This document shows, in pieces, positions 1 to 64,000 of a stretch of 64,000 nucleotides of DNA. Source of the DNA: Ostreococcus lucimarinus (lineage: Eukaryota); NCBI GenBank assembly GCA_000092065.1, contig CP000586.1; one strand, given 5' to 3'. The first letter of the stretch is position 1; each line of letters opens with the position of its first letter. The notes beneath the pieces were generated by a model. The model was not told where the DNA came from and did no database searches. It was given only the letters and a program-made list of their open reading frames with translations. The position numbers were made by a program, and so were the translations under genes.

Positions 1-409
1 CACCGCTCGACCCATCGCGGGACGACGCCCGCGCGTTCCGGCACCCCCACGCGCACGTCATCGCTCGCGTCGTCGCTCCGCGCGCCCAGCGCGGCGTCCA
101 GCAGTCTCGACGTGCCGCGCGCGTCCCCGACCGTCGTCGCGAGCGACGCGTGCGCGTCGCCTCGCTGCGCGCGCGCGACGTCGCGCGCGCGCGCGTACGC
201 GTGCGTGAGGTTTCTGTGCGCGCCGAACGCGCTCGCGGCGCGCGCGCGCGCCACCATCGCGCGTCGTCGAATGCGGTCGCGTCCGTTCGGAGTCGTTGCT
301 TTGGAGTCGTCGCTTCGGCGCGTTTGGAGTCAAAACGACGCGCGTCGCGCGCGCGCGAACGCGAGACGGGCGTCGGAGACGGGCGGTCGCGCGCGTCGAC
401 GAACGCGCG

Positions 410-3400
410 ATGGTCGACGCGCGAGACGCGCTCGTAGCGCTCGCGATCGGCGCCGAGGTGTGGATTACGAGCGATGGAAAAGATGGCGACGCGGCGACGC
501 ATCTGCCGGGCGTCGTCGCGTCCGTGCGAGACGATGGACGCGCGTGCGGCGTGAAGGTTGAGGGCGAAGACGGCGAGCGCGAGTGCGACGCGGGAGAGGT
601 GCTGATGCGCGAACGCGCGACGGCGGAGGATATGGTGAAGCTGAACCATCTGCACGAACCGGGCGTGCTCGAAAATTTGCGCGCGCGGTACGCGACGGAT
701 GACATCTACACCTACACCGGGTCGATCCTGATCGCGGTGAACCCGTTCAAGGACGTCGGACACTTGTATGATGAACACATGATGTCGATGTATCGAGGGG
801 CGCGATTGGGAGATCTGAGTCCGCACGTGTACGCCACGGCGGACGCCGCGTACGAGGCGCTGCGGACGGAGGGCGTGTCGCAGAGCGTGCTGGTGAGCGG
901 GGAATCTGGGGCGGGGAAGACAGAGACGGCGAAGTTATTGATGCGGTACATCGCGCACAGATCGTCGTCCGATGAAGACGCGGGTGGAGGTAGGACGACG
1001 CAGGATAAAGTGTTGGAAAGTAATCCGTTGTTGGAAGCGTTTGGGAACGCGAAAACGGTTCGAAACGACAACAGTAGTCGATTTGGAAAGTACGTGGAGC
1101 TTCAATTCGATTCGAAATATCGTATCAGTGGGGCGGCGATCCGTACGTACCTCCTCGAGCGAAGTCGCGTCGTGAAGACGAGCGATCCCGAGCGGAATTT
1201 TCACATCTTTTATCAGCTGTGTGCTGGAGCAGAAGAGAGCGATCGAGAGACTTGGCGATTGAAGGACGCATCTGCTTATAATTACACCAACCAGAGCGCG
1301 TGTTTCGACTTAGATGGCTTGGACAACTCGGAGGAGTACAGACGCACTACGAACGCCATGGACGTGGTCGGCATTACCAAGGCGGAGCAGAAGAGCATCA
1401 TGAGCGTCGTCGCGGGTATTTTGCACTTGGGCAATATTTGTTTCATCGACAATACCGACGACGAAGGCTGTGATTTCGCCAGCGATGCCGCTAAGGGCGC
1501 GTTGGTAGATTGCGCCGCGGTTTTAAAGCTCGATGCCGAAAAGCTCGAGCGCTCCCTTCGCACGAGAAGAATCGTCCTCGCTGATGAAGTCATTCACAAG
1601 CCCCTCTCCGCCGCCGCCGCGACGCACTCGCGCGATGCGCTCGCGAAGAGTCTGTACTCCAAGTTATTCGATTCGCTCGTCGATCGAATCAACATCAGTA
1701 TCGGTCAAGATGCGACGAGCAAAGCGTTCATCGGAGTCCTCGATATCTACGGTTTTGAGAGCTTCGCCGTGAATTCGTTTGAGCAATTCTGCATCAACTT
1801 CGCCAACGAGAAGCTTCAGCAACATTTCAATCAGCACGTCTTCAAGATGGAGCAAGAAGAGTACGAAAGAGAAGGTATCGATTGGTCTTACATCGAATTC
1901 ATCGATAATCAGGACATGCTCGACGTGATCGAGCGGCGTTCGAACGGAATCATATCGTTGCTTGACGAATCGTGCATGCTGGCGTCGAGTACGGATGAGC
2001 AGTTTGCTCAAAAGTTGTACACTGGTCTCAAGGACGAGCAACGCCTCAGCAAGCCCAAGTTGTCTCAAACTGCGTTCACACTTTCTCATTATGCGGGTGA
2101 TGTGACGTATGAGAGTAATACCTTCCTCGACAAGAATAAAGACTTCGTAATCCAAGAGCATGAAGAAATTTTGGCAAGCGGATCCCACGAAGAACTCGTT
2201 AGAATGTTCGCGCTTGGTGATGACTCTTCGGAAACGTCTGGACGAGGAAAGTCGTCTACAAAGTTTAGTTCCGTGAGTACGCGCTTCAAGAAGCAGCTCG
2301 GTGAGCTCATGTCAAAGCTTAACGCGACGGAACCCCATTACATAAGATGCATCAAGCCAAACGCAGCGTCCAAGGCGTCGAGCTTTGAAGGCGCAAACGT
2401 TCTTCAGCAGCTTCGCTGCGGGGGTGTATTGGAGGCCATTCGCATCAGCTGTGCGGGATATCCATCGCGAAAGCCTATCGAGATTTTTCTCGCGCGTTTT
2501 GGTCTCCTTGCTCCGCAAGCAGCCGCGCTGTATTTCGAAGGTCGTGAACGCGAAGCACTCGAAGGGATTTTGCAAGCCGCCAACGTCGATGGATGGCAAA
2601 TCGGCAAAACACAGGTCTTCCTAAGGTCGGGTCAGATGGCTATTTTGGACGTTCTACGCCTGAATAAGCTGAACAAGGCGGCCATCGAGATTCAAAGCAG
2701 GGCGCGCGCGTTCGTCAAACGTAAGCAGTTCACCGAGCTGAGATCGGCTTCGATCAAGGTTGCCGCAGCCGCTCGTGGAATGCTTGCTCGCAAGAGGGTT
2801 CGCAGCATACGGGAGCAAATTGCAGCCGTTCGAATTCAGACTGCATTCAGGGCCATACGTGCGCGAGTTCAATTCGAGCGGACCAAAGACGCGGTGCAAA
2901 AGATTCAGGCAATCGTTCGAGGTGCGAGAGCACGACGAATTCTCCGGCAGACTCGGGCGACAGAAATAACCACGAACAAAGCGGCCACGTGCATCCAGTC
3001 TCACTGGAAAGCTAAGGTTGCTCGCAAGGAATTCAAAGTCGCGAAGGCCAGGGCACGGGAAACTGGTGCGCTTCTCGAAGCGAAGTCGTCGCTTGAGCAG
3101 CAGCTCGAATCTGAGCGAGCCCGCACTGCCATGGAGCAACGCGCCCGTCAAGATGAAAACGCTCGCCACGCCTCGATGGAACAAGAGCTTCGCGCGCGCA
3201 TGGAGACATTGGAAAAGGAACTTGCTATCGCGAGAGAAAGTGTGCACGGAATCGTTGAGTCTCGAGTGTCTGAAGTTACGTCGCAGAAAGATGGCGAAAT
3301 CAACGTGCTCAGGCAATCGTTGGTCGAGCGCGATGCCAAACTCGCAGAGCTGCAAGAGTGGAAAGCAACGAGAGAGGCGCAGTTCGCAGAGCTGAACTCG

Positions 3401-5107
3401 AAACTAGAAGCGATACATCTCGACTCGCTTGCGTCGCCGGCTAAACATTCAATCGCAACCGGTGAAGCGACCATCGCGTCCGCGTCCTCGAGTGCGCTCG
3501 GGGATTTGAACACACGAATCAGCGAAAAGATTGAACTCAACTCAAAATTGCGCCAAGAAAACGACTCGCTTCAGCAAGAGCGTACCGATCTTGAAAGAGT
3601 AGTGAATCAGTTGCGCACAGAGATGAGCGAAATGGAGAAGGAAAACGCAACGATGAAGTCGCAATGTTCGCCTTCGCCGGTGAGGACTGGCGGACGATTC
3701 GCTTCAATTCTCAGCCCGATGTCGCCCATGGACGGGTTGGACACTCTGGAGTCCCCGCGGACTCCAGATACGCCGAATAGCGAAGACGTAGAGGCAGCCC
3801 TCGAACGAGAACAAGCTGAACTGGACGCGCGGAAATTGAAGCTCGAACAAGTCCGCTCGCACATGGAGTACGCAGTCTTGTTGAACTTCATCGAGAAGGA
3901 CGCGAGGGATGCGGGATTCATGGAGAATGGGACTCCAGTGCTCGCGTGCATTATTTTTAGATGCTTACTCAAATGGGGAACGTTTGAGTTGGATAGAACG
4001 AGTCTGTTCGACAAGATCATGGATGCTATCAACATAAGTTTGGAGGACGCAGGCGAAGATTACGCGGCGCTGACTTACTGGCTCACTAATGCGTTTATTC
4101 TCCTGCAGCTCTTGCAGCGAACGCTCAAGACGACCGCGTCGGGTAGCAAAGAAAACCGAAGGAAAAGTGGCGGTCTATTCGATCGGCTGAACTCTCGGTT
4201 TGTGCGCGCTACGACGCCGGTGTCGACATCGTCTCCTGGCGTGAAAGGTGTCTCGCACATCGACGCCAAATATCCGGCGTTTCTGTTCAAGCAGCAGCTG
4301 GCGGCGCTCGTGGAAAAGATTTATGGCACTCTACGAGACCGTGTGAAAAAGGACGTAACTCCACAGTTTGCTACTTGCATTCAAGCCCCGAGACAGCGTT
4401 CAGGTACGGCAACTCTTGCACGCAGTGCGTCGGGCGTCCTTCGCCCCGAGTTGGGTCAAGGCTGGATGCGAATCTTGGACACGTTGGACGAAACCGTCAA
4501 GGCGATGGCTTTAAATAATGTCCCCCAGGCACTCAGCAAACGTTTCTTCGTTCAAGTATTTTGTTTTATAAACGTTCAAATGTTCAACGCCCTTCTTCTC
4601 CGGCGCGAATGTTGCTCGTTTTCGAACGGTGAGTACATCAAGATGGGTCTATCTCTTTTCGATTCATGGGCTCGCAAGCCCCAAAACGAAGCCGTCGGCG
4701 AAGACTCCTTGGATGAATTGAGATTTATTCGCCAGGCTGTCAATCTACTAGTGATCCACCAAAAGCCGCAGAAGACTTTGAATGAAATAACCTTGGAGCT
4801 ATGCCCTCAACTCAGCATTCAGCAGCTTTACAGAATCAGCACGATGTACTGGGACGACAAGTACGGCACGGAATCCGTCAACGCCGAGGTTTTGAGCGAA
4901 ATGCGAATTAGAATGAAGGAAGATAACAGTTCGCATGCGAGTAACTCATTTCTACTCGACGATGATAGTAGTGTACAGTTCAGCATCGACGAAAATCTCG
5001 ATGCGCAAGCGATCAGTATACAGCTCGACGGCGGTTTCGGCCTTCCGGGAACTTTTCTCGAGAATCCGTCCTTCGCGTTTCTACTTGCACGACCGAGCGA
5101 ACAGTGA
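410..5107 (+). CDS. Myosin heavy chain, class XI (myosin V-like). It has a motor domain with P-loop GESGAGKTE, about 5 IQ motifs, a coiled coil and a C-terminal DIL (dilute) cargo-binding domain
   Basis: Continuous ORF 296..5107. The first ATG is at 410 (MVDARDALV..., the myosin N-terminal SH3-like region). Motor signatures GESGAGKTE and LEAFGNAKT, IQxxxRxxxxR repeats at about 2690-3010, and a DIL-like tail. A TGTAA signal lies 15 nt after the stop. Confidence 0.85.
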   Translation: MVDARDALVALAIGAEVWITSDGKDGDAATHLPGVVASVRDDGRACGVKVEGEDGERECDAGEVLMRERATAEDMVKLNHLHEPGVLENLRARYATDDIYTYTGSILIAVNPFKDVGHLYDEHMMSMYRGARLGDLSPHVYATADAAYEALRTEGVSQSVLVSGESGAGKTETAKLLMRYIAHRSSSDEDAGGGRTTQDKVLESNPLLEAFGNAKTVRNDNSSRFGKYVELQFDSKYRISGAAIRTYLLERSRVVKTSDPERNFHIFYQLCAGAEESDRETWRLKDASAYNYTNQSACFDLDGLDNSEEYRRTTNAMDVVGITKAEQKSIMSVVAGILHLGNICFIDNTDDEGCDFASDAAKGALVDCAAVLKLDAEKLERSLRTRRIVLADEVIHKPLSAAAATHSRDALAKSLYSKLFDSLVDRINISIGQDATSKAFIGVLDIYGFESFAVNSFEQFCINFANEKLQQHFNQHVFKMEQEEYEREGIDWSYIEFIDNQDMLDVIERRSNGIISLLDESCMLASSTDEQFAQKLYTGLKDEQRLSKPKLSQTAFTLSHYAGDVTYESNTFLDKNKDFVIQEHEEILASGSHEELVRMFALGDDSSETSGRGKSSTKFSSVSTRFKKQLGELMSKLNATEPHYIRCIKPNAASKASSFEGANVLQQLRCGGVLEAIRISCAGYPSRKPIEIFLARFGLLAPQAAALYFEGREREALEGILQAANVDGWQIGKTQVFLRSGQMAILDVLRLNKLNKAAIEIQSRARAFVKRKQFTELRSASIKVAAAARGMLARKRVRSIREQIAAVRIQTAFRAIRARVQFERTKDAVQKIQAIVRGARARRILRQTRATEITTNKAATCIQSHWKAKVARKEFKVAKARARETGALLEAKSSLEQQLESERARTAMEQRARQDENARHASMEQELRARMETLEKELAIARESVHGIVESRVSEVTSQKDGEINVLRQSLVERDAKLAELQEWKATREAQFAELNSKLEAIHLDSLASPAKHSIATGEATIASASSSALGDLNTRISEKIELNSKLRQENDSLQQERTDLERVVNQLRTEMSEMEKENATMKSQCSPSPVRTGGRFASILSPMSPMDGLDTLESPRTPDTPNSEDVEAALEREQAELDARKLKLEQVRSHMEYAVLLNFIEKDARDAGFMENGTPVLACIIFRCLLKWGTFELDRTSLFDKIMDAINISLEDAGEDYAALTYWLTNAFILLQLLQRTLKTTASGSKENRRKSGGLFDRLNSRFVRATTPVSTSSPGVKGVSHIDAKYPAFLFKQQLAALVEKIYGTLRDRVKKDVTPQFATCIQAPRQRSGTATLARSASGVLRPELGQGWMRILDTLDETVKAMALNNVPQALSKRFFVQVFCFINVQMFNALLLRRECCSFSNGEYIKMGLSLFDSWARKPQNEAVGEDSLDELRFIRQAVNLLVIHQKPQKTLNEITLELCPQLSIQQLYRISTMYWDDKYGTESVNAEVLSEMRIRMKEDNSSHASNSFLLDDDSSVQFSIDENLDAQAISIQLDGGFGLPGTFLENPSFAFLLARPSEQ

Positions 5108-5121
5108 CGAAGAATTTAGCT

Positions 5122-5126
5122 TGTAA
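5122..5126 (+). promoter_or_regulatory. TGTAA putative poly(A) signal for the myosin gene
   Basis: TGTAA pentamer 15 nt downstream of the TGA at 5105..5107. TGTAA is the characteristic green-algal polyadenylation signal. Confidence 0.45.
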
Positions 5127-5177
5127 TGACAACGATACACTAGATTAACGGATACAAAAATTTACTCGAGAGCAGGT

Positions 5178-6785
5178 TCATTCCTCGGTGATGGTCAACT
5201 TGGCTTCGCCGAGACTTCCTAAGTCTCCAGGAAGCAACGGAGCACTGGAGCGCCCTGGACTTTGCGATGGAGATGGAGTTAGGCTGCCGTCACTAGTCGA
5301 CGACCGCCGACTAGTCGCGACGGAAGTAGGCTTCGCGTCGGTTTCCATGATTTCGCTGAGCACCATGGCAAATCGAGCCGCATCGCCAGCGCGAACGCGC
5401 ATTTCCATTTGACTCTCGCTGCCCGACTTGTCTTTGAACCTGAAAATCGTCGTTTGGAACTCGGTGTACGATGAACCGCCGTGCATGGACCTGTCGAGCC
5501 CATTACATTCTCTGTCGGCCGACACTCGGAGTGCATTGAAGTACTTGAGTACAGCGAGCACGGCCAGCGCCGTGACGGACACCCAAGCGCATAAGGCGAG
5601 TAGGAACACCAAGGCTGCGCCGAAGACGGCGCCGCCGTGCGAGCATCCGTACAACAACCCGCAACCCTTGTAAGAATCGCCGTAAAAGTGCTTGAGGAAC
5701 TTCGGCGCACTGAAAAGCGCGGAGGCGACGATGCCCCAAATACCGCCAAAAAAGTGTACGGCGACGGCGTCGACGACATCATCGAGCTTCTTGCGCACCA
5801 TAAAGTCCGACGCCCAGACGTATAAAACTCCGGCGACGACGCCGATGACGAGGGACACGCCAATCTCTACGAACGCCGCGCCCCCGGAAGAGCTCACGAG
5901 AGCGGTGAGGATACCGTTGATCATTCGAGCCGGACGAACGCGACTGCGATCGCGATACATATCGATACAGACCACGGTGATACCGCCGAGGCAACCCGAG
6001 AGCGCGGTGACGAGACCGACGCGCGCAACCGTGATCAAATGCTCTTCGGCGAGCGTCCGCACGCTGCCGCAATTGAACCCGAACCACCCGTACCACATGA
6101 GCATGCCTCCGATCACCTGATACACCGGGTTCTGCTGAGGCATATCGTTCGCCCGTCGTCCGTGAGAGAACCGCCCCGCGCGCGCGCCGACGACGTACAC
6201 CGCCCAGAGCGCGCACAGTCCCCCCGTCACGTGCACCACGCCCGATCCCGCGTAATCCAGCACCCCGACGTCGAACAACACCCTCCCACCCCCCCTGACC
6301 GGATTCGCCCACCCGTTCTCCGCCCACGCCCAGTGCGAGACGATCGGAAAGATGACCCCCGCCACCACGCTCGACAAAACCGCGTACGACTGAAACGGAA
6401 ACCGCTCCGCCACCGCCCCCGACACGATCGTCGCGCTCGTCGCCGCGAAGCACGCCGAAAAGAACGCGTTCGCGTGCGCCCCCGCCGCCGTCGCGTGATT
6501 CGCGCTGTCAAACTTCGCCGACCGCATCCCGAACCCGTCCCTGCCCGCGAACCCGTCCTCGCCCGCGCCCCACGCCAGCCCGTACCCGACCGCGTAATAC
6601 GCCACCCCGCTCGCGCACAGGTCCAAGACGTTCTTCACCAGCACGCTCTTCGTGTTCCGGATCGACACGCTCCCGACCTCGAGCAGCGCGAACCCGATCG
6701 ACATCGCGAACACCAGCGTGGCGCAGTACATGAAGAAGACCGCGTCCACCTTTTGCACGTCCAGCGTCACCTGCATCCCCGCCAT
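5178..6785 (-). CDS. AMT: Ammonium transporter, Amt/MEP family (AMT1-type)
   Basis: The minus-strand ORF 5178..7841 is real only from the ATG at 6785 (MAGMQVTLDVQKVD...). Upstream of that the ORF is Arg-rich junk. It has 11 predicted TM helices and the Amt signature DYAGSGVVHVTGG. The C-terminal tail ends ...GEAKLTITEE. Confidence 0.85.
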   Translation of the reverse strand: MAGMQVTLDVQKVDAVFFMYCATLVFAMSIGFALLEVGSVSIRNTKSVLVKNVLDLCASGVAYYAVGYGLAWGAGEDGFAGRDGFGMRSAKFDSANHATAAGAHANAFFSACFAATSATIVSGAVAERFPFQSYAVLSSVVAGVIFPIVSHWAWAENGWANPVRGGGRVLFDVGVLDYAGSGVVHVTGGLCALWAVYVVGARAGRFSHGRRANDMPQQNPVYQVIGGMLMWYGWFGFNCGSVRTLAEEHLITVARVGLVTALSGCLGGITVVCIDMYRDRSRVRPARMINGILTALVSSSGGAAFVEIGVSLVIGVVAGVLYVWASDFMVRKKLDDVVDAVAVHFFGGIWGIVASALFSAPKFLKHFYGDSYKGCGLLYGCSHGGAVFGAALVFLLALCAWVSVTALAVLAVLKYFNALRVSADRECNGLDRSMHGGSSYTEFQTTIFRFKDKSGSESQMEMRVRAGDAARFAMVLSEIMETDAKPTSVATSRRSSTSDGSLTPSPSQSPGRSSAPLLPGDLGSLGEAKLTITEE

Positions 6786-7091
6786 CGCGCGCGATCGTTC
6801 GTCGCGCGTCCGCGTCGGCGTCCGACGCGGCGCGCGGCGCGCGGCGGCGTCTGACGCGTCGCGCGGCGCGTCGCGACGTCGCGCGCCGAGGCGTCGCGTC
6901 GACCCGAGACACCCGCGTGTGCGGGCGCCACGGATTCGACGCGACCGACCGCGACCGCGCACGACGACGCGCGTCGACGCGCGCGCGACGCCATGCGCGC
7001 GGCGACGCGACGGTGACGACCACACGCGCGTCGCGCCCGACGACGACGCGAGACGACGCGCCGAACGCGGCGCGGCGAAGCCGAACGCGGG
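6786..7091. promoter_or_regulatory. Divergent, bidirectional promoter region of about 300 bp between AMT (minus) and TOP3 (plus)
   Basis: Head-to-head gene starts at 6785 and 7092, separated by a CpG-rich spacer. Confidence 0.4.
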
Positions 7092-9683
7092 ATGCCGACG
7101 CGAATCCTGTGCGTCGCGGAGAAACCGTCGCTGGCGAGCGCGATCGCGAGGACGCTCGCGCGCGGAGGCGATGGAGGCGATCGCGGCGTCGTCGCGCGGC
7201 GAGGGCTGGCGACGGAGGTGCACGAGTTCGCGACGGCGCGAGAGGGGTCGTGGGCGTTCGCGAGCGGGACGCGGGACGGACGCGCGGAGTGGCGGGTGAC
7301 GTCGACGACTGGGCACGTCGCGAGCGTGGAGTTTTCGGCGCGGTATCAGGCGTGGGAGGGGTGCGAACCGGGGGAGCTGTTCGCGGCGGACGTGGTGAAG
7401 CGCGCGGACGGGCGAATGGTGGGGCATCTGGAACGCGAGGCGAGAGGGTGCGATTATCTCGTGTTGTTTCTCGATTGCGACCGGGAGGGGGAGAATATAT
7501 GCTTCGAGGTGATGGAGGCGTGCGCGGGGGGGTTGAAAACGGGAGCGACCGAACCCGGGGCGCCGTCGGCGCGGATTCTGCGCGCCAAGTTTAGCGCGGT
7601 GACGCGAGAGAGCATCGAGCGCGCCATGAGGACGCTCGGCGAACCGAACAGAAACGAGGCGCTCGCCGTGGACGCGAGGCAAGAGTTGGATTTGAAGATG
7701 GGCGTCGCGTTCACGCGATTCCAAACGCAGTATTTTTTGAACAAGTACGATCGCTTGGATGCGCGCGTGGTGTCGTACGGGCCGTGTCAAACCCCCACGC
7801 TCGGTTTCGCCGTGCAGAGACACTTGGAGATTATTCGTCACGTTCCCGAACCGTATTGGGCGCTGGACGCCTCGTTTGACGACGCGGCGACGGGGGACAC
7901 CATCGCGCCGGCGTGGCGACGGACGAGATTGTTTGACGAAGAAACCACGCGCGCGTTTCTCCAGCTCGTGAACGACGCCAACGAGTTCCGAGTCACCTCG
8001 ATTGAGGTCAACGCGGAAAAGCGCGGGCGCCCGAGCGGGCTAAACACGGTCGAGATGCTCAAGGCGGCGTCGGCGGGTTTGGGCATGGGCGCCCACCGTG
8101 CGATGCAAGTCGCCGAGCGTCTGTACATGGCTGGTCATATATCGTACCCACGCACCGAAAGCACGGCGTACCCTCGCGGTTTCGAGTTGAAGCAGACGCT
8201 GACGATTCAAAAGTCCCATCCGACGTGGGGCGCGTTCGTCTCGCGCTTGCTCGACGAAAGTTCGATGACGTCGCCCAAGCGAGGCGTGGACGCGGGTGAT
8301 CACCCACCGATAACGCCGATGCGTGCGAGTACGGAAGACCAAGTGGGAGGCGGTGAGGCGTGGCGGCTGTACGACTTCATATCGCGACATTTCATCGCGA
8401 GCGTATCGCCCGACTGCGAATACGAGACGCAAACCGCGACGTTGGACGCCGGCGGCGAAGAGTTTACGCTGCAGGGTAAGCGCGTTATCGAGCACGGGTG
8501 GACGGAGATCATGCCGCACAGGATGATCGAAGATAGTTCATTGCCCGTCTGCGTCGTCCAAGGCGCGAGAATACCTCTCAAGTCGGTACGATTGCGAAGC
8601 GAATCAACATCTCCGCCAGAGTACTTGACGGAGAGCGAACTCATCGGCTTGATGGAGAAGAACGGCATCGGCACGGATGCGTCAATACCGACGCACATCA
8701 ACAACATCCAAGTGCGCAAGTACGTCGATGTCGCAAAAGGCCGTCGAATAGTGCCGAGCCAGCTCGGGATCACGCTCGTTCAAGGATATCACGCCATTGA
8801 CTCCGAGCTCGTGTTGCCCACGGTGCGTCGGCACGTCGAGCGACAGCTGGATCTCGTCGCCAAAGGTCAGGCCCCGTACGAGGGTGTGGTCGCTCATATT
8901 CTCGCCCAGATGTTCGACAAGTTCAACTACTTCACCACAAACATCGCCGCCATGGATGCGCTCTTCGAAGCGTCATTTTCGCACACGACGACGGAGTCTA
9001 CGCCGTACTCCAAGTGCGGTCGGTGTTCGAGATATCTCAAACTCGTCGGCGCGACCGGGCGCATTCAGCGTCTCTACTGTCCGACCGAGGAGGTGGTTTA
9101 CGAACTCCCGATCGGCGGCGTGTTCAAACAACACAACGGTCGCACGTGCGCGATATGTGGCTTCGAACTGTTGATAGTTTCCCAAAAAGGCACGGGGCGC
9201 GCGTATCCGCTGTGTCCGTTTTGTTTCAACCATCCCCCGTTCGAGGGCGCGCCTCGAATTAAGGCTTTACTCCGAGGCTCACCGCACCCGCGCGAGCACC
9301 CAGTCGCGGACGACGTGAGCGTATCAACGTGTCCCGAGTGCGCGGCGTCGAATAGACCGGGCGTGTTGATGCTCGATCCCGCGGCGACGTCGCCCGGAAA
9401 GCTGTACTGCTCGAGCGCGGCGTGCGACGTCCTCGTTCGACTGCCGCCTAGCGTGAAACGAAGCGCCGTGAGCCACGACGCCGAGTGCGCAGCGTGCGAG
9501 GCGAAGTGTTTAGATCTCGAGATGTTCAACGGGGATAAGGCAACGGTGTGTCTGAGATGTGAGGATGAGTTGAGCGAATCCGTTCGCGTCGTCCGAGTCA
9601 AGCCGCCGAGCTCGGGTCGCGGCGGAAGAGGTCGCGGCGGAAGAGGCGGCCGGGGACGGGACGACGAACGGCGACGCGAGTGA
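7092..9683 (+). CDS. TOP3: DNA topoisomerase III (type IA, Top3alpha-like). It has a C-terminal zinc-ribbon/GRF-type C4 finger and an RGG-rich tail
   Basis: ATG at 7092. N-terminal Toprim LCVAEKPSLASAIA and the type IA core. Four C4 zinc-ribbon motifs in the C-terminal third and a terminal RGGRGRGGRGGRG. A single ORF. Confidence 0.85.
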   Translation: MPTRILCVAEKPSLASAIARTLARGGDGGDRGVVARRGLATEVHEFATAREGSWAFASGTRDGRAEWRVTSTTGHVASVEFSARYQAWEGCEPGELFAADVVKRADGRMVGHLEREARGCDYLVLFLDCDREGENICFEVMEACAGGLKTGATEPGAPSARILRAKFSAVTRESIERAMRTLGEPNRNEALAVDARQELDLKMGVAFTRFQTQYFLNKYDRLDARVVSYGPCQTPTLGFAVQRHLEIIRHVPEPYWALDASFDDAATGDTIAPAWRRTRLFDEETTRAFLQLVNDANEFRVTSIEVNAEKRGRPSGLNTVEMLKAASAGLGMGAHRAMQVAERLYMAGHISYPRTESTAYPRGFELKQTLTIQKSHPTWGAFVSRLLDESSMTSPKRGVDAGDHPPITPMRASTEDQVGGGEAWRLYDFISRHFIASVSPDCEYETQTATLDAGGEEFTLQGKRVIEHGWTEIMPHRMIEDSSLPVCVVQGARIPLKSVRLRSESTSPPEYLTESELIGLMEKNGIGTDASIPTHINNIQVRKYVDVAKGRRIVPSQLGITLVQGYHAIDSELVLPTVRRHVERQLDLVAKGQAPYEGVVAHILAQMFDKFNYFTTNIAAMDALFEASFSHTTTESTPYSKCGRCSRYLKLVGATGRIQRLYCPTEEVVYELPIGGVFKQHNGRTCAICGFELLIVSQKGTGRAYPLCPFCFNHPPFEGAPRIKALLRGSPHPREHPVADDVSVSTCPECAASNRPGVLMLDPAATSPGKLYCSSAACDVLVRLPPSVKRSAVSHDAECAACEAKCLDLEMFNGDKATVCLRCEDELSESVRVVRVKPPSSGRGGRGRGGRGGRGRDDERRRE

Positions 9684-9688
9684 CATGT

Positions 9689-9752
9689 AGGCAGTAGCTC
9701 AGTAGCTCTAACGAGAACAGAGGCAATAGCTCAGTAGCTCTAACGAGAACGA
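9689..9752. repeat. Tandem 32-bp direct repeat, 2 copies (aggca[g/a]tagctcagtagctctaacgagaac..). It sits in the shared 3' region of TOP3 and RPL14, immediately after the TOP3 stop
   Basis: Copies at 9689..9720 and 9721..9752 with 3 mismatches. Each contains an internal cagtagct doublet. A TGTAA follows at 9758. Confidence 0.8.
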
Positions 9753-9757
9753 TTGAA

Positions 9758-9762
9758 TGTAA
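9758..9762 (+). promoter_or_regulatory. TGTAA putative poly(A) signal for TOP3
   Basis: TGTAA 75 nt downstream of the TOP3 stop, in an AT-richer stretch. Confidence 0.45.
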
Positions 9763-9865
9763 AATATTTCAAAGCCCGCGAGCTCATCGTCCGTCGCCGG
9801 TTTATCTTCTAGTATTGTAGCTACGACGTCTGGCGAGGCTCATCTAACGAGCGCCTCCATTCGAT

Positions 9866-10144
9866 TTACGCAGCGAGCGCCTTCTTGATGAGAGCGCTGC
9901 GCTTCGTGCGCGCGAGCGCAACCTTGAATCGTTCAAAGTCCGTGAGATTCGCGCGCGCGTTTTGTCGCGCAATCTTCTTGCCCCACGCGCTCTTCGCCCA
10001 AGAGCCCTCGACGTCGGCGCTCTTCCACGCCGCCGCGAGCGCCGCCTCGTCGCACTTTCGCTCGACGTCAACCTTCATGTCCGTGATCGCCACTCGACGA
10101 AGGCTGATCACGTCGCGCTTGACACCCGGAGCCGCGACGAGCAC
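9866..10144 (-). CDS. RPL14: 60S ribosomal protein eL14 (RPL14), exon 3 of 3 (VLVAAPGVKRD...KKALAA, plus stop)
   Basis: Collinear homology to eL14: LVDGP...QAWxKADxxxKWAxxxWAKKIxxxxxxAxxTDFDRFKV aligns with LVAAPG...AAWKSADVEGSWAKSAWGKKIARQNARANLTDFERFKV. An AG acceptor (tag) lies at 10145..10147. TAA stop at 9866..9868. Confidence 0.8.
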   Translation of the reverse strand: MLVAAPGVKRDVISLRRVAITDMKVDVERKCDEAALAAAWKSADVEGSWAKSAWGKKIARQNARANLTDFERFKVALARTKRSALIKKALAA

Positions 10145-10297
10145 CTACGACCATTCACGAAACCGCACATCATCGTCAGTCATCCATCCCCCGTCCCGTT
10201 CGCGGCGCGCGCTGTTTAGGGTCTGCCCTCGCGTTAGGGTCATCCCCATCGCGCGTCTCCTCGACCCCGTTCGCGTACGCGCGGCGCTCGCACGCAC
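10145..10297 (-). other. RPL14: RPL14 intron 2 (153 nt), phase 0
   Basis: Donor AGG|GTGCGT, a gactgacga branch motif about 35 nt upstream of the acceptor, and acceptor tcgtag|GTG. An in-frame stop confirms it is not coding. Confidence 0.75.
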
Positions 10298-10396
10298 CCT
10301 GTTCATGTCCACGATATCGACGATCACCAAAAGCTTCCCATATCGGGCGTCCGCCTTGAGGTTGCACAGCGCGACGCGGCCGATCTCGACGTTTCT
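10298..10396 (-). CDS. RPL14: RPL14 exon 2 (RNVEIGRVALCNLKADARYGKLLVIVDIVDMNR)
   Basis: Matches the eL14 core RFVEIGRVALVNYGxDYGKLVVIVDVVDQNR. It is flanked by the acceptor cgaacag| and the donor |gtgcgt. Confidence 0.8.
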
Positions 10397-10525
10397 CTGT
10401 TCGCGTCGCGATGCGCGTGCGGGGCGCGATCGTTCGTCAGTCTTCCCTTCGTCGCGATGCGCGTTCGATCGCGTCGGTGGCGCGCGCGGTTCGACGGCGG
10501 TGATTTCGATTCGCGTCGCGCGTAC
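10397..10525 (-). other. RPL14: RPL14 intron 1 (129 nt, in-frame with no stop codon)
   Basis: Donor AAC|GTACGC, a gactgacga branch motif about 45 nt upstream of the acceptor, and acceptor cgaacag|AGA. Removing it gives MPFN-RNVEIGRV, which matches plant MGFKRFVEIGRV. Confidence 0.65.
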
Positions 10526-10537
10526 GTTGAAGGGCAT
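10526..10537 (-). CDS. RPL14: RPL14 exon 1, a 12-nt micro-exon (ATG CCC TTC AAC = MPFN)
   Basis: This is the only ATG that gives the conserved eL14 N-terminus after splicing. A GTACGC donor follows it directly. Confidence 0.6.
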
Positions 10538-10706
10538 GTCGTCGTTCGCGCGTCGGTGAGAGACGGCGACGCGCCGTCGTCGGCGCGATGCGGCCCCGCG
10601 CGACGGCGGTTTATTTACATGTAGGGTTTTCATTGATGGAGCGTTTTGTAGTTTTGTATGTGCGTCGTAACGACATCGCGTACACCGCGGCACACGCGCG
10701 CGCGCG

Positions 10707-12749
10707 ATGCCCGCCGACGCGCGGCGCGCGCGGCGACGCGCGCTCGACGCGCTCTTCTTCGTCGCCTGCGCGTCCTGCGTCGCCGGTCGCGCCGCGGCGC
10801 GCGCGAGCGCGGAAGATGTGCGCGCGATGGCGCGGCCCGCGGACGCGCGCGACGCGGTCTCGAGCGCGGTGCTCGCGGTGCTGCGCGCGCCGTGCGACGC
10901 GTACGCGAAATCGTTCGACGATGAAACCGCGGCGTCGCTGCGCGCGGGAGCGCGACGAGCGCTCGAGGCGCAGTGCGCGCGCGCAGGCGGGGACGAGACG
11001 CGGAGCGACGCGTGCGGGACGCTCGCGACGGTGGCGGACGGCGCGCGCGCGATGACGCGAGGAGAGGCGATGGGACACTTTAAGCAAGCGATGCACGAGA
11101 GCTGTCAATCGGGGGCGGCGGCGATGTCGGATCCGGAGAAGCGGGACGCGAGTGAGGCGACGCGGTACGTGCGCGAGGCGGTGACGCGCGCGGCGGAGGA
11201 GGAAGCGGTGGCGGGACGCACGGCGAGCGCGGGGAGATGGGAGGACGACGGGGGCGAGGGAACGTCGCCGGCGACGTCGGTGACGGAGGAAGGCGGCGAC
11301 GGGCGCACGGGTGATCGTGGAATGTGGGGATGGGATCGAGACGCGCCGACTCAAACGTCGGCGGAGGACGCGTTCGGGGCGGCGTCGAGCGTGGATTCGA
11401 TCAAGCATCGCGAGCGACAGGCGTTGGGTGACATGTACAGGCGTACGAACGGTGCGAAATGGCGCAGACGGGACGGTTGGATGTCCAGCAAGTCTTACTG
11501 CGAGTGGTACGGGGTGACGTGTCTCGAAAAGGATTTCGGCGTCGCCTTTGTGGATTTGCGAGACAACGGCATGGAGGGCGACATGCCGCAAGCGATCGAT
11601 GAATTGAAGCTTTTACAAGGACTGGACCTGTCGTATAATCGGCTCGAAGGACGTTTGAGCGCGATGCTCGGTGAGCTGAAGACGCTGCGGTACCTCTTGG
11701 TACGATCGAACGCGCTGTATTCCGACATTCCCGCCGGCTTGTTTAGGAAAGGCTCGCCGTTGACGCAGCTGGACCTGAGCGACAATTCTTTGTCTGGGGC
11801 GATTCCTGGACGCGAGTTTGTGTACTTGACAAGCTTGCGTATGTTCAATGTGTCAAACAACGCGCTCACGGGTACGATTCCGAACATCGCCTCGCTCCCA
11901 GCGTTGGAGATATTTTCGGCATCCACCAACGCGCTGCGTGGCGCTGTGCCTCACTTTGACGACGCCGCCAAGATTCGTTTCTTCGACGTGAGCAAGAATG
12001 CATTACATGGTTCGATTCCATCGCTTTCATCCGTACCGTCCTGGGTGTTGTTTGACGTCTCCCACAACTCCCTCACCGGCGAGCTCCCGCGGACAGCGCT
12101 TCCGCGAACGCTTCGCGTGTTCTCGTGCGCCAACAACAACCTGAATGGCACCGTGCCGCAAACGTTCGCTCAGCTGCCCAAGGTGGAGCACTTGGACTTT
12201 TCGGCGAATCAATTCACCGGCGCGTTACCCGCGAGCGTGTTGCAAAAAAAGACGCTGCGATACTTCAACGTCTCGCGGAACGCGTTCGAAGGCGAACTTC
12301 CGCGCTCGGTGTACCAAGGCGAACTCGAGCGTCAATCCATGAGACTGGAGGAATTTGACGTCAGTCACAACAAACTCACGGGTGCGCTGCCGCAGTCAAT
12401 CGTCGAGTTGGACCGCCTTCGTGTCATCGACGTCGCGCACAACGCGCTGAGCGGCGATTTACCTTCGCGTTGGGCCGTCGACCGCCTCGAGCGTCTCGAC
12501 GTCAAAGCCAACGCGTTCACGGGCGCCATCCCCACCATCCTCGCCAGAGCCACGCGCCTGCGCCACCTCGATTTGAGTCAAAACGCCCTCAGATCTCGCG
12601 CCAACTTAGCCGTGCTCACGATCCCCACCCTCGAGCACTTGGACGTCTCCGGAAACTCGCTCGATTGGAACGAAGCCGCCGCCGCGCCGGCGCCGAAAAT
12701 CGACCGAGCGCGCGCCATCGAACCCCCTTCGCTTCACGACGACCTCTGA
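10707..12749 (+). CDS. Secreted leucine-rich-repeat protein. It has a signal peptide and about 18 plant-type extracellular LRRs. No kinase domain or TM segment is present
   Basis: ATG at 10707. The N-terminus has a hydrophobic stretch (ALDALFFVACASCVAG). It is followed by repeated LxxLxxLDLSxNxLxGxIP units ending at 12749. Confidence 0.7.
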   Translation: MPADARRARRRALDALFFVACASCVAGRAAARASAEDVRAMARPADARDAVSSAVLAVLRAPCDAYAKSFDDETAASLRAGARRALEAQCARAGGDETRSDACGTLATVADGARAMTRGEAMGHFKQAMHESCQSGAAAMSDPEKRDASEATRYVREAVTRAAEEEAVAGRTASAGRWEDDGGEGTSPATSVTEEGGDGRTGDRGMWGWDRDAPTQTSAEDAFGAASSVDSIKHRERQALGDMYRRTNGAKWRRRDGWMSSKSYCEWYGVTCLEKDFGVAFVDLRDNGMEGDMPQAIDELKLLQGLDLSYNRLEGRLSAMLGELKTLRYLLVRSNALYSDIPAGLFRKGSPLTQLDLSDNSLSGAIPGREFVYLTSLRMFNVSNNALTGTIPNIASLPALEIFSASTNALRGAVPHFDDAAKIRFFDVSKNALHGSIPSLSSVPSWVLFDVSHNSLTGELPRTALPRTLRVFSCANNNLNGTVPQTFAQLPKVEHLDFSANQFTGALPASVLQKKTLRYFNVSRNAFEGELPRSVYQGELERQSMRLEEFDVSHNKLTGALPQSIVELDRLRVIDVAHNALSGDLPSRWAVDRLERLDVKANAFTGAIPTILARATRLRHLDLSQNALRSRANLAVLTIPTLEHLDVSGNSLDWNEAAAAPAPKIDRARAIEPPSLHDDL

Positions 12750-13021
12750 CGCTCGAACCGCCTAGACATCGATTTGTACCACTCGCCGCTATCATCGTAT
12801 TTCAACCTAATCTGTCCACCGCGCCAAGTCTCGCGCGAACGATCCATCGAACGCCGCGCGTCTTCGCGTTCGCGAAGCCCCGCGCCCGCCGCGGCTGGGA
12901 TTCGCTTTCAGATCGCGCACATTCCTCATTGCCTCGCGCGCGCGCGACCGAACCACGGCTCAGGCGCGCACGACGCGAACGATCACATCGCGTCGCACGT
13001 CACGCGCCGTCGCTCGGGGTC

Positions 13022-16000
13022 ATGGTGCGCGAGATCGTTCCGCAGTACACGAAAGTCTCGGCGAAGAAGCTGCGCGCAGCCATCGATGCGGGGGAAGATC
13101 TGTCCGACGACGACGCCGTGAGCGACGATCGCGACGCGAGCGACGAAGAGGGCGGTCGCGTGGGCGCGTTGGACGATCCCACGGCGAACGAGGACGACGA
13201 TCACGGCGATGAGGACGAACAGGACGAGGTTGAGGACGACGAGGATGAAGATTTCGACGAGGAAGACGAAGAAGACGAAGACGAAGGCGCGAAAGTCTCA
13301 AAGAAGAAAGGGAAACGGAAGAATCCGTTCGTGGATGACGTTGCGGAGGAAGACGATGACGACGATGAGGGCTCTGGGCGGAAGAAAACGTCGAAGAAGA
13401 AGAGGGGTGGGGCGAGATTCATCGACGACGTCGCCGACGTCGCCGACGCGGACGAAGACGAGGACGAGGACGAGGGTGAGGAGGATGAACCGTTGGATGA
13501 GGAGGAGCGCGATGCGTTGAGGAGAGACATGGACACGCGTCTGCACGCGCGGATGGAGAATCAAGGACAGTTTGAACGCATGGAGAACGAGGAGGAGTTG
13601 GAGCGCATGATCAAGGAGCGGTACGCGGCGCCGAGGTACGAAGCGGGGACGGGGCAGTTGGACGCCAACGTCGATCAGCAGGCGCTGCATCCGACGGTGC
13701 GTGATCCCAAGCTTTGGCTTGTCACGGTGAAGCTCGGGAAAGAGCGCGAGACCGTCGTGTGCTTGATGCAAAAGACGATCAACCTGGCCAAGCAAGGGAA
13801 ACCCCCCATGCAAATCTTGTCGTGCATCGCGCAGGATCACCTCAAGGGATACATCTACGTCGAAGCCGAGCGTGAAGATCATGTGCGAAAAGCGTTACAA
13901 GGAATGAGACACGTGTACCACGGTAAACCTGTTCGATTGGTGCCGATTAACGAAATGGTCGACTCGATCAGCGTCACAACAAAGGAAGTCTCCGTGGTCA
14001 AGGTGGATTCGTGGGTTCGCATGCGCACCGGCGTGTACAAGGGAGACTTGGCGCAGGTCGTCGACGTGAACTACGCCGATAACCAGTGTACGGTCAAATT
14101 GGTCCCGCGCATAGACTACCAGCACCTCGCCGATAAGGAATCAGGCAAGGCGAAGGGCAAGACAAAATCTCAAGTCCGCCCACCAGCGCGTCTTTTCGCG
14201 GAAGCCGAAGCCAAGCGATTGAATTTGTCTTTCGAAAGAGGCCGATACGATCGCAGCTTGGGTGCGAGCGTGGACGTATTGTGCAGCACGACGAAGCTCT
14301 TGGATGGGTATCACATGAAGACGTGCTCTTTAGCCACAGTCAAGCTCGCCGATGCGCCGACGTTGGATGAACTTCAAAAGTTCGCCATCGGTGACGACGA
14401 GGACGGTGAGAAGGGCGGTAACTCCAGCGGCGCGTTGGCCGCGCTGTCCAAAGCCGTCGGTACTCGCAAGACTGATTTGAAGTTCATGCCGGGCGACCAA
14501 GTAATCATCGTCGAGGGCGATTTGAGAAACCTTGAGGGCGTCGTCGAGCGAATCGACCCCGACGGACGCGTCGTCGTCAATCCGTCGCATAAAGAGCTGA
14601 ACGAGTTACTGACGTTCAAGTCCGAACAACTGCGAAAGCACTTCAAGACTGGTTCCACTGTGCGCGTGTTGCACGGAAAGCACGAGGGCGTGGTCGGTAT
14701 GGTGGTGAAGGTGGAACGCGACGTAGCGCACATCTTCTCGACGGTGAGTAACGAAGAGTTCCAAGTCTTCATGCACGATCTTGCCGATAGCGAAGAAACC
14801 ACGCAGCGTATCGACACGATTGGTGAGTACGCTTTGCATGATTTGGCGATGCTCGAAGGCTCTGAAGTCGGTTGCATCATTCGTGTCGAGAAGGATGTCG
14901 CCTTCGTCATGACCAATGCCGGCACCCCAGACCGACCCGAGATCAGGCCCGTAAAGCTTCATGAGTTGAAAAAGAAGCTGCTGAGTAGGAACATTTCCGC
15001 ACAAGACGCTCACATGGACACCATCGATCAAGGGTCGATGGTTCGCATCATAGACGGCAAGTACAAGGACACCACGGGTACGGTAGAGCACATCTTCAAG
15101 GGTACGCTCTGGATTCGAGCTCGGCACGTACAAGAACACGGCGGTATCGTTTGCATTCGCGCTCGAAATTGCGTGGCACACGGCGGTAACAAGGGTTCCC
15201 AAATTGGTGGTGGTCTGGCTGCCCAAATGATGGGCGCGCATGGCATGCCGCCGAAGTCTCCAGGTCATGCTCTCTTGCAGAGTTCGTACACTTCTGGTTT
15301 GCGTGGTGATTTGATGTCTCAAAGTCTTCAAGCTCCGAGAGCTGCACCACCACGTGCTTTTGGTGGACCTGGTCGCCGCGGCCAGGATCCGCTCATCGGT
15401 CAAACGAAGAAGGTTCGCGCTGGTGTGTACAAGGGATACATCGGACGCATCGTCGACGTCACCGACACGTCCGTCCGTCTCGAGCTTCAAGCGCAGGCAC
15501 GCACTGTTACGGTCAATCGCGAGCACTTAGACGTCCCACAAGTTGCCCCGAGTCGTGACTCTTTCTTGGCTCCTCGCGCGACGAGCATGTACGATGCTCC
15601 TGGCTCGAGAACTCCGGCGCACTACCCGATGACACCGGCTCACGGCGGCGGTATGACGCCAATGCACGGCGGTATGACGCCCGCGCGCGAGGCCGCTTGG
15701 AACCCCACCGCGACACCGGCGCACATCCAGGACAACTGGGAGCCGACGTCTACTGCAGGCACCGGGTGGGGTGCTGGAAATGTCGGTTACACGCCAGGCG
15801 GGTACGGCGACTCCAGCGCCCTGGCGGGTCCGACACCGAACGCATACGGCGTCGGCGCCACGCCAGGTGCCGCCTACGGTCAAACGCCCGGTGGATACGG
15901 TCAAACGCCTGGTGGGTACGAAGCAGATGAATACGTCGCCCCACCGGCGGCAGCGTCGTGGCCGGAAGATTACAAGGGTCGTTTCCTACCGGGTGTCGTC

Positions 16001-16345
16001 GTGCGTTTGACGAGTGGCGCGCAAGGTTACATCACCTCTGTCGCGCCGGCGGGTTCTAGTTTCAAGGTGAAAATCGGTACCTCGCGCCCGCGTGACGGTG
16101 TGGAGGTCTTAGAGACCGTGCCGAAGTCAGCACCCGAAGAGACCGTCACAGAACAAGAGCTCGAGATCGTGCGACCGGGAAAGAAGACGTCAGTCATCAT
16201 CGTCACCGATTCTGGAGACGCGTCCCGCGGCGACACCGGCGAGCTCATCACCATCGATGGTGTCGACGGTGTCGTGCGTTTAAGTAGCACGAATGACGTC
16301 GTACTCTTAGACATGTCGTGCCTGGCTCGTCGCTGGGTCGAATAA
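13022..16345 (+). CDS. SPT5: Transcription elongation factor SPT5 (DSIF large subunit)
   Basis: The real start is probably the ATG at 13022 (MVREIVPQY...). The ORF track extends it upstream to 12470, overlapping the LRR gene. It has an acidic N-terminus, an NGN domain (LWLVTVKLGKERETVVCLMQK), multiple KOW motifs and C-terminal repeats (TPAHGGGMTPMHGGMTP, GYGQTPGGYGQTPGGY). Confidence 0.85.
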   Translation: MVREIVPQYTKVSAKKLRAAIDAGEDLSDDDAVSDDRDASDEEGGRVGALDDPTANEDDDHGDEDEQDEVEDDEDEDFDEEDEEDEDEGAKVSKKKGKRKNPFVDDVAEEDDDDDEGSGRKKTSKKKRGGARFIDDVADVADADEDEDEDEGEEDEPLDEEERDALRRDMDTRLHARMENQGQFERMENEEELERMIKERYAAPRYEAGTGQLDANVDQQALHPTVRDPKLWLVTVKLGKERETVVCLMQKTINLAKQGKPPMQILSCIAQDHLKGYIYVEAEREDHVRKALQGMRHVYHGKPVRLVPINEMVDSISVTTKEVSVVKVDSWVRMRTGVYKGDLAQVVDVNYADNQCTVKLVPRIDYQHLADKESGKAKGKTKSQVRPPARLFAEAEAKRLNLSFERGRYDRSLGASVDVLCSTTKLLDGYHMKTCSLATVKLADAPTLDELQKFAIGDDEDGEKGGNSSGALAALSKAVGTRKTDLKFMPGDQVIIVEGDLRNLEGVVERIDPDGRVVVNPSHKELNELLTFKSEQLRKHFKTGSTVRVLHGKHEGVVGMVVKVERDVAHIFSTVSNEEFQVFMHDLADSEETTQRIDTIGEYALHDLAMLEGSEVGCIIRVEKDVAFVMTNAGTPDRPEIRPVKLHELKKKLLSRNISAQDAHMDTIDQGSMVRIIDGKYKDTTGTVEHIFKGTLWIRARHVQEHGGIVCIRARNCVAHGGNKGSQIGGGLAAQMMGAHGMPPKSPGHALLQSSYTSGLRGDLMSQSLQAPRAAPPRAFGGPGRRGQDPLIGQTKKVRAGVYKGYIGRIVDVTDTSVRLELQAQARTVTVNREHLDVPQVAPSRDSFLAPRATSMYDAPGSRTPAHYPMTPAHGGGMTPMHGGMTPAREAAWNPTATPAHIQDNWEPTSTAGTGWGAGNVGYTPGGYGDSSALAGPTPNAYGVGATPGAAYGQTPGGYGQTPGGYEADEYVAPPAAASWPEDYKGRFLPGVVVRLTSGAQGYITSVAPAGSSFKVKIGTSRPRDGVEVLETVPKSAPEETVTEQELEIVRPGKKTSVIIVTDSGDASRGDTGELITIDGVDGVVRLSSTNDVVLLDMSCLARRWVE

Positions 16346-16394
16346 TAGTGCTGTTGAAATACGTTTACTACACAAGTCCGATTGAGCCTAAATT

Positions 16395-17285
16395 CTATTT
16401 CGCTTCCACTCCGCCGACGTCGTTTTCGTTTTCGACGCCCCCTAAAACTTTTGCGCACCCGAAGTCGGTTTGCATACACGAAGTGTACGTTTGACGCTGG
16501 AGTTTCACCAAAGGTCCGACTATAGGAGCGTTTTCCCAAATCGGGCCGTCCGGAAGGTAGTCCCGATGGTAAACAATCTTCCGCGATTCCGGATTGGCGT
16601 TGAACTTTAAAACGCTTATCCCGGATATGTTTCGAAGCGGCCCCGTCCCGAGCAACATATCTAACCTCCACGTCGCGACGTAAGAGTCCGCTTGGCACAC
16701 TTCCTCGTCGACTGTCAAATACTGCCTCGAAAAATCGAATTGATTCCTCAAATATCGCTCCATATTTCTCTTTCCGTGAATCTTCGTCAAGCCAGGGCCG
16801 TCGACGTAATCAAACGCCTCGTCGTCGTAATTCGCCAAGCATCCCGTCTCCCAATTATCTTGATTACACATCATCACGCTCCTCGCCGCTTCCAATCGCT
16901 CGGTCGACATCGTCCCACACTGCCCAGTAGGCGCGCCGACGCTTCCTCCGAATTTCTCCGCGCTCGCCGCGTCCCGCGCCGCGAACGCGCTCGCCACGAG
17001 CGCCATCGCGCACACCGATTTCCCGATCGCCGCGAACGCCTCGTCGACGAACGACGCGGTCGACGTCGACGCGTCGCGTCCATCGCGTCCGCGTCCGCCA
17101 TCGTCGCGCGTCGTCGCCGGTTCCGTCGACGTCTGCACCGGTTCCTTCGCCTCGACCGCGTTTCGCGCGACGTCGCGGACGCGCGCGCGCGGCGCCCGCG
17201 ACCGAACCGGCCGTCCGACCGTCGCGCGCGCGCGTCCGCGACCACACGCGCGCGTCGCCGGCGCGAGAGAGGCGGCGCGCGTCAT
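16395..17285 (-). CDS. NTF2/SnoaL-like fold domain protein with an N-terminal transit-peptide-like extension rich in Ala, Arg, Ser and Thr. Function unknown
   Basis: First ATG within the ORF at 17285 (MTRAASLAPATRA...). Upstream, the ORF track runs on to a non-ATG start and overlaps the GluRS gene. The C-terminal 200 aa have ordinary, non-biased composition. Confidence 0.55.
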   Translation of the reverse strand: MTRAASLAPATRACGRGRARATVGRPVRSRAPRARVRDVARNAVEAKEPVQTSTEPATTRDDGGRGRDGRDASTSTASFVDEAFAAIGKSVCAMALVASAFAARDAASAEKFGGSVGAPTGQCGTMSTERLEAARSVMMCNQDNWETGCLANYDDEAFDYVDGPGLTKIHGKRNMERYLRNQFDFSRQYLTVDEEVCQADSYVATWRLDMLLGTGPLRNISGISVLKFNANPESRKIVYHRDYLPDGPIWENAPIVGPLVKLQRQTYTSCMQTDFGCAKVLGGVENENDVGGVEAK

Positions 17286-17424
17286 CGCGCGCTGCTCTGC
17301 CGTCGCGCGCCGCTTTCGGCGGTGCCGATTGTGGATAGAGTGTCCCGCGCGCGCGCGATCGGCCGCACAGGGACGCGCGCGCGCGACGCGAGCGACTGGA
17401 ACCGGCGTAGAAACACCGCGAACA

Positions 17425-19098
17425 ATGTCCGTGACGCCCAGCGCGCGCGTGTGCGCGATGCTGAGCTCGAGGCTGACGCACGCGACGCTCGAAAGACGCG
17501 CGTCGAGCTTGAGGTTTTCCAAAGCCGCGAACGCGCGAAGAAACGCGCGCGGTGCGACGATCACGGCGAGCGGGTTGAACATCACGCCGCCGGTGAGCGA
17601 TGGGACGGTGCGCGTGCGGTTTGCGCCATCGCCGACGGGGTCTTTACACGTCGGTGGCGCGCGCACGGCGTTGTTTAATTACCTGTACGCGAAGAAGATG
17701 GGTGGTAAATTCGTGCTTCGAGTCGAGGATACGGATCAAGCGCGATCGACGCGCGCGAGCGAAGATAGCATGGTTGCCGATTTGAAATGGCTTGGGCTGG
17801 ATTGGGACGAAGGACCCGACGTCGGTGGGCCGTGTGGGCCGTACAGGCAGAGCGAGAGAGGTGAAATTTACAAGGCGCTCGCCGAGAAGCTCGTGGCGAG
17901 CGGACACGTGTACCCGTGCTTTTGCACGGATGAAGAGTTGGAAGCGATGAAGGCTGAGGCAGAGGAGAAGAAGCTTCCGCCGAAGTACATGGGGAAGTGG
18001 GCCACGGCGAGTGAGGCGGAGGTGAAGGAAATGATGGACAAGGGAGTTCCGTTTACGTATCGCTTCCGCGTGCCGGAGGGCGAACGCATTGAAATCGACG
18101 ACATGGTGCGGGGTAAGGTTGGTTGGGATACGAACACGCTCGGCGATTTCGTGGTGTTGCGCTCCAACGGTATGCCCGTGTACAACTTTTGCGTCGCCGT
18201 GGACGACGCCACCATGGGAATCACCCACGTGTTGCGCGCCGAGGAGCACTTGCCGAACACGCTTCGCCAGGCGCTCGTGTACAACGCCCTCGGCTTCCCG
18301 CTTCCGACGTTCGCGCACATGTCCCTCATTCTCGCCCCGGATCGTTCCAAGCTTTCCAAGCGCCACGGTGCGACATCGGTCGGGCAATTCAAGGATGAAG
18401 GCTACCTGAGCAAGACCATGGTCAACTATCTCTCACTCTTGGGTTGGAACGACGGCACCGAGCAAGAAATTTATGAGAAGGCAGAGCTCGAGAAGCTCTT
18501 TAGCGTCGAACGCATCAACAAATCGCCCGCGGTGTTCGACAAGGTGAAGTTGAACTGGATGAATGGTCAGCATCTTCGCTTGCTTCCGGACGCCGACGTA
18601 GAGGCACTCGTTGGTGAGGCGCTGGTGGCTTCGGACTTGTTGAAGGAATCCTCCGGCGCGACGGTGCAAGCCATCATTCCTCTCATCAAAGAATCCATCG
18701 AACTCGTCGAGGACGCCGTTCCGCAGGTGCAAGCCATGTTTGAGTTCCCATTGAAGGAAAACATGGGCGATGATGCGATGAAGAAGGTGCTTGATGACGA
18801 TTTTGAACCTATCGTCGACGCCATTGTCAAGGCGCACGCGAGCGGCGAACTCGCCGCGGCGGTGAAGGAAGGCACGGTGAAGCAATTCATCAACGCCACG
18901 GGCAAGGCCCTCGATCGTAAGGGAAAGAGACTTTTTATGCCTTTCCGCATTGCGCTTACCGGTCGTATGCAAGGTCCGGATGTCGGTGAAGTGCTCACGC
19001 TTCTCGACAAAGCTGCCGGCTCGAGCGACAAGATTGTGTCGCTCGACGACAGAGTCGCCGCCCTCAAGGCGGCTTTCCCAGCCGCTGTCGCAAACTAA
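17425..19098 (+). CDS. Glutamyl-tRNA synthetase, bacterial/organellar type (class I), with an N-terminal organellar presequence
   Basis: ATG at 17425 (MSVTPSARVCAMLSSRL...). The position the track calls as a start, 17329, is TTG. HIGH-region HVGGARTALFNYLYAKKMGGKFVLRVEDTDQARS, and the ...KLSKRHGATSV KMSKS motif. Confidence 0.85.
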   Translation: MSVTPSARVCAMLSSRLTHATLERRASSLRFSKAANARRNARGATITASGLNITPPVSDGTVRVRFAPSPTGSLHVGGARTALFNYLYAKKMGGKFVLRVEDTDQARSTRASEDSMVADLKWLGLDWDEGPDVGGPCGPYRQSERGEIYKALAEKLVASGHVYPCFCTDEELEAMKAEAEEKKLPPKYMGKWATASEAEVKEMMDKGVPFTYRFRVPEGERIEIDDMVRGKVGWDTNTLGDFVVLRSNGMPVYNFCVAVDDATMGITHVLRAEEHLPNTLRQALVYNALGFPLPTFAHMSLILAPDRSKLSKRHGATSVGQFKDEGYLSKTMVNYLSLLGWNDGTEQEIYEKAELEKLFSVERINKSPAVFDKVKLNWMNGQHLRLLPDADVEALVGEALVASDLLKESSGATVQAIIPLIKESIELVEDAVPQVQAMFEFPLKENMGDDAMKKVLDDDFEPIVDAIVKAHASGELAAAVKEGTVKQFINATGKALDRKGKRLFMPFRIALTGRMQGPDVGEVLTLLDKAAGSSDKIVSLDDRVAALKAAFPAAVAN

Positions 19099-19197
19099 TT
19101 CGTTTTAATAACCAAGATCTTCTTAGGCAGAAAGGTTGTGTGCGTTGATGCTTGCTGTTTCGTCCCTACAAGAGCTAAATGTGGTCGGAAACGGCTC

Positions 19198-19992
19198 TCA
19201 TTCTACCGAGAAAGAGTCGTCTTGAGAGAGTTCGGTATCGGTGGGGGTAGGATCGGCGACTGGCGTCGGTGCCGGATCCTTCTTGGGGTAAGCTCGGGGC
19301 TGGTTCGACGATTGCACTTTACTCGTGATATCGGTCAAAGCACCGATCGTGCTGTCGAAGATGGACGGGATATCAATGCCCGTGCCGCTTTCGATGTTTT
19401 CGAGAGTGTTCTTGAACTTTTCTCGGCTCTCCTCGAACGCCAAGTAGTTGTAGGTGAAGTAGAGCGTGTAAGCGATACCAATGGTTTCCAGCGCGACATC
19501 CGCGATACCCGGCAAGATGGCCACGGATAACAAAAAGGAGCCGGCGATGATGGCGTAGAAGCCAAGATCGGCTGTTTCCTTGAGCGACTTTGAGCTCGCC
19601 GAGCGTCGCACCGGGCGTTGAGCCGGCTTGCGCGCGAAAGGTTTCGGTTTCGGTTTGCTCGCTACCATTGGTTTGCGTCGCACGATCGGCTTCTTCGCCG
19701 CGATCGGCTTCTTCGCCGCGATCGGCTTCTTCGCCGCGATCGGCTTCTTCGCCGCGATCGGCTTCTTCGCCGCGAACGACGGCTTCTTCGCCGCGACGGG
19801 CTTCTTGACGAGCGGTTTCGCCTTGGCCGCGAACAGTGGCTTCTTCGTCGCGACGGGTTTCTTCGCGACGACCTTCGGCTTAGGCTTCGCCTTGGGCTTA
19901 GGCTTCGCCTTGGGCTTAGGTTTCGCCGCAACCTTCTTGGGCAACACGAACGTCGGCTTCTTCTTCTTCTGCGTGCCCGATCCCGCGTCCAT
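19198..19992 (-). CDS. CURT1/CAAD-domain membrane protein with an N-terminal Lys/Ala/Pro-rich, histone-H1-like repeat region
   Basis: The ATG at 19992 is the first true ATG (20004 is GTG). The N-terminal 140 aa are AKPKPK repeats plus 5 copies of KKPIAA. The C-terminus has two TM helices and an amphipathic YTLYFTYNYLAFEESREKF, matching the CURT1/CAAD core ...YTLWFSTRYLLFKKNRE. Confidence 0.65.
   Translation of the reverse strand: MDAGSGTQKKKKPTFVLPKKVAAKPKPKAKPKPKAKPKPKVVAKKPVATKKPLFAAKAKPLVKKPVAAKKPSFAAKKPIAAKKPIAAKKPIAAKKPIAAKKPIVRRKPMVASKPKPKPFARKPAQRPVRRSASSKSLKETADLGFYAIIAGSFLLSVAILPGIADVALETIGIAYTLYFTYNYLAFEESREKFKNTLENIESGTGIDIPSIFDSTIGALTDITSKVQSSNQPRAYPKKDPAPTPVADPTPTDTELSQDDSFSVE
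19683..19772. repeat. Perfect 18-bp tandem repeat (cgatcggcttcttcgccg), 5 copies, with degenerate copies continuing to about 19870. It codes for the (KKPIAA)n part of the CURT1-like protein
   Basis: Five identical units in the sequence at 19683..19772. They lie in frame inside CDS 19198..19992. Confidence 0.9.
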
Positions 19993-20371
19993 GTACCCCC
20001 GCACCGCCGCCTTCCTCTCCTCCGCCGCGGGACCGCCAAAGTTAAATACCGCGCTCGTCTGTCATCGCGCGCGTCCATCGTCAGTCCATCGTCTCATCGA
20101 ACGCGCGCGCCCTTCCCATCATCGCGTCTCCGCGTTCGTCCCGCCGCGTCCGCGTCCGATCCGTCCAACCGAATCGACGCATTCGCGATTCGCGCGCCCG
20201 CCTCGCCCGCGTCGAACCATCGAACGCGTTCGCGTCCTCGCGCGCGCGTCGCCGCCGCATCGCGCGCACCATCACGCCCCCCGCGCGTCGCGCGACGCGC
20301 TCGCGCGTCGCGCGCGGTCGTCGCGCGAGCGCATCCGTCGCCCGCGCGCGTCCGATGATTCCCATCGAACG

Positions 20372-20696
20372 CGTCGTCGTCGTCGTCGTCGTCATCGCCT
20401 CGCGTCCGTTCGCGTCGCGTCCGTCGAGATCTCGTCGCTCGCTCGATCGTCGATCGTCGTCGTCGGTCGACGCGAAGTCAGACGTCGTCGACGCGTCGCG
20501 CCGTCGCGTCGACGATCGACGATCGATCGAATTGAATTGAATCGTCGGTCGGTCGGTCGGTCGATCGATGTTCGCGTCGTCGAAAAATAAATCGACGCGT
20601 CGTCGATCGATTTTCGTATCGATCGACGCGTCGTCGATCGTTTCGAATCGACGTCGTCGATCGACGTCGTCGATCGAGCCATCGCGAGGGGGACCA
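20372..20696. repeat. Low-complexity, simple-repeat tract in the CURT1-like/Myb divergent intergenic region. It contains (CGT)7, (GTCG)5, four or more copies of CGTCGTCGATCG, and TCGATCGA palindromes
   Basis: (cgt)n at 20372..20394, gtcggtcggtcggtcggtcg at about 20546..20566, and cgtcgtcgatcg at about 20609, 20638, 20663 and 20677. Confidence 0.8.
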
Positions 20697-20767
20697 TCGC
20701 GCGTCGCGCGCGAATCCGCGACGACGACGACGCATCGCGCGGCGCGGATTCGCCGACGCGGACAACG

Positions 20768-20854
20768 ATGGCGAAGAAAAACGTCAAGGCGGGGATGAAC
20801 GCGCGGAAGGACGCGCTGGTGGACATGCAGACGGTGTCGGCGCGACAGACGACG
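20768..20854 (+). CDS. TRB-type (telobox-like) double Myb/SANT protein, exon 1 (MAKKNVKAGMNARKDALVDMQTVSARQTT)
   Basis: ATG at 20768. Phase-0 donor ACG|GTGCGC. An alternative donor lies at 20833 (ACG|GTGTCG). The first-exon assignment is tentative. Confidence 0.4.
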
Positions 20855-20969
20855 GTGCGCGAGCGCGCGGACCCCTACGAAAGAGAAAACCCCTAGTAGG
20901 GGACGACGACGACGGAGAATCGCGAACGAATGACTGACGACGCGAGCGACCGGACGACCGAACGCGCAG

Positions 20970-21060
20970 AATAATAAGAAGAGGACGCGAAGAAAGAATG
21001 CGTTTTGGACGGACGAGGAGAAGGACGCGCTCGCGCTCGGGGTCGGGAAGTATGGGACGG
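20970..21060 (+). CDS. TRB-type double Myb protein, exon 2 (NNKKRTRRKNAFWTDEEKDALALGVGKYGTG-)
   Basis: Acceptor cgcgcag| at 20969, preceded by an aatgactgacga branch motif. It encodes the first half of Myb repeat 1. Donor G|GTACGG at 21061. Confidence 0.6.
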
Positions 21061-21168
21061 GTACGGGACGCGAGGACGACGCGTACGCGAGCGCGAGGGG
21101 GAGACGAGGCGCGAGAGTAGGGGACGGGGGACTGACGCGAACGGCGCGCGCGCGCGATGATTTCGTAG

Positions 21169-21725
21169 GGCGTTGGAGCATGATTTTGAAGGATCCGGAA
21201 TTCGGTCGCGCGCTCGCGGCGCGTTCGAACGTTGATTTGAAGGATAAGTGGCGCGCGTCGACGACGCCGACGAAGACGAGGGCGCACAAACCGGGGCTCA
21301 CGCCGCCGTTGTCGCCGTTGGCGAAGTCTGTGGTTTTGAGTCCGCAAGCGCACAAGCAGGGTAAGCGCAAGTGGACGGACGCGGAAAACGCGGCGTTAGA
21401 AGCGGGTGTGCAAGAACACGGCGTCGGACAGTGGGCCGCAATCTTGAAAAATCCAAAGTACGCCCGCGCGCTCAGCGCGCGCTCAAACGTCGATTTGAAG
21501 GACAGGTACCGCTCGGCGAACACGCCCACGAAGTCTGGACGCCCGACATCGCCGATCGCTCCTGATGCGATTAAAACGTACCGCACGCCGGGTTACAAGC
21601 CGACCTCGCCTCGCTTCGCGTCGTCGCCGTACTCTTCGCCCCAGGTACGGTCTCCGCACGATCGCGTACGATCGCCGCCCATCGGTGAACTCCGAGACGA
21701 TAATAAAAGTTGCAGCATCATGTGA
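21169..21725 (+). CDS. TRB-type double Myb protein, exon 3. It holds the second half of Myb 1, the complete Myb 2, and an S/P-rich tail
   Basis: Acceptor tttcgtag| at 21168, with a ggactgacg branch motif upstream. Splicing restores W-x19-W spacing in Myb 1 (WTDEEKDALALGVGKYGTGRW), identical to Myb 2 (WTDAENAALEAGVQEHGVGQW). Both carry the LKDPEF/LKNPKY...RSNVDLKD(K/R)(W/Y)R telobox helix. Confidence 0.7.
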
Positions 21726-21768
21726 TTTACGTCTAGTCGTTGTACTACAATCGCTAATTTTGTCTGTG

Positions 21769-24700
21769 TTAATCGTGACTCGTCGCCATTTCGAACCACT
21801 GTCGCAACAAATCGCTTATCGTCGCCGGGAGCTGCGACACGTCTTGCACGAGGACGTAGAATGGAAACGGAAACGAGTCCAAATACTTTTTCATCACCGG
21901 TTTGCCTCCCGTGAATGACACACTTTGCATGTTCAGTAGACTGTTTTGGGGATTATCGAGCACGATGAACGCGACGAGTAACCCGCGCTGCGCACCAACT
22001 TCTCGCATGCACCTTCGCAAGGCTTCCTTTTCGTGAAATCGACCGTCGGCGATGATGAGCACGAGCTGCTGGAGCTTCGTGCCGCCGCCGCGAATTTGTT
22101 CTCGCGCGACGCTCAGTCGCGCAGCCATGGTTTCGAGGAGTTGAACCATTGGTCGATCGGCCAAGGTGTTGTCTTCCGCGAACGACAGCTTGCTCACGAG
22201 CGATGGGCCCTCTTGGTCGGTAAACGGCGCGCCGAGCGGATGCAGCGTGCGCACCGCGTTGGCCCCGGCGCCGAAGCCTACGACACCGATCTCTCCGACC
22301 TCTAAACGAGCCATGGCGCGCGCCAGGAGAACCATTGACTCAAGAGCGATGTGGCCGCAGTGGTTTTCTGCCATAGATCGCGAGTCATCGATGGCAAGCA
22401 TCACTTGATACTTGCGAGCCGAAGGTCTCGAACGTCTGAGCCAAATTTTGTCCTTTCTGAAATCGCTGGCAATGTAAGGAATAATCTTCCGCATGTTTAG
22501 TCGCTTGCCGGTTTTGTAATCCCCTTGAAGTCGACTTGCAAGCGTTGGCTCGAGAATCAGTCGAAGTTTCTCTGCAAGTTCAGCCGAAAGCGCGGTGGTG
22601 AGCTGCTCCAACTTCCGCCACAAGTTTTGCGCGTTGGCCTCGTTGCCCCGCTCTTTGGCTGACTTTTCACGCCATTGCGTAAGACTTTGCTCAGCCTCGA
22701 TGCGCGCGAGTTCGACGTCTTCCGGCGTGAGCTCGTGCACAACTTCACCTGCTCCACCTAGAGAAGTGTGTTCGAGCTGTAAAGCGATCGTCGACTCTTC
22801 ACCAGTTTCGCCTTCACCGCCGGCGACGAGCTCTCGCTCGGTCATCGTTTCATCTTCGTCGGCCTCTTCGCCATCGATCGCAGCAGTTTGTGCATCCGTC
22901 GATGCAATGTCTTTCTTCGGTTCGCTACTTTTACGCTGTCTCTTCATCGCGGCGCTAGCGCCGTCGTCTTCGCGCTCGTCGTCGTTGCCGGGACCTTGAT
23001 CGCCTTCATCAGTCGCGTCGACCCGAGAGTCTTGACGCATCTCCATGGGCTCGAGGCCTTCTTCGTCTTCATCCTCCGATTCTTCTGGCACGTCATTCAA
23101 ACTGTTCTTCGTTGCTTGTTCCTCCGTCGCGTTACCAAGCGTCTGAATACCCTTATTGTCTTTACCGTCTTCGTCATCCACTCCGCCTTTTTCCGCAGCT
23201 CGCTCGAACTCGTACTCGTCGCCTTCGCCACCGCCGTCGTCCCCGCCTTGGTCTCCTGCGGTATCGTTCTCAGCAGCGTCCCCAACGACATTCAAACGTT
23301 CGCGCCAGCTCTTCAACGCGTCACCGAGCGAACGATGCGGGTTCGCATCTTGCTGACGTTGCGGCGGGGGAGGCGTCTTCTTATCTCCATCGCTCGCGGG
23401 ACCGCCCGTCATCGGCGCGACCGTGCCTTCACCGCCGCTCGCGCCCGCACCAGTGCCTTCACCATCCGCACCGGCGCTCGGTATGTCGGTCGATGACTGT
23501 GGTAGGGGCAACTGTCTTCCATCGTTGCCTTCGTTGACGTCGGTATCCATCGCGCCATGCGCCTGTTGCTTCGTTTCTTCTTCTCCTTGACCATCAGATC
23601 CTTGCGCGTTGGCGCCCGCTTCACCGCCTTGACCTTGGGTTTCGTTGACGTCTTGATCGCCACCTCCCCCGTCACCTTGACCTTGCAGGCCGCCTTCTTC
23701 GCCGTCTTCGTCCATTGCGTCGTCCGCGGCGATGGCATCATCCTGGAGATGATCGGTGGCGCCTTCTTCTTCGTCGTCGGCTTGGGCGACCTCGTCGTCG
23801 TCCACGTCCATGACGTCGTCCGTGAGACCACCGTCGCCGTCTTCGTTCATCTCCCCATCCGCGTTTTCGTTTTGTTCATCGGCATTCACATCTTCAGGCG
23901 GTGCACCATCGAGTTCCTCGGCGTCTTCGTTTTGCATCGACTCATCGTTGGCGTCGTCTTCCGCGTCCTCGCCTTGTTCGTCTTCCTCTTCGAGTTTCAA
24001 GTCGTCGAGCTCAAACTCCTCAGGCTCGGGTAACGACGGGTTTTTTCCGTGATTCTCTTCGACTTCCTCCTCATTCTGCTTACCGTCATCGTTGGCGTCA
24101 GGAGCACCGGATTGATCGTTTTCTTTCGGTCGATCCTTCTCGTCTTCGCCGCTTTCTTCGCCTTGATCTGGATCTTTCGGCGGTCCGTCGTCGTCCTCCT
24201 CCGCCGCGCGCGTCTCAGTCTCCTGCTTTTCGTCCTGCTTCACGCTCGACCCTTTTTCGTACTTCTCCGGAGCCTCATTCTTCTCGTCATCTTTATCGTC
24301 TTCGTCGTTCCACATGCGTTCGTCGATGACGTCGCCGTCGTCGCCATCCTCACCCATTTCCTTCTCCATGTCCTCCCTGGGATCGTCTTCGTCTTCGTCG
24401 TCACCGCCCGCGTCGACGTCTTCCATGACACCCTCGAAGTCATTTTGCATCTCTATCCCGCCGTCCTCCTCTTCTTCGCCGCCGCCCTTGTCTTTATGCT
24501 CTTCCTCTTCCTTCTCGAGATCCTCCATGCCCAGGATTTGATCTTCGTTTTCAATTTCATCCGCGACGTCCTTCTCGCCTTCGCCCGCGCCCATGCCGGT
24601 ACCAGATTGATCGTCCATCATGCCACCACCGGCTTCACCGTCGGCTTCTTCAGGTGGAATACAGAACCCCTCCACGGATAAACCAAGGAATAGTGCGGTG

Positions 24701-27700
24701 AGTACGGACTCGAGCTTGCAGGAAGACTTGTGAAAGTTGATGTACTCAAAGAGAACGGTTCGCACGGCGCTTCGTAACAGGCCCAAAAGCGGAGCGACGG
24801 TACCCGCGCGCGCTGCGACAAAGTTTGACACATCTCGATCATCGATGGCGTGCGCTTCGTCGACAACAGATTTGACATCATTGACGACATTACGTACGGC
24901 GTGTACGATGTGCTCGAGTCGTTTCGGGTTCATAGCACCGCCCACCGCAGCTTCGTACGTCGTCATAGAGCCTTCGGCTTCTTCCTCCTCGTCTTCACCT
25001 TCTGCGACGATTTCACGTTTGATCATGATTGGTTTCGACGAAGCATCGACGCCTTGAACCCAAATCAAAGTCGATTGTACGACAGTTTCGATGTTTTCAC
25101 TCAGTTTTCCGATGCGCTTTGAAATAGACACGACGTCTCCGGCGACGTTTTCGCCCCCTGGCGAGACGCCGTTCGTGAAGTCCTTTTCAAATCTGGTAAC
25201 GTCCAAGTCCACAATGGAACGCAAGAAATCCCAGCCAGGCACCGCATTTGCACCATGCATTCCGATATCACCAGTGGTCAATCGTACTTCGGCTTCGACT
25301 TGCGCACTCGCAAGTAACTTCTTTACGCGCTTGAAGTCGTCGAAATTTGCCTGGATGGCGGCCACAGCGTCACTCGATGCGACGGCGTTCAATCGCCAAG
25401 GTTCCAATGACGGACGATCGTTGCCCACACGTATATCTACACTTTCTAGTGTACACGCGAGGAATGGCTCGAGACGCGCCCGGGCGCGGTGCGCCAGATC
25501 TTTGCATTCAGTTAAAGCCGTCACAACCGCGGCCGTAGTGGGTTTTACCTGCGACAGAGGCTCTGCCGCGGAAATCGCCCTGTTGAGTAAACTCACGTCG
25601 ACACACGCCGTCGCAAAACGATCGATGATATCGCGCTGTTCAATCAGCCATGATTCTGCAAACCGCTGGGATGGAAGATTTCCGTGCGCACTCAATGCGT
25701 TGAGCGACGAGTAAGCGATATCGATATCCGCCTCTGCTCCAGCGGCGGCGGAAATCGTAGACCTTTGCGTGCGCAAAATGTGTAACAAATGCTCACACGA
25801 TAGTGTCGCAATCTCCACTTCGCGACTCGTCAAGTCTGGATTCTGCGCCCCGCGCATAAGCCAGAGACGCTGAATTCGAGCCATTGAACGATAGTAGTAC
25901 TTGTCCGCCGCTCTAAAAGCATTGGTCGCGTCCTCGCCGAGGATGGCGAGGCATCGAGGTTCCTTCATTGCTTTCTCCATGAACCACATCGTCGCAGCGC
26001 GATACTCTACCGGCACAGCGCCTCGAGAGTGTTTAATTCCCATGGCTGGCAAAGTTTTGAGCAAGTCCTGAAAAGCCTTCTTCTTGATTGCCTTCTTCGC
26101 TGCCTTGTCGTCTCGAAGCGCATTCGCGCGCTTTGCGATTGTCACGGCAAAGTCATCGAGAGATTCAGCTCCGGCGGTACGCACGTCGTAACCATCTTCG
26201 CCGTTCAACGCTCGATCTAGAATAGTTCCCATGCGTTTCACCAGTGATGGAAGGCGCGCGCGGTAAGAGGTTTCATCGACATCAATCGCGGCTGGATGGT
26301 ATTCCTTTCGGATTTGTTGCGCCACTCGCGAAGACGTTTCGACCGCATTCTTCGTGCGAGCGCTCGCTTTAGCGCACGCTCCGTTCCATGCATCCCGCTG
26401 TAATCGTAACGATTCTAGTTCTGCTTGTCGCATGGTGTCGATTTCAGCTTGACGAGCGAGCTTGACGGCTTCGAGCTCCTCTTTCGATGGTTTCGCCGCA
26501 TTCGGAAGTATCGGAGTCTGAGTTTGTGTACCATCGTCGACAGACAACTCCTTGAAACCTGTTTGTGATGCAGCGGTCTCCAAGACTGGTAGTACTAGTC
26601 CATTGAGAGCGGTGTCAAACGCTCGAACGAACTTGTGCAATGATCGCTGATTCGCTTCGCCCTGGACCTTCATCGCGTGATAGCCTCGATCTTCCCATTT
26701 CGCGAGCTTGGCGTGATCTCGAAGTTTAATCTCGCATGGTTTGCGAATCGTCTCAATATGTTTATCGACGACGCTCGAAAACTGAGAGTAGTATCGCCAA
26801 ATGTTGTACAGAACTGCGCAAAGTGCGTCATCGTGGCTGCTGGTACTTGCACCTCGCGCCTTGCACGCGCGCGTTTCGACTTCCAACTCGGCGAAAAAGC
26901 ACCAAATCAATTCCAATCGCGTTTCAAACTCACCGATTGTCGAACCTTGAAGATATTCTTCCAGTGCAACGGTAAGACTTCGAATCTTCTCAACGTCAAC
27001 GTTGTGGATTTCATCTTCCGGAGCATCATCGCCAGACAAAGCGCGCGACTTCATCGAGCTGAGTAAACGATAAATGGCAAACCATGTTCGCTTGGCTCGA
27101 GATGCGTGTCTCTCGCTACAACGAGCGAGAAGCCGCGGCCAAGTACGAACTTCGCGCGCACGCCAACGAAGTGCGAGCTTTGCACATTCGTTGAGCTCAT
27201 TCTTAAGCGATGTGTGCTCTGCCGAAGACTCCTCCCAAATCTGCGCTCGAGCGAGAAGGAGCTCGATACCTGTCAAACCAGCCTTCACTGGGCCCAATAG
27301 CGGCAAAGAGAGCATTCGATCGCATAATTCGGCGAGTTGCGTCAAAAGAGGGTGTTCTGGCCATTCGTCGAGCAGTTGCGTCAGCCTTCGTCGCGCCGCC
27401 GCCACGGGAGGAACGATAAGCGCCATTTCTCCTGGGCATCCGCCGACGGTGAGCTCGTCGTCGAGCGCATCTGCCGCTGCGTCTTCATCTAGCTCGGCTT
27501 GACTTCTCTTCGTTCTCGCTCTCAGCGCTTCTTCTTCCTCTGGCGTCGCTTGCGATTCGTACGGTGACGTGCCAAGCGTATCAACCGAAAGCGCTGGGCG
27601 CGACACGGCGGAATACTCCAACGCCACGCGGAGGGAGTGCCCGAAGCGCGACGCATAATCGACGGCTACTGGAAGCGATAATTGACTCGCTTTCAAGACA

Positions 27701-30700
27701 GATATTCCTGTGTCATACGACCGCGCAAACTCGGACGCGCGTAATGCTTCATCGGTGTTTAAATTTCGCACGTATTTGCCATACTTGGTCAAACGCATTG
27801 ATTGAACAATCTTCTCCTGGGCGCTCAATGATTCCTCAGTCGAGTGCGCAGGCGCACCGCGAAGAGTGGCAAGAGCCGCGTAGTGAACGTTCACAAGCTC
27901 TTCAGCGAGTTCGCCTTCGAGGATGCCGGCTAAGCGTGCTGCGCGGGTGATGTCCACTTCGTCATCAACCTCTTGAGATTTTGGCTCATCTTCCACGCAA
28001 TCGTGCTCGAGCATCAGGGGCGCATCCGGCGCATCCTTGAAATCGGCGAAACCTGCGGCAAAATCCTTGAAAGCGATGCGATATGCGCGCTCCTCCGTCT
28101 CTTGGTCGTTCGCTTCCGTAGATTCATAGGAGCTTGGACCCTTGGTGGCTTGTTTGAATATTTCGGTGGCGAGCCTATCGGCCTCTGCGTCTTCTTCTCG
28201 ACAACTGTCGTAGAGCGCAGAAAACGCTGCAAAGCATTTGCTCAAACGTTGCCAACTCTTCATGCTCAGCGCACCTCCGCGACGAGCTTCGGACAGAGCA
28301 CTCGTAAGCGCAACGCGTAGCGCACCTAGCTCTAAATCGCCCGATTTCGGGTTGGACGGAAGATGCGCTGCCGCCGCATTCTCCGCACTACTGAGTGCTC
28401 GTAGCACTCGATCTTCGCTAAGCATCAGCGCTGCTGAACCTTCGTAGGCGGCGTTGACGACCGTCGGGAACGAAAACAATGCGACCGCGGCGGAAACTAT
28501 TTCGCCGTTATTTTTCATGCGCGCACGCGCGGCTTCGGCGGCGAGAGCGACACCACGGCGAATCTCGTACACCGCAAGTTGAAGCGGTTGCGTCATATCG
28601 CGGTACGACGAATACTCATCATCCAATAGCGAGCTCCACTGCGCGCTCGATCCGAGCCACGTCTCAGCTTCCATGATCGTGGTTTCATCTGGCTTGAGTG
28701 CAGAACACTTTTGCAGCAGCTGAAGCAGCCTCTGCGCAGAGGCCAAACCTTCGCGGAACTGTACGACGACACGGCGAAGCGCGGCCCATCGTGACGGCGT
28801 CGGGCGCGGAAGGGCTAGAGTCCTTAATCTCTCGCGCTCAGACGAAAGACGTTCATCAAGTTGTACGCAGTCAACTAAACTCTGAGCGTCGCCGCTCGGC
28901 GCGGATGGCGTGCGTTGATGCCAAGTAATTACACCGATGAGTGGCTGGACTTCGCGCTCGAGCGTCGTGTCCAAATGCCAGAGCTCTGTCCGCACGGTGA
29001 CAGCTGGATCGGATAACCCGGCTGGAAGCAGAAGATTGAGACGAAGCACACCAAGAAGCGCCCACGCAGCGCCGCGACGCCCCTTGTCGCGCGCGCCAGA
29101 ATCACCGGAAAGGGTTGCACTTTTCACAACATCTTTGTGCGATGCTCCCTCGCACACCGCGACAATCAAAGGCTCGAGTACGGCTTCACGCATAGCTGCG
29201 AGCGGCGAGTACGCATCACACAGATGTGCGCATGCTGTTTTAAGCATTTTAATTGTGCGCGCAGCTTCGTTCGCCGTTTGCATCGCACCATCGCTGACCA
29301 ACTTCATCATCGCATCGACGGCATTCACCAGTGCGGTAGCGCTTTCGCCACCGTCTTCGAGCAACGTCACATGGCTGAGCAGCATTTGTGCGGTTAGCCC
29401 TGCAAGCGAAATCCAATCTTCGATTGATGCATGCACGGGGTTTGCGCGCTCGAAGCGTAAAAGCCTTGATGCCATGCGCAACTGTACCATACGAGGCAAA
29501 CGCTCGGCGCAGCCAATATTGGCGTCCGTCACAATGCCGGACACGAACGCCGTCGCCGTGGCGCGTTCAAATCGAATCGGTCCCGAAGCGGATGCCCAAA
29601 ACGATGACATTGTACTTTCGGACGACGCGTCAGCCTTAGCTTTGGGTAACAGCGCGCGAGGAACGCCGTCAATGGCGTTATCCCATTGCGATGCGTGCCA
29701 ACGAAGCCACATATCGTGCAGATGTTCAGCTAGCCCTTGTGACTTTTCAGACGCGTTGGCGCCGGACGCATCACCGTATAACCAGAGCAAATGACGATGC
29801 GCTACAAAGTCAGCGGGTGATCTTGGGGATGCTGCGATACCGAACGTGACTCCTTGTGCTGCGAGCATCGCTTCGCTTTTACTCATGACCTTTCCATCAC
29901 GTTCGGTCATTAATCGTGCGGTCAGTTGGCTGAGAAGCTTTGACTGCGATGAAATTGACCAAAGCTCGGCGATTGGATTCAGCGTGGAGTGTAGCCGCGC
30001 AACAGCTTCCCACTTTAACGCCCAGGCAGGAAAACCAAGCGCTGGGTATGCCGGTACGGCTACGTCAGCGATTGCCCCGAGTTTCCATGGCTCATCTTTA
30101 TCGATAGACTTCAAAAGCTCTTGCGCCGGTAAATCAGAGATATGCCGTCGCTCGCGCAACTCGCTGTTTTCGTCGTCCATTGATATTTCCATGGCAACAC
30201 CGGATGTTTTCGCTCGATCAGCGCATTTCAAACCTAGTAGCCTCGGGATTTCACCGGCTTCGACTTCCATTTCGGAGCTCGTCGAGATATCTGCGTTTGC
30301 CTGGATGTGCGTCCACGCGAAGAAGCATAGTCCTTCCAATGCAGCAGATCGTAAGCCTACTCCGGCACCGAGTGCCGCGCACGACGCCGCAAATGTAGAT
30401 TCGCTCAGAGACGTTTCACCTCCGAATCTTTGCCTCGTCAATAAATGATCAAGATCTGATGCAAACGTCGAGCGCACTTGCAAGGCGTGACAAATATCAC
30501 GTACGTTCTTTTCCATATCGAATAGTGTCGACGTCTTAGGCAGGGACGGTCTGCCGGCGTACTTCCACAAAAGAGGATCGATGGGTTTACCGGGTGGGAT
30601 TTCCAGCGCTTCATCCATAATTGCGGCAGCGCTTTGCAGTTGCTCCGTGATTAGGCTGCACGAGTCAACACCGACGCTCCAATTTTCCAACACGACGGCA

Positions 30701-33700
30701 AACGCTTCGCGAACTTTAGTCCACGCCACGGCGATGGTTTCCACGACATCTGCCGACGCCACGCATCCAGAAGCCGGATCAATCTTGAAACTGTCACCTC
30801 TCGTGGTCATGGTAAGCTGTTCCAAACGAATACGCCAATCTTGAAATTCTCGAAGCAGATTGAAATGCTCGCGAGGAAGCGATTCGCCGATTGTGCATAC
30901 AAGTCGAAGAAGGTCGTCTTCAAAGCGAGCGCAACTGCCCAAGAGCACACTCGCAACGTCAACGCAGGCGTGTACGGGCGCCGCACGCGCACGCGCCACT
31001 TGATCTTGACTGCGCCAAATAGACAATTGCAGACACGAAGGCGCGCCGAGGTTGACAGTCTCGTTCACGTGCCGCACGTGGAGCTCTGTTTTTGCCTTTT
31101 GCAACACGCCTCTTACGATGAGCGACCGCAATGATGAATCAGCGACATGAACGGACTTGACAAATGAATGTTTAGCGACGATATCCAAGGCGTTTAAAAC
31201 GGCCGAGAGTTCGTCGCTAACGGTAGTCATAGAACTTACGTTGCTCACCCGTGCGAATGCAGAAAGTCTCGCAACAATTCCGTTGAAGTTTTGCGAATCA
31301 TCATTCGCTATGGCGACATCCAAAATTCGTTGCGCGCTCGCGTTGAGCGTGACACTTAATTCAGAGATACACTCGGCGTCGGTTTCGTCCAAAGTTGAGT
31401 CGAATCCAATGCGTCGCATCGATGAAGCCACTGGTAACGCGCCAGCGATTAGCGGCGAAAGTGAATGCACGTCACCCGTGCTCGCCAATTGACCTGCAAC
31501 CTGAGCAATCACACCCTCGAACAATGCGGTTTGCGCACGATGCTTACTCTCAACATCGTGTGCATTGTAGCTCAGAGTCTCGTTCATGATGCTGATATTT
31601 GGCCAGCACATTGGTTGCAACATGACGGAACGCGCCGTAGCATCGTCTGCAGCGTGCGCCCCGGTTGAGATGTTGTGCAAAGATGAAAACGCGTGTTCAC
31701 ACGCAGCCTTGAATGCATCGCGCGCGGCTTCGCGTATGACTGCACTTGATTCACCTCTCATGTATACTTGACTCCAACTCGTCGACAATGCAACTCGCAC
31801 ATCGTGCCCACGTGATAGAAGTTCGAGCGTCAACGTTGCCCATTCCACAATGTCTCGAGAAGAAATCCCCTTCATACCAGGTTTGGATACAAAATTCCCG
31901 AGATTCACGTGCGCAGCTATCATGATTGTTTGAACAAACCCACCTGGAATTCCGATAGATTCGAGAATTTTGGCGATATCGTTCTCTACCGTTGGCGTTG
32001 GTGGTGGCATGCAGAGTGGCGGCGGTAGTGCAACATTTTTCTCGTCCACTATCGGCCGTTCAGGCGGAAGCAAGAACACTTCAACACCGCGATTCCGCAT
32101 CGCTCGCGATACTTCACCGTGTCTGGGGTCAATAGCTAAGAACAAACGGAAGTTTGGATGCGCTTTCACGATGCGCGGTTGACCATCAATCAAACCGCAC
32201 TCGTTCACGAGAAGAAATCCCTCAGGCTCAAGAAGCGGGTTCAAACGGTCAAGAACAGTCGGTGAGCACAAATTCGCGTTCTCTAGCAAAACCCACTCGC
32301 CGCTGATGACCGCATTTAGTAAGACACCGTCGACCCACTCGAACTTTCCGGCATCTGGTGAGGGGCCAGGAGCCCACGCTGGTTGGCCAACATTTTCGAC
32401 GCGCTCCTTCAAACGCAAGGAACGGGCACCGGCATCGACTTCATAGAGCGCTTTGAGCACATCCAGTAGAGCAGTGTATGAATCTCCACCGGACATATCG
32501 ACACTACGCTGCATGATAACTTTGTAACGCTCCCACGTGGTCCAAATTGAGTCAAACAAATCGATGTTTGACCATGTGGCGTGGTTGCCGCACGCAGCCT
32601 TGATGGCTGAGAATATGTCTTCTTCAACCGCGGCTCGATCGCGACTTGGATCGCGCTGTTCGAATGAGCCCAATAGCTCGCTTGTATCGGTTGCTGCAGT
32701 CAATGCTGCTTGTCTCAAGCGATTACCGGATAATGAAGCCAACATTTGCACGATGGTTGTTTTGCCGCTCGCCGCGGAGCCCACGAGAATGGACATCCAA
32801 CCTCGTTGCACGCAATGCGCAACGGCCTCGAACGCGCCGTATTGCCCAGGCAGTAGAGCATACTGGGAGTCGTCGAAGTTGCCCACTTTTGTTTCACCGC
32901 AAATCACGCGCGCATCGCCGATACACAAGTGATCGGCGTCGACGTAGACTCTCCGCTCGTCGCACGTCGGCGGTGCGTACCCAAAAGCATCCTTGAAGAG
33001 TGCCTCGCATCGTTCGCGGTCGGCGTACGTGCGCAACCGTTGCACGAATAACGTACCAAACAAACGCTCCACCGCAACGTGAGGCGCAAACGTCGATGAT
33101 CGTTCGGCGAGGTCACACCAGCGCAAGACGTCGCGCAAGTTGAATTCCCACGGAGAGCCGGCTCTCGCAAATGTGCCACCAGGGATACTCGCCGCATGCG
33201 CGAGTGATGCGTTGAAACGAACCATTGCAGAAATACTCTCGGCCGGAATGGACGGATGGAGAGATCTTGAGATGTGCTTCAAGTCATCCGCGCACATCGG
33301 CTCGACATGCACTCGTGTGAAACGATTCAAGAATGACTTAGGCAAGCCCTTGCGACCACCGCCCTCTTGAACGGGGTTCTGCGCTGCAAAAACTCTGAAT
33401 GACGGTGGACACTTAAACGTCTGTCCAAGCTCTGGAACAAATACTTCCGCGCGATGATCCAAGACCGCGTTGAGACCCTCGAGCACCGGTTGCGGGGCGA
33501 GGTTTAACTCGTCGAGCAAAACCCAATCACCCGCTTTCAGAGCTGCCAAAAACGCACCGTCTGACCAAACAAACTCCCCTGCCGCACCACTGGCGGCAGG
33601 TAAATCGGCGCCGAGTAAATCCATCATATCGGTTTGTTCGCTCAAGTTGAGGCGGACAAGTTTATGACCTGACGCCGCTGCTAGTGCGGAAACAATCGAA

Positions 33701-35744
33701 GTCTTACCCACTCCAGGACTACCTTCGAGAAGTATAGGCTTACTCAACTGCATCGCACGCATAATTCTCGCCGCGTTCTTTTTCGTGGATGGCGCTGAAA
33801 GTTCAAAGCTACCTCGGCTGATGGCGTGATGACCGCATGATATCTTGAACGGCGCCACACCAAATAAACCATCGGCATCGACTTCAAAACTGGTCATCGC
33901 GCTACCTTCCGGAGAGGCCGCGAACGAGAGCGTCTCGTGCTCCTGCGTTGATTTAAACATGTCAGTAAAATATCGTTTTGAAGAAAACATAAATGATGAC
34001 GATTCAGTGGAGGTGCTCAGGGTTGTGAGAATATTGTCTCTCAGTACCGAAGCTCGGAAACTTACCAGGTACAACGGAGCATCATCGCACCTCCACTGAG
34101 TCGCCATCGTATCGCGGTCGAATGCACGCACCTCTTCTGGAAGTTGTCGCTGTAAGAAACTCAAACACTTGATCTTAATCTGCCTCGCTGCCTCTTCAGG
34201 CATGCCAAGTCCCAACCCGAGCCCATCAAGCAAGGTGAGGTACGCGCCGTGAGCGTACGCTTCTGACGGACTCAACGGAGCTCCACGAGACGGGTCTACC
34301 ATTTCGCGCATGAAGTTTGCCCAGCCAATTAAATCGCGCACCGCAAGCGCGGCGCGAGCTGTGCTACTGCCCGCATTATCGTGATAAAATTCCCAAAACT
34401 CTGCGAGACGCCTGGGAAACGGAGTGAGAGAGACTTGAGACATCCTCTTGGCGACGATGTTTTCCATCTCACTCGCTTTGCCGACGCTTCCGATCCATAC
34501 TTCGGTGAAACGATTTCGAAGTGCGGGCGAAAGCTCCTTCTTGCCGAAATCTCCACCAGGATTCATCGTTCCGAGAATCAAAAAGTTTGGATGCGCGGCG
34601 AGTTCTTCAACCTCGGCGCCACCCTTTTCAGGAAGCGTAATCGAACGACCGGGTTCAAGTACAGAGTTTAAACGCTCGAGTACAGAATCTTCCGCGAGTG
34701 AAAGTTCGTCCACAAGTAGGATATCACCATCACGCATGGCTTTGATCAAAGGGCCGTCTTCCCACGCAAATGGTGCAGCCGTTTTACCTTCATCCATCAT
34801 CTCCTGCCGTTCAGACGTTCTTGTCGGCCTGAAACCACCTATGAAATCGCTCGTCTCGGTGTGCTGATGACAGTTCAGAATGCGAAGATTTTGACCACGC
34901 AAGAGCGCTAGAAGTTGACAAACGGAGGTTTTCCCGCAACCCGTTTCGCCGACGAGCAACGCCGGTTCTTTGTGATTCATACAACCTTCAACCAACGCAA
35001 ACAGACGCCGCATTGCGGGCGTCCACGCGATTGTATCAGCTAACGCAGCGGCATCTGCAGCTTCCACTCCGCCAAGTTTCTTCGCTTGCGACGCAGCGTC
35101 GACCAAACTCTTCTCAAGCACACCTTCCTGCGCGGACGCATAAAGCGTGCTCTCGATTAGAGGTGGCACCTTCAAATACTTTTCGAGAACTTCACGGATT
35201 GAATGCCGTTCGACGTCGCTTCGAAGACGCTCACCGAGTACTCTGAAACCATCCGCGGCGAGCGCTTCGTAGCCGTTGCTTTGGCGATTCGCCCAGCGGA
35301 ACAAATCTCTCGCCGTGATGTAACCATCTTTACCGGCGAAGGCGCGAGACCCTTGACGCCGTCTTTGTAACTCGCGCATGACCTCGACAAGCTTGACGCA
35401 ATACGAAGGTGCGATTTCACATCGAGTGTGCAGAATTGTTTTCAGCTCTTCGTCGGGAATGTCACCTATATGAAGCTCCATGAACCTGTTTCTAAACGCC
35501 TTGCTGAGCACTTTACGACCGCCGTACACCGCCCCGGGTGGATTTTGTGTGGCAAATAGCATAAAGTGCGGATGCGGACGGATGGTCTCCTGCAACTCAG
35601 GTACAAACAGTTCTCTGTTGTCATCTAAAAGTCGGTTAAGCGCTTCAAGCACGTCCGTAGGCGCCAAGTTGAGCTCGTCAAGCACGACCCAGTAGCCTTT
35701 GCGAACAGCTTGCACGAGCGCTCCCTCCTGGAACACGAGTTGAC
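21769..35744 (-). CDS. MDN1: Midasin (MDN1/Rea1), exon 3 of 3. It covers the second half of AAA3, then AAA4-AAA6, the linker, a roughly 700-aa D/E-rich region and the C-terminal VWA/MIDAS domain
   Basis: Begins at the acceptor cactcgcag|GT CAA CTC GTG TTC (G-QLVFQEGALVQAVRKGYWVVLDELNLAP). Walker motifs LLVGETGCGKTS, LLEGSPGVGKTS and LVGSAASGKTT. An acidic tract at about 22.6-24.7 kb. MIDAS motif MLAIDDSRSM. Stop at 21769. Confidence 0.85.
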
Positions 35745-36028
35745 CTGCGAGTGGAAGAAAGTAGCGTCAGAGTCAGTGTCGTTGGCGTCAGCGTCGACAA
35801 AACAAATGCAACCAAACGTGCCCGCTTGTTTCCGCGCGGCGAATTTCGGGACTCAAACCGTTCACGTCCTGGGTGCCAGGTTCTACGCCAGCGTTCGGCG
35901 ACGCAAACACGTAAGATATCCGCGTTGATGTTCGGCCACTTTCCGAGCCCCCGTTCCCACGGAATTAGGGAAGACGGCTAACGAACTAGTGGCCGGAAAA
36001 ACGGGACGAAGAAAGTTTGCGCACGCAC
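35745..36028 (-). other. MDN1: Midasin intron 2 (284 nt), phase 1
   Basis: Donor ACAG|GTGCGT after ...LGTYVTDETG. A cactgactctgac branch region about 30 nt upstream of the acceptor cgcag|. Confidence 0.75.
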
Positions 36029-36356
36029 CTGTCTCGTCGGTAACGTAAGTGCCGAGGTACTCTTGCAAATCCGTATGCTCGTGATTGTTGATGCGCATGA
36101 AGCGATGCCCGGTTCTGTGCGCGAGGTACTCCACGAGCGACGTTTTACCACTCGACGTGGGTCCTTGTAAGAGAATCGGATGCCGACGTAACAACACCGC
36201 GCGAGCCAGATTCGATAAGTGACCGCGAACGGTCTCCGTGACGACGTATTTGCCCTCTTCGGGATTGACACGAGGAAGATCACCCGCCTCCACCCAGAAA
36301 TGTTCCAACAGCACGTGCGTGTCCCCAGCCGGCGGGTTAGGGGGCGTTTTCATAGC
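36029..36356 (-). CDS. MDN1: Midasin exon 2 (AMKTPPNPPAGDTHVLLEHFWVEAGD...ILLQGPTSSGKTSLVEYLAHRTGHRFMRINNHEHTDLQEYLGTYVTDETG). It holds the AAA3 Walker A
   Basis: Acceptor ttcgcag|GCT ATG AAA, with a tactgac branch motif. Collinear with midasin AAA3 (LIQGETSVGKTSL...INNHEHTD.QEY.G.Y). Confidence 0.8.
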
Positions 36357-36584
36357 CTGCGAATGCGAAACGTTAGTGTCAGTATCAGTGCGCGCAAACA
36401 TATGTAAGTGTAGAAAAACGTCTTCCAAAACCTCAGGAGATCAGAGATGGAATAGGTATTGTTTTTCGTGAATGTACCGTCGCTGGCGTGATACGCCCGA
36501 TCTCGCTAAGCCCATAAGCAGTGGGCCTCGAGAGCGTGAGCGACGGAAAAGTCGCGCAATCGATTGAATGTAAAAGTGGCGTAC
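36357..36584 (-). other. MDN1: Midasin intron 1 (228 nt), phase 0
   Basis: Donor AAG|GTACGC after ...HLLRGAALK. Acceptor cattcgcag|. Beyond the donor, the ORF continuation of exon 1 (VRHFYIQS...) has no homology. Confidence 0.75.
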
Positions 36585-39500
36585 CTTTAGAGCGGCTCCA
36601 CGGAGAAGATGCTTGACCATGAGCTTTTCGAGAATGACGCCACTTTCGGTTTTGAGTAGCGTCAGAAAAGACATCGCGAAGCCGTCGAACAAAGCCCTTT
36701 GTAAGCCGTATATCCCAGTCGCTGCGCGCACGTATTCGCACGCGCGCGATAGCGTACGCAATGAGTACTGTGGCTTTTGATCCGCACTGTCCAGCAACGT
36801 CGTGTGAGCCGCTTGTCGGGCAGCGATGTAAAAGTCGACAATGTCGTCAACCTGCACCCCTGGAACGCCGTGCAAGTACGTGTCGACGATCATCGCCAGA
36901 TCATCTCGTCCCTCGGTCTCTCCGGCGTAAATTTCCACAAACCTGTGTTTCAACGCTGTTGGTAGATCTCTCTTACCTACATCGGTCGCGGGGTTCATGG
37001 CGCCGAAGAGGCGGAATCGAGGGTGGCGTGGAATCGGCTCGCCGTCGCCGCGCTCGCTCAGCACAATGCTGCCGGACTCGCTTTCTAAAATCCCTCCGAG
37101 ACGTTCAAGAGTCTCCGCTGGGGCTAAATTTATTTCATCAAGAAGTATCCAATGTCCTTCGCGAAGGGCGGTGATGAGTGCGCCTTCGACGAAAGCGAAA
37201 ACTGGCCCACCATTTTTGCTTGCGTTCGTGGAATGCTCCACGACGCTCAGATCACGCTCAAAGTCTCGCCACGCCGCGACGAGATCGTCCGACAACACGC
37301 TCGTCGTCTTCCGACGTTTATTTGCCTTTTTACCATCATCGGTATTCTCACGAGATTTTGCGTCCTGCGCGGCCTCCGCTGCAAGCTTTGCGACGCGTTC
37401 GACGCCGGCTCTAAATGCATGCAACAAGTGCGTCCACTTTTTCTTTTCTGCGTATCGCGATATGCGCGTGAGAAATTCCGCGTTGGAAGCCGAAGGGAAG
37501 GTTCGGTTGAACGCGTTATGAAACTTCGGAAGCAAAGGAAGGCACAAATGTCGCGCGCTTACCGGTTTGAAACCGCCGAGAAAATCCGCAGACTCGGACT
37601 GATTGCTCAAGTTAACGACGGTGAGCGGCGCGCCCGTGAGACGCGCGAGCTCCTGAACTAGGGCCGTTTTACCAGTCCCAGTCTCGCCCACGAGTAACAC
37701 GGGCTCGGTGAGCTGGACCGCCGCCGCCGTGCGCTCCAACAGGCGAGATGCATGTCCAGTCCTGGACCACTTGGCGCCGCGAGCGTTCGTTTTTCCGACG
37801 GGTAACGCGCACCGCCCAATCGTCACCGATTGGTGGCTCTCTTGAATGGTGGGCTTGTGCAACCGATCCGTCGCGTCTGCGGTGTCTTCCGCCGGAAGCC
37901 CCCACGTCGCAGCGATCATCTTCAACACTCGACGTCGACCTGGACCTGCGGGCAGCATGCCCGCGAGCACATCCGCGGCTTCCTCGTAAGCCGCCGCTCG
38001 AAGTTGCGGCGGCGCCGCCTTGCCCGGCTGCAATAACGCGAGTTCGTGCCTGCGAAGCGCCTGAATGCGTCGCGCCCAACGAATTAAATCTCTCAACGTA
38101 AAGGGACGACCAGCGTGCACGCGCGCTAACGCATGGTTGACGTCATTCGCTTGAGCTTCTAATCCAGACGCCGCGCGATCGAAGCGCGCGTCGTCGCTCG
38201 TCGCCTCCTGAATGGTGACGTCTTGCTCGGAGATCTCCCCAAGACCGGCGGCCTCGCCCGCGGCCGCGCCGCCTTGACCGCACAAACTTTGCACCTGACG
38301 AACTGTCGCCAGCATTGATTGCGCGAGCGGCGCCAAGTTTGGATACAAGCCGCAAAGAATCGCCGTCGCCTCGTCGCCGCGCGGCGGCTCGACGACGACG
38401 CGCGTCCACAGTCCGGAAAGCGGGTCCGCGCTCGCCGATGTCGACCGTCCGGCCTCGGTGGTGATTGAACCAAACAGTTGAAATCCAGGCGCGGCCTGAA
38501 TGCTCTCGCCGCGCCCCGGGACGTAAAGCCTGCGCTTCTCTAAAAGCGGCACCAGCGCGGAGAGCACCTCGAACGGCGCGAGATCGACGTCTTCGATGAG
38601 CACCCAGACCCCTCTCGTCACCGCCTGCGTCAACGCTCCGGGCTGCCACTTGAACTCGCCTGGGGCGGCGCCACACACGTACGCGCCGAGTAATGACTTC
38701 GAATCAGTTTGCGCGTCCAAGTGCAGGGTGACGAAATCGCCGTTGCCTGTCACGCGCGCCACCTCCTCGAGCGCGGCGGATTTTCCGCAACCGGCGGGAC
38801 CTTCGAGCAAGACGGGTCGGTTTCGGCAGAGCGCCAACGCGACGGCGGCGAGATTCCGGCGTGCGCTTTCGGTGTAAATCATCGGCGGCTTTTGTTCGCG
38901 CCCACTCGAACTCGCGTCGTCGGCGCCGCGCCGCCGTAACTCGACGCCGCCGACGCGCACGTATCCTTTCGCGGGCGCGGCGAAGTCGTCGACTCGGGAT
39001 AAATCCGCGGCGCCCAGAAAGTCCTCGTCGTCCGCGCCTGCGGACTCGCCGCTCGCTCGGACGCGCCCCGGATGTAACCAAAACATCGCGCGCGCGTTCG
39101 CAAACTCTAAATTTCGCGCCTCTCTCCGCGCTCCGTACTCGTGAAACGCCTCGTCGTCGCGCGTCGTCGCGCGACGCATCGCGTCCAACCCCTTCGCGCT
39201 CACCCCCAGCGCGAGCGCCACGAGCGCGCACGCGTTATACCTCACCTCATCGCTCTCCGCGCGCAACCACCTCGTCGCGGACGACCAATCGAACCTCTCC
39301 CGCGTCGACGGACACGCGCGCCAAATCGCCTCCAACGCTCGCGTCGCCGCGCTCGTCTCGCTCGCCTCCATCCCTCGCGTCTTCGCGTGCACCGCGCCCA
39401 CGACCCCATCGAACGCCCCCCGCGTCAAAATCTCCTCGCACGCCCTCGCGCAGTGCGGCAGCAGCTCGCACGCGACGCCCAGCGCCACGCACGTCGTCGC

Positions 39501-39779
39501 CGCGTCCCGCTCGCCGCGCGCGCTCGCGTCGCCCGCGTCGCCCGCCGCGGCCAGCATCCGCGCTCGCGCCGCCGACGCCGCCGCCATCGTCGTCCGCGGG
39601 CGCAGCACCGCGTCCAAGACGTCCGCGTCCGTCGCCCTCGACGCGTCGATCGCCCCGCGCGCGTCGTCGCGTCGCGCGTCGTCGTCGTCGCGCCTCTTCT
39701 CGCCGCCGCCGCCGTCGTCGTCGCGCGTCGTCGCGTCGTCCCCGCGTCGCGCGCGCGCGTCGCGACGCCGCGTCGACAT
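36585..39779 (-). CDS. MDN1: Midasin exon 1. It covers the N-terminal region plus AAA1 (LLEGPAGCGKSA) and AAA2 (LLVGETGTGKTALVQ)
   Basis: The upstream-most ATG in the ORF is at 39779. The ORF-track start at 39857 is GTG. An alternative start lies at 39587 (MAAASAARAR...). The N-terminal 90 aa are low-complexity, so the start is uncertain. Confidence 0.7.
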
Positions 39780-40426
39780 CGCGACGCGCGCGCGCCCGCG
39801 AACGATCGCGCGTCCGACGCCGTTCGCCGCGACGCGCTCGCGCGCGCGCGAATGCACGCCTCGGAAGCGCGGTCGTTCGGTCGTTCGCGGTCGAGCGCGC
39901 GCGCGCCCGTAACAAAAACGAAATCATCGGCGTTCGCGTCGGCGGAGAGGCGACCGCGCGGTCGGGACGTCGCGATCCAGCGGGCGCGCGCACTGCGTCG
40001 ATGTCGTTCTATTTTCGCGCGCGGTCGAGCGCGCCGACGCGTCGAGTTCGCCGTCGCGCATGCATTCGTTCGCGCGCGCGCATTCATTCACTCCGTCTGT
40101 TCGTCTCGCGACGACGGACGGCCGCGACGGGGCCATCGGTTGGTTTTCATATATATAGCTCAATTGGAGGTACTATACGTTCTCGGTGTGTATATAAAGA
40201 CGGTACGTCTACCCATGTACCGTATTCGATCGGTTGGTTTTCATATATACAGCGCAATTGGAGGTACTATACGTTCTCGGTGTACATATAAAGACGGTAC
40301 GTCTACCCATGTACCGTATTCGATGGAACGGCGCGCGCCGCGCGCGCGCACGCGCGCGACGACGTCTTCACTCGCGCGCGCGCGGGACGCGCGCGACGCG
40401 CGCGGGACGCGGGCACGCGCGACGCG
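39780..40426. promoter_or_regulatory. Bidirectional promoter region between midasin (minus) and the TGH/GPATCH1-like gene (plus)
   Basis: Head-to-head ATGs at 39779 and 40427. It contains the tandem 94-bp TATA-bearing repeat. Confidence 0.5.
40137..40324. repeat. Tandem duplication, 2 copies of 94 bp, of a lower-GC element. Each copy carries a TATA-like motif (tatataaag / catataaag) and an inverted repeat cggtac-N10-gtaccg
   Basis: Copy 1 at 40137..40230, copy 2 at 40231..40324, about 96% identical. TATA motifs at 40191..40199 and 40285..40293. The second is about 140 bp upstream of the TGH ATG. Confidence 0.85.
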
Positions 40427-42772
40427 ATGGTGCGCACGTCTCGCGCGGCGTCGACCGCGGCGTCGTCGGCGAACGGCGACGTCTCGCACGTGACGCGCGG
40501 GACGGCGGTGACGCGCGACGCGACGGCGCCGCGCCGCGAGACGGCGACGGAGGCGTCCGATACACGACGGGTTCGCGGCGCGCGCGCCGGTGGGTTCGTC
40601 TGGGGGCGCGTCGACGCGGTCGGCACCGCGGCGGGGTTCGAGCCGGGGAGGTTTCGGTCGACGCGCGAGGCGCGCGCGACGACGACGCGAGGCGACGGTG
40701 CGGCGACGGATTACATGGACGAGGACGAGCGCGAAGAATACGAGAGCGTGACGCTGCGGGCGAGGGCGAGGTACGATACGTTCGGGGAGGGCGCGCGGGA
40801 GGCGCACAGGGCGATGGCGTGGGATCGGGGGGGGGCGGGGGGGTCGGCGAGCGAGACGCTGGCGCGGTCGGCGGCGGTGACGGATTTGTTCGTCGCGCCG
40901 CGCGAGGACGCGGTCGGGGCGCGGTTGTTGCGGTGCATGGGGTGGCGACGAGGGCGCGTGGGCGGCGGGACGGGCGGTGGGGTGGCGGTGGACGAGGACG
41001 AGACGCCGGCGTACGTCGCGGATCCGAAGAACGATAGGCGAGGCGTCGGGTACGACGCGTTCGCGGGGGCGGAGGAGTTTCGCGACGCGGCGACGCGGCG
41101 GAAGCGCGAGATGGAGCGGGAGAACGCGGGGTTGACGCGCGGGCGCGCGCGGGGGGAGGCGTTCGGCGTGGGGGTGTTCGAGGAAGAGGACGAGGCGCTG
41201 TACACGGAGGACGAGCCGAAATTGAACGAGTACGCGTTTGAGATGGAGGAGGAGGAGGAGGAAGACGAGTCGACGCGCGATCCGAGGGCGCGCGGGAAGG
41301 GCGCCGTGCTGGCGCTCGGCGCGGCGTTACCGAACGATTGTCTCGTGCGCGGGTTTCGCGTGTCGAGCGACACGCTCGCGCCGCCGAAATGGTTCGCGCC
41401 GCCCGTCGTGCCTCGCGACTTTCGGCCGCGCGCCGCGGCGACTTTGAAGGCGTCGATGAAGGCGAGCGCGATGGCGGCGTCGCAGCCCGAACTTCCACCG
41501 AAAGCGCCGCCGCCGGCGAACGAGGAGCGTAAAAAAGTCATCGACACTCTCGCCGCGTTCGTCGCCAGGCACGGGAAAACTTTCGAGGACATGGCCAAGG
41601 CGCGGCAAGGCGAAGACGACGAAAAGTTTTCCTTTCTCTTCGGCGGTAGAGATTCGGGATATTACAAATGGCGTTTGGCCACGGCGATGATCGAACAAAA
41701 CTCCGAAGCCGTGGCGCCACCCGCACGCCGCGCGCGACCGCTCGGAATGGAGGAGCGCGCGAGAATTCTCGGTGAGACGCCCTTGCCCGCGCGCGCCGGC
41801 GGCGGGGCGACGGACGCGCCGGCGCCGGCGCCGGCGCCGAGGCAAAAGTTGAGCATCGACGGCATCGCTGCCGACGATCGCGAGCGCATACAAAAGCTGT
41901 TGAGCAAAACGTTCACGTCAGGTGGCGTCGTGCAAACCGCCAAGGTTGAGAAAGTTGGTCTGCACGTCCTCGAGAAGAGCGCGCCGAAGCCCGCGCCGAA
42001 CGAGGAGGAAGCGGCGGCGCGCGCGGACATGGTTTCGCGCATGCCCATCGTTTCCGCGCGCAACACCATTGACTGGGCACCTGAACCACTGGTGTGCAAA
42101 CGATTCGGAATTCAAGATCCGTTCGCCAACAGAGCGCGTCCGGATACTCAAGAGTATAAATTCCGCACCGACGTCTTGGCGCTCGACGCGACGAGCGCCG
42201 CCGCGCTCGCGAACGCGCCCAAGTATCTGGACGTGCCCCCACCGCCGTCGGCTGTACAATCGACGACGCGTGCTATTCCGCCGCCACCTCCCCCATCGTC
42301 GACATCAGCGCCGCTCCCACCGCCGCCGCCGCCGCCCCGCGCCGCGACAACGATGGTCGAGGTGCCCCCGCCGCCGCCGTTTGTCGAAAAGCCGATGGGG
42401 CTGTTCAAAGCCATCTTCGAAAACTCAGACGACGACGTGGAAGCTGAAGAGGAAGCGAACGAAACGGAAGCGGACCTGGACGCCATCAAGGCGGCGCTTT
42501 CGACGCGATCGGACCCGGCGCCCGTCGAGGAGAAGGCTCGGCAGACCGAGGGACCTGTGTGGTCGTCGGCAGTCATGACAAACCCCGCGGCGGCGAGCGA
42601 GCGGGATTCCGAGAAGCGCAAGCGCTCGAAAAAGAAGAAAGAGAAAAAGGAGAAGAAGGAGAAAAAGCGTTCGAAAGATAGCCGTAGACGACGCAAAAAA
42701 CATAGAAAGCGTTCGAGACGCAACTACGATTCGTCGTCGTCGTCGTCGTCGAGTTCGTACACTAGCGATTGA
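40427..42772 (+). CDS. G-patch + SURP/SWAP domain protein, GPATCH1 / plant TOUGH (TGH)-like, with a C-terminal KR/S-rich tail
   Basis: ATG at 40427. A DUF1604-like N-terminal segment (GGFxxGxxxxVGxxxGxxP). G-patch LLRCMGWRRGRVGGG...GVGYD. SURP motif VIDTLAAFVARHGKTFEDMAKARQGEDDEKFSFLF. A poly-Pro tract, then a KKKEKKEKKEKK..SSSSSSS tail. Confidence 0.7.
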   Translation: MVRTSRAASTAASSANGDVSHVTRGTAVTRDATAPRRETATEASDTRRVRGARAGGFVWGRVDAVGTAAGFEPGRFRSTREARATTTRGDGAATDYMDEDEREEYESVTLRARARYDTFGEGAREAHRAMAWDRGGAGGSASETLARSAAVTDLFVAPREDAVGARLLRCMGWRRGRVGGGTGGGVAVDEDETPAYVADPKNDRRGVGYDAFAGAEEFRDAATRRKREMERENAGLTRGRARGEAFGVGVFEEEDEALYTEDEPKLNEYAFEMEEEEEEDESTRDPRARGKGAVLALGAALPNDCLVRGFRVSSDTLAPPKWFAPPVVPRDFRPRAAATLKASMKASAMAASQPELPPKAPPPANEERKKVIDTLAAFVARHGKTFEDMAKARQGEDDEKFSFLFGGRDSGYYKWRLATAMIEQNSEAVAPPARRARPLGMEERARILGETPLPARAGGGATDAPAPAPAPRQKLSIDGIAADDRERIQKLLSKTFTSGGVVQTAKVEKVGLHVLEKSAPKPAPNEEEAAARADMVSRMPIVSARNTIDWAPEPLVCKRFGIQDPFANRARPDTQEYKFRTDVLALDATSAAALANAPKYLDVPPPPSAVQSTTRAIPPPPPPSSTSAPLPPPPPPPRAATTMVEVPPPPPFVEKPMGLFKAIFENSDDDVEAEEEANETEADLDAIKAALSTRSDPAPVEEKARQTEGPVWSSAVMTNPAAASERDSEKRKRSKKKKEKKEKKEKKRSKDSRRRRKKHRKRSRRNYDSSSSSSSSSYTSD

Positions 42773-42800
42773 TTTGAACAAGAATGTTCTAGATTCTAGC

Positions 42801-45800
42801 CTATTCATTTTGCGTTTGCCGCTCCTGCGCGTCTTCGTTCTCGTCGACATCGAAATTAGTAGTCGGCTCAACGCTCGCGCCAATGAAGAAGAAGATGTTC
42901 TTAACCATGGCTTCGCGAATGGATTCAACCAATGACACAAACGCTCGCGCGCCGTCGATGCGAAACTCATCTTTCGGGTCCAAGTGACCGAAGCTTCGCA
43001 CTTGTACGCTACTGCGCAACACCTCCATCTGCACCAAATGCCGCTGCCATAGTTCATCTATGGCGCGAAGAGCCCAAAGTCGCTCGACGCTTTCGAGTTC
43101 GGCGCGATCGTAGTCTTTTGCAGCCAGACGCGCGAATCGATCCAAGTACAGTTGCACGGCGGATTCAGTCAGGTATGAGCGTAAACGCCGAGCCTTCGCC
43201 GCGTGCCAGCCCTTGCTCCAACGACGAATGTACTCCTGCGAGTCGCGGACATCGGACGGTGGAGCTAAACGGTTGCGTAAACGTTCATTTATGGCGGCGT
43301 CCGAAGCTTCTGGTTCGGTGTCTTCCATGAGTGGGCCGACGACGCCCTCCGGCATGACGATTTCAACGCCCGCGATGGCCGCGAGGACGATAGCGGGGGC
43401 CACTTTCAAGGGTGGCATCTCGTGCGGAATGGGTAAATCACCTCCGCTCAATATAGCGTCGCGAATTGAATTCTCCCCGACCGCATTCACGCCCGGAAGG
43501 TAATGCGGCCTGTCGCCCGTGGGTAATCCGCGCGTCAAGGCGATGAAATCTGTTCGACCGATAAACACGCAACGCAGCTCACTCAAGAGCTGTTCGTAAT
43601 TCCACTTTTTCGGGTGAACATTGCCCGAAACACCCGCACGTTCGCACGCGTCGTCGACGACTCTGGCCATATACTTGAACAAGCGCTCACGCAGCGCCGA
43701 CTGGCTGCTCAGCAGAATTTGTCGCCGCAACTTGTACACCGCCTCGCGCTGACCATCGAGCACGCGATCGGATTCGAACGTGGACTGTCGGTGCGATGAC
43801 AGGTAGTCTTCGATTTGCTTTTGAACCATGCGAAGCTGACCGTCGACGATATCCGAGACGATGGGCGAGTACTCATCGACGCCGGCGAACATCCACAACT
43901 TATCGTTTCCCCAACCAGGCATGTACGTTTGTAACAACTCGTCTTCGGCCGACACACAGAAAACCGTACTTCCCGGATCACCCTGACGTGCGGCGCGACC
44001 GCGGAGTTGGTTATCAACGCGTCGACTGTCGTGAATGGAGGTACCGATGACTTGCAATCCGCCGACTTCTCGAACTTCTTCTCGTTCGTCGGAGCACTGC
44101 TTTTGGCAATCTCGCAAGACGTGGTACGCGGCAACGTTGACGAAATGCATCAACACTCGATCCTTATCCCATGCACCCGGCTTCTCCCCTCGACGTAGCA
44201 GTTCCTCTGCCTTGACCAACGCTTCTACCAACAATTCTTCAGCTTGTTCTTCGCTTAGCGATCCCGCCGAGGCAGTGGATTGCGTCGCCACATGCTCCGC
44301 CTGATTGAGCGTGATTTGGGCCTCTTGGGACAGATCAACGTACATGAGCAGAGCTGCGTCACCGATATCCCCTAGATCAAAAGCGGGCCAAAGTTTCTCC
44401 TTCAACGCACGCTTCGCCAAGCCCACAGGGCTACCACCGAGTAGAATGTCGGTACCGCGCCCAGCCATATTTGTGGCGATTGTCACCGCGTACTTTCTCC
44501 CAGCCTGTGCGATGATCTCGGCTTCTCTCGCCGCATACTGCGGACGCGCGTTTAGCAGCTCGTGTGGTACGCCAGCAATTTTGCGCCCATCGTTCGTCAC
44601 CCATCGATGCCGCGAGAGCAAGTCACTCAAAATTTCGGAATTTTCCACCGACGTCGTACCCACGAGTACGGGTCTGCCTTCGGCATGACACCTCTCAATC
44701 AAATCCACGACGGCGTACCATCTCGGTATGCTGTTTAAGAAGAGCGATGTCTGGCTATCTATTCGTAAATTGGGCTTGTTCGTCGGCACGCGCGCCACGC
44801 CGAGATTGTACGTGGTGAAGAACTCTTCCGATTCCGTCGACGCCGTGCCCGTCATGCCGCTCAGTTTCTTGTATAGCTTGAATAGACATTGGTAAGAAAT
44901 GGATGCGATGATTGAATTCTCGCCATTAATTTCTACGCCTTCCTTCGCTTCGACGGCTTGATGCAAGTTATCATTCCATCGCCGATTCATCTGCACTCGC
45001 CCGGTGGACGGATCGACGATGATGACTTTGCCGTCTCGCACAATGTAATCGATGTCCTTGATAAAGAGCGCCCTTGCCTTGACGGCGAGCAGAATGTACT
45101 TGCCCCAAGGGTTTTTTGCATCCCACAGATCGTTCACACCGAGGATCTGCTCCGCGTGCAACATGCCTTCGTCGGTGAGTTCGGCTGTTTTCTCCTTCAA
45201 GACGACTTTGAAGTCGCGCCCGGGGATTAAGCTTTCCGCAACTTTAGCCGCGGTCACGTACTGATCGTCGTCGTTCACGTCGCCCGTGCCAGTGATCAAT
45301 AGCGGATTGCGTCCTTCATCGATTAAGACGCTGTCGACCTCGTCCACGATGGCGAAATTGAACGGACGCGTCAACACGACCAATTCTTCCGCGTCGTTTG
45401 CCATGTTGTCGCGCAAGTAATCGAACCCAATCTCCGTGTTTGTCACATACGTGATGTCACACGCGTACGCCCGCTGCCGCTCCTCTGAAGTCATGTCAGA
45501 TTGAATCACGCCCACCGTGAGTCCTAAGAAACGATATATCCTTCCCATCTCCGTCGCGTCGCGCGCTGCCAAGTAATCGTTCACCGTCACCACGTGCACG
45601 CCCTTGCCATCCAACGCATTCAAATACGCGGGTAAAGTCGCCACCAAAGTCTTTCCCTCCCCTGTACTCATCTCCGCCACCCATCCCTCGTGCAAAAGCG
45701 CCCCCCCGATCAATTGCACGTCGAAATGTGTCAACCCGAGCTCGCGCGTCGACGCCTCTCGCACCACCGCGAACGCCTCCACTAAAATATCGTCCAACGT

Positions 45801-46214
45801 CTCCCCAGCTCGCAGCCGCGCGCGAAACGCGTCCGTCTTCCCGCGCAGTTCATCATTTGTGAGACTCCGCACGTCACGATCCAGCGCTCTAACCGCATCG
45901 ACGACGCGCGTCTGCAGTTCTGCGATTTGCCTAGCGTCGCCGTCTCGCCAGGCGCGGTCGCGTGCGACCGACATCATCGCCGTCGTCGTCGACGTCGACG
46001 CGTGCTCGAGCTCGTCATCGTCGAAGGACGCCGACGCCGACGCACCGATCGATCGCGCGTCGCCGTTCGTCGTCGCTCGCGCGCGCACGGCGGCGATTCG
46101 TCGTCGACTTTGAACCATCTTGCGGTGCGTCGTCGGTCGCCCGTGGTTCGCGCGCGCGCGCGGCACGCGCGACGGTGCGAGCGGCGCGTGCGAGCGCACC
46201 ATACCACGCGCCAT
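42801..46214 (-). CDS. SECA: Preprotein translocase SecA, plastid-type, nuclear-encoded with an N-terminal transit peptide
   Basis: ATG at 46214. An internal ATG at residue 33 could be the true start. DEAD motor MSTGEGKTLVATLPAYLNA, the IDEVDSVLIDEGRNPLLI Walker B, and the full SecA scaffold and wing. A single ORF. Confidence 0.85.
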   Translation of the reverse strand: MARGMVRSHAPLAPSRVPRARANHGRPTTHRKMVQSRRRIAAVRARATTNGDARSIGASASASFDDDELEHASTSTTTAMMSVARDRAWRDGDARQIAELQTRVVDAVRALDRDVRSLTNDELRGKTDAFRARLRAGETLDDILVEAFAVVREASTRELGLTHFDVQLIGGALLHEGWVAEMSTGEGKTLVATLPAYLNALDGKGVHVVTVNDYLAARDATEMGRIYRFLGLTVGVIQSDMTSEERQRAYACDITYVTNTEIGFDYLRDNMANDAEELVVLTRPFNFAIVDEVDSVLIDEGRNPLLITGTGDVNDDDQYVTAAKVAESLIPGRDFKVVLKEKTAELTDEGMLHAEQILGVNDLWDAKNPWGKYILLAVKARALFIKDIDYIVRDGKVIIVDPSTGRVQMNRRWNDNLHQAVEAKEGVEINGENSIIASISYQCLFKLYKKLSGMTGTASTESEEFFTTYNLGVARVPTNKPNLRIDSQTSLFLNSIPRWYAVVDLIERCHAEGRPVLVGTTSVENSEILSDLLSRHRWVTNDGRKIAGVPHELLNARPQYAAREAEIIAQAGRKYAVTIATNMAGRGTDILLGGSPVGLAKRALKEKLWPAFDLGDIGDAALLMYVDLSQEAQITLNQAEHVATQSTASAGSLSEEQAEELLVEALVKAEELLRRGEKPGAWDKDRVLMHFVNVAAYHVLRDCQKQCSDEREEVREVGGLQVIGTSIHDSRRVDNQLRGRAARQGDPGSTVFCVSAEDELLQTYMPGWGNDKLWMFAGVDEYSPIVSDIVDGQLRMVQKQIEDYLSSHRQSTFESDRVLDGQREAVYKLRRQILLSSQSALRERLFKYMARVVDDACERAGVSGNVHPKKWNYEQLLSELRCVFIGRTDFIALTRGLPTGDRPHYLPGVNAVGENSIRDAILSGGDLPIPHEMPPLKVAPAIVLAAIAGVEIVMPEGVVGPLMEDTEPEASDAAINERLRNRLAPPSDVRDSQEYIRRWSKGWHAAKARRLRSYLTESAVQLYLDRFARLAAKDYDRAELESVERLWALRAIDELWQRHLVQMEVLRSSVQVRSFGHLDPKDEFRIDGARAFVSLVESIREAMVKNIFFFIGASVEPTTNFDVDENEDAQERQTQNE

Positions 46215-46397
46215 TTTGCGCGCGCGACGCGGACGAGCGCGCGCGGCGAAGTGCGGAGCGTTGGTGAATGAGTTTTCTCAAAAGTTCCGGGGACGACGCG
46301 CGAAGACGCGCGGGCGCGAAAGAGCGCGCGACCGGCGAAGTTTCTGAGAGATTGCTACATCTTCAGGCTATGCTCGGGCTAAAAAGCTAGGAAATCC

Positions 46398-47309
46398 TCA
46401 CTGCTGCTCGTCGGGATCGCGCTCGACTGCGGCGCCGGCGAGCCAGCGCTCTAAGTCTTCGTCTCGGCGCGCGTTGCGATACGCGCTCCATCCGTCACCA
46501 GAATCGCTCGACGTCAACTTTTCCGCGCGCTTGCGATCGGCCAGCTCTCGCGCGCGCTCCTTTTTCATCTGCGATTTTGTGTTCAGTTGTTTTTTAATCG
46601 CCGCCGAGCGCCGCTTCGACTCTTCGTCGTCGTTTTCGCGAAGCGCTTCGAGTTGGCGTCTGAAAATTTTCTCCGTCTTTTCGATCACGGCGCGTTGCTT
46701 TTCGATCTTCACCAAGCCTTCGCGGCATCCTTTCGCTTCGCAAGGTAACGTTCCGACGCCTTGACACTTGGCGCACGTCGTCCGACCTTTCGGATACGCG
46801 ACCGCACCCCCCGGCGCGTCGACGTCGCCGACCCAGTCGAGCTCTTCCCGTTGCTTCCAACCCGCGCTCCACTCCATGCGATCCTTCAAAAACTTCACTG
46901 GAATGTCCACCGTGACCGAGGTATCGCATGTCGCGCGAAGCGTGAGCGTTTTCGCCTTGGGAGACGCACCCACGCACTCGAAGTGTCGCCATCCGCGCGT
47001 GCGCTTGTGGGCGGTCCAACGCGTCCCGACCGCGTTCTTCATGTCCACCACGTTCTTCAGGTGATAACCCCCCGGAGGAAGGAAACCTGATGCGTTACAA
47101 TCCTTGCAGTCGCACCTGCCGGTGTCGCGACACTTCCTGCACGCGCACGACGGCGCGTCGGCGCCGGCGTCGGCGTCCCGAGCCCCTCGAGTCGGCGTCG
47201 TCCCCAGGCGAGCCGGCGTCGAAGCGCGCCGAGCGAAGCGTCCCGACGTGCGTCCGGACGTGGACGCGCGCGGCGACGTCGCCGCGGCGACTCGCGCGGC
47301 GAACGCCAT
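46398..47309 (-). CDS. DnaJ-type zinc-finger (CxxCxGxG repeat) protein with a chloroplast-transit-peptide-like N-terminus
   Basis: ATG at 47309 (MAFAARVAAATSPRAS...). Cys repeats CACRKCRDTGRCDCKDCNASG and CAKCQGVGTLPCEAKGCREG. A charged, coiled C-terminus. Confidence 0.55.
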   Translation of the reverse strand: MAFAARVAAATSPRASTSGRTSGRFARRASTPARLGTTPTRGARDADAGADAPSCACRKCRDTGRCDCKDCNASGFLPPGGYHLKNVVDMKNAVGTRWTAHKRTRGWRHFECVGASPKAKTLTLRATCDTSVTVDIPVKFLKDRMEWSAGWKQREELDWVGDVDAPGGAVAYPKGRTTCAKCQGVGTLPCEAKGCREGLVKIEKQRAVIEKTEKIFRRQLEALRENDDEESKRRSAAIKKQLNTKSQMKKERARELADRKRAEKLTSSDSGDGWSAYRNARRDEDLERWLAGAAVERDPDEQQ

Positions 47310-47336
47310 GAAGCCTGGCGCGGCGCGGAGTGCGGG

Positions 47337-48674
47337 TCAATCGTCGCCTTCGTCGTCTTCGTCTCTCGCGCGTCGATTCCACCAAAACAGCACAAAGTTT
47401 GCGACGACGTATCTCGCGTCGATCGAAATGTTCGTCGTACACTTTGTGAAGAGCACGAAAAGCGCGGTCTGGTAGAGCGCTGCCGCCGTGCGATCGCTCG
47501 ATCGAAGTCGATGACAACACCGCTCGAAGACAACGCCCGCGGTGTTCGCTCCGAAGAAAACAAACCATGCCTTGGACTTCAAGCCGTGAAAGAGCAGAGA
47601 AAACGCCATGACGACGACAACGGAAATCACGCTCGATCCCAGTGGGCGGTAGAGTAAACGCACGAACGCCTCGTGCAGACTGCAGTGAAACTTTCTCCAA
47701 AACGTACCGAACGACGTTCCCGACTTTAGCCAATCGACGCTGACGTCGCGAATGACAACCTGACCGTCGATGACGGCCAGCGCGTGACTAAGATTGAAGA
47801 TCAACGTTGGCCCGGCCCACATCGCCGTCGTGTGCGTCCACGCGTGTGATATCTTTTCAAAGAGCGACGCGTTGGCGACGTCGGCGAAAGGATCGTAATA
47901 CGTCCGATGCGCAAACTCGAGTAACGCGTACCACGTCAAGGAGTCTACGGTCTCCAACGCCGCGTACAACCACCGCCGTCGATCGTGATCACACCGGTGT
48001 CGCTCGAACTCTCTGTAAAAGCAGAAAGGTCCCTTCGCTCTCAGAGGCGGGTACAGCACGTATCTCACGAATTTTCCGAGGTCTGGCGTCGCCGACTCCT
48101 CGACGCACTCTACGCCGAAACACATGACGCGCAGCAAATCGAAGCGACACGCGCGGTAACAGTTGAACGTCGTCGCGTTCATAATTCCGACGCGCGCGAC
48201 GTCCCCCGGTTCGCTTTCCAATTCATCCAAGACCAGATACGCCAAGACGCACGCGACCCAGACGTACGTGCGTTTCCGCCGCGCGCTAAACGGTGCCGCG
48301 CGCACCGCCACCGCGAACGCGTAAAACGCGCACACGAACGCCAGCACCCCGATCGTCCACCGCGCGCCGTGCGCCATCATCGCGACCGCGATCGCCATCG
48401 CCGTCGCCGCGCGTCGTCCGCGTCGTCCCGCGCCGACGTACGCCGCCGTCGACGCCACCTCCCACGCCAACGGCCCGCCCTCGACGTACTCGAACACGCG
48501 CGCGTGAAACGTCCACCGCCGTCCGATCCGATCGTCATCGCGCGCGCGCGCGCCGCCGCGCGTCGTCCGCGCCAACGTCGCCGCGCACGCCGCCGCCGCG
48601 CACCACCGCGCGTTCGCCGTCCACCCGAACCGATCGCGTCGTCGTCGTCGCCGCGGTCCGTCGTCGCGATCCAT
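47337..48674 (-). CDS. Membrane-bound O-acyltransferase (MBOAT) family protein (GUP1/DltB-like)
   Basis: ATG at 48674. The track start at 48698 is GTG. Multi-TM. MBOAT hallmark FWRKFHCSLHEAFVRLLYRPLG (consensus FWRRWHISLxxWLRDYxYIPLGG, with the catalytic His). The stop lies only 27 bp before the next gene's ATG. Confidence 0.65.
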   Translation of the reverse strand: MDRDDGPRRRRRRDRFGWTANARWCAAAACAATLARTTRGGARARDDDRIGRRWTFHARVFEYVEGGPLAWEVASTAAYVGAGRRGRRAATAMAIAVAMMAHGARWTIGVLAFVCAFYAFAVAVRAAPFSARRKRTYVWVACVLAYLVLDELESEPGDVARVGIMNATTFNCYRACRFDLLRVMCFGVECVEESATPDLGKFVRYVLYPPLRAKGPFCFYREFERHRCDHDRRRWLYAALETVDSLTWYALLEFAHRTYYDPFADVANASLFEKISHAWTHTTAMWAGPTLIFNLSHALAVIDGQVVIRDVSVDWLKSGTSFGTFWRKFHCSLHEAFVRLLYRPLGSSVISVVVVMAFSLLFHGLKSKAWFVFFGANTAGVVFERCCHRLRSSDRTAAALYQTALFVLFTKCTTNISIDARYVVANFVLFWWNRRARDEDDEGDD

Positions 48675-48869
48675 CGCGCGTCGTCGGGTCGCGGTCACCG
48701 TCGCGCGCCGTCGCGCGCGCTCGGCGTCGCGCGGTGACGCGTCGCGCGCGTCGAGCCGTCGCGTCGACGCCGAGCCGTCGCGTCAAACCCAAAAACGACG
48801 ATTCGCGTCCCAGGGCCGCGATCGCGCGCGATCGATCGGGGCGTCTTATCCGTCCCGCACATCGGCGCG

Positions 48870-48871
48870 AT

Positions 48872-48902
<31 letters not shown>

Positions 48903-50483
48903 ACGGCGACGCGGTGCGCGCGCGACGCGCGCGCGCGACGGGGAGGGACGACGACGGCGACGCGCGCGCGCGCGCGCGCGACGACGGCGGCGGCGACGCG
49001 CGACGTCGACGTCGTCGTCGTCGGCGCGGGCGTCAGCGGCCTGTCCACGGCGCACACGCTGAAGATGAAAAAGATGCGCGAGGCGACGGTGCTCGTCACG
49101 GAGGCGCGCGAACGCGTCGGAGGGAACGTCACGAGTCGATCGGATGGGACGTACACGTGGGAGGAGGGACCGAACTCGTATCAGCCGGGGGATGCGATCT
49201 TGACGCTGGCGTGCGACGCGGGGATGCGCGACGACATCTTGCTGGCGGATCCGGCGAGCAATCGGTACGTGCTGTGGGACGGGAAGCTGCGGATTTTACC
49301 GCACAGCATTGAGAGCGCGGTGTTGGGGGATTTTTTGACGTGGCCGGGGAAGATTCGGGCGGGATTGGGGGCGATCGGAATCAGGCCGCCGGCGCCGGGC
49401 AAGGAGGAGAGCGTGAAGGAGTTCGTGAGCAGAAACTTGGGGACGGAGGCGTTCGAACGTCTGATCGAACCGTTTTGCTCGGGCGTGTACGCGGGTGATC
49501 CCGCGGCGCTGTCGTCCGTGGCGGCGACGGGGCGCGTGCAACGACTCGAACCGCTCGGCGGGTCGCTCGTCGCCGGCGCCATCATGGCGCAAAAGGAGGC
49601 GGCGCAGAACAAGAAACCGCGCGATCCGCGCCTTCCCGAGGTCAAGGGCCAAACCGTCGGCTCGTTCCGCGGTGGTTTGAAGACGTTCCCGGAGGGTTTG
49701 GCCAAGCAGCTCGGCGACGACGTCGTCAAGTGCAACTGGAAGCTCGTCGGCGTCTCGAAATCCGCCGAGGGCGGGTACGAGTGCGCGTACGACACCCCAG
49801 AAGGGCCGCAAACGGTGAGAACGAAGTGTTTGTTGCTCACCGCGCCGGCTTACGTCGCGGCCGAGATGGTTAAGGACATGGCTCCCGCGGCGGCGACGGC
49901 GCTGAACAAGTTTTACTACCCACCCGTCGCGTCGGTGACGATTTCCTACAAGAAGGATTCGTTCCGCCTCGACGGCACCAGCGCGTTACCCGAAGGCGGC
50001 CTCACTGGCTTCGGTCAGCTCCACCCGCGCTCGCAAGGCATTCGCACGCTCGGCACGATTTATAGCTCGAGCCTGTTCAAGGACGACAAGCGTCAACCGG
50101 ACGACGAGTTCATGATTTTGAACTACATCGGCGGCGCGCGCGACGTCGCGATTAAAGACTTGAGCGAGGAGGAGCTCGTGAAGCAAGTCCACGAGGACGC
50201 CTTGAAGACAATCTTGAAGCCCGGTACGCCGCTTCCCAAGGTTGTCGGCGTCAAGGTTTGGGAAAAGGCCATCCCGCAATTCAACCTCGGCCACTTGGAC
50301 GTCCTCGCCGAAGCCGAGAACGCGTTAACCGCCGCCGACTGCGGCGAAAAAGACGGCTTGTTCCTCGGCGGCAACTACACCGCGGGCGTCGCGTTGGGTC
50401 GATGCGTCGAGTTCGGCATCGAGCAAGCGGACGAAGTCGTGGCGTACTTAAACGCCGCATCCAAGAAGGCCGTCGCGGTGTGA
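48870..50483 (+). CDS. PPOX: Protoporphyrinogen IX oxidase (PPOX), with a Thr-rich N-terminal presequence encoded by an (ACG)n microsatellite
   Basis: ATG at 48870. FAD fold VVVVGAGVSGLSTAH and the amine-oxidase/PPOX core through ...GGNYTAGVALGRCVEFG. Confidence 0.85.
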
Positions 50484-50491
50484 TGCCGCCC

Positions 50492-50496
50492 TGTAA
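50492..50496 (+). promoter_or_regulatory. TGTAA putative poly(A) signal for PPOX
   Basis: TGTAA 9 nt after the stop. Confidence 0.4.
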
Positions 50497-50748
50497 TTAC
50501 AGTAACCGTTTAATATTCGCCTCGACGTTTCTCTCGCGGCTCGCCTCCGCCTCGGGCGCCACGCTCGCCGCGTCAGATCGGCAGAATCCCGCGCCTGGCG
50601 CGACCAAAACCTCGCGATAACCTCGCGAGCGTACCACATCGCGTGTACAACTGCACGCACGCGCTTCGCACGCGCGCTCACTCGCCCCGCGCGCGCACCG
50701 ACGCGGCGCTCTTCGAATCTCTCGCGCGGATTATAATCGCCATCGCCG

Positions 50749-53700
50749 ATGGGCGTCCCGAAGTTTTTCCGATGGCTCGCCGAGCGCTACCCGCTGCTCC
50801 AGCAAGAGATCGCGGGAAATCAGATCCCGGGGATCGATAACTTGTACCTGGACATGAATGGTGTCATTCACAACTGCTCGCACGGCGCAGGGACGGATGT
50901 GAATACGCGAATGACTGAAGACGAGATGATGTCCAAGGTTTTCGCGTATTTGGATCATCTGTTTCGAATGACGCGACCGAATAAGATGCTGTACATGGCG
51001 ATCGATGGCGTGGCACCGCGAGCGAAGATGAACCAACAGCGGAGTCGACGATTTCGAAGCGCGGCGGAGGCGGCGAAGGACCGCGAGGAAGCGCGTGCGA
51101 GAGGCGAACCGGAGCCGGAGGGCGAACCGTTTGATTCCAACTGTATCACGCCGGGGACGGAGTTCATGGCGCGGTTGACGGAACATTTGAAATTCTACGT
51201 GCGTAAGAAGCAAACGGAAGATCCACTTTGGGCAAAGGTGACGGTGATATTGTCTGGGCACGAAGTCAGAGGTGAGGGCGAGCATAAAATCATGGAGCAC
51301 ATTCGATGGGCGCGAACGCAGCCGGACTGGGAGCCGAATCAAACGCACTGTTTGTACGGCCTCGACGCCGATCTTATCATGCTTGCTCTCGTCACGCACG
51401 AACCTCACTTTTGTTTGCTTCGTGAGGTCGTGAAGTTTGGCGGCGGCGAGAAAGGGCAGCCGAGCCGGGAGATTTTGTCCAATCCCACCGACGACGGCTT
51501 CATCTTGTTGCACATCGGCTTGTTGCGCGAGTACTTGGATTTAGAATTCCGCGAAAAGAATCTTCCGTTCGGATACGAGCTCGAGCGCGTCATCGATGAC
51601 TTCATCTTACTGTGCATGCTCGTCGGGAACGATTTCTTGCCCGCTCTGCCGACGCTGAACATCGCCGAGGGCGCGCTGAACACGCTCTTCAAAGTGTACC
51701 ACGACACGTTGCCGATGCTTGGAGGTTATATCACTGGCGATGAAGGGGGGGGTACTTTTAACCCTGAACGTTTGGAGAAGATCATGAGCATCATGGCGAC
51801 GTTCGAGCGACAGGTGTTGGAAGAGCGCGCGATGGATGTCGAGAAGGAAGAGGAGAAGAAGTCTCGACGAAAAGGTCGCAACGGTGGTTCCGCGTCCGAT
51901 CTCACTCCCGAGGAGAAGTTCGACAAGGATTTGAGTGAGATGAGCGACACCGAAGGCGTGCCACAAGTTTCTGCCGACCCGACAATGATGAACGCTGCGA
52001 AGCGGGCGCTGATTCTCGAAGGTGGCGAGGAGGGCTTGCAAGCGTGGAAGGATACGTACTATCGCGAAAAGCTCGGTTTGAAGATTGGCGAAGCTGCACC
52101 GCTGGGTGAAATTAGACAAGCTTATTTCGATGGTTTGAACTGGGTCTTGCGTTACTACTATCGTGGTGTTGCGTCCTGGACTTGGTACTATCCCTACCAT
52201 TACGCGCCGATGGCGAGCGACTTGTGCGCCGGCATGGGCGGTCTCACGTCTGAGTTCGATTACGGCGAACCGTTCAAACCTTTCGAGCAGCTCATGGCTG
52301 TACAACCACCATCGAGCTCCAAGTTACTCCCCGAGCCATTCCGCCACTTCATGGAAGATCCGCAGTCGCCCTTGGCTGAGTTCTTCCCGGAAGACATCAA
52401 AGTTGACTTTGAAGGCAAGCGCAACGACTGGGAAGGCGTCGTGCTGTTGCCCTTTTTGGACGCCGATCGCTTGAAGGCTGCGGTCGCTTCCGTGGAACCG
52501 TCGCAGCTGACTGCTGGTCAAATCGCGCGAAATGTGCCCGGTAATCTTATATATTTCAACCACGCCCCCTCGGGCGCGGGAGACGTGCAGAGCACTTTGC
52601 CAAAGTCCTTTGCAGGCTTGTTTCCGGCGAAGAGTAAGATGACCATGCGCATGCCGCCGGGCGAGTTCCCGGATGAGATGAAGTGCTTCGGTGGCGAAGA
52701 TTCCGTGTTTCCAGGAACGACGCTTGGTTTAGACAGTCCAAGCGGCTTCCCGACGATCCGCACACTCCCCGTGTCGGGGTCTTTGAAAACCGCAGGCGTC
52801 AAAGTGTTTGGAAACGCGTCGAAGAAGGAATCGCTCATCATTCAAATCAACGGCGTAGACGTAAACTTGGTCGGAAACTTGGCGGGAGTCGGTGCGAAGG
52901 ACATTGCTCCAAGTCTCGTGAATAAACGTGTGCAAATTAAGTGGCCATATCTCCAAGAAGCTCTCGTCGTGGGCGTTTCCGACTCGAAGGAACGCATCGT
53001 TCCCGTTATCGGCAAGCCAAACGAGTTAGCAAGCAAGCCGAATAATGCCACGGAATGGAGCGCGGACATGGAAAAGGTTACCCGCGAGTATCTCGAGAAG
53101 TACGGTGTTAGTGCAGGGCGTTCGAACATTGCGCTACATTGCCGTGCGTGCGAAGGGCTCGTGAGACATCCGGACGGATCTTTGCAGAAGCGTTTCTCCA
53201 AGACAGAGATGACGGTGCCGATTCAGCTCGTCATCGCCAAGCACAACGCCCCTTCGACGCGTATGGACGAGCGTCCCGCGCTCGACGTCGGTGAGTCTAC
53301 TGGTGATTTCGTCGACGGTGATGTCGCGCTGTTCCTGGGTCGCTCAAACTTTGGAGCGCTGGCTGTCGTCACGGATGTTTCCCCCGCTGGTTTGGGCGTC
53401 TCGCTTCACCCCGTGCCTCTGGACACTGGCTTGTCGCGCCGCATTTTAAAAGGCGTTGGACAACGTTACATGGCCAGCGGTGAGATGGCACGTAAACTAG
53501 GAGTGAACCCGAAAGTTATCGGTTGCCTCACGGGCGCGGTCTGGGTGCAAGAGAGCGCCAAGGCGTCTCGCGGCGATCGCGTCGACGTCGGTCTGAACTT
53601 GAAGCACAATGGTAAAATGTTGTGCGTCGCGGGCTACTGTCGCCCGACACAAGGCGACAAGCCGGGTTGGGAATACAGTCAAGAGGCGTTGCGAGTGTTG

Positions 53701-55026
53701 CAAGAGTACAAGCGTGCGCATCATTGGGTTTTCGCCGCGGTCGATGCCGTTGATGACATGCGCGACGGAATCAACCTCGAAGACTTCATGGCGGACACGC
53801 CCGAGGCTGGACGTCTCGCCGCAGTCAAGGGCGTGAAGGCGTGGTTAAAGGCGCATCCCATCGCACGCCGGCCGCTTGTGCCAGCTTCGTCACAAGTCGC
53901 GACGGAGGAAGCGATTCGAACGCTCGTGAGCACGACCGCCGGTGGTGGTAAGCAGCCCAAGGTGGTCGATCTCGAGGGCGTGTCTCCGCTCTTGCTCATG
54001 CGCCCGGTGACCGAAGGTGCCATCGTCGACTTGTACGCCGGTGGTGATTTCGAACTCGGCGATCGCGTCATCATGGTAGGAGACAGTGGTCAACCCGCGT
54101 TTGGTTCGCGCGGCGCGATCGTCGCCGTGCACACGTACACGGACGCGCACACGCAAGACGCGCACGCTGAATCTGTGGAAGTGTTGTTCGACGAAGACTT
54201 TGTCGGCGGTAACGATCTTCACGGTATGATTCCAAACAAACGCGGCGCCATGCTTCCGGTGGCGCAGCTCATCAACTTGTCGCACCCGCCTGCAATGCCG
54301 AACCTCGGCAGCGCGGCGCCCAAGGTTGTGGTTAAAGACGCCAAGGGTGATATGAGCGCTCCGACGCAGTGGAGCGAGCGGGCGCCCAAGATCGAACGCG
54401 AAGTCGTCGTGCAGCCGAAACTCCCCGAGAAGGACAGCAAGGGCTTCGCCAGCGCGAAGGGCGCTGGTCGGGGCAAGGCGAAAGCAAGCGCCGCTCCGTC
54501 ACCAGCGATGATTCCGAGTAACGCGCGCATGCTCTCGATGTTGAACAACGCCAAGATTGCCTCCGTCGAAGCCAAGGCGGCCAAGCCGAAGAAGGCACCG
54601 ATGAGCGTGGCCGAGCTCGAGGCGCAAATGCTCAAGATGATGTCGCCTCCGAAACCACCGGCCAAGCCCGCGGATGGGTTGAAAAAGAAGCCGATGAGCA
54701 TCAAGGAGTTGGAGGAGAGCATCTTGGCCGCCGCCGCCTCTGGCGACGCGCCGCCCGCGCCGCCGGGCCCCAAACCGACCGAATCCCCCAACCCTCCGCG
54801 CAAGCCGAGAACGAAGAAACCAGTCGCCGCCGAGCCCGCCGCAACGCCACCGCTCCCTCCGACCCCACCACCGATGCCATCCGCCGCCATGCTGTCGAAA
54901 ACCGCCGCGAACGACGCGTCCGAACCCGCGTCGAGCGCCGAAGCCGAAGCCGAAGCCGAAGCCGAAGCCAAGCCCGCGACTCGCCGCATGGTTCCCCGCT
55001 TCCTTCTTCGCACCGGTAAATCGTGA
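50749..55026 (+). CDS. XRN: 5'-3' exoribonuclease (XRN family) with a long C-terminal extension. It ends in a (GCCGAA)5 tract coding an AEAEAEAEAE repeat
   Basis: ATG at 50749. N-terminal nuclease domain MGVPKFFRWLAERYPLLQQEI...LYLDMNGVIHNC plus the conserved XRN core to about 650 aa. A low-complexity basic, proline-rich tail. The hexamer repeat lies at 54937..54966. Confidence 0.85.
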   Translation: MGVPKFFRWLAERYPLLQQEIAGNQIPGIDNLYLDMNGVIHNCSHGAGTDVNTRMTEDEMMSKVFAYLDHLFRMTRPNKMLYMAIDGVAPRAKMNQQRSRRFRSAAEAAKDREEARARGEPEPEGEPFDSNCITPGTEFMARLTEHLKFYVRKKQTEDPLWAKVTVILSGHEVRGEGEHKIMEHIRWARTQPDWEPNQTHCLYGLDADLIMLALVTHEPHFCLLREVVKFGGGEKGQPSREILSNPTDDGFILLHIGLLREYLDLEFREKNLPFGYELERVIDDFILLCMLVGNDFLPALPTLNIAEGALNTLFKVYHDTLPMLGGYITGDEGGGTFNPERLEKIMSIMATFERQVLEERAMDVEKEEEKKSRRKGRNGGSASDLTPEEKFDKDLSEMSDTEGVPQVSADPTMMNAAKRALILEGGEEGLQAWKDTYYREKLGLKIGEAAPLGEIRQAYFDGLNWVLRYYYRGVASWTWYYPYHYAPMASDLCAGMGGLTSEFDYGEPFKPFEQLMAVQPPSSSKLLPEPFRHFMEDPQSPLAEFFPEDIKVDFEGKRNDWEGVVLLPFLDADRLKAAVASVEPSQLTAGQIARNVPGNLIYFNHAPSGAGDVQSTLPKSFAGLFPAKSKMTMRMPPGEFPDEMKCFGGEDSVFPGTTLGLDSPSGFPTIRTLPVSGSLKTAGVKVFGNASKKESLIIQINGVDVNLVGNLAGVGAKDIAPSLVNKRVQIKWPYLQEALVVGVSDSKERIVPVIGKPNELASKPNNATEWSADMEKVTREYLEKYGVSAGRSNIALHCRACEGLVRHPDGSLQKRFSKTEMTVPIQLVIAKHNAPSTRMDERPALDVGESTGDFVDGDVALFLGRSNFGALAVVTDVSPAGLGVSLHPVPLDTGLSRRILKGVGQRYMASGEMARKLGVNPKVIGCLTGAVWVQESAKASRGDRVDVGLNLKHNGKMLCVAGYCRPTQGDKPGWEYSQEALRVLQEYKRAHHWVFAAVDAVDDMRDGINLEDFMADTPEAGRLAAVKGVKAWLKAHPIARRPLVPASSQVATEEAIRTLVSTTAGGGKQPKVVDLEGVSPLLLMRPVTEGAIVDLYAGGDFELGDRVIMVGDSGQPAFGSRGAIVAVHTYTDAHTQDAHAESVEVLFDEDFVGGNDLHGMIPNKRGAMLPVAQLINLSHPPAMPNLGSAAPKVVVKDAKGDMSAPTQWSERAPKIEREVVVQPKLPEKDSKGFASAKGAGRGKAKASAAPSPAMIPSNARMLSMLNNAKIASVEAKAAKPKKAPMSVAELEAQMLKMMSPPKPPAKPADGLKKKPMSIKELEESILAAAASGDAPPAPPGPKPTESPNPPRKPRTKKPVAAEPAATPPLPPTPPPMPSAAMLSKTAANDASEPASSAEAEAEAEAEAKPATRRMVPRFLLRTGKS

Positions 55027-55224
55027 TCTGAGATTTGATTCGTAGAGACGTCGTCTCGACGGCGTCGGTATAACACGTTTGTAGTAGATCTGTACGCGTC
55101 TCGCTCGCGCCGTCCTCGCTCGGAGGGTTTAGGCCTCGCTGGCTGCCCGCTTATCCATCATCGCATCTTGTCGCCCGTCGCCCGCTTCGCGCGCGCACTT
55201 CGCGTCGCTCGCGGTCTCGACGCG

Positions 55225-56013
55225 ATGTTCGCGCGCACGACGTCCACGCCCGCCGCCCTCGCGCGCGCGACGCCTCGCGCTTCGCGCGCCGCGCCGCGCA
55301 CCGCCGCCGCGCGCCCGTCGTCGTCATCGATCGCGCGCGTCGGCGTCGCCGCGCGCGCGCCTCGCGCGGTGCGCGCGCCGACCGCGCGCGCCGACCGAAC
55401 CGCCGTCGTCTCGCGCGGCTTGTTCGACGGCGATAAGGACGAAGGCGGCACCGCGACGGCGCGCGTGAGCACGGACGCGGTGATGATCGACCCGGTGGTC
55501 GGCGCGAAACGCTTCAGCAACTACTTCTGGGCGGGCGTCGTCACCGCGGGCAGCACGGGATTCCTGCTCACCGGCGCGTCGGCGTACCTGCACCACAACC
55601 TGGTGTTTTTCCTCGACGCGACGGACATCAAGTTCTTCCCGCAGGGATTGGTGATGTCGTTTTACGGCGTCGCCGGCGCGATGCTCGCGACGTATCTCTG
55701 GTTGACGATTTCCTGGGACGTCGGCGCCGGATACAACGAATTCAACAAGGATGAGGGAATCATGCGAATTTTCCGCTACGGGTTCCCGGGGAAGAATCGT
55801 CGGGTGAATCTGGTGAGCGATCTCGCCGACGTGCAGGCGGTTCGCGTGGAGATCAGCGAGGGCGTCAACCCGCGGCGCGTGGTGTACGTTCGATGCAAGG
55901 GCAAGCGCGACATCCCGCTCACCCGCATCGGGCAACCGCTGACGCTGGCGGAGGTGGAGCAGCGCGCGGCGGATTTGGCCAAGTTTTTGCAGGTTCCGAT
56001 CGAGGGTCTTTGA
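55225..56013 (+). CDS. ycf4: Photosystem I assembly protein Ycf4, nuclear-encoded, with an N-terminal plastid transit-peptide-like extension of about 80 aa
   Basis: ATG at 55225. The ORF-track start at 55168 is TTG. The mature region KRFSNYFWAGVV...FFPQGLVMSFYGVAGAML..YLWLTISWDVGAGYNEFNKDEGIMRIFRYGFPGKNRRV...PLTRIGQPLTLAEVEQRAADLAKFLQVPIEGL is collinear with plastid Ycf4. The extension is rich in A, R, S and T. Confidence 0.8.
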   Translation: MFARTTSTPAALARATPRASRAAPRTAAARPSSSSIARVGVAARAPRAVRAPTARADRTAVVSRGLFDGDKDEGGTATARVSTDAVMIDPVVGAKRFSNYFWAGVVTAGSTGFLLTGASAYLHHNLVFFLDATDIKFFPQGLVMSFYGVAGAMLATYLWLTISWDVGAGYNEFNKDEGIMRIFRYGFPGKNRRVNLVSDLADVQAVRVEISEGVNPRRVVYVRCKGKRDIPLTRIGQPLTLAEVEQRAADLAKFLQVPIEGL

Positions 56014-56121
56014 CGCATCCTCGTCCTCGCGTCCGCCTTTGCTTTAATCATTGATTTATTCAACCTTAGCGCACCACATTCGCCGCTTCGTTCGCGCGCC
56101 TCAGTCCGCGACGCCCGCGCG

Positions 56122-57276
56122 ATGCCGCGCGAGCGCGTCCGCGACGTCACCGCCGTCGACGTCGACCTCGCGCGCGCGCCGCGCGACGTCCTGACGCGCC
56201 TCGCCGACGAATTGCGACCGCGACTCGACGCCGCCGCGCGCGCCGCGCGCGACGCCTCGCGCGTGTTCTCGCGCGAGCGCGCGCTCCTGGACGCGCTGCG
56301 AAGGAAATCGCGCGCGCAGCACCGGGCGTCGAAGCATCACGGCGCGCTGACGCGCGCGTGCGCGCGCGGGAGGACGTACGACGCGCAGGAGGCGGTGGCG
56401 AAGCTCGAGGCGTTGGCGCGAGACGTCGACGCGTGCGCGCGCGACTCGCGGTTGGCGTACGGAAACGATGCGCTCGTCGTGCCGGCGCGCGCGCGCGCGG
56501 ACGAGGCGATGCGAGCGGCGTGCGCGGCGTGCGCGGTCCTGAGCGAGCTGCAGGGAGCGGGAGAGGATTGCGTGGAGGCGTTCGCGGGGCAGCTCGGTCG
56601 CGGGTACTTCATGGCGCTGAGCGCGACGGCGACGGCGTGCGCGAGTCGGGTGCGGTGCGAGAGCGCGCGGGTGTTGCGGGCGCTCGTCGGCGCGTATAAC
56701 GTCGTGGTGGACGTTCGGGAACACTTACCGCCGCCGGGAAGGTACGACGCGGCGTTCGGGCGACGGCCGCCGGCGGAGTTGCGCGTGGCGACGGCGGCGG
56801 ACGGCGGCGTGCGCGCGACGCCCGTGGGCGACGACGAGGTGCGCGCGGACGAGGAATTGGACGTGTTTTGGGCGTCGGCCGTATCGAACGCGCGAGAGGG
56901 CGCAGAACTGAGCGCAGATGTGAACGTGGAGGCGGACGACGAGCTGAGCGAGCTCGGCGTTCGCGTCGATCGCGACGACGTCGCCGAACGCGACGTCATC
57001 AGGGTGGCGAAGCAGTCGCAAGTGCCTCAGGCTAAGGCGCGAAAATACGAGCGCACTGTGAGTGTGGCGTCGCCATTCGGCGCGCTCACCGCCGCTCCCG
57101 CTGTTTTAAACCCATTCGCGCCGAAAAAACGTCGAAGAAAGAAGAAGGGCGGCGGCGAGGAGCCGCCGACGGCGGGGAAAAAGAAGAAACCGAAGCGGAG
57201 CGACGCGCCAAAAACTGCCGCAGACGCGTTCGAGCGATTGCGTCAAATAAGCTCGTACGGAGGCGGGCCCGACTAG
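56122..57276 (+). CDS. Hypothetical nuclear protein, Ala/Arg-rich, with a C-terminal KKRRRKKK basic (NLS-like) tail
   Basis: ATG at 56122. ORF with normal composition in its centre and C-terminus (GRGYFMALSATATACASRVRCESARVLRALVGAYNVV). No family confidently recognised. Confidence 0.4.
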   Translation: MPRERVRDVTAVDVDLARAPRDVLTRLADELRPRLDAAARAARDASRVFSRERALLDALRRKSRAQHRASKHHGALTRACARGRTYDAQEAVAKLEALARDVDACARDSRLAYGNDALVVPARARADEAMRAACAACAVLSELQGAGEDCVEAFAGQLGRGYFMALSATATACASRVRCESARVLRALVGAYNVVVDVREHLPPPGRYDAAFGRRPPAELRVATAADGGVRATPVGDDEVRADEELDVFWASAVSNAREGAELSADVNVEADDELSELGVRVDRDDVAERDVIRVAKQSQVPQAKARKYERTVSVASPFGALTAAPAVLNPFAPKKRRRKKKGGGEEPPTAGKKKKPKRSDAPKTAADAFERLRQISSYGGGPD

Positions 57277-57396
57277 CGTAGATTAGCGTAGAAATAGTGT
57301 GGTGGTGTACAATACAAAATGCGCGACGACCGAGCACGTTCGTTTGTTCGTTCGTTTGCGCGTCAAACGTCAATCAAGTATCAATCGACACCGCGC

Positions 57397-58137
57397 TCAG
57401 CTCATGAGCGCGAGTATCTCGTCTCTGAAAAGCAACCACTGCCCCGCGATTTCACGCCCGACGTCGCGCGTCAAGCGCGCGTCGTCATACATGACCGCCG
57501 CGGCGATCGCCATCCAAAATACCGCCCACAACCCGGCGAGCGCGAGCGCCACGCGCGTGGTCGCGCCCACCACCACACCGACGCACATCACGAACGTCTC
57601 CGGCGTCCATCGTTTCACGTTCGCGCCGCGTTCGCCCTTCGCGACAGCGACGGCGTCGCCATCGTCGTTCGCCCCGCGACCGGCGATTTCGCACGCCTCT
57701 GGCGACGCCTCGAACGCCGCGTTCTCCCGCGTCGACCACGTCGTCTTCGACCGTTTCACCGCGCTATCGATGTCGCCGTCGCCGTGACGCGCCACGCGAT
57801 CGTCCGCATCGCGCGTCACGAGCGCTTTCCGTTCCGCCTTGACCGCGCGTTCCAACGCTTCGATGCGTCGCTCGTGCCTTTCCGTCATCGCGTCCAGCGC
57901 GTTCGCCATCTCTTCGAGCTCGCGTCGGCTCGCCCGCGCGAGCTGCGTCGCCTTGTTCGCGTCCGCGGAAACGGCGTCTTTGACGTTACGCAGGCGCGTG
58001 CTGAACGTTTCGAGCGCGTCGTCGACGGCGCGTTGAAGCGCGTCGAGACGGACCGAGAGCGCGTCGTCGGCGGCGGTCGTCGTTCGCGCGCGCGCGTCGT
58101 CGCGCGCGGGCGCGCCCGCGAGCGAGACGTCGTGCAT
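57397..58137 (-). CDS. Hypothetical coiled-coil protein with a C-terminal transmembrane anchor
   Basis: ATG at 58137. Heptad-like charged segment (RELEEMANALDAMTERHERRIEALERAVKAERKAL). A hydrophobic stretch (FVMCVGVVVGATTRVALALAGLWAVFWMAIAAAVMY). The overlapping plus-strand ORF 57319..58728 is an Arg-rich shadow. Confidence 0.4.
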   Translation of the reverse strand: MHDVSLAGAPARDDARARTTTAADDALSVRLDALQRAVDDALETFSTRLRNVKDAVSADANKATQLARASRRELEEMANALDAMTERHERRIEALERAVKAERKALVTRDADDRVARHGDGDIDSAVKRSKTTWSTRENAAFEASPEACEIAGRGANDDGDAVAVAKGERGANVKRWTPETFVMCVGVVVGATTRVALALAGLWAVFWMAIAAAVMYDDARLTRDVGREIAGQWLLFRDEILALMS

Positions 58138-58272
58138 CGTCGTGTCGTTACGTTCGAGCGCGTTTTCGCGACGACGAGGTCGTCGCGCGTCGCCGTGTGC
58201 CGTGGGAGACGAACCGACTCTTTGCTGTCTCGTCGCCGAATCGGCGACGCGCGCGCGACCCGAGCGCCGCGC

Positions 58273-59619
58273 TTAATCGTACTCCACACCGGCGAACGCG
58301 AGGCCCAAAGCCGGTGCGGGCGGAGCCGCGGCCCGACGCTCGCGCGACCGGGCGATTCTGAGCAGGACGTCGTCGTCGCCGGCGAAGACGGCGGCTTCGC
58401 GAATCGTCGTGGCGACGAGACAGCGAATCAACTTGCGCAAGAAACGGTCTGCGACGAGCTCGATGACGATGACTTCGTCGGCGTCGATGTCGGTGATGTC
58501 GATGGTGTCGTCGTGAGCGTCGTTTCGGCTTTTCGAGCGCCGAACGCCGGCGGTGACTTTGGAGTCGTTGTCGCTGTCGGCGCCGTCGCCGGGCGGCGAA
58601 GGCAATTTCGCCTCGAACGCCCTCGCGACGCGAAACGTGACGACGGAACTCTTCCCAGGCGGCGTGCCTCGCGCGAAGGCGTGCATATCGATCGGCGCGT
58701 TCGCGCACTCGCGCACGAGCGCGGCTAAGATTCGATCGATGATGCGCGCGTCCAAATCAGCCTTCGGCGTGCGCGACTCGCGAAACGCCTGATTCTTCGG
58801 CAAGCAATACACGTACCGTCGACTCTTCGCCGCGAATGTCGCGTGAAACGCCGAGCCCGTCTCGCGCACGTCCGACACGCGCAACAGACCCGCTTTGCCC
58901 GGCGCTGAATCCTCATTCACCAACCGCTCAATCTCCGCCGCGGAGATGGCGTCCGACTTGCTCCAAAGCGATACGCAGCTGGCGAGCGCGCTCACGCCGC
59001 GATCCGTCCTCCCCGCCGACGGCGTCGGGCGCGTCTTATCCAACACCGGTCGCAGCGCCAACTGCAACGCCGCCGACACCGACGCGCACCCCGGCTCGAA
59101 CGTCCCGTCGTACGCGAAATCCCTCGACGCGTTCCACGCGAAGCCCGCGAACGACGGCCCGTGATACGTACACTTCGCCGCGAACGTCCTTCGTCCTTCC
59201 CTGCGTCTTCGCCCCCCGCTCGCGCCCGCGTCGTCGCCGCTCGCGAACACGATTTCCGCCGCGCTCAATCCGAGCTCGCGCAGGCACGCGTCGCCTCGCA
59301 CGCACCGCCTGAAGAATCGCTCGACGCCGCGCCACGGCCTGTCGTCCGCGAACGCGCTCTGCTGCACCGGGTCCCAGCGCCCGACGTTGAACTCGCATCC
59401 GGCCGTCGCGCCGTCGTCGAGGACCAGGGTTTGACACGGATGTCGCGTCGCGACGCGCGCGTCGTCGCTCGCGTTCGCGTCGCTCGCGTCGCTCGCCCGC
59501 GACGTCGCGCCGACCGGCGGCGGGACGCGCGCGGTCGCCATCGACCCGCGACGCGCGCGCGCGCGCGCGGCGCGCGCGCGCGACGTTCGAGACGCTCGCG
59601 CGACGCGCGCGAGACGCAT
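58273..59619 (-). CDS. tRNA pseudouridine synthase, TruA/Pus family, with an Arg-rich N-terminal presequence-like extension
   Basis: First ATG at 59619. An alternative start lies at 59541. Catalytic motif GRTDRGVSA. Also YHGPSFAGFAW and RRYVYCLP. Confidence 0.65.
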   Translation of the reverse strand: MRLARVARASRTSRARAARARARRGSMATARVPPPVGATSRASDASDANASDDARVATRHPCQTLVLDDGATAGCEFNVGRWDPVQQSAFADDRPWRGVERFFRRCVRGDACLRELGLSAAEIVFASGDDAGASGGRRRREGRRTFAAKCTYHGPSFAGFAWNASRDFAYDGTFEPGCASVSAALQLALRPVLDKTRPTPSAGRTDRGVSALASCVSLWSKSDAISAAEIERLVNEDSAPGKAGLLRVSDVRETGSAFHATFAAKSRRYVYCLPKNQAFRESRTPKADLDARIIDRILAALVRECANAPIDMHAFARGTPPGKSSVVTFRVARAFEAKLPSPPGDGADSDNDSKVTAGVRRSKSRNDAHDDTIDITDIDADEVIVIELVADRFLRKLIRCLVATTIREAAVFAGDDDVLLRIARSRERRAAAPPAPALGLAFAGVEYD

Positions 59620-59716
59620 GCGCGCGCGCGAGGACGCGCGGGCGCGGCGTCGCGCGCCGATGTGCGACCGCGCGCGCGTCCCGGTCGTTCGCTAACGGTC
59701 GTCACTCGACGCCGCG

Positions 59717-60172
59717 ATGCGCGACGCCGACGCCGCGAGCGACGGCGACGACGGCGCGAGCGCGTCGGAAGAGTCGGACTCTTCGTCCTCGGGCGCGCTC
59801 GGGGACGTGGGCGCGCGCGAGCGCGATGAATTCTTCGACGAGGGCGCGGATGCGGCGGACGAGCGCGCCGTCGTTCGCGCGCTCGGTGGCGCCGACGCGG
59901 CGACGACGGACGCGCGCCTGTCCTGCCCGGGGTGCTTCGCGCTGGTGTGCGTGCTGTGTCAGCGACACGAGCGGTACAAGGGGCAGTACCGCGCGGTGTT
60001 CGCGCGAGGGGTGGAGACGTCGACGACGAGCTGTCTGCGGCCGACGGACGACGACGGCGACGGCGCGGACGAAAGGTACAGGGAGGTGACGTGCGCGCAG
60101 TGTGGGACCGTAGTCGCGGTGCAGGATGATGATGACGTGTATCATTTCTTTAACGTGTTCAGCGCGGGGTGA
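59717..60172 (+). CDS. E2F-associated phosphoprotein (EAPP) C-terminal-domain protein
   Basis: ATG at 59717. Acidic N-terminus. Conserved CPGCFALVCVLCQRHERYKGQYRAVF...VTCAQCGTVVAVQDDDDVYHFFNV, matching the EAPP C-domain. Confidence 0.6.
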   Translation: MRDADAASDGDDGASASEESDSSSSGALGDVGARERDEFFDEGADAADERAVVRALGGADAATTDARLSCPGCFALVCVLCQRHERYKGQYRAVFARGVETSTTSCLRPTDDDGDGADERYREVTCAQCGTVVAVQDDDDVYHFFNVFSAG

Positions 60173-60296
60173 TGGTGAGTGATGGGATCGACGACGCGAA
60201 CGCGGCGGGACGGGACGGCTGCTATTTACGTCGTCGCCGAGTAAATTTCTCGTCGCGAGACGTCATTCGTGCGCGCGCGACGAAAACGGCGCGACC

Positions 60297-61931
60297 ATGC
60301 GGAAACGTGCTGACGTCGGTGGATCGATGGCGTACGAGACGATGACACCGGCGTCGCACGGTGAGGGCGAGGACGACGCGACGGCGACGAGCGAGTCAAA
60401 CGCTTTGACCAACGGGATTTTCAAAAGCGGAGATACACGTAAACACGCGCGCGCGGAGACGCCACCGACGCTTCGGGATGCTGCGTGGGACTGGATAAGC
60501 GTACAAGCATGCATCGTCGCAGGCATCATCGTGATAACTGGCTACTTTTCCTTCATATCCACCGGTACGTGGCGCAAGTGCGTGAAATCTCTCGACGTAG
60601 ACCTGCGTGATGCTTCGGGGCGAGAAGAAGTCATTCGAACGTTTCTACGCTGCACTTTCGCGCGCGAACGAGGTAAAAACTATCGACCGTGGCGAATGGG
60701 TGACTTTTCCGTGCTCTTCGTGCGGCTGTCGACGATCACATTTTACGGCGAGGTGATTTTTCACCAGATGAGCGCGTGGCACGTCTCAAAATATCGTAAG
60801 TGGCGCACAAAGTTCGCCGTGCAATCGTTCGCGCAAATGTACATCGTTTACTTTGTCATGATATCGATTTTGGGGTATCACTCGACATATTCTCACATTG
60901 TCGTCCTGAACTCCTTTAGTGCGCTCTTCCTTTGCGGTGCGACGGCGAAGGAGTTTTGGAACACAAAAGGTTTGAGTTGGTTCTGGACGTACTTTTTTGG
61001 ACCTGGCATCATCGGTAGGCCAGTGGTTGAATTCTTCCTCGTCATCGTCGCCGATCCGAACGTTAGCGCGCCTCTCAAGCTCGCCGTGCGGTTCATTTTT
61101 CTGCCCTTACTGTGGGAAACTTTTCGCGGTTTTGAAAGGCACTTCACGAGGTTGAATCCGTCTCCTGGGCCGTGCCTTAATCTTCCGTATTTCATCTCTA
61201 GCACGCTCCAGGAGTCCTTCGTCTCGAGGTATGTGATGTTTCTGCTCTCTGCGGGCGGTGCGGTGAAAAGCATGGCAACCGTGCAGGCGATACTGGCTTT
61301 ACACGAACTCATGATGAACGTCGTGCAGAAGGATCGAGACGTGCACTTGGTTAAGTTATTCCTCGGAAAACAGTCCGCGGAAGCTCTGCTCGTGTCGCGC
61401 AAGCAGCACGATATCGTTGCCTTAAACTCAATCGTCTCTTCATTCGCAGAGATTTGTGCAATCATCGTGATTTCTCTGTACTTGTATGTCTTTCGCATGG
61501 CGAGCGAAGGCAACGAGGACGTCGTCGACTTGAAGGCGTACGGTGTGCAGGCGATAAACTTGATAGCGATCGAAATGGTGCTTTCGTTCTTCATCATGTA
61601 CGTTCAGCAACGGTTCCACGGTATACGACACGGCGATGTTTTCCCTAAAGGGTATTTTTTACGCAAGGGAAGATGGCTCGCCGTGAGCTATAAATTCGTC
61701 GTTTTTCTGTGGATCACCGCCATGATGGCGCACAAGGTGACAATTTATCTCGTTGGTAATCAGTTCCACAAGTACCTGTGCCCGCGTATCAACGATGATG
61801 GGAGCGTCTTCACCTTTCAATGTTCGACAGAGGATTACAAACTCGCGCCAGGAGGGTTTTACTACAACTCGGAGGCGTGGTTGATTCAACAGTACGACTA
61901 TCCCGTCGCCGTTTTGTCGGACAAGGGGTAG
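60297..61931 (+). CDS. Multi-pass membrane protein of unknown family
   Basis: ATG at 60297. About 10 hydrophobic segments. Markedly lower GC (about 50%) than most of the window. A TGTAA signal 64 nt after the stop. No recognisable motif. Confidence 0.5.
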   Translation: MRKRADVGGSMAYETMTPASHGEGEDDATATSESNALTNGIFKSGDTRKHARAETPPTLRDAAWDWISVQACIVAGIIVITGYFSFISTGTWRKCVKSLDVDLRDASGREEVIRTFLRCTFARERGKNYRPWRMGDFSVLFVRLSTITFYGEVIFHQMSAWHVSKYRKWRTKFAVQSFAQMYIVYFVMISILGYHSTYSHIVVLNSFSALFLCGATAKEFWNTKGLSWFWTYFFGPGIIGRPVVEFFLVIVADPNVSAPLKLAVRFIFLPLLWETFRGFERHFTRLNPSPGPCLNLPYFISSTLQESFVSRYVMFLLSAGGAVKSMATVQAILALHELMMNVVQKDRDVHLVKLFLGKQSAEALLVSRKQHDIVALNSIVSSFAEICAIIVISLYLYVFRMASEGNEDVVDLKAYGVQAINLIAIEMVLSFFIMYVQQRFHGIRHGDVFPKGYFLRKGRWLAVSYKFVVFLWITAMMAHKVTIYLVGNQFHKYLCPRINDDGSVFTFQCSTEDYKLAPGGFYYNSEAWLIQQYDYPVAVLSDKG

Positions 61932-61994
61932 TGGCGGTCGCGTGGTTGTTTGTCCGCGAGCTACAAGCGAAACAAACTGTCACAAAGTAGAAGA

Positions 61995-61999
61995 TGTAA
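61995..61999 (+). promoter_or_regulatory. TGTAA putative poly(A) signal for the membrane-protein gene
   Basis: TGTAA 64 nt downstream of the stop at 61931. Confidence 0.4.
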
Positions 62000-62040
62000 T
62001 AGCGATAGGTTTACTGAAACACACCTCCCGATAAAATAGT

Positions 62041-64000
62041 TTACAAATCGCGCGCACTTCTATCCTCGGGTAGCGTGGGTAAAGACAAGCTCTCTAGACT
62101 CACGCCGCGCGAATGCGTCGGAGTGCGATCTTGGCTACTCCGGCGACCTCCTGGGACGTCGGGAAATTGCGTTTCTTTGCCCCAAACATCAGCGAAAGAC
62201 AGTTTACGACGGTGTTTTGGCGCCTTGATCTCCTCCGCTTTCACCGGAGCGATTCCTAAGCTTTCAACGACGACGCCGTGTAAAGTACCACTTCTTCGAG
62301 GCGACTTGAGTTCAACGTCCACTTTTTGGCGAGGCTCGACGCCCTCCTTTTCGCTCTTTCCGCCGGACGACCTCCGGATAGCTGCGTCTCTATCTTGCAC
62401 CTCATCGGCTAAAGTCGGCCTAAAATATCGCATGAACATGATGGACGCAATGTAGGGCCAGATGGAGATGATCGCCACCGGCCAAAACCCGAGCCAGTAT
62501 TTCATCACCTGAGACGTTATCGGTAAAAACGTCTTGTAACTGTAAGTGGAGTAGTACACTTCCGTCTCACTTAACGCCATGTTCAAGATGAACCACAGTA
62601 GGATGGAACCCCATATGACTACGTGATGAAATAAAGTCCAAAAGTTGCACAACAATCCGAGTTGTACGTTCAAAGCGATGAGGAGCGCAGTGTACAAAGT
62701 CGTTCCGACCTCCCACAGCCCAAACGGCTGTCCGCTTTCCGCGTCCGCTTCGCCCGTGTGGATGCCGTAGAAGACCATAACGAAGCTCACAACCGCGACG
62801 TAAATACCGTACGCAAACCAAGTCAAACGACGGCGCGACGTAAACTGTGAGTTCGCCTGTGTTTCTCTGTACAGTTCCGGAACCTCCATCGAACTCTGCG
62901 GTTTCACGTCTTGGTCAAGGATACCGAGCGCTAGTACCGGAAAGTTGGTGAAGAAAATGTTGAACGACGACATCAGCCAATCGTTGTACACAGTCTGTCC
63001 GCTGGCTTTGGTGTGCATGTTGAATATGAAAATAGTCAAACCAAAAGCGATGTTCTTAAAGAAGAAGTACGTCACCATGCGTGCAATTCGCTTGTAATTG
63101 TATCGACCGTGGAGGAGAAGAAGGCGCTCCAAGAAGCGGAACTGGGCAAATGCGAAATCCGACGCCATGACTGCTTGCATACCCTCTTGGCCACTGATGC
63201 CGACACCGATGTGAGCGGCTTGAATCATCCCGACATCGTTCGCACCGTCACCGATAGCGAGCGTGATGCGTCCAGAATCCTTCACGAGAGTCGTCACGAG
63301 CGCCTTTTGTAAAGGCGACACGCGGCAGCAAATAACCGCGCTGCACTTGGTTCCCAGGGCTAGGAAGCTTCCGGCGAGCTCTGGTTTGAGAGCCAGCGTG
63401 AGCGAACGACCGTCGATAACCATACCGACGTCGGCGTCGAGCTGAATCGCGGCTTCGGCGTCTACTAAACCAGCTTCAATCTGCTGCTTCACTGAGGCCA
63501 TGGCGAGGCGTTGAAATGTCGCGCTGTCGATCTCGCCGTTGTTTTCTTGTTTAACCAAATCTTCGACGTTGATGACGCGGACCTTCATTTGCGGAGTGAT
63601 GAGCGAGCACGCTTGCCCGATGTTTATCGCAGTATCTTGCTTGTCACCGGTGAGTACCCAAACTGCGATGTTTGCCTTCATGAGTTGTTCAATGGTACGC
63701 GGTACGCCGACTTGCAATTTGTCTTCAATCGCAGTCGAGCCCAACAGCGTGAGGTCTTTCTCGATGAGATTCGCCACCTCTTCCAGTTTCTCTTCACGAT
63801 TTTGGAGAGCTTGGCTCGCCTCGATGAACTTTTCATTCCACGAAGCGTACTCAGAAGGGTTGATGACTCGACGCGCGAGGCACAACGTGCGCAAACCGCA
63901 CTTTGCCCACGCATCCATGTGCTCCTGGGTCGCATCCTTGAATTCATTGCCGTTCTGAGACAGTCGCTCATAAATGACGTTGTCGGCACCCTTGGTGAAG
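62041..64000 (-). CDS. Phospholipid-transporting P4-type ATPase (flippase, ALA/Drs2-like). C-terminal portion only, because the 5' end runs off the window
   Basis: The reading frame is open to position 64000 (FTKGADNVIYERL... precedes the track's internal Met at 63918). Hinge GDGANDVGMIQAAHIGVGISGQEG. Also VLTGDKQDTAINIG, CCRVSPLQKALV and the C-terminal TM bundle. Stop at 62041. Confidence 0.85.
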   Translation of the reverse strand, partial: FTKGADNVIYERLSQNGNEFKDATQEHMDAWAKCGLRTLCLARRVINPSEYASWNEKFIEASQALQNREEKLEEVANLIEKDLTLLGSTAIEDKLQVGVPRTIEQLMKANIAVWVLTGDKQDTAINIGQACSLITPQMKVRVINVEDLVKQENNGEIDSATFQRLAMASVKQQIEAGLVDAEAAIQLDADVGMVIDGRSLTLALKPELAGSFLALGTKCSAVICCRVSPLQKALVTTLVKDSGRITLAIGDGANDVGMIQAAHIGVGISGQEGMQAVMASDFAFAQFRFLERLLLLHGRYNYKRIARMVTYFFFKNIAFGLTIFIFNMHTKASGQTVYNDWLMSSFNIFFTNFPVLALGILDQDVKPQSSMEVPELYRETQANSQFTSRRRLTWFAYGIYVAVVSFVMVFYGIHTGEADAESGQPFGLWEVGTTLYTALLIALNVQLGLLCNFWTLFHHVVIWGSILLWFILNMALSETEVYYSTYSYKTFLPITSQVMKYWLGFWPVAIISIWPYIASIMFMRYFRPTLADEVQDRDAAIRRSSGGKSEKEGVEPRQKVDVELKSPRRSGTLHGVVVESLGIAPVKAEEIKAPKHRRKLSFADVWGKETQFPDVPGGRRSSQDRTPTHSRGVSLESLSLPTLPEDRSARDL

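Follow-up and report, generated by a model that had tools for sequence, protein, structure and literature searches.

The open reading frame at 55225–56013 is, with a probability that we put at roughly 0.9, a functional nuclear Ycf4 gene descended from a ycf4 that left the plastome in an ancestor of the Mamiellales and has become adapted to the nucleus since. It lies in a window of 64,000 nucleotides of Ostreococcus lucimarinus DNA (contig CP000586.1 of assembly GCA_000092065.1), from whose first letter all positions are counted. An earlier note on this DNA had read the locus as a functional plastid-to-nucleus transfer; composition, selection, presequence, synteny and predicted fold all support that reading, with the extension that the chloroplast-to-nucleus move is common to the whole Ostreococcus/Micromonas/Bathycoccus group and is not specific to O. 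lucimarinus. Nuclear Ycf4 is itself already known, being annotated in O. tauri and Micromonas and appearing as nuclear in a 2017 survey (PMC5643376).

Table 1. Ycf4 gene, its parts and its genomic neighbours in the window
Feature	Position	Strand	Basis or remark
SecA, 9 kb upstream of Ycf4	42801..46214	-	Pfam SecA domains
XRN1 5'-3' exoribonuclease, upstream neighbour	50749..55026	+	five XRN Pfam domains
Spacer from XRN1 stop to Ycf4 ATG, 198 nt	55027..55224	+	must contain promoter and 5' UTR
In-frame leader, from TTG of the mechanical ORF to ATG	55168..55224	+	most likely 5' UTR
Ycf4 coding sequence	55225..56013	+	262 codons and TGA stop, uninterrupted; start is the first ATG
Putative chloroplast transit peptide (presequence, residues ~1-80)	55225..55464	+	composition, disorder, comparison of orthologues
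Ycf4 domain (residues 85-253)	55477..55983	+	collinear with the entire Pfam profile
Predicted membrane helix 1 (residues 97-122)	55513..55590	+	AlphaFold helix; homologue of plastid Ycf4 TM1
Predicted membrane helix 2 (residues 137-163)	55633..55713	+	AlphaFold helix
Soluble PH-like beta-sheet domain and C-terminal helix, with E243-x-E245 motif and FLQVPIEGL end	55729..56010	+	AlphaFold, alignment
Spacer from Ycf4 stop to next ATG, 108 nt	56014..56121	+	3' UTR/terminator region; one AT-rich patch
NEPRO_N-like gene, downstream neighbour	56122..57276	+	identical to O. lucimarinus XP_001418280.1

The mechanically called open reading frame (55168-56013, plus strand) would encode 281 amino acids if counted from its TTG, a start used only by prokaryote-style gene calls (281-aa protein P0122). 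The ATG at 55225 is in frame and is the first to follow the XRN1 stop at 55026, a direct reading of 55027-55224 having found none in that interval. The 262-aa product that begins there is also predicted by metagenome gene callers, and marine metagenome assemblies contain exactly this product in 386 blocks. The Pfam profile Ycf4 (PF02392) matches the frame with an E-value of 8.8e-77 and a score of 256.8 bits, the curated cut-off being 34.7, and profile positions 2-170 of 170 are covered in one unbroken stretch by ORF residues 104-272 (85-253 from the ATG), so that the domain is free of introns and frameshifts. The earlier note was right to describe a full-length Ycf4 homologue in nuclear DNA, collinear with plastid Ycf4, and to place its start at the ATG and not at the TTG. 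Judged by its sequence, the product is a member of the Ycf4 family (PF02392), a photosystem I (PSI) assembly factor. In an alignment of 35 Ycf4 sequences of cyanobacterial, plastid and nuclear origin, 37 columns are invariant, and the O. lucimarinus protein retains every one of them. Within the E-x-E pair, E245 is invariant in this alignment and E243 is conserved in at least 90 % of the sequences. In Chlamydomonas the Ycf4 mutant E179/181Q is blocked in PSI assembly (PMC11449065); E179 and E181 would be the equivalents of E243 and E245 here, by inference from the alignment, which does not include the Chlamydomonas sequence.

Three genes of the window match RefSeq proteins of O. lucimarinus CCE9901 exactly (XP_001418273.1, XP_001418280.1 and XP_001418281.1), and the window is therefore nuclear DNA of this species. 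Genes for myosin, SPT5, TOP3B, XRN1 and midasin, the last with spliceosomal GT..AG introns, are also present in it. Ycf4 stands between XRN1 and the NEPRO_N-like gene, in keeping with the initial description of a locus flanked by XRN and another nuclear gene. XRN1 lies upstream of Ycf4 on the O. tauri-like contig and on every one of the metagenome contigs, and the NEPRO-like downstream neighbour is kept on contig L009. The O. tauri orthologue (XP_003079977 / CEF98447, annotated as 'Photosystem I Ycf4, assembly') is encoded on a 793-kb chromosome and is 92 % identical over the mature part; it has XRN1 upstream and the NEPRO-like gene, a pseudouridine synthase gene and ORFs of 544 and 625 aa downstream. 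Its presequence is of a similar kind, yet just 37 % identical. The O. tauri RefSeq model is 198 aa long; its start is an internal Met and it leaves out the presequence, whereas a contig near-identical to O. tauri carries the full ORF with presequence (254 aa, P0012); the RefSeq model is probably truncated. The O. lucimarinus reference annotation may be without a Ycf4 gene.

The Ycf4 genes of Micromonas pusilla CCMP1545 (XP_003062175; scaffold GG663745.1, 952 kb) and M. commoda (XP_002507870) resemble that of O. lucimarinus in being nuclear and GC3-rich and in encoding a presequence, with 86-89 % identity over the mature part, but their immediate neighbours are SecA and a dynein heavy chain gene, not XRN1 and the NEPRO-like gene. 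SecA is directly upstream of Ycf4 in M. pusilla CCMP1545, in the same relative orientation as in O. lucimarinus, and a SURP/DUF1604 gene is found beside SecA in both genomes. Synteny is conserved, as XRN1-Ycf4-NEPRO within Ostreococcus and as SURP/SecA...Ycf4 between Ostreococcus and Micromonas. A nuclear Ycf4 with a presequence is also carried by a low-GC contig taken as Bathycoccus (referred to here as Bathycoccus-like). In some Micromonas-type sequences (P0037, P0051 and P0054) the reading continues across an intron that follows the YLW motif. Two proteins, P0057 and P0059, were considered as short proteins of plastid type and rejected, their contigs being GC-rich with nuclear genes; a 5' intron is likely in both cases, because the ORF has no upstream ATG.

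The extension that precedes the Ycf4 domain is about 75-85 aa long and has no counterpart in plastid and cyanobacterial Ycf4, which in the alignment begin opposite residue ~75. An N-terminal extension of about 80 aa rich in A, R, S and T had been noticed at the outset, and the composition bears this out: Asp, Glu and Lys are missing from residues 1-56, which include 11 Arg, and the stretch of 86 residues leading up to the conserved IDPV motif is 71 % A+R+S+T+P with a net charge of +9. The corresponding DNA has a GC content of 0.81. In the AlphaFold model residues 1-80 are disordered, with pLDDT of ~50 and without secondary structure. Amino acid identity to the presequences of orthologues is 30-37 %, and dN/dS over this segment is 0.85 against the O. 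tauri-like contig and 0.96 against M. pusilla (dS is saturated against the Bathycoccus-like contig), while a transit-peptide composition is found in eight of the eight orthologues examined. The presequence has drifted almost neutrally with its composition kept. Composition and disorder, on which the assignment is based, point to a putative chloroplast transit peptide.

From residue 81 onward pLDDT is mostly 85-97, and the model comprises a helix at 97-122, a second at 137-163, strands within 169-224 and a helix at 241-255. Mean Kyte-Doolittle hydropathy is 0.91 for helix 1, against a plastid/cyanobacterial mean of 1.19, and 1.41 for helix 2, against 1.66-2.37 across all 17 plastid and cyanobacterial sequences compared. 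Since the value for helix 1 is under the usual thresholds for a membrane span, its insertion into the membrane is suggested by homology and by the predicted helix. No solved structure of Ycf4 was found in the PDB by sequence search; the best fold match in that database is EROS (8kei_D; Foldseek E 3.3e-6, TM 0.66 on target, 183 aligned columns). EROS/CYBC1 (PDB 8kei, chain D) shares with the modelled Ycf4 a membrane hairpin of two helices and, after it, a PH-like domain, but it is an animal endoplasmic reticulum (ER) chaperone of NADPH oxidase 2, with an unrelated client and 16 % sequence identity to Ycf4. In the original EROS paper, EROS was reportedly already described as a Ycf4 homologue. 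As far as the model goes, its relevance to Ycf4 is that of a fold relative only.

Compared with the plastid Ycf4 of green algae and land plants (Chlamydomonas and tobacco among them) and with cyanobacterial Ycf4, the O. lucimarinus protein belongs to the same Pfam family, is collinear, and has the same two-helix hairpin, soluble domain and E-x-E pair. Its function is presumed to be the same as in these relatives, namely that of a PSI assembly scaffold, a role of the family that has been reviewed (PMC11449065). It differs in several respects. Plastid ycf4 is AT-rich and organelle-encoded, usually in a ycf4-cemA-petA cluster; plastid and cyanobacterial proteins are without a presequence and their membrane helices are more hydrophobic; and the nuclear clade has FR[YRF]GFPG where all other aligned Ycf4 proteins have FRWGFPG.

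In a neighbour-joining (NJ) tree of 189 columns, with bootstrap supports taken as bipartition counts, all N-extended Ycf4 proteins form one clade (99 %) and the sampled cyanobacteria a separate one (100 %). The nuclear clade is placed beside the sampled green plastid sequences, whose own monophyly receives 89 %, and not next to Pyramimonas, a sister lineage whose Ycf4 is of the plastid type (186 aa, without N-terminal extension). This placement might be taken to mean that the nuclear gene was acquired horizontally, from a cyanobacterium or another alga, and replaced the plastid gene later, a view with which two further observations would agree: identity of the O. lucimarinus protein to a cyanobacterial Ycf4 (0.60) is about that to Pyramimonas (0.59), and the C-terminal FLGVPIEGL of Micromonas resembles the cyanobacterial FLGVPLEGL (FLQVPIEGL in O. 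lucimarinus). However, states shared with cyanobacteria can be retained ancestral characters, and the best matches outside the nuclear clade are Chlorokybus-type green plastid proteins, at 64-66 % identity and E ~1e-77 compared with 1e-69 for the best cyanobacterial match. The base composition of the gene changed greatly after the transfer, which is, moreover, expected to distort a distance tree of 189 columns, and the position of the nuclear clade is likely to be a long-branch or composition artefact. When Nostocales sequences were added the tree still reduced to three clades and did not separate the donor. We regard horizontal acquisition as very unlikely.

Descent from the group's own plastid gene would raise the question of whether a plastid copy persists, in which case the nuclear gene would be a second and possibly specialised assembly factor. 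Two-copy transitional states are known for other transferred organelle genes. The transfer is, on the other hand, older than the split of the three genera, so that the plastid copy would have had long enough to be lost, and Table S1 of the 2017 survey gives only nuclear XP_ accessions for the Ycf4 of O. tauri and M. commoda, with plastid accessions for other plastid-encoded proteins of these two algae (YP_ in the case of Ycf3; PMC5643376). The literature searched, in which prasinophyte plastome papers present gene content as a figure, yielded no passage saying outright that ycf4 is missing from Mamiellales plastomes. Three proteins on plastid-sized or plastid-type contigs were checked as candidates for a mamiellalean plastid ycf4 and rejected. 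The contig of P0074 is cyanobacterial; that of P0070 is a plastid contig carrying chlB, tilS, rpl19 and secG; and that of P0056 carries rpl19-ycf4-cemA-petA-ycf65. To our knowledge the published Ostreococcus and Micromonas plastomes are without genes such as those found on the P0070 and P0056 contigs, which therefore do not look mamiellalean and would belong to other lineages. Going by the published accessions and the three contigs checked, a retained plastid copy with a duplicate in the nucleus is very improbable.

Composition and selection are those of a working nuclear gene. Third-position GC content (GC3) of the Ycf4 gene is 0.87, compared with 0.69-0.84 for its neighbours and 0.14 for one plastid-encoded ycf4, as fits the suggestion in the earlier note that codon usage looks nuclear; in composition and codon usage the gene is fitted to the nucleus. 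Over the 182 codons of the mature part, dN/dS is 0.116 in comparison with the O. tauri-like gene, 0.133 with that of M. pusilla and 0.138 with the Bathycoccus-like one, and the Ycf4 domain is under strong purifying selection. The reading of the locus as a recent, unexpressed insertion of plastid DNA (NUPT) that happens to retain the ycf4 frame, an alternative raised from the start for which nothing was found beyond the fact that ycf4 is usually plastid-encoded, is refuted by these composition and selection data, and is further opposed by the in-frame presequence in every orthologue, by flanks of XRN1 and the NEPRO-like gene with no plastid genes adjoining (plastid contigs have rpl19-ycf4-cemA-petA), and by a position that is kept across Ostreococcus species, with the SecA linkage found in Micromonas too. 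A Micromonas-type Ycf4 (P0174) also occurs in the EukProt protein set labelled Pelagococcus subviridis, where we take it to be transcriptome-derived contamination. In O. tauri, Ycf4 is among the rhythmically expressed genes and falls in a late-night cluster of diel transcripts (PMC2850359).

A functional transfer would then have run as follows. In the ancestor of Ostreococcus, Micromonas and Bathycoccus, ycf4 would have left the chloroplast genome, and the precursor would now be synthesised on cytosolic ribosomes. The extension of ~60-80 aa would serve as a stromal transit peptide, taking the protein through TOC/TIC before being cleaved, and a mature protein of ~185 aa would enter the thylakoid membrane by its two-helix hairpin. 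By analogy with Chlamydomonas and tobacco, a Ycf4 oligomer in this membrane would be expected to act as a scaffold for nascent PsaA-PsaB during attachment of the stromal ridge and the peripheral subunits. The lower hydrophobicity of both helices may plausibly have aided the transfer, through less mis-sorting to the ER and easier import. In having the gene of a small thylakoid protein moved out of a shrinking plastome and run by the nucleus, the case resembles the transfers of psbM in Chlorodendrophyceae and of psaI in Chlamydomonas (PMC4743939, PMC11449065). Those concern other genes and lineages, and one-helix subunits, whereas Ycf4 crosses the membrane twice and serves in assembly.

As a discovery the locus carries little weight, and the practical gain is small: a probable gap in the O. 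lucimarinus annotation, a probably truncated O. tauri model, and the comparison of hydrophobicity. It may serve as a textbook example of completed endosymbiotic gene transfer, with a presequence gained, codon usage reset, helices softened and synteny fixed. Descriptions of Ycf4 commonly count it as one of just two PSI assembly factors encoded in the plastid, and a lineage with a nuclear gene for it shows that organellar encoding is not absolutely required. A hydrophobicity barrier is an explanation for membrane-protein genes remaining in organelles. In the nuclear clade the helices are less hydrophobic than in every sampled plastid or cyanobacterial Ycf4, and this includes the low-GC Bathycoccus-like copy. 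If relocation required this drop beforehand, or brought it about as an adaptation, Ycf4 would provide a clean natural test of that barrier. Tentatively, and with some doubt, Ycf4 might be put to such use, and the transfer might predate the three sequenced Mamiellales genera and extend beyond them: two further groups of N-extended or nuclear-context Ycf4 sequences from GC-rich algae (one of contigs L011 and L012, the other of proteins P0053 and P0055) fall within the 99 % clade, the two contigs having cullin, CD36 and RWP-RK genes as neighbours.

By every sequence and predicted-fold criterion tested, the protein encoded by the window gene belongs to the Ycf4 family. The Pfam Ycf4 profile (PF02392) aligns to it from position 2 to position 170 of 170 without a break (E 8.8e-77; 256.8 bits, cut-off 34.7 bits), as expected of the full-length homologue described in the earlier note, and all 37 invariant columns of an alignment of 35 cyanobacterial, plastid-encoded, and nuclear Ycf4 sequences are retained. 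Direct reading of the DNA places the XRN1 stop at 55026, followed by 198 nt devoid of ATG; the in-frame ATG proposed as the true start, rather than the TTG of the mechanical ORF, is the first one past that stop. Plastid and cyanobacterial Ycf4 proteins start only opposite approximately residue 75 of the window protein in the 35-sequence alignment, demonstrating that an N-terminal extension is present. Since the ORF and ATG reading, the Pfam match, and the alignment agree, the earlier observation is confirmed in all details that could be checked.

Features of the Ycf4 gene and its surroundings (KD, mean Kyte-Doolittle hydrophobicity)
Feature	Window coordinates	Strand	Remarks
SURP/DUF1604 gene	40427-42772	+	M. 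pusilla counterpart at L008 (M. pusilla locus) 19-639
SecA	42801-46214	-	M. pusilla counterpart at L008 3510-7198
Midasin	21769-39857	-	~5,800 aa; two long ORFs, broken by two short introns
Midasin introns	~36432-36347 and ~36026-35745		GT..AG ends, CTGAC-like branch sites
Mechanical ORF	55168-56013	+	start codon TTG
Ycf4 CDS	55225-56013	+	first ATG 55225, in frame; 262 aa; ends FLQVPIEGL, then TGA
Ycf4 helix 1	55513-55590		KD 0.92 nuclear (n=11) vs 1.19 plastid/cyanobacterial (n=17)
Ycf4 helix 2	55633-55713		KD 1.43 nuclear (n=11) vs 1.95 plastid/cyanobacterial (n=17)
NEPRO_N-like gene	56122-57276		directly downstream of Ycf4; exact RefSeq match, XP_001418280.1
Two ORFs	57397-58137 and 58273-59619	-	between XP_001418280.1 and XP_001418281.1
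XP_001418281.1 gene	60297-61931		neighbor of Ycf4; exact RefSeq match

The location in nuclear DNA, beside XRN and another nuclear gene, was likewise upheld. Ycf4 is flanked by XRN1 and the NEPRO_N-like gene, and the latter encodes one of three window proteins identical to RefSeq entries of O. lucimarinus CCE9901 (XP_001418273.1, XP_001418280.1, and XP_001418281.1; 818,664-bp chromosome). The window also codes for myosin, an ammonium transporter, TOP3B, SPT5, a Glu/Gln-tRNA synthetase, midasin, a SURP-domain protein, SecA, an MBOAT protein, and a protoporphyrinogen-oxidase-like protein. An identical 262-aa Ycf4 recurs in 386 blocks of marine metagenome assemblies, and every contig bearing it has the XRN1 and NEPRO_N-like flanks. 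Midasin occupies the lowest-GC stretch of the window (52-57 % vs 65-71 % in its flanks).

An unexpressed plastid DNA insertion, the condition under which the earlier note would have abandoned a functional transfer, is excluded. The Ycf4 GC3 of 0.87 resembles that of the three downstream genes (0.84) and XRN1 (0.69), in line with the nuclear codon usage first noticed, whereas a plastid-encoded ycf4 in an rpl19-ycf4-cemA-petA cluster has a GC3 of 0.14. Comparisons with an O. tauri-like contig, Micromonas pusilla, and a Bathycoccus-like contig yielded Nei-Gojobori dN/dS values of 0.116, 0.133, and 0.138, respectively, across the 182 codons of the mature part, indicating constraint, and the presequence is in frame. 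For the first 80 codons the values were 0.85 (O. tauri-like contig) and 0.96 (M. pusilla), synonymous sites being saturated in the third comparison, and amino-acid identity with orthologues is just 30-37 %. In what could be tested, the locus has the properties of a completed endosymbiotic gene transfer.

Residues 1-56 include 11 Arg but lack Asp, Glu, and Lys, and the 86 residues ahead of the conserved IDPV are 71 % A+R+S+T+P with a net charge of +9. Extensions of 78-128 residues, similar in character but unrelated in sequence, are likewise present in seven orthologues (Ostreococcus, Micromonas, and a Bathycoccus-like alga). In an AlphaFold model built from the 35-sequence alignment (mean pLDDT 78.9), residues 1-80 are disordered (pLDDT ~50), while the part from residue 81 onward is predicted at pLDDT 85-97, with two long helices (97-122 and 137-163) leading into a beta domain and, at 241-255, a C-terminal helix. 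The extension thus has the look expected of a putative cleavable stromal transit peptide ahead of a two-span thylakoid protein, the targeting suggested in the earlier note being predicted from composition and modeled disorder. The best solved-structure match of model residues 81-262 was EROS/CYBC1, which in animals acts as ER chaperone for NADPH oxidase 2 (8kei_D, E 3.3e-6), followed by bacterial and eukaryotic PH domains; as modeled, Ycf4 carries a PH-like soluble domain on a two-helix hairpin. The relationship between EROS and Ycf4 has been described before.

Two genomes have annotated nuclear orthologues, those of O. tauri (XP_003079977, 'Photosystem I Ycf4, assembly', 793-kb chromosome) and M. 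pusilla CCMP1545 (XP_003062175, 952-kb scaffold GG663745.1). The neighborhood is collinear throughout within Ostreococcus. In M. pusilla, SecA is the direct upstream neighbor of Ycf4 and adjoins the SURP-domain gene; the window keeps the relative orientation of these genes but has both of them 9-15 kb upstream, the SecA-Ycf4 interval in Ostreococcus holding four extra genes (DUF2389, MBOAT, PPOX-like, and XRN1). A small SURP/SecA/Ycf4 linkage block older than the Ostreococcus-Micromonas split has therefore survived.

A neighbor-joining tree (38 sequences, 189 columns, 300 bootstraps) grouped all N-extended or nuclear Ycf4 proteins (99 %), the Mamiellales nuclear copies (99 %), cyanobacteria (100 %), and plastid-encoded green sequences (89 %). 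Plastid phylogenies place the Pyramimonas lineage as sister to Mamiellophyceae (PMC4194372), and Pyramimonas Ycf4 is of plastid type (186 aa, without N-terminal extension). The simplest reading is a single transfer, in the Mamiellales ancestor or before. Nesting of the nuclear clade within chlorophyte plastid sequences was not recovered in this tree, and it is therefore from parsimony and best-hit identity (64-66 % to Chlorokybus-type plastid proteins, 60 % to one cyanobacterium) that we infer a plastid gene as donor.

A second nuclear group came from a GC-rich (66-69 %) alga (contigs L011 5908-6576, L012 5971-6606, and L013), where its neighbors are CD36, cullin, and RWP-RK genes; at 68-69 % identity to the window protein, it falls inside the 99 %-supported nuclear clade. 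These ORFs have no upstream in-frame ATG, and the presequence therefore probably sits on its own exon. A third, divergent group from sequencing-run assemblies (proteins P0053 and P0055; 53-58 % identity, nuclear clade) has Arg/Ala-rich extensions of ~80 aa. Three Micromonas-type proteins (P0037, P0051, and P0054, on contigs up to 2.25 Mb) bear ~60-90 aa of junk directly after YLW of helix 2, which seems to be read-through of an unspliced spliceosomal intron gained in some Micromonas lineages.

Both membrane helices have lower hydrophobicity in the nuclear copies than in the plastid and cyanobacterial Ycf4 sampled. The helix 2 ranges of nuclear (1.26-1.58) and plastid or cyanobacterial sequences (1.66-2.37) are disjoint, and the low-GC Bathycoccus-like copy shows the reduction too. 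In FRWGFPG, the Trp that is invariant elsewhere gives way to Tyr, Arg, or Phe across the nuclear clade. Reduced helix hydrophobicity fits the idea that high hydrophobicity impedes organelle-gene relocation, although the 11 nuclear sequences form one clade and hence constitute one evolutionary observation, not eleven.

The best indication that the plastid copy may be gone is a published supplementary table in which Ycf3, PsaA, and similar proteins of O. tauri and M. commoda have plastid YP_ accessions, but Ycf4 of the same algae has nuclear ones, XP_003079977.1 and XP_002507870.1, respectively (Sobotka et al., 2017; PMC5643376). The plastid-type contigs with ycf4 that were inspected appear to come from organisms other than Mamiellales. 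The O. tauri 'photosystem I assembly protein Ycf4' belongs to a late-night diel transcript cluster that also includes chloroplast-biogenesis genes (Monnier et al., 2010; PMC2850359). A Micromonas-type Ycf4 (P0174, M. pusilla cluster) is filed in EukProt under the pelagophyte Pelagococcus subviridis, probably as Micromonas contamination; if so, and if that set is a transcriptome, as we assume, this entry would show that Micromonas-type Ycf4 is transcribed. In Chlamydomonas, tobacco, and Synechocystis, Ycf4 is a two-span thylakoid protein whose oligomer serves as a scaffold for newly assembled PsaA-PsaB up to the addition of the stromal ridge and other subunits, and mutation of an E-x-E pair stops assembly in Chlamydomonas (PMC11449065); judging from sequence, this pair appears to correspond to E243/E245 of the window protein. 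By homology, mature Mamiellales Ycf4 would be the same two-span PSI assembly scaffold, synthesized in the cytosol, imported, cleaved, and inserted into the membrane, with the delivery route its only novelty.

The finding is correct but already known: two sister genomes carry this gene with a Ycf4 annotation, and a published survey has treated it as nuclear. The remaining interest is minor, comprising a possible annotation gap, the apparently truncated O. tauri gene model, the extra nuclear lineages, and the EROS-like predicted fold. The exact 262-aa protein had no record in NCBI nr, UniRef, or RefSeq, and the longest contig recorded for it measures 263,744 bp and is not the reference chromosome. 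Because adjoining genes do have XP_ accessions, the CCE9901 reference annotation may lack Ycf4 and some neighbors; XP_001418280.1 and XP_001418281.1 are numbered consecutively, yet two minus-strand ORFs intervene. The O. tauri RefSeq model (P0013, XP_003079977.2; 198 aa) starts at an internal Met (MFGGPKDSAG...) and is probably shortened at its 5' end, as compared with the 254-aa protein P0012 encoded on a near-identical contig (L009, 1198-1962), which has 56 extra N-terminal residues of transit-peptide character.
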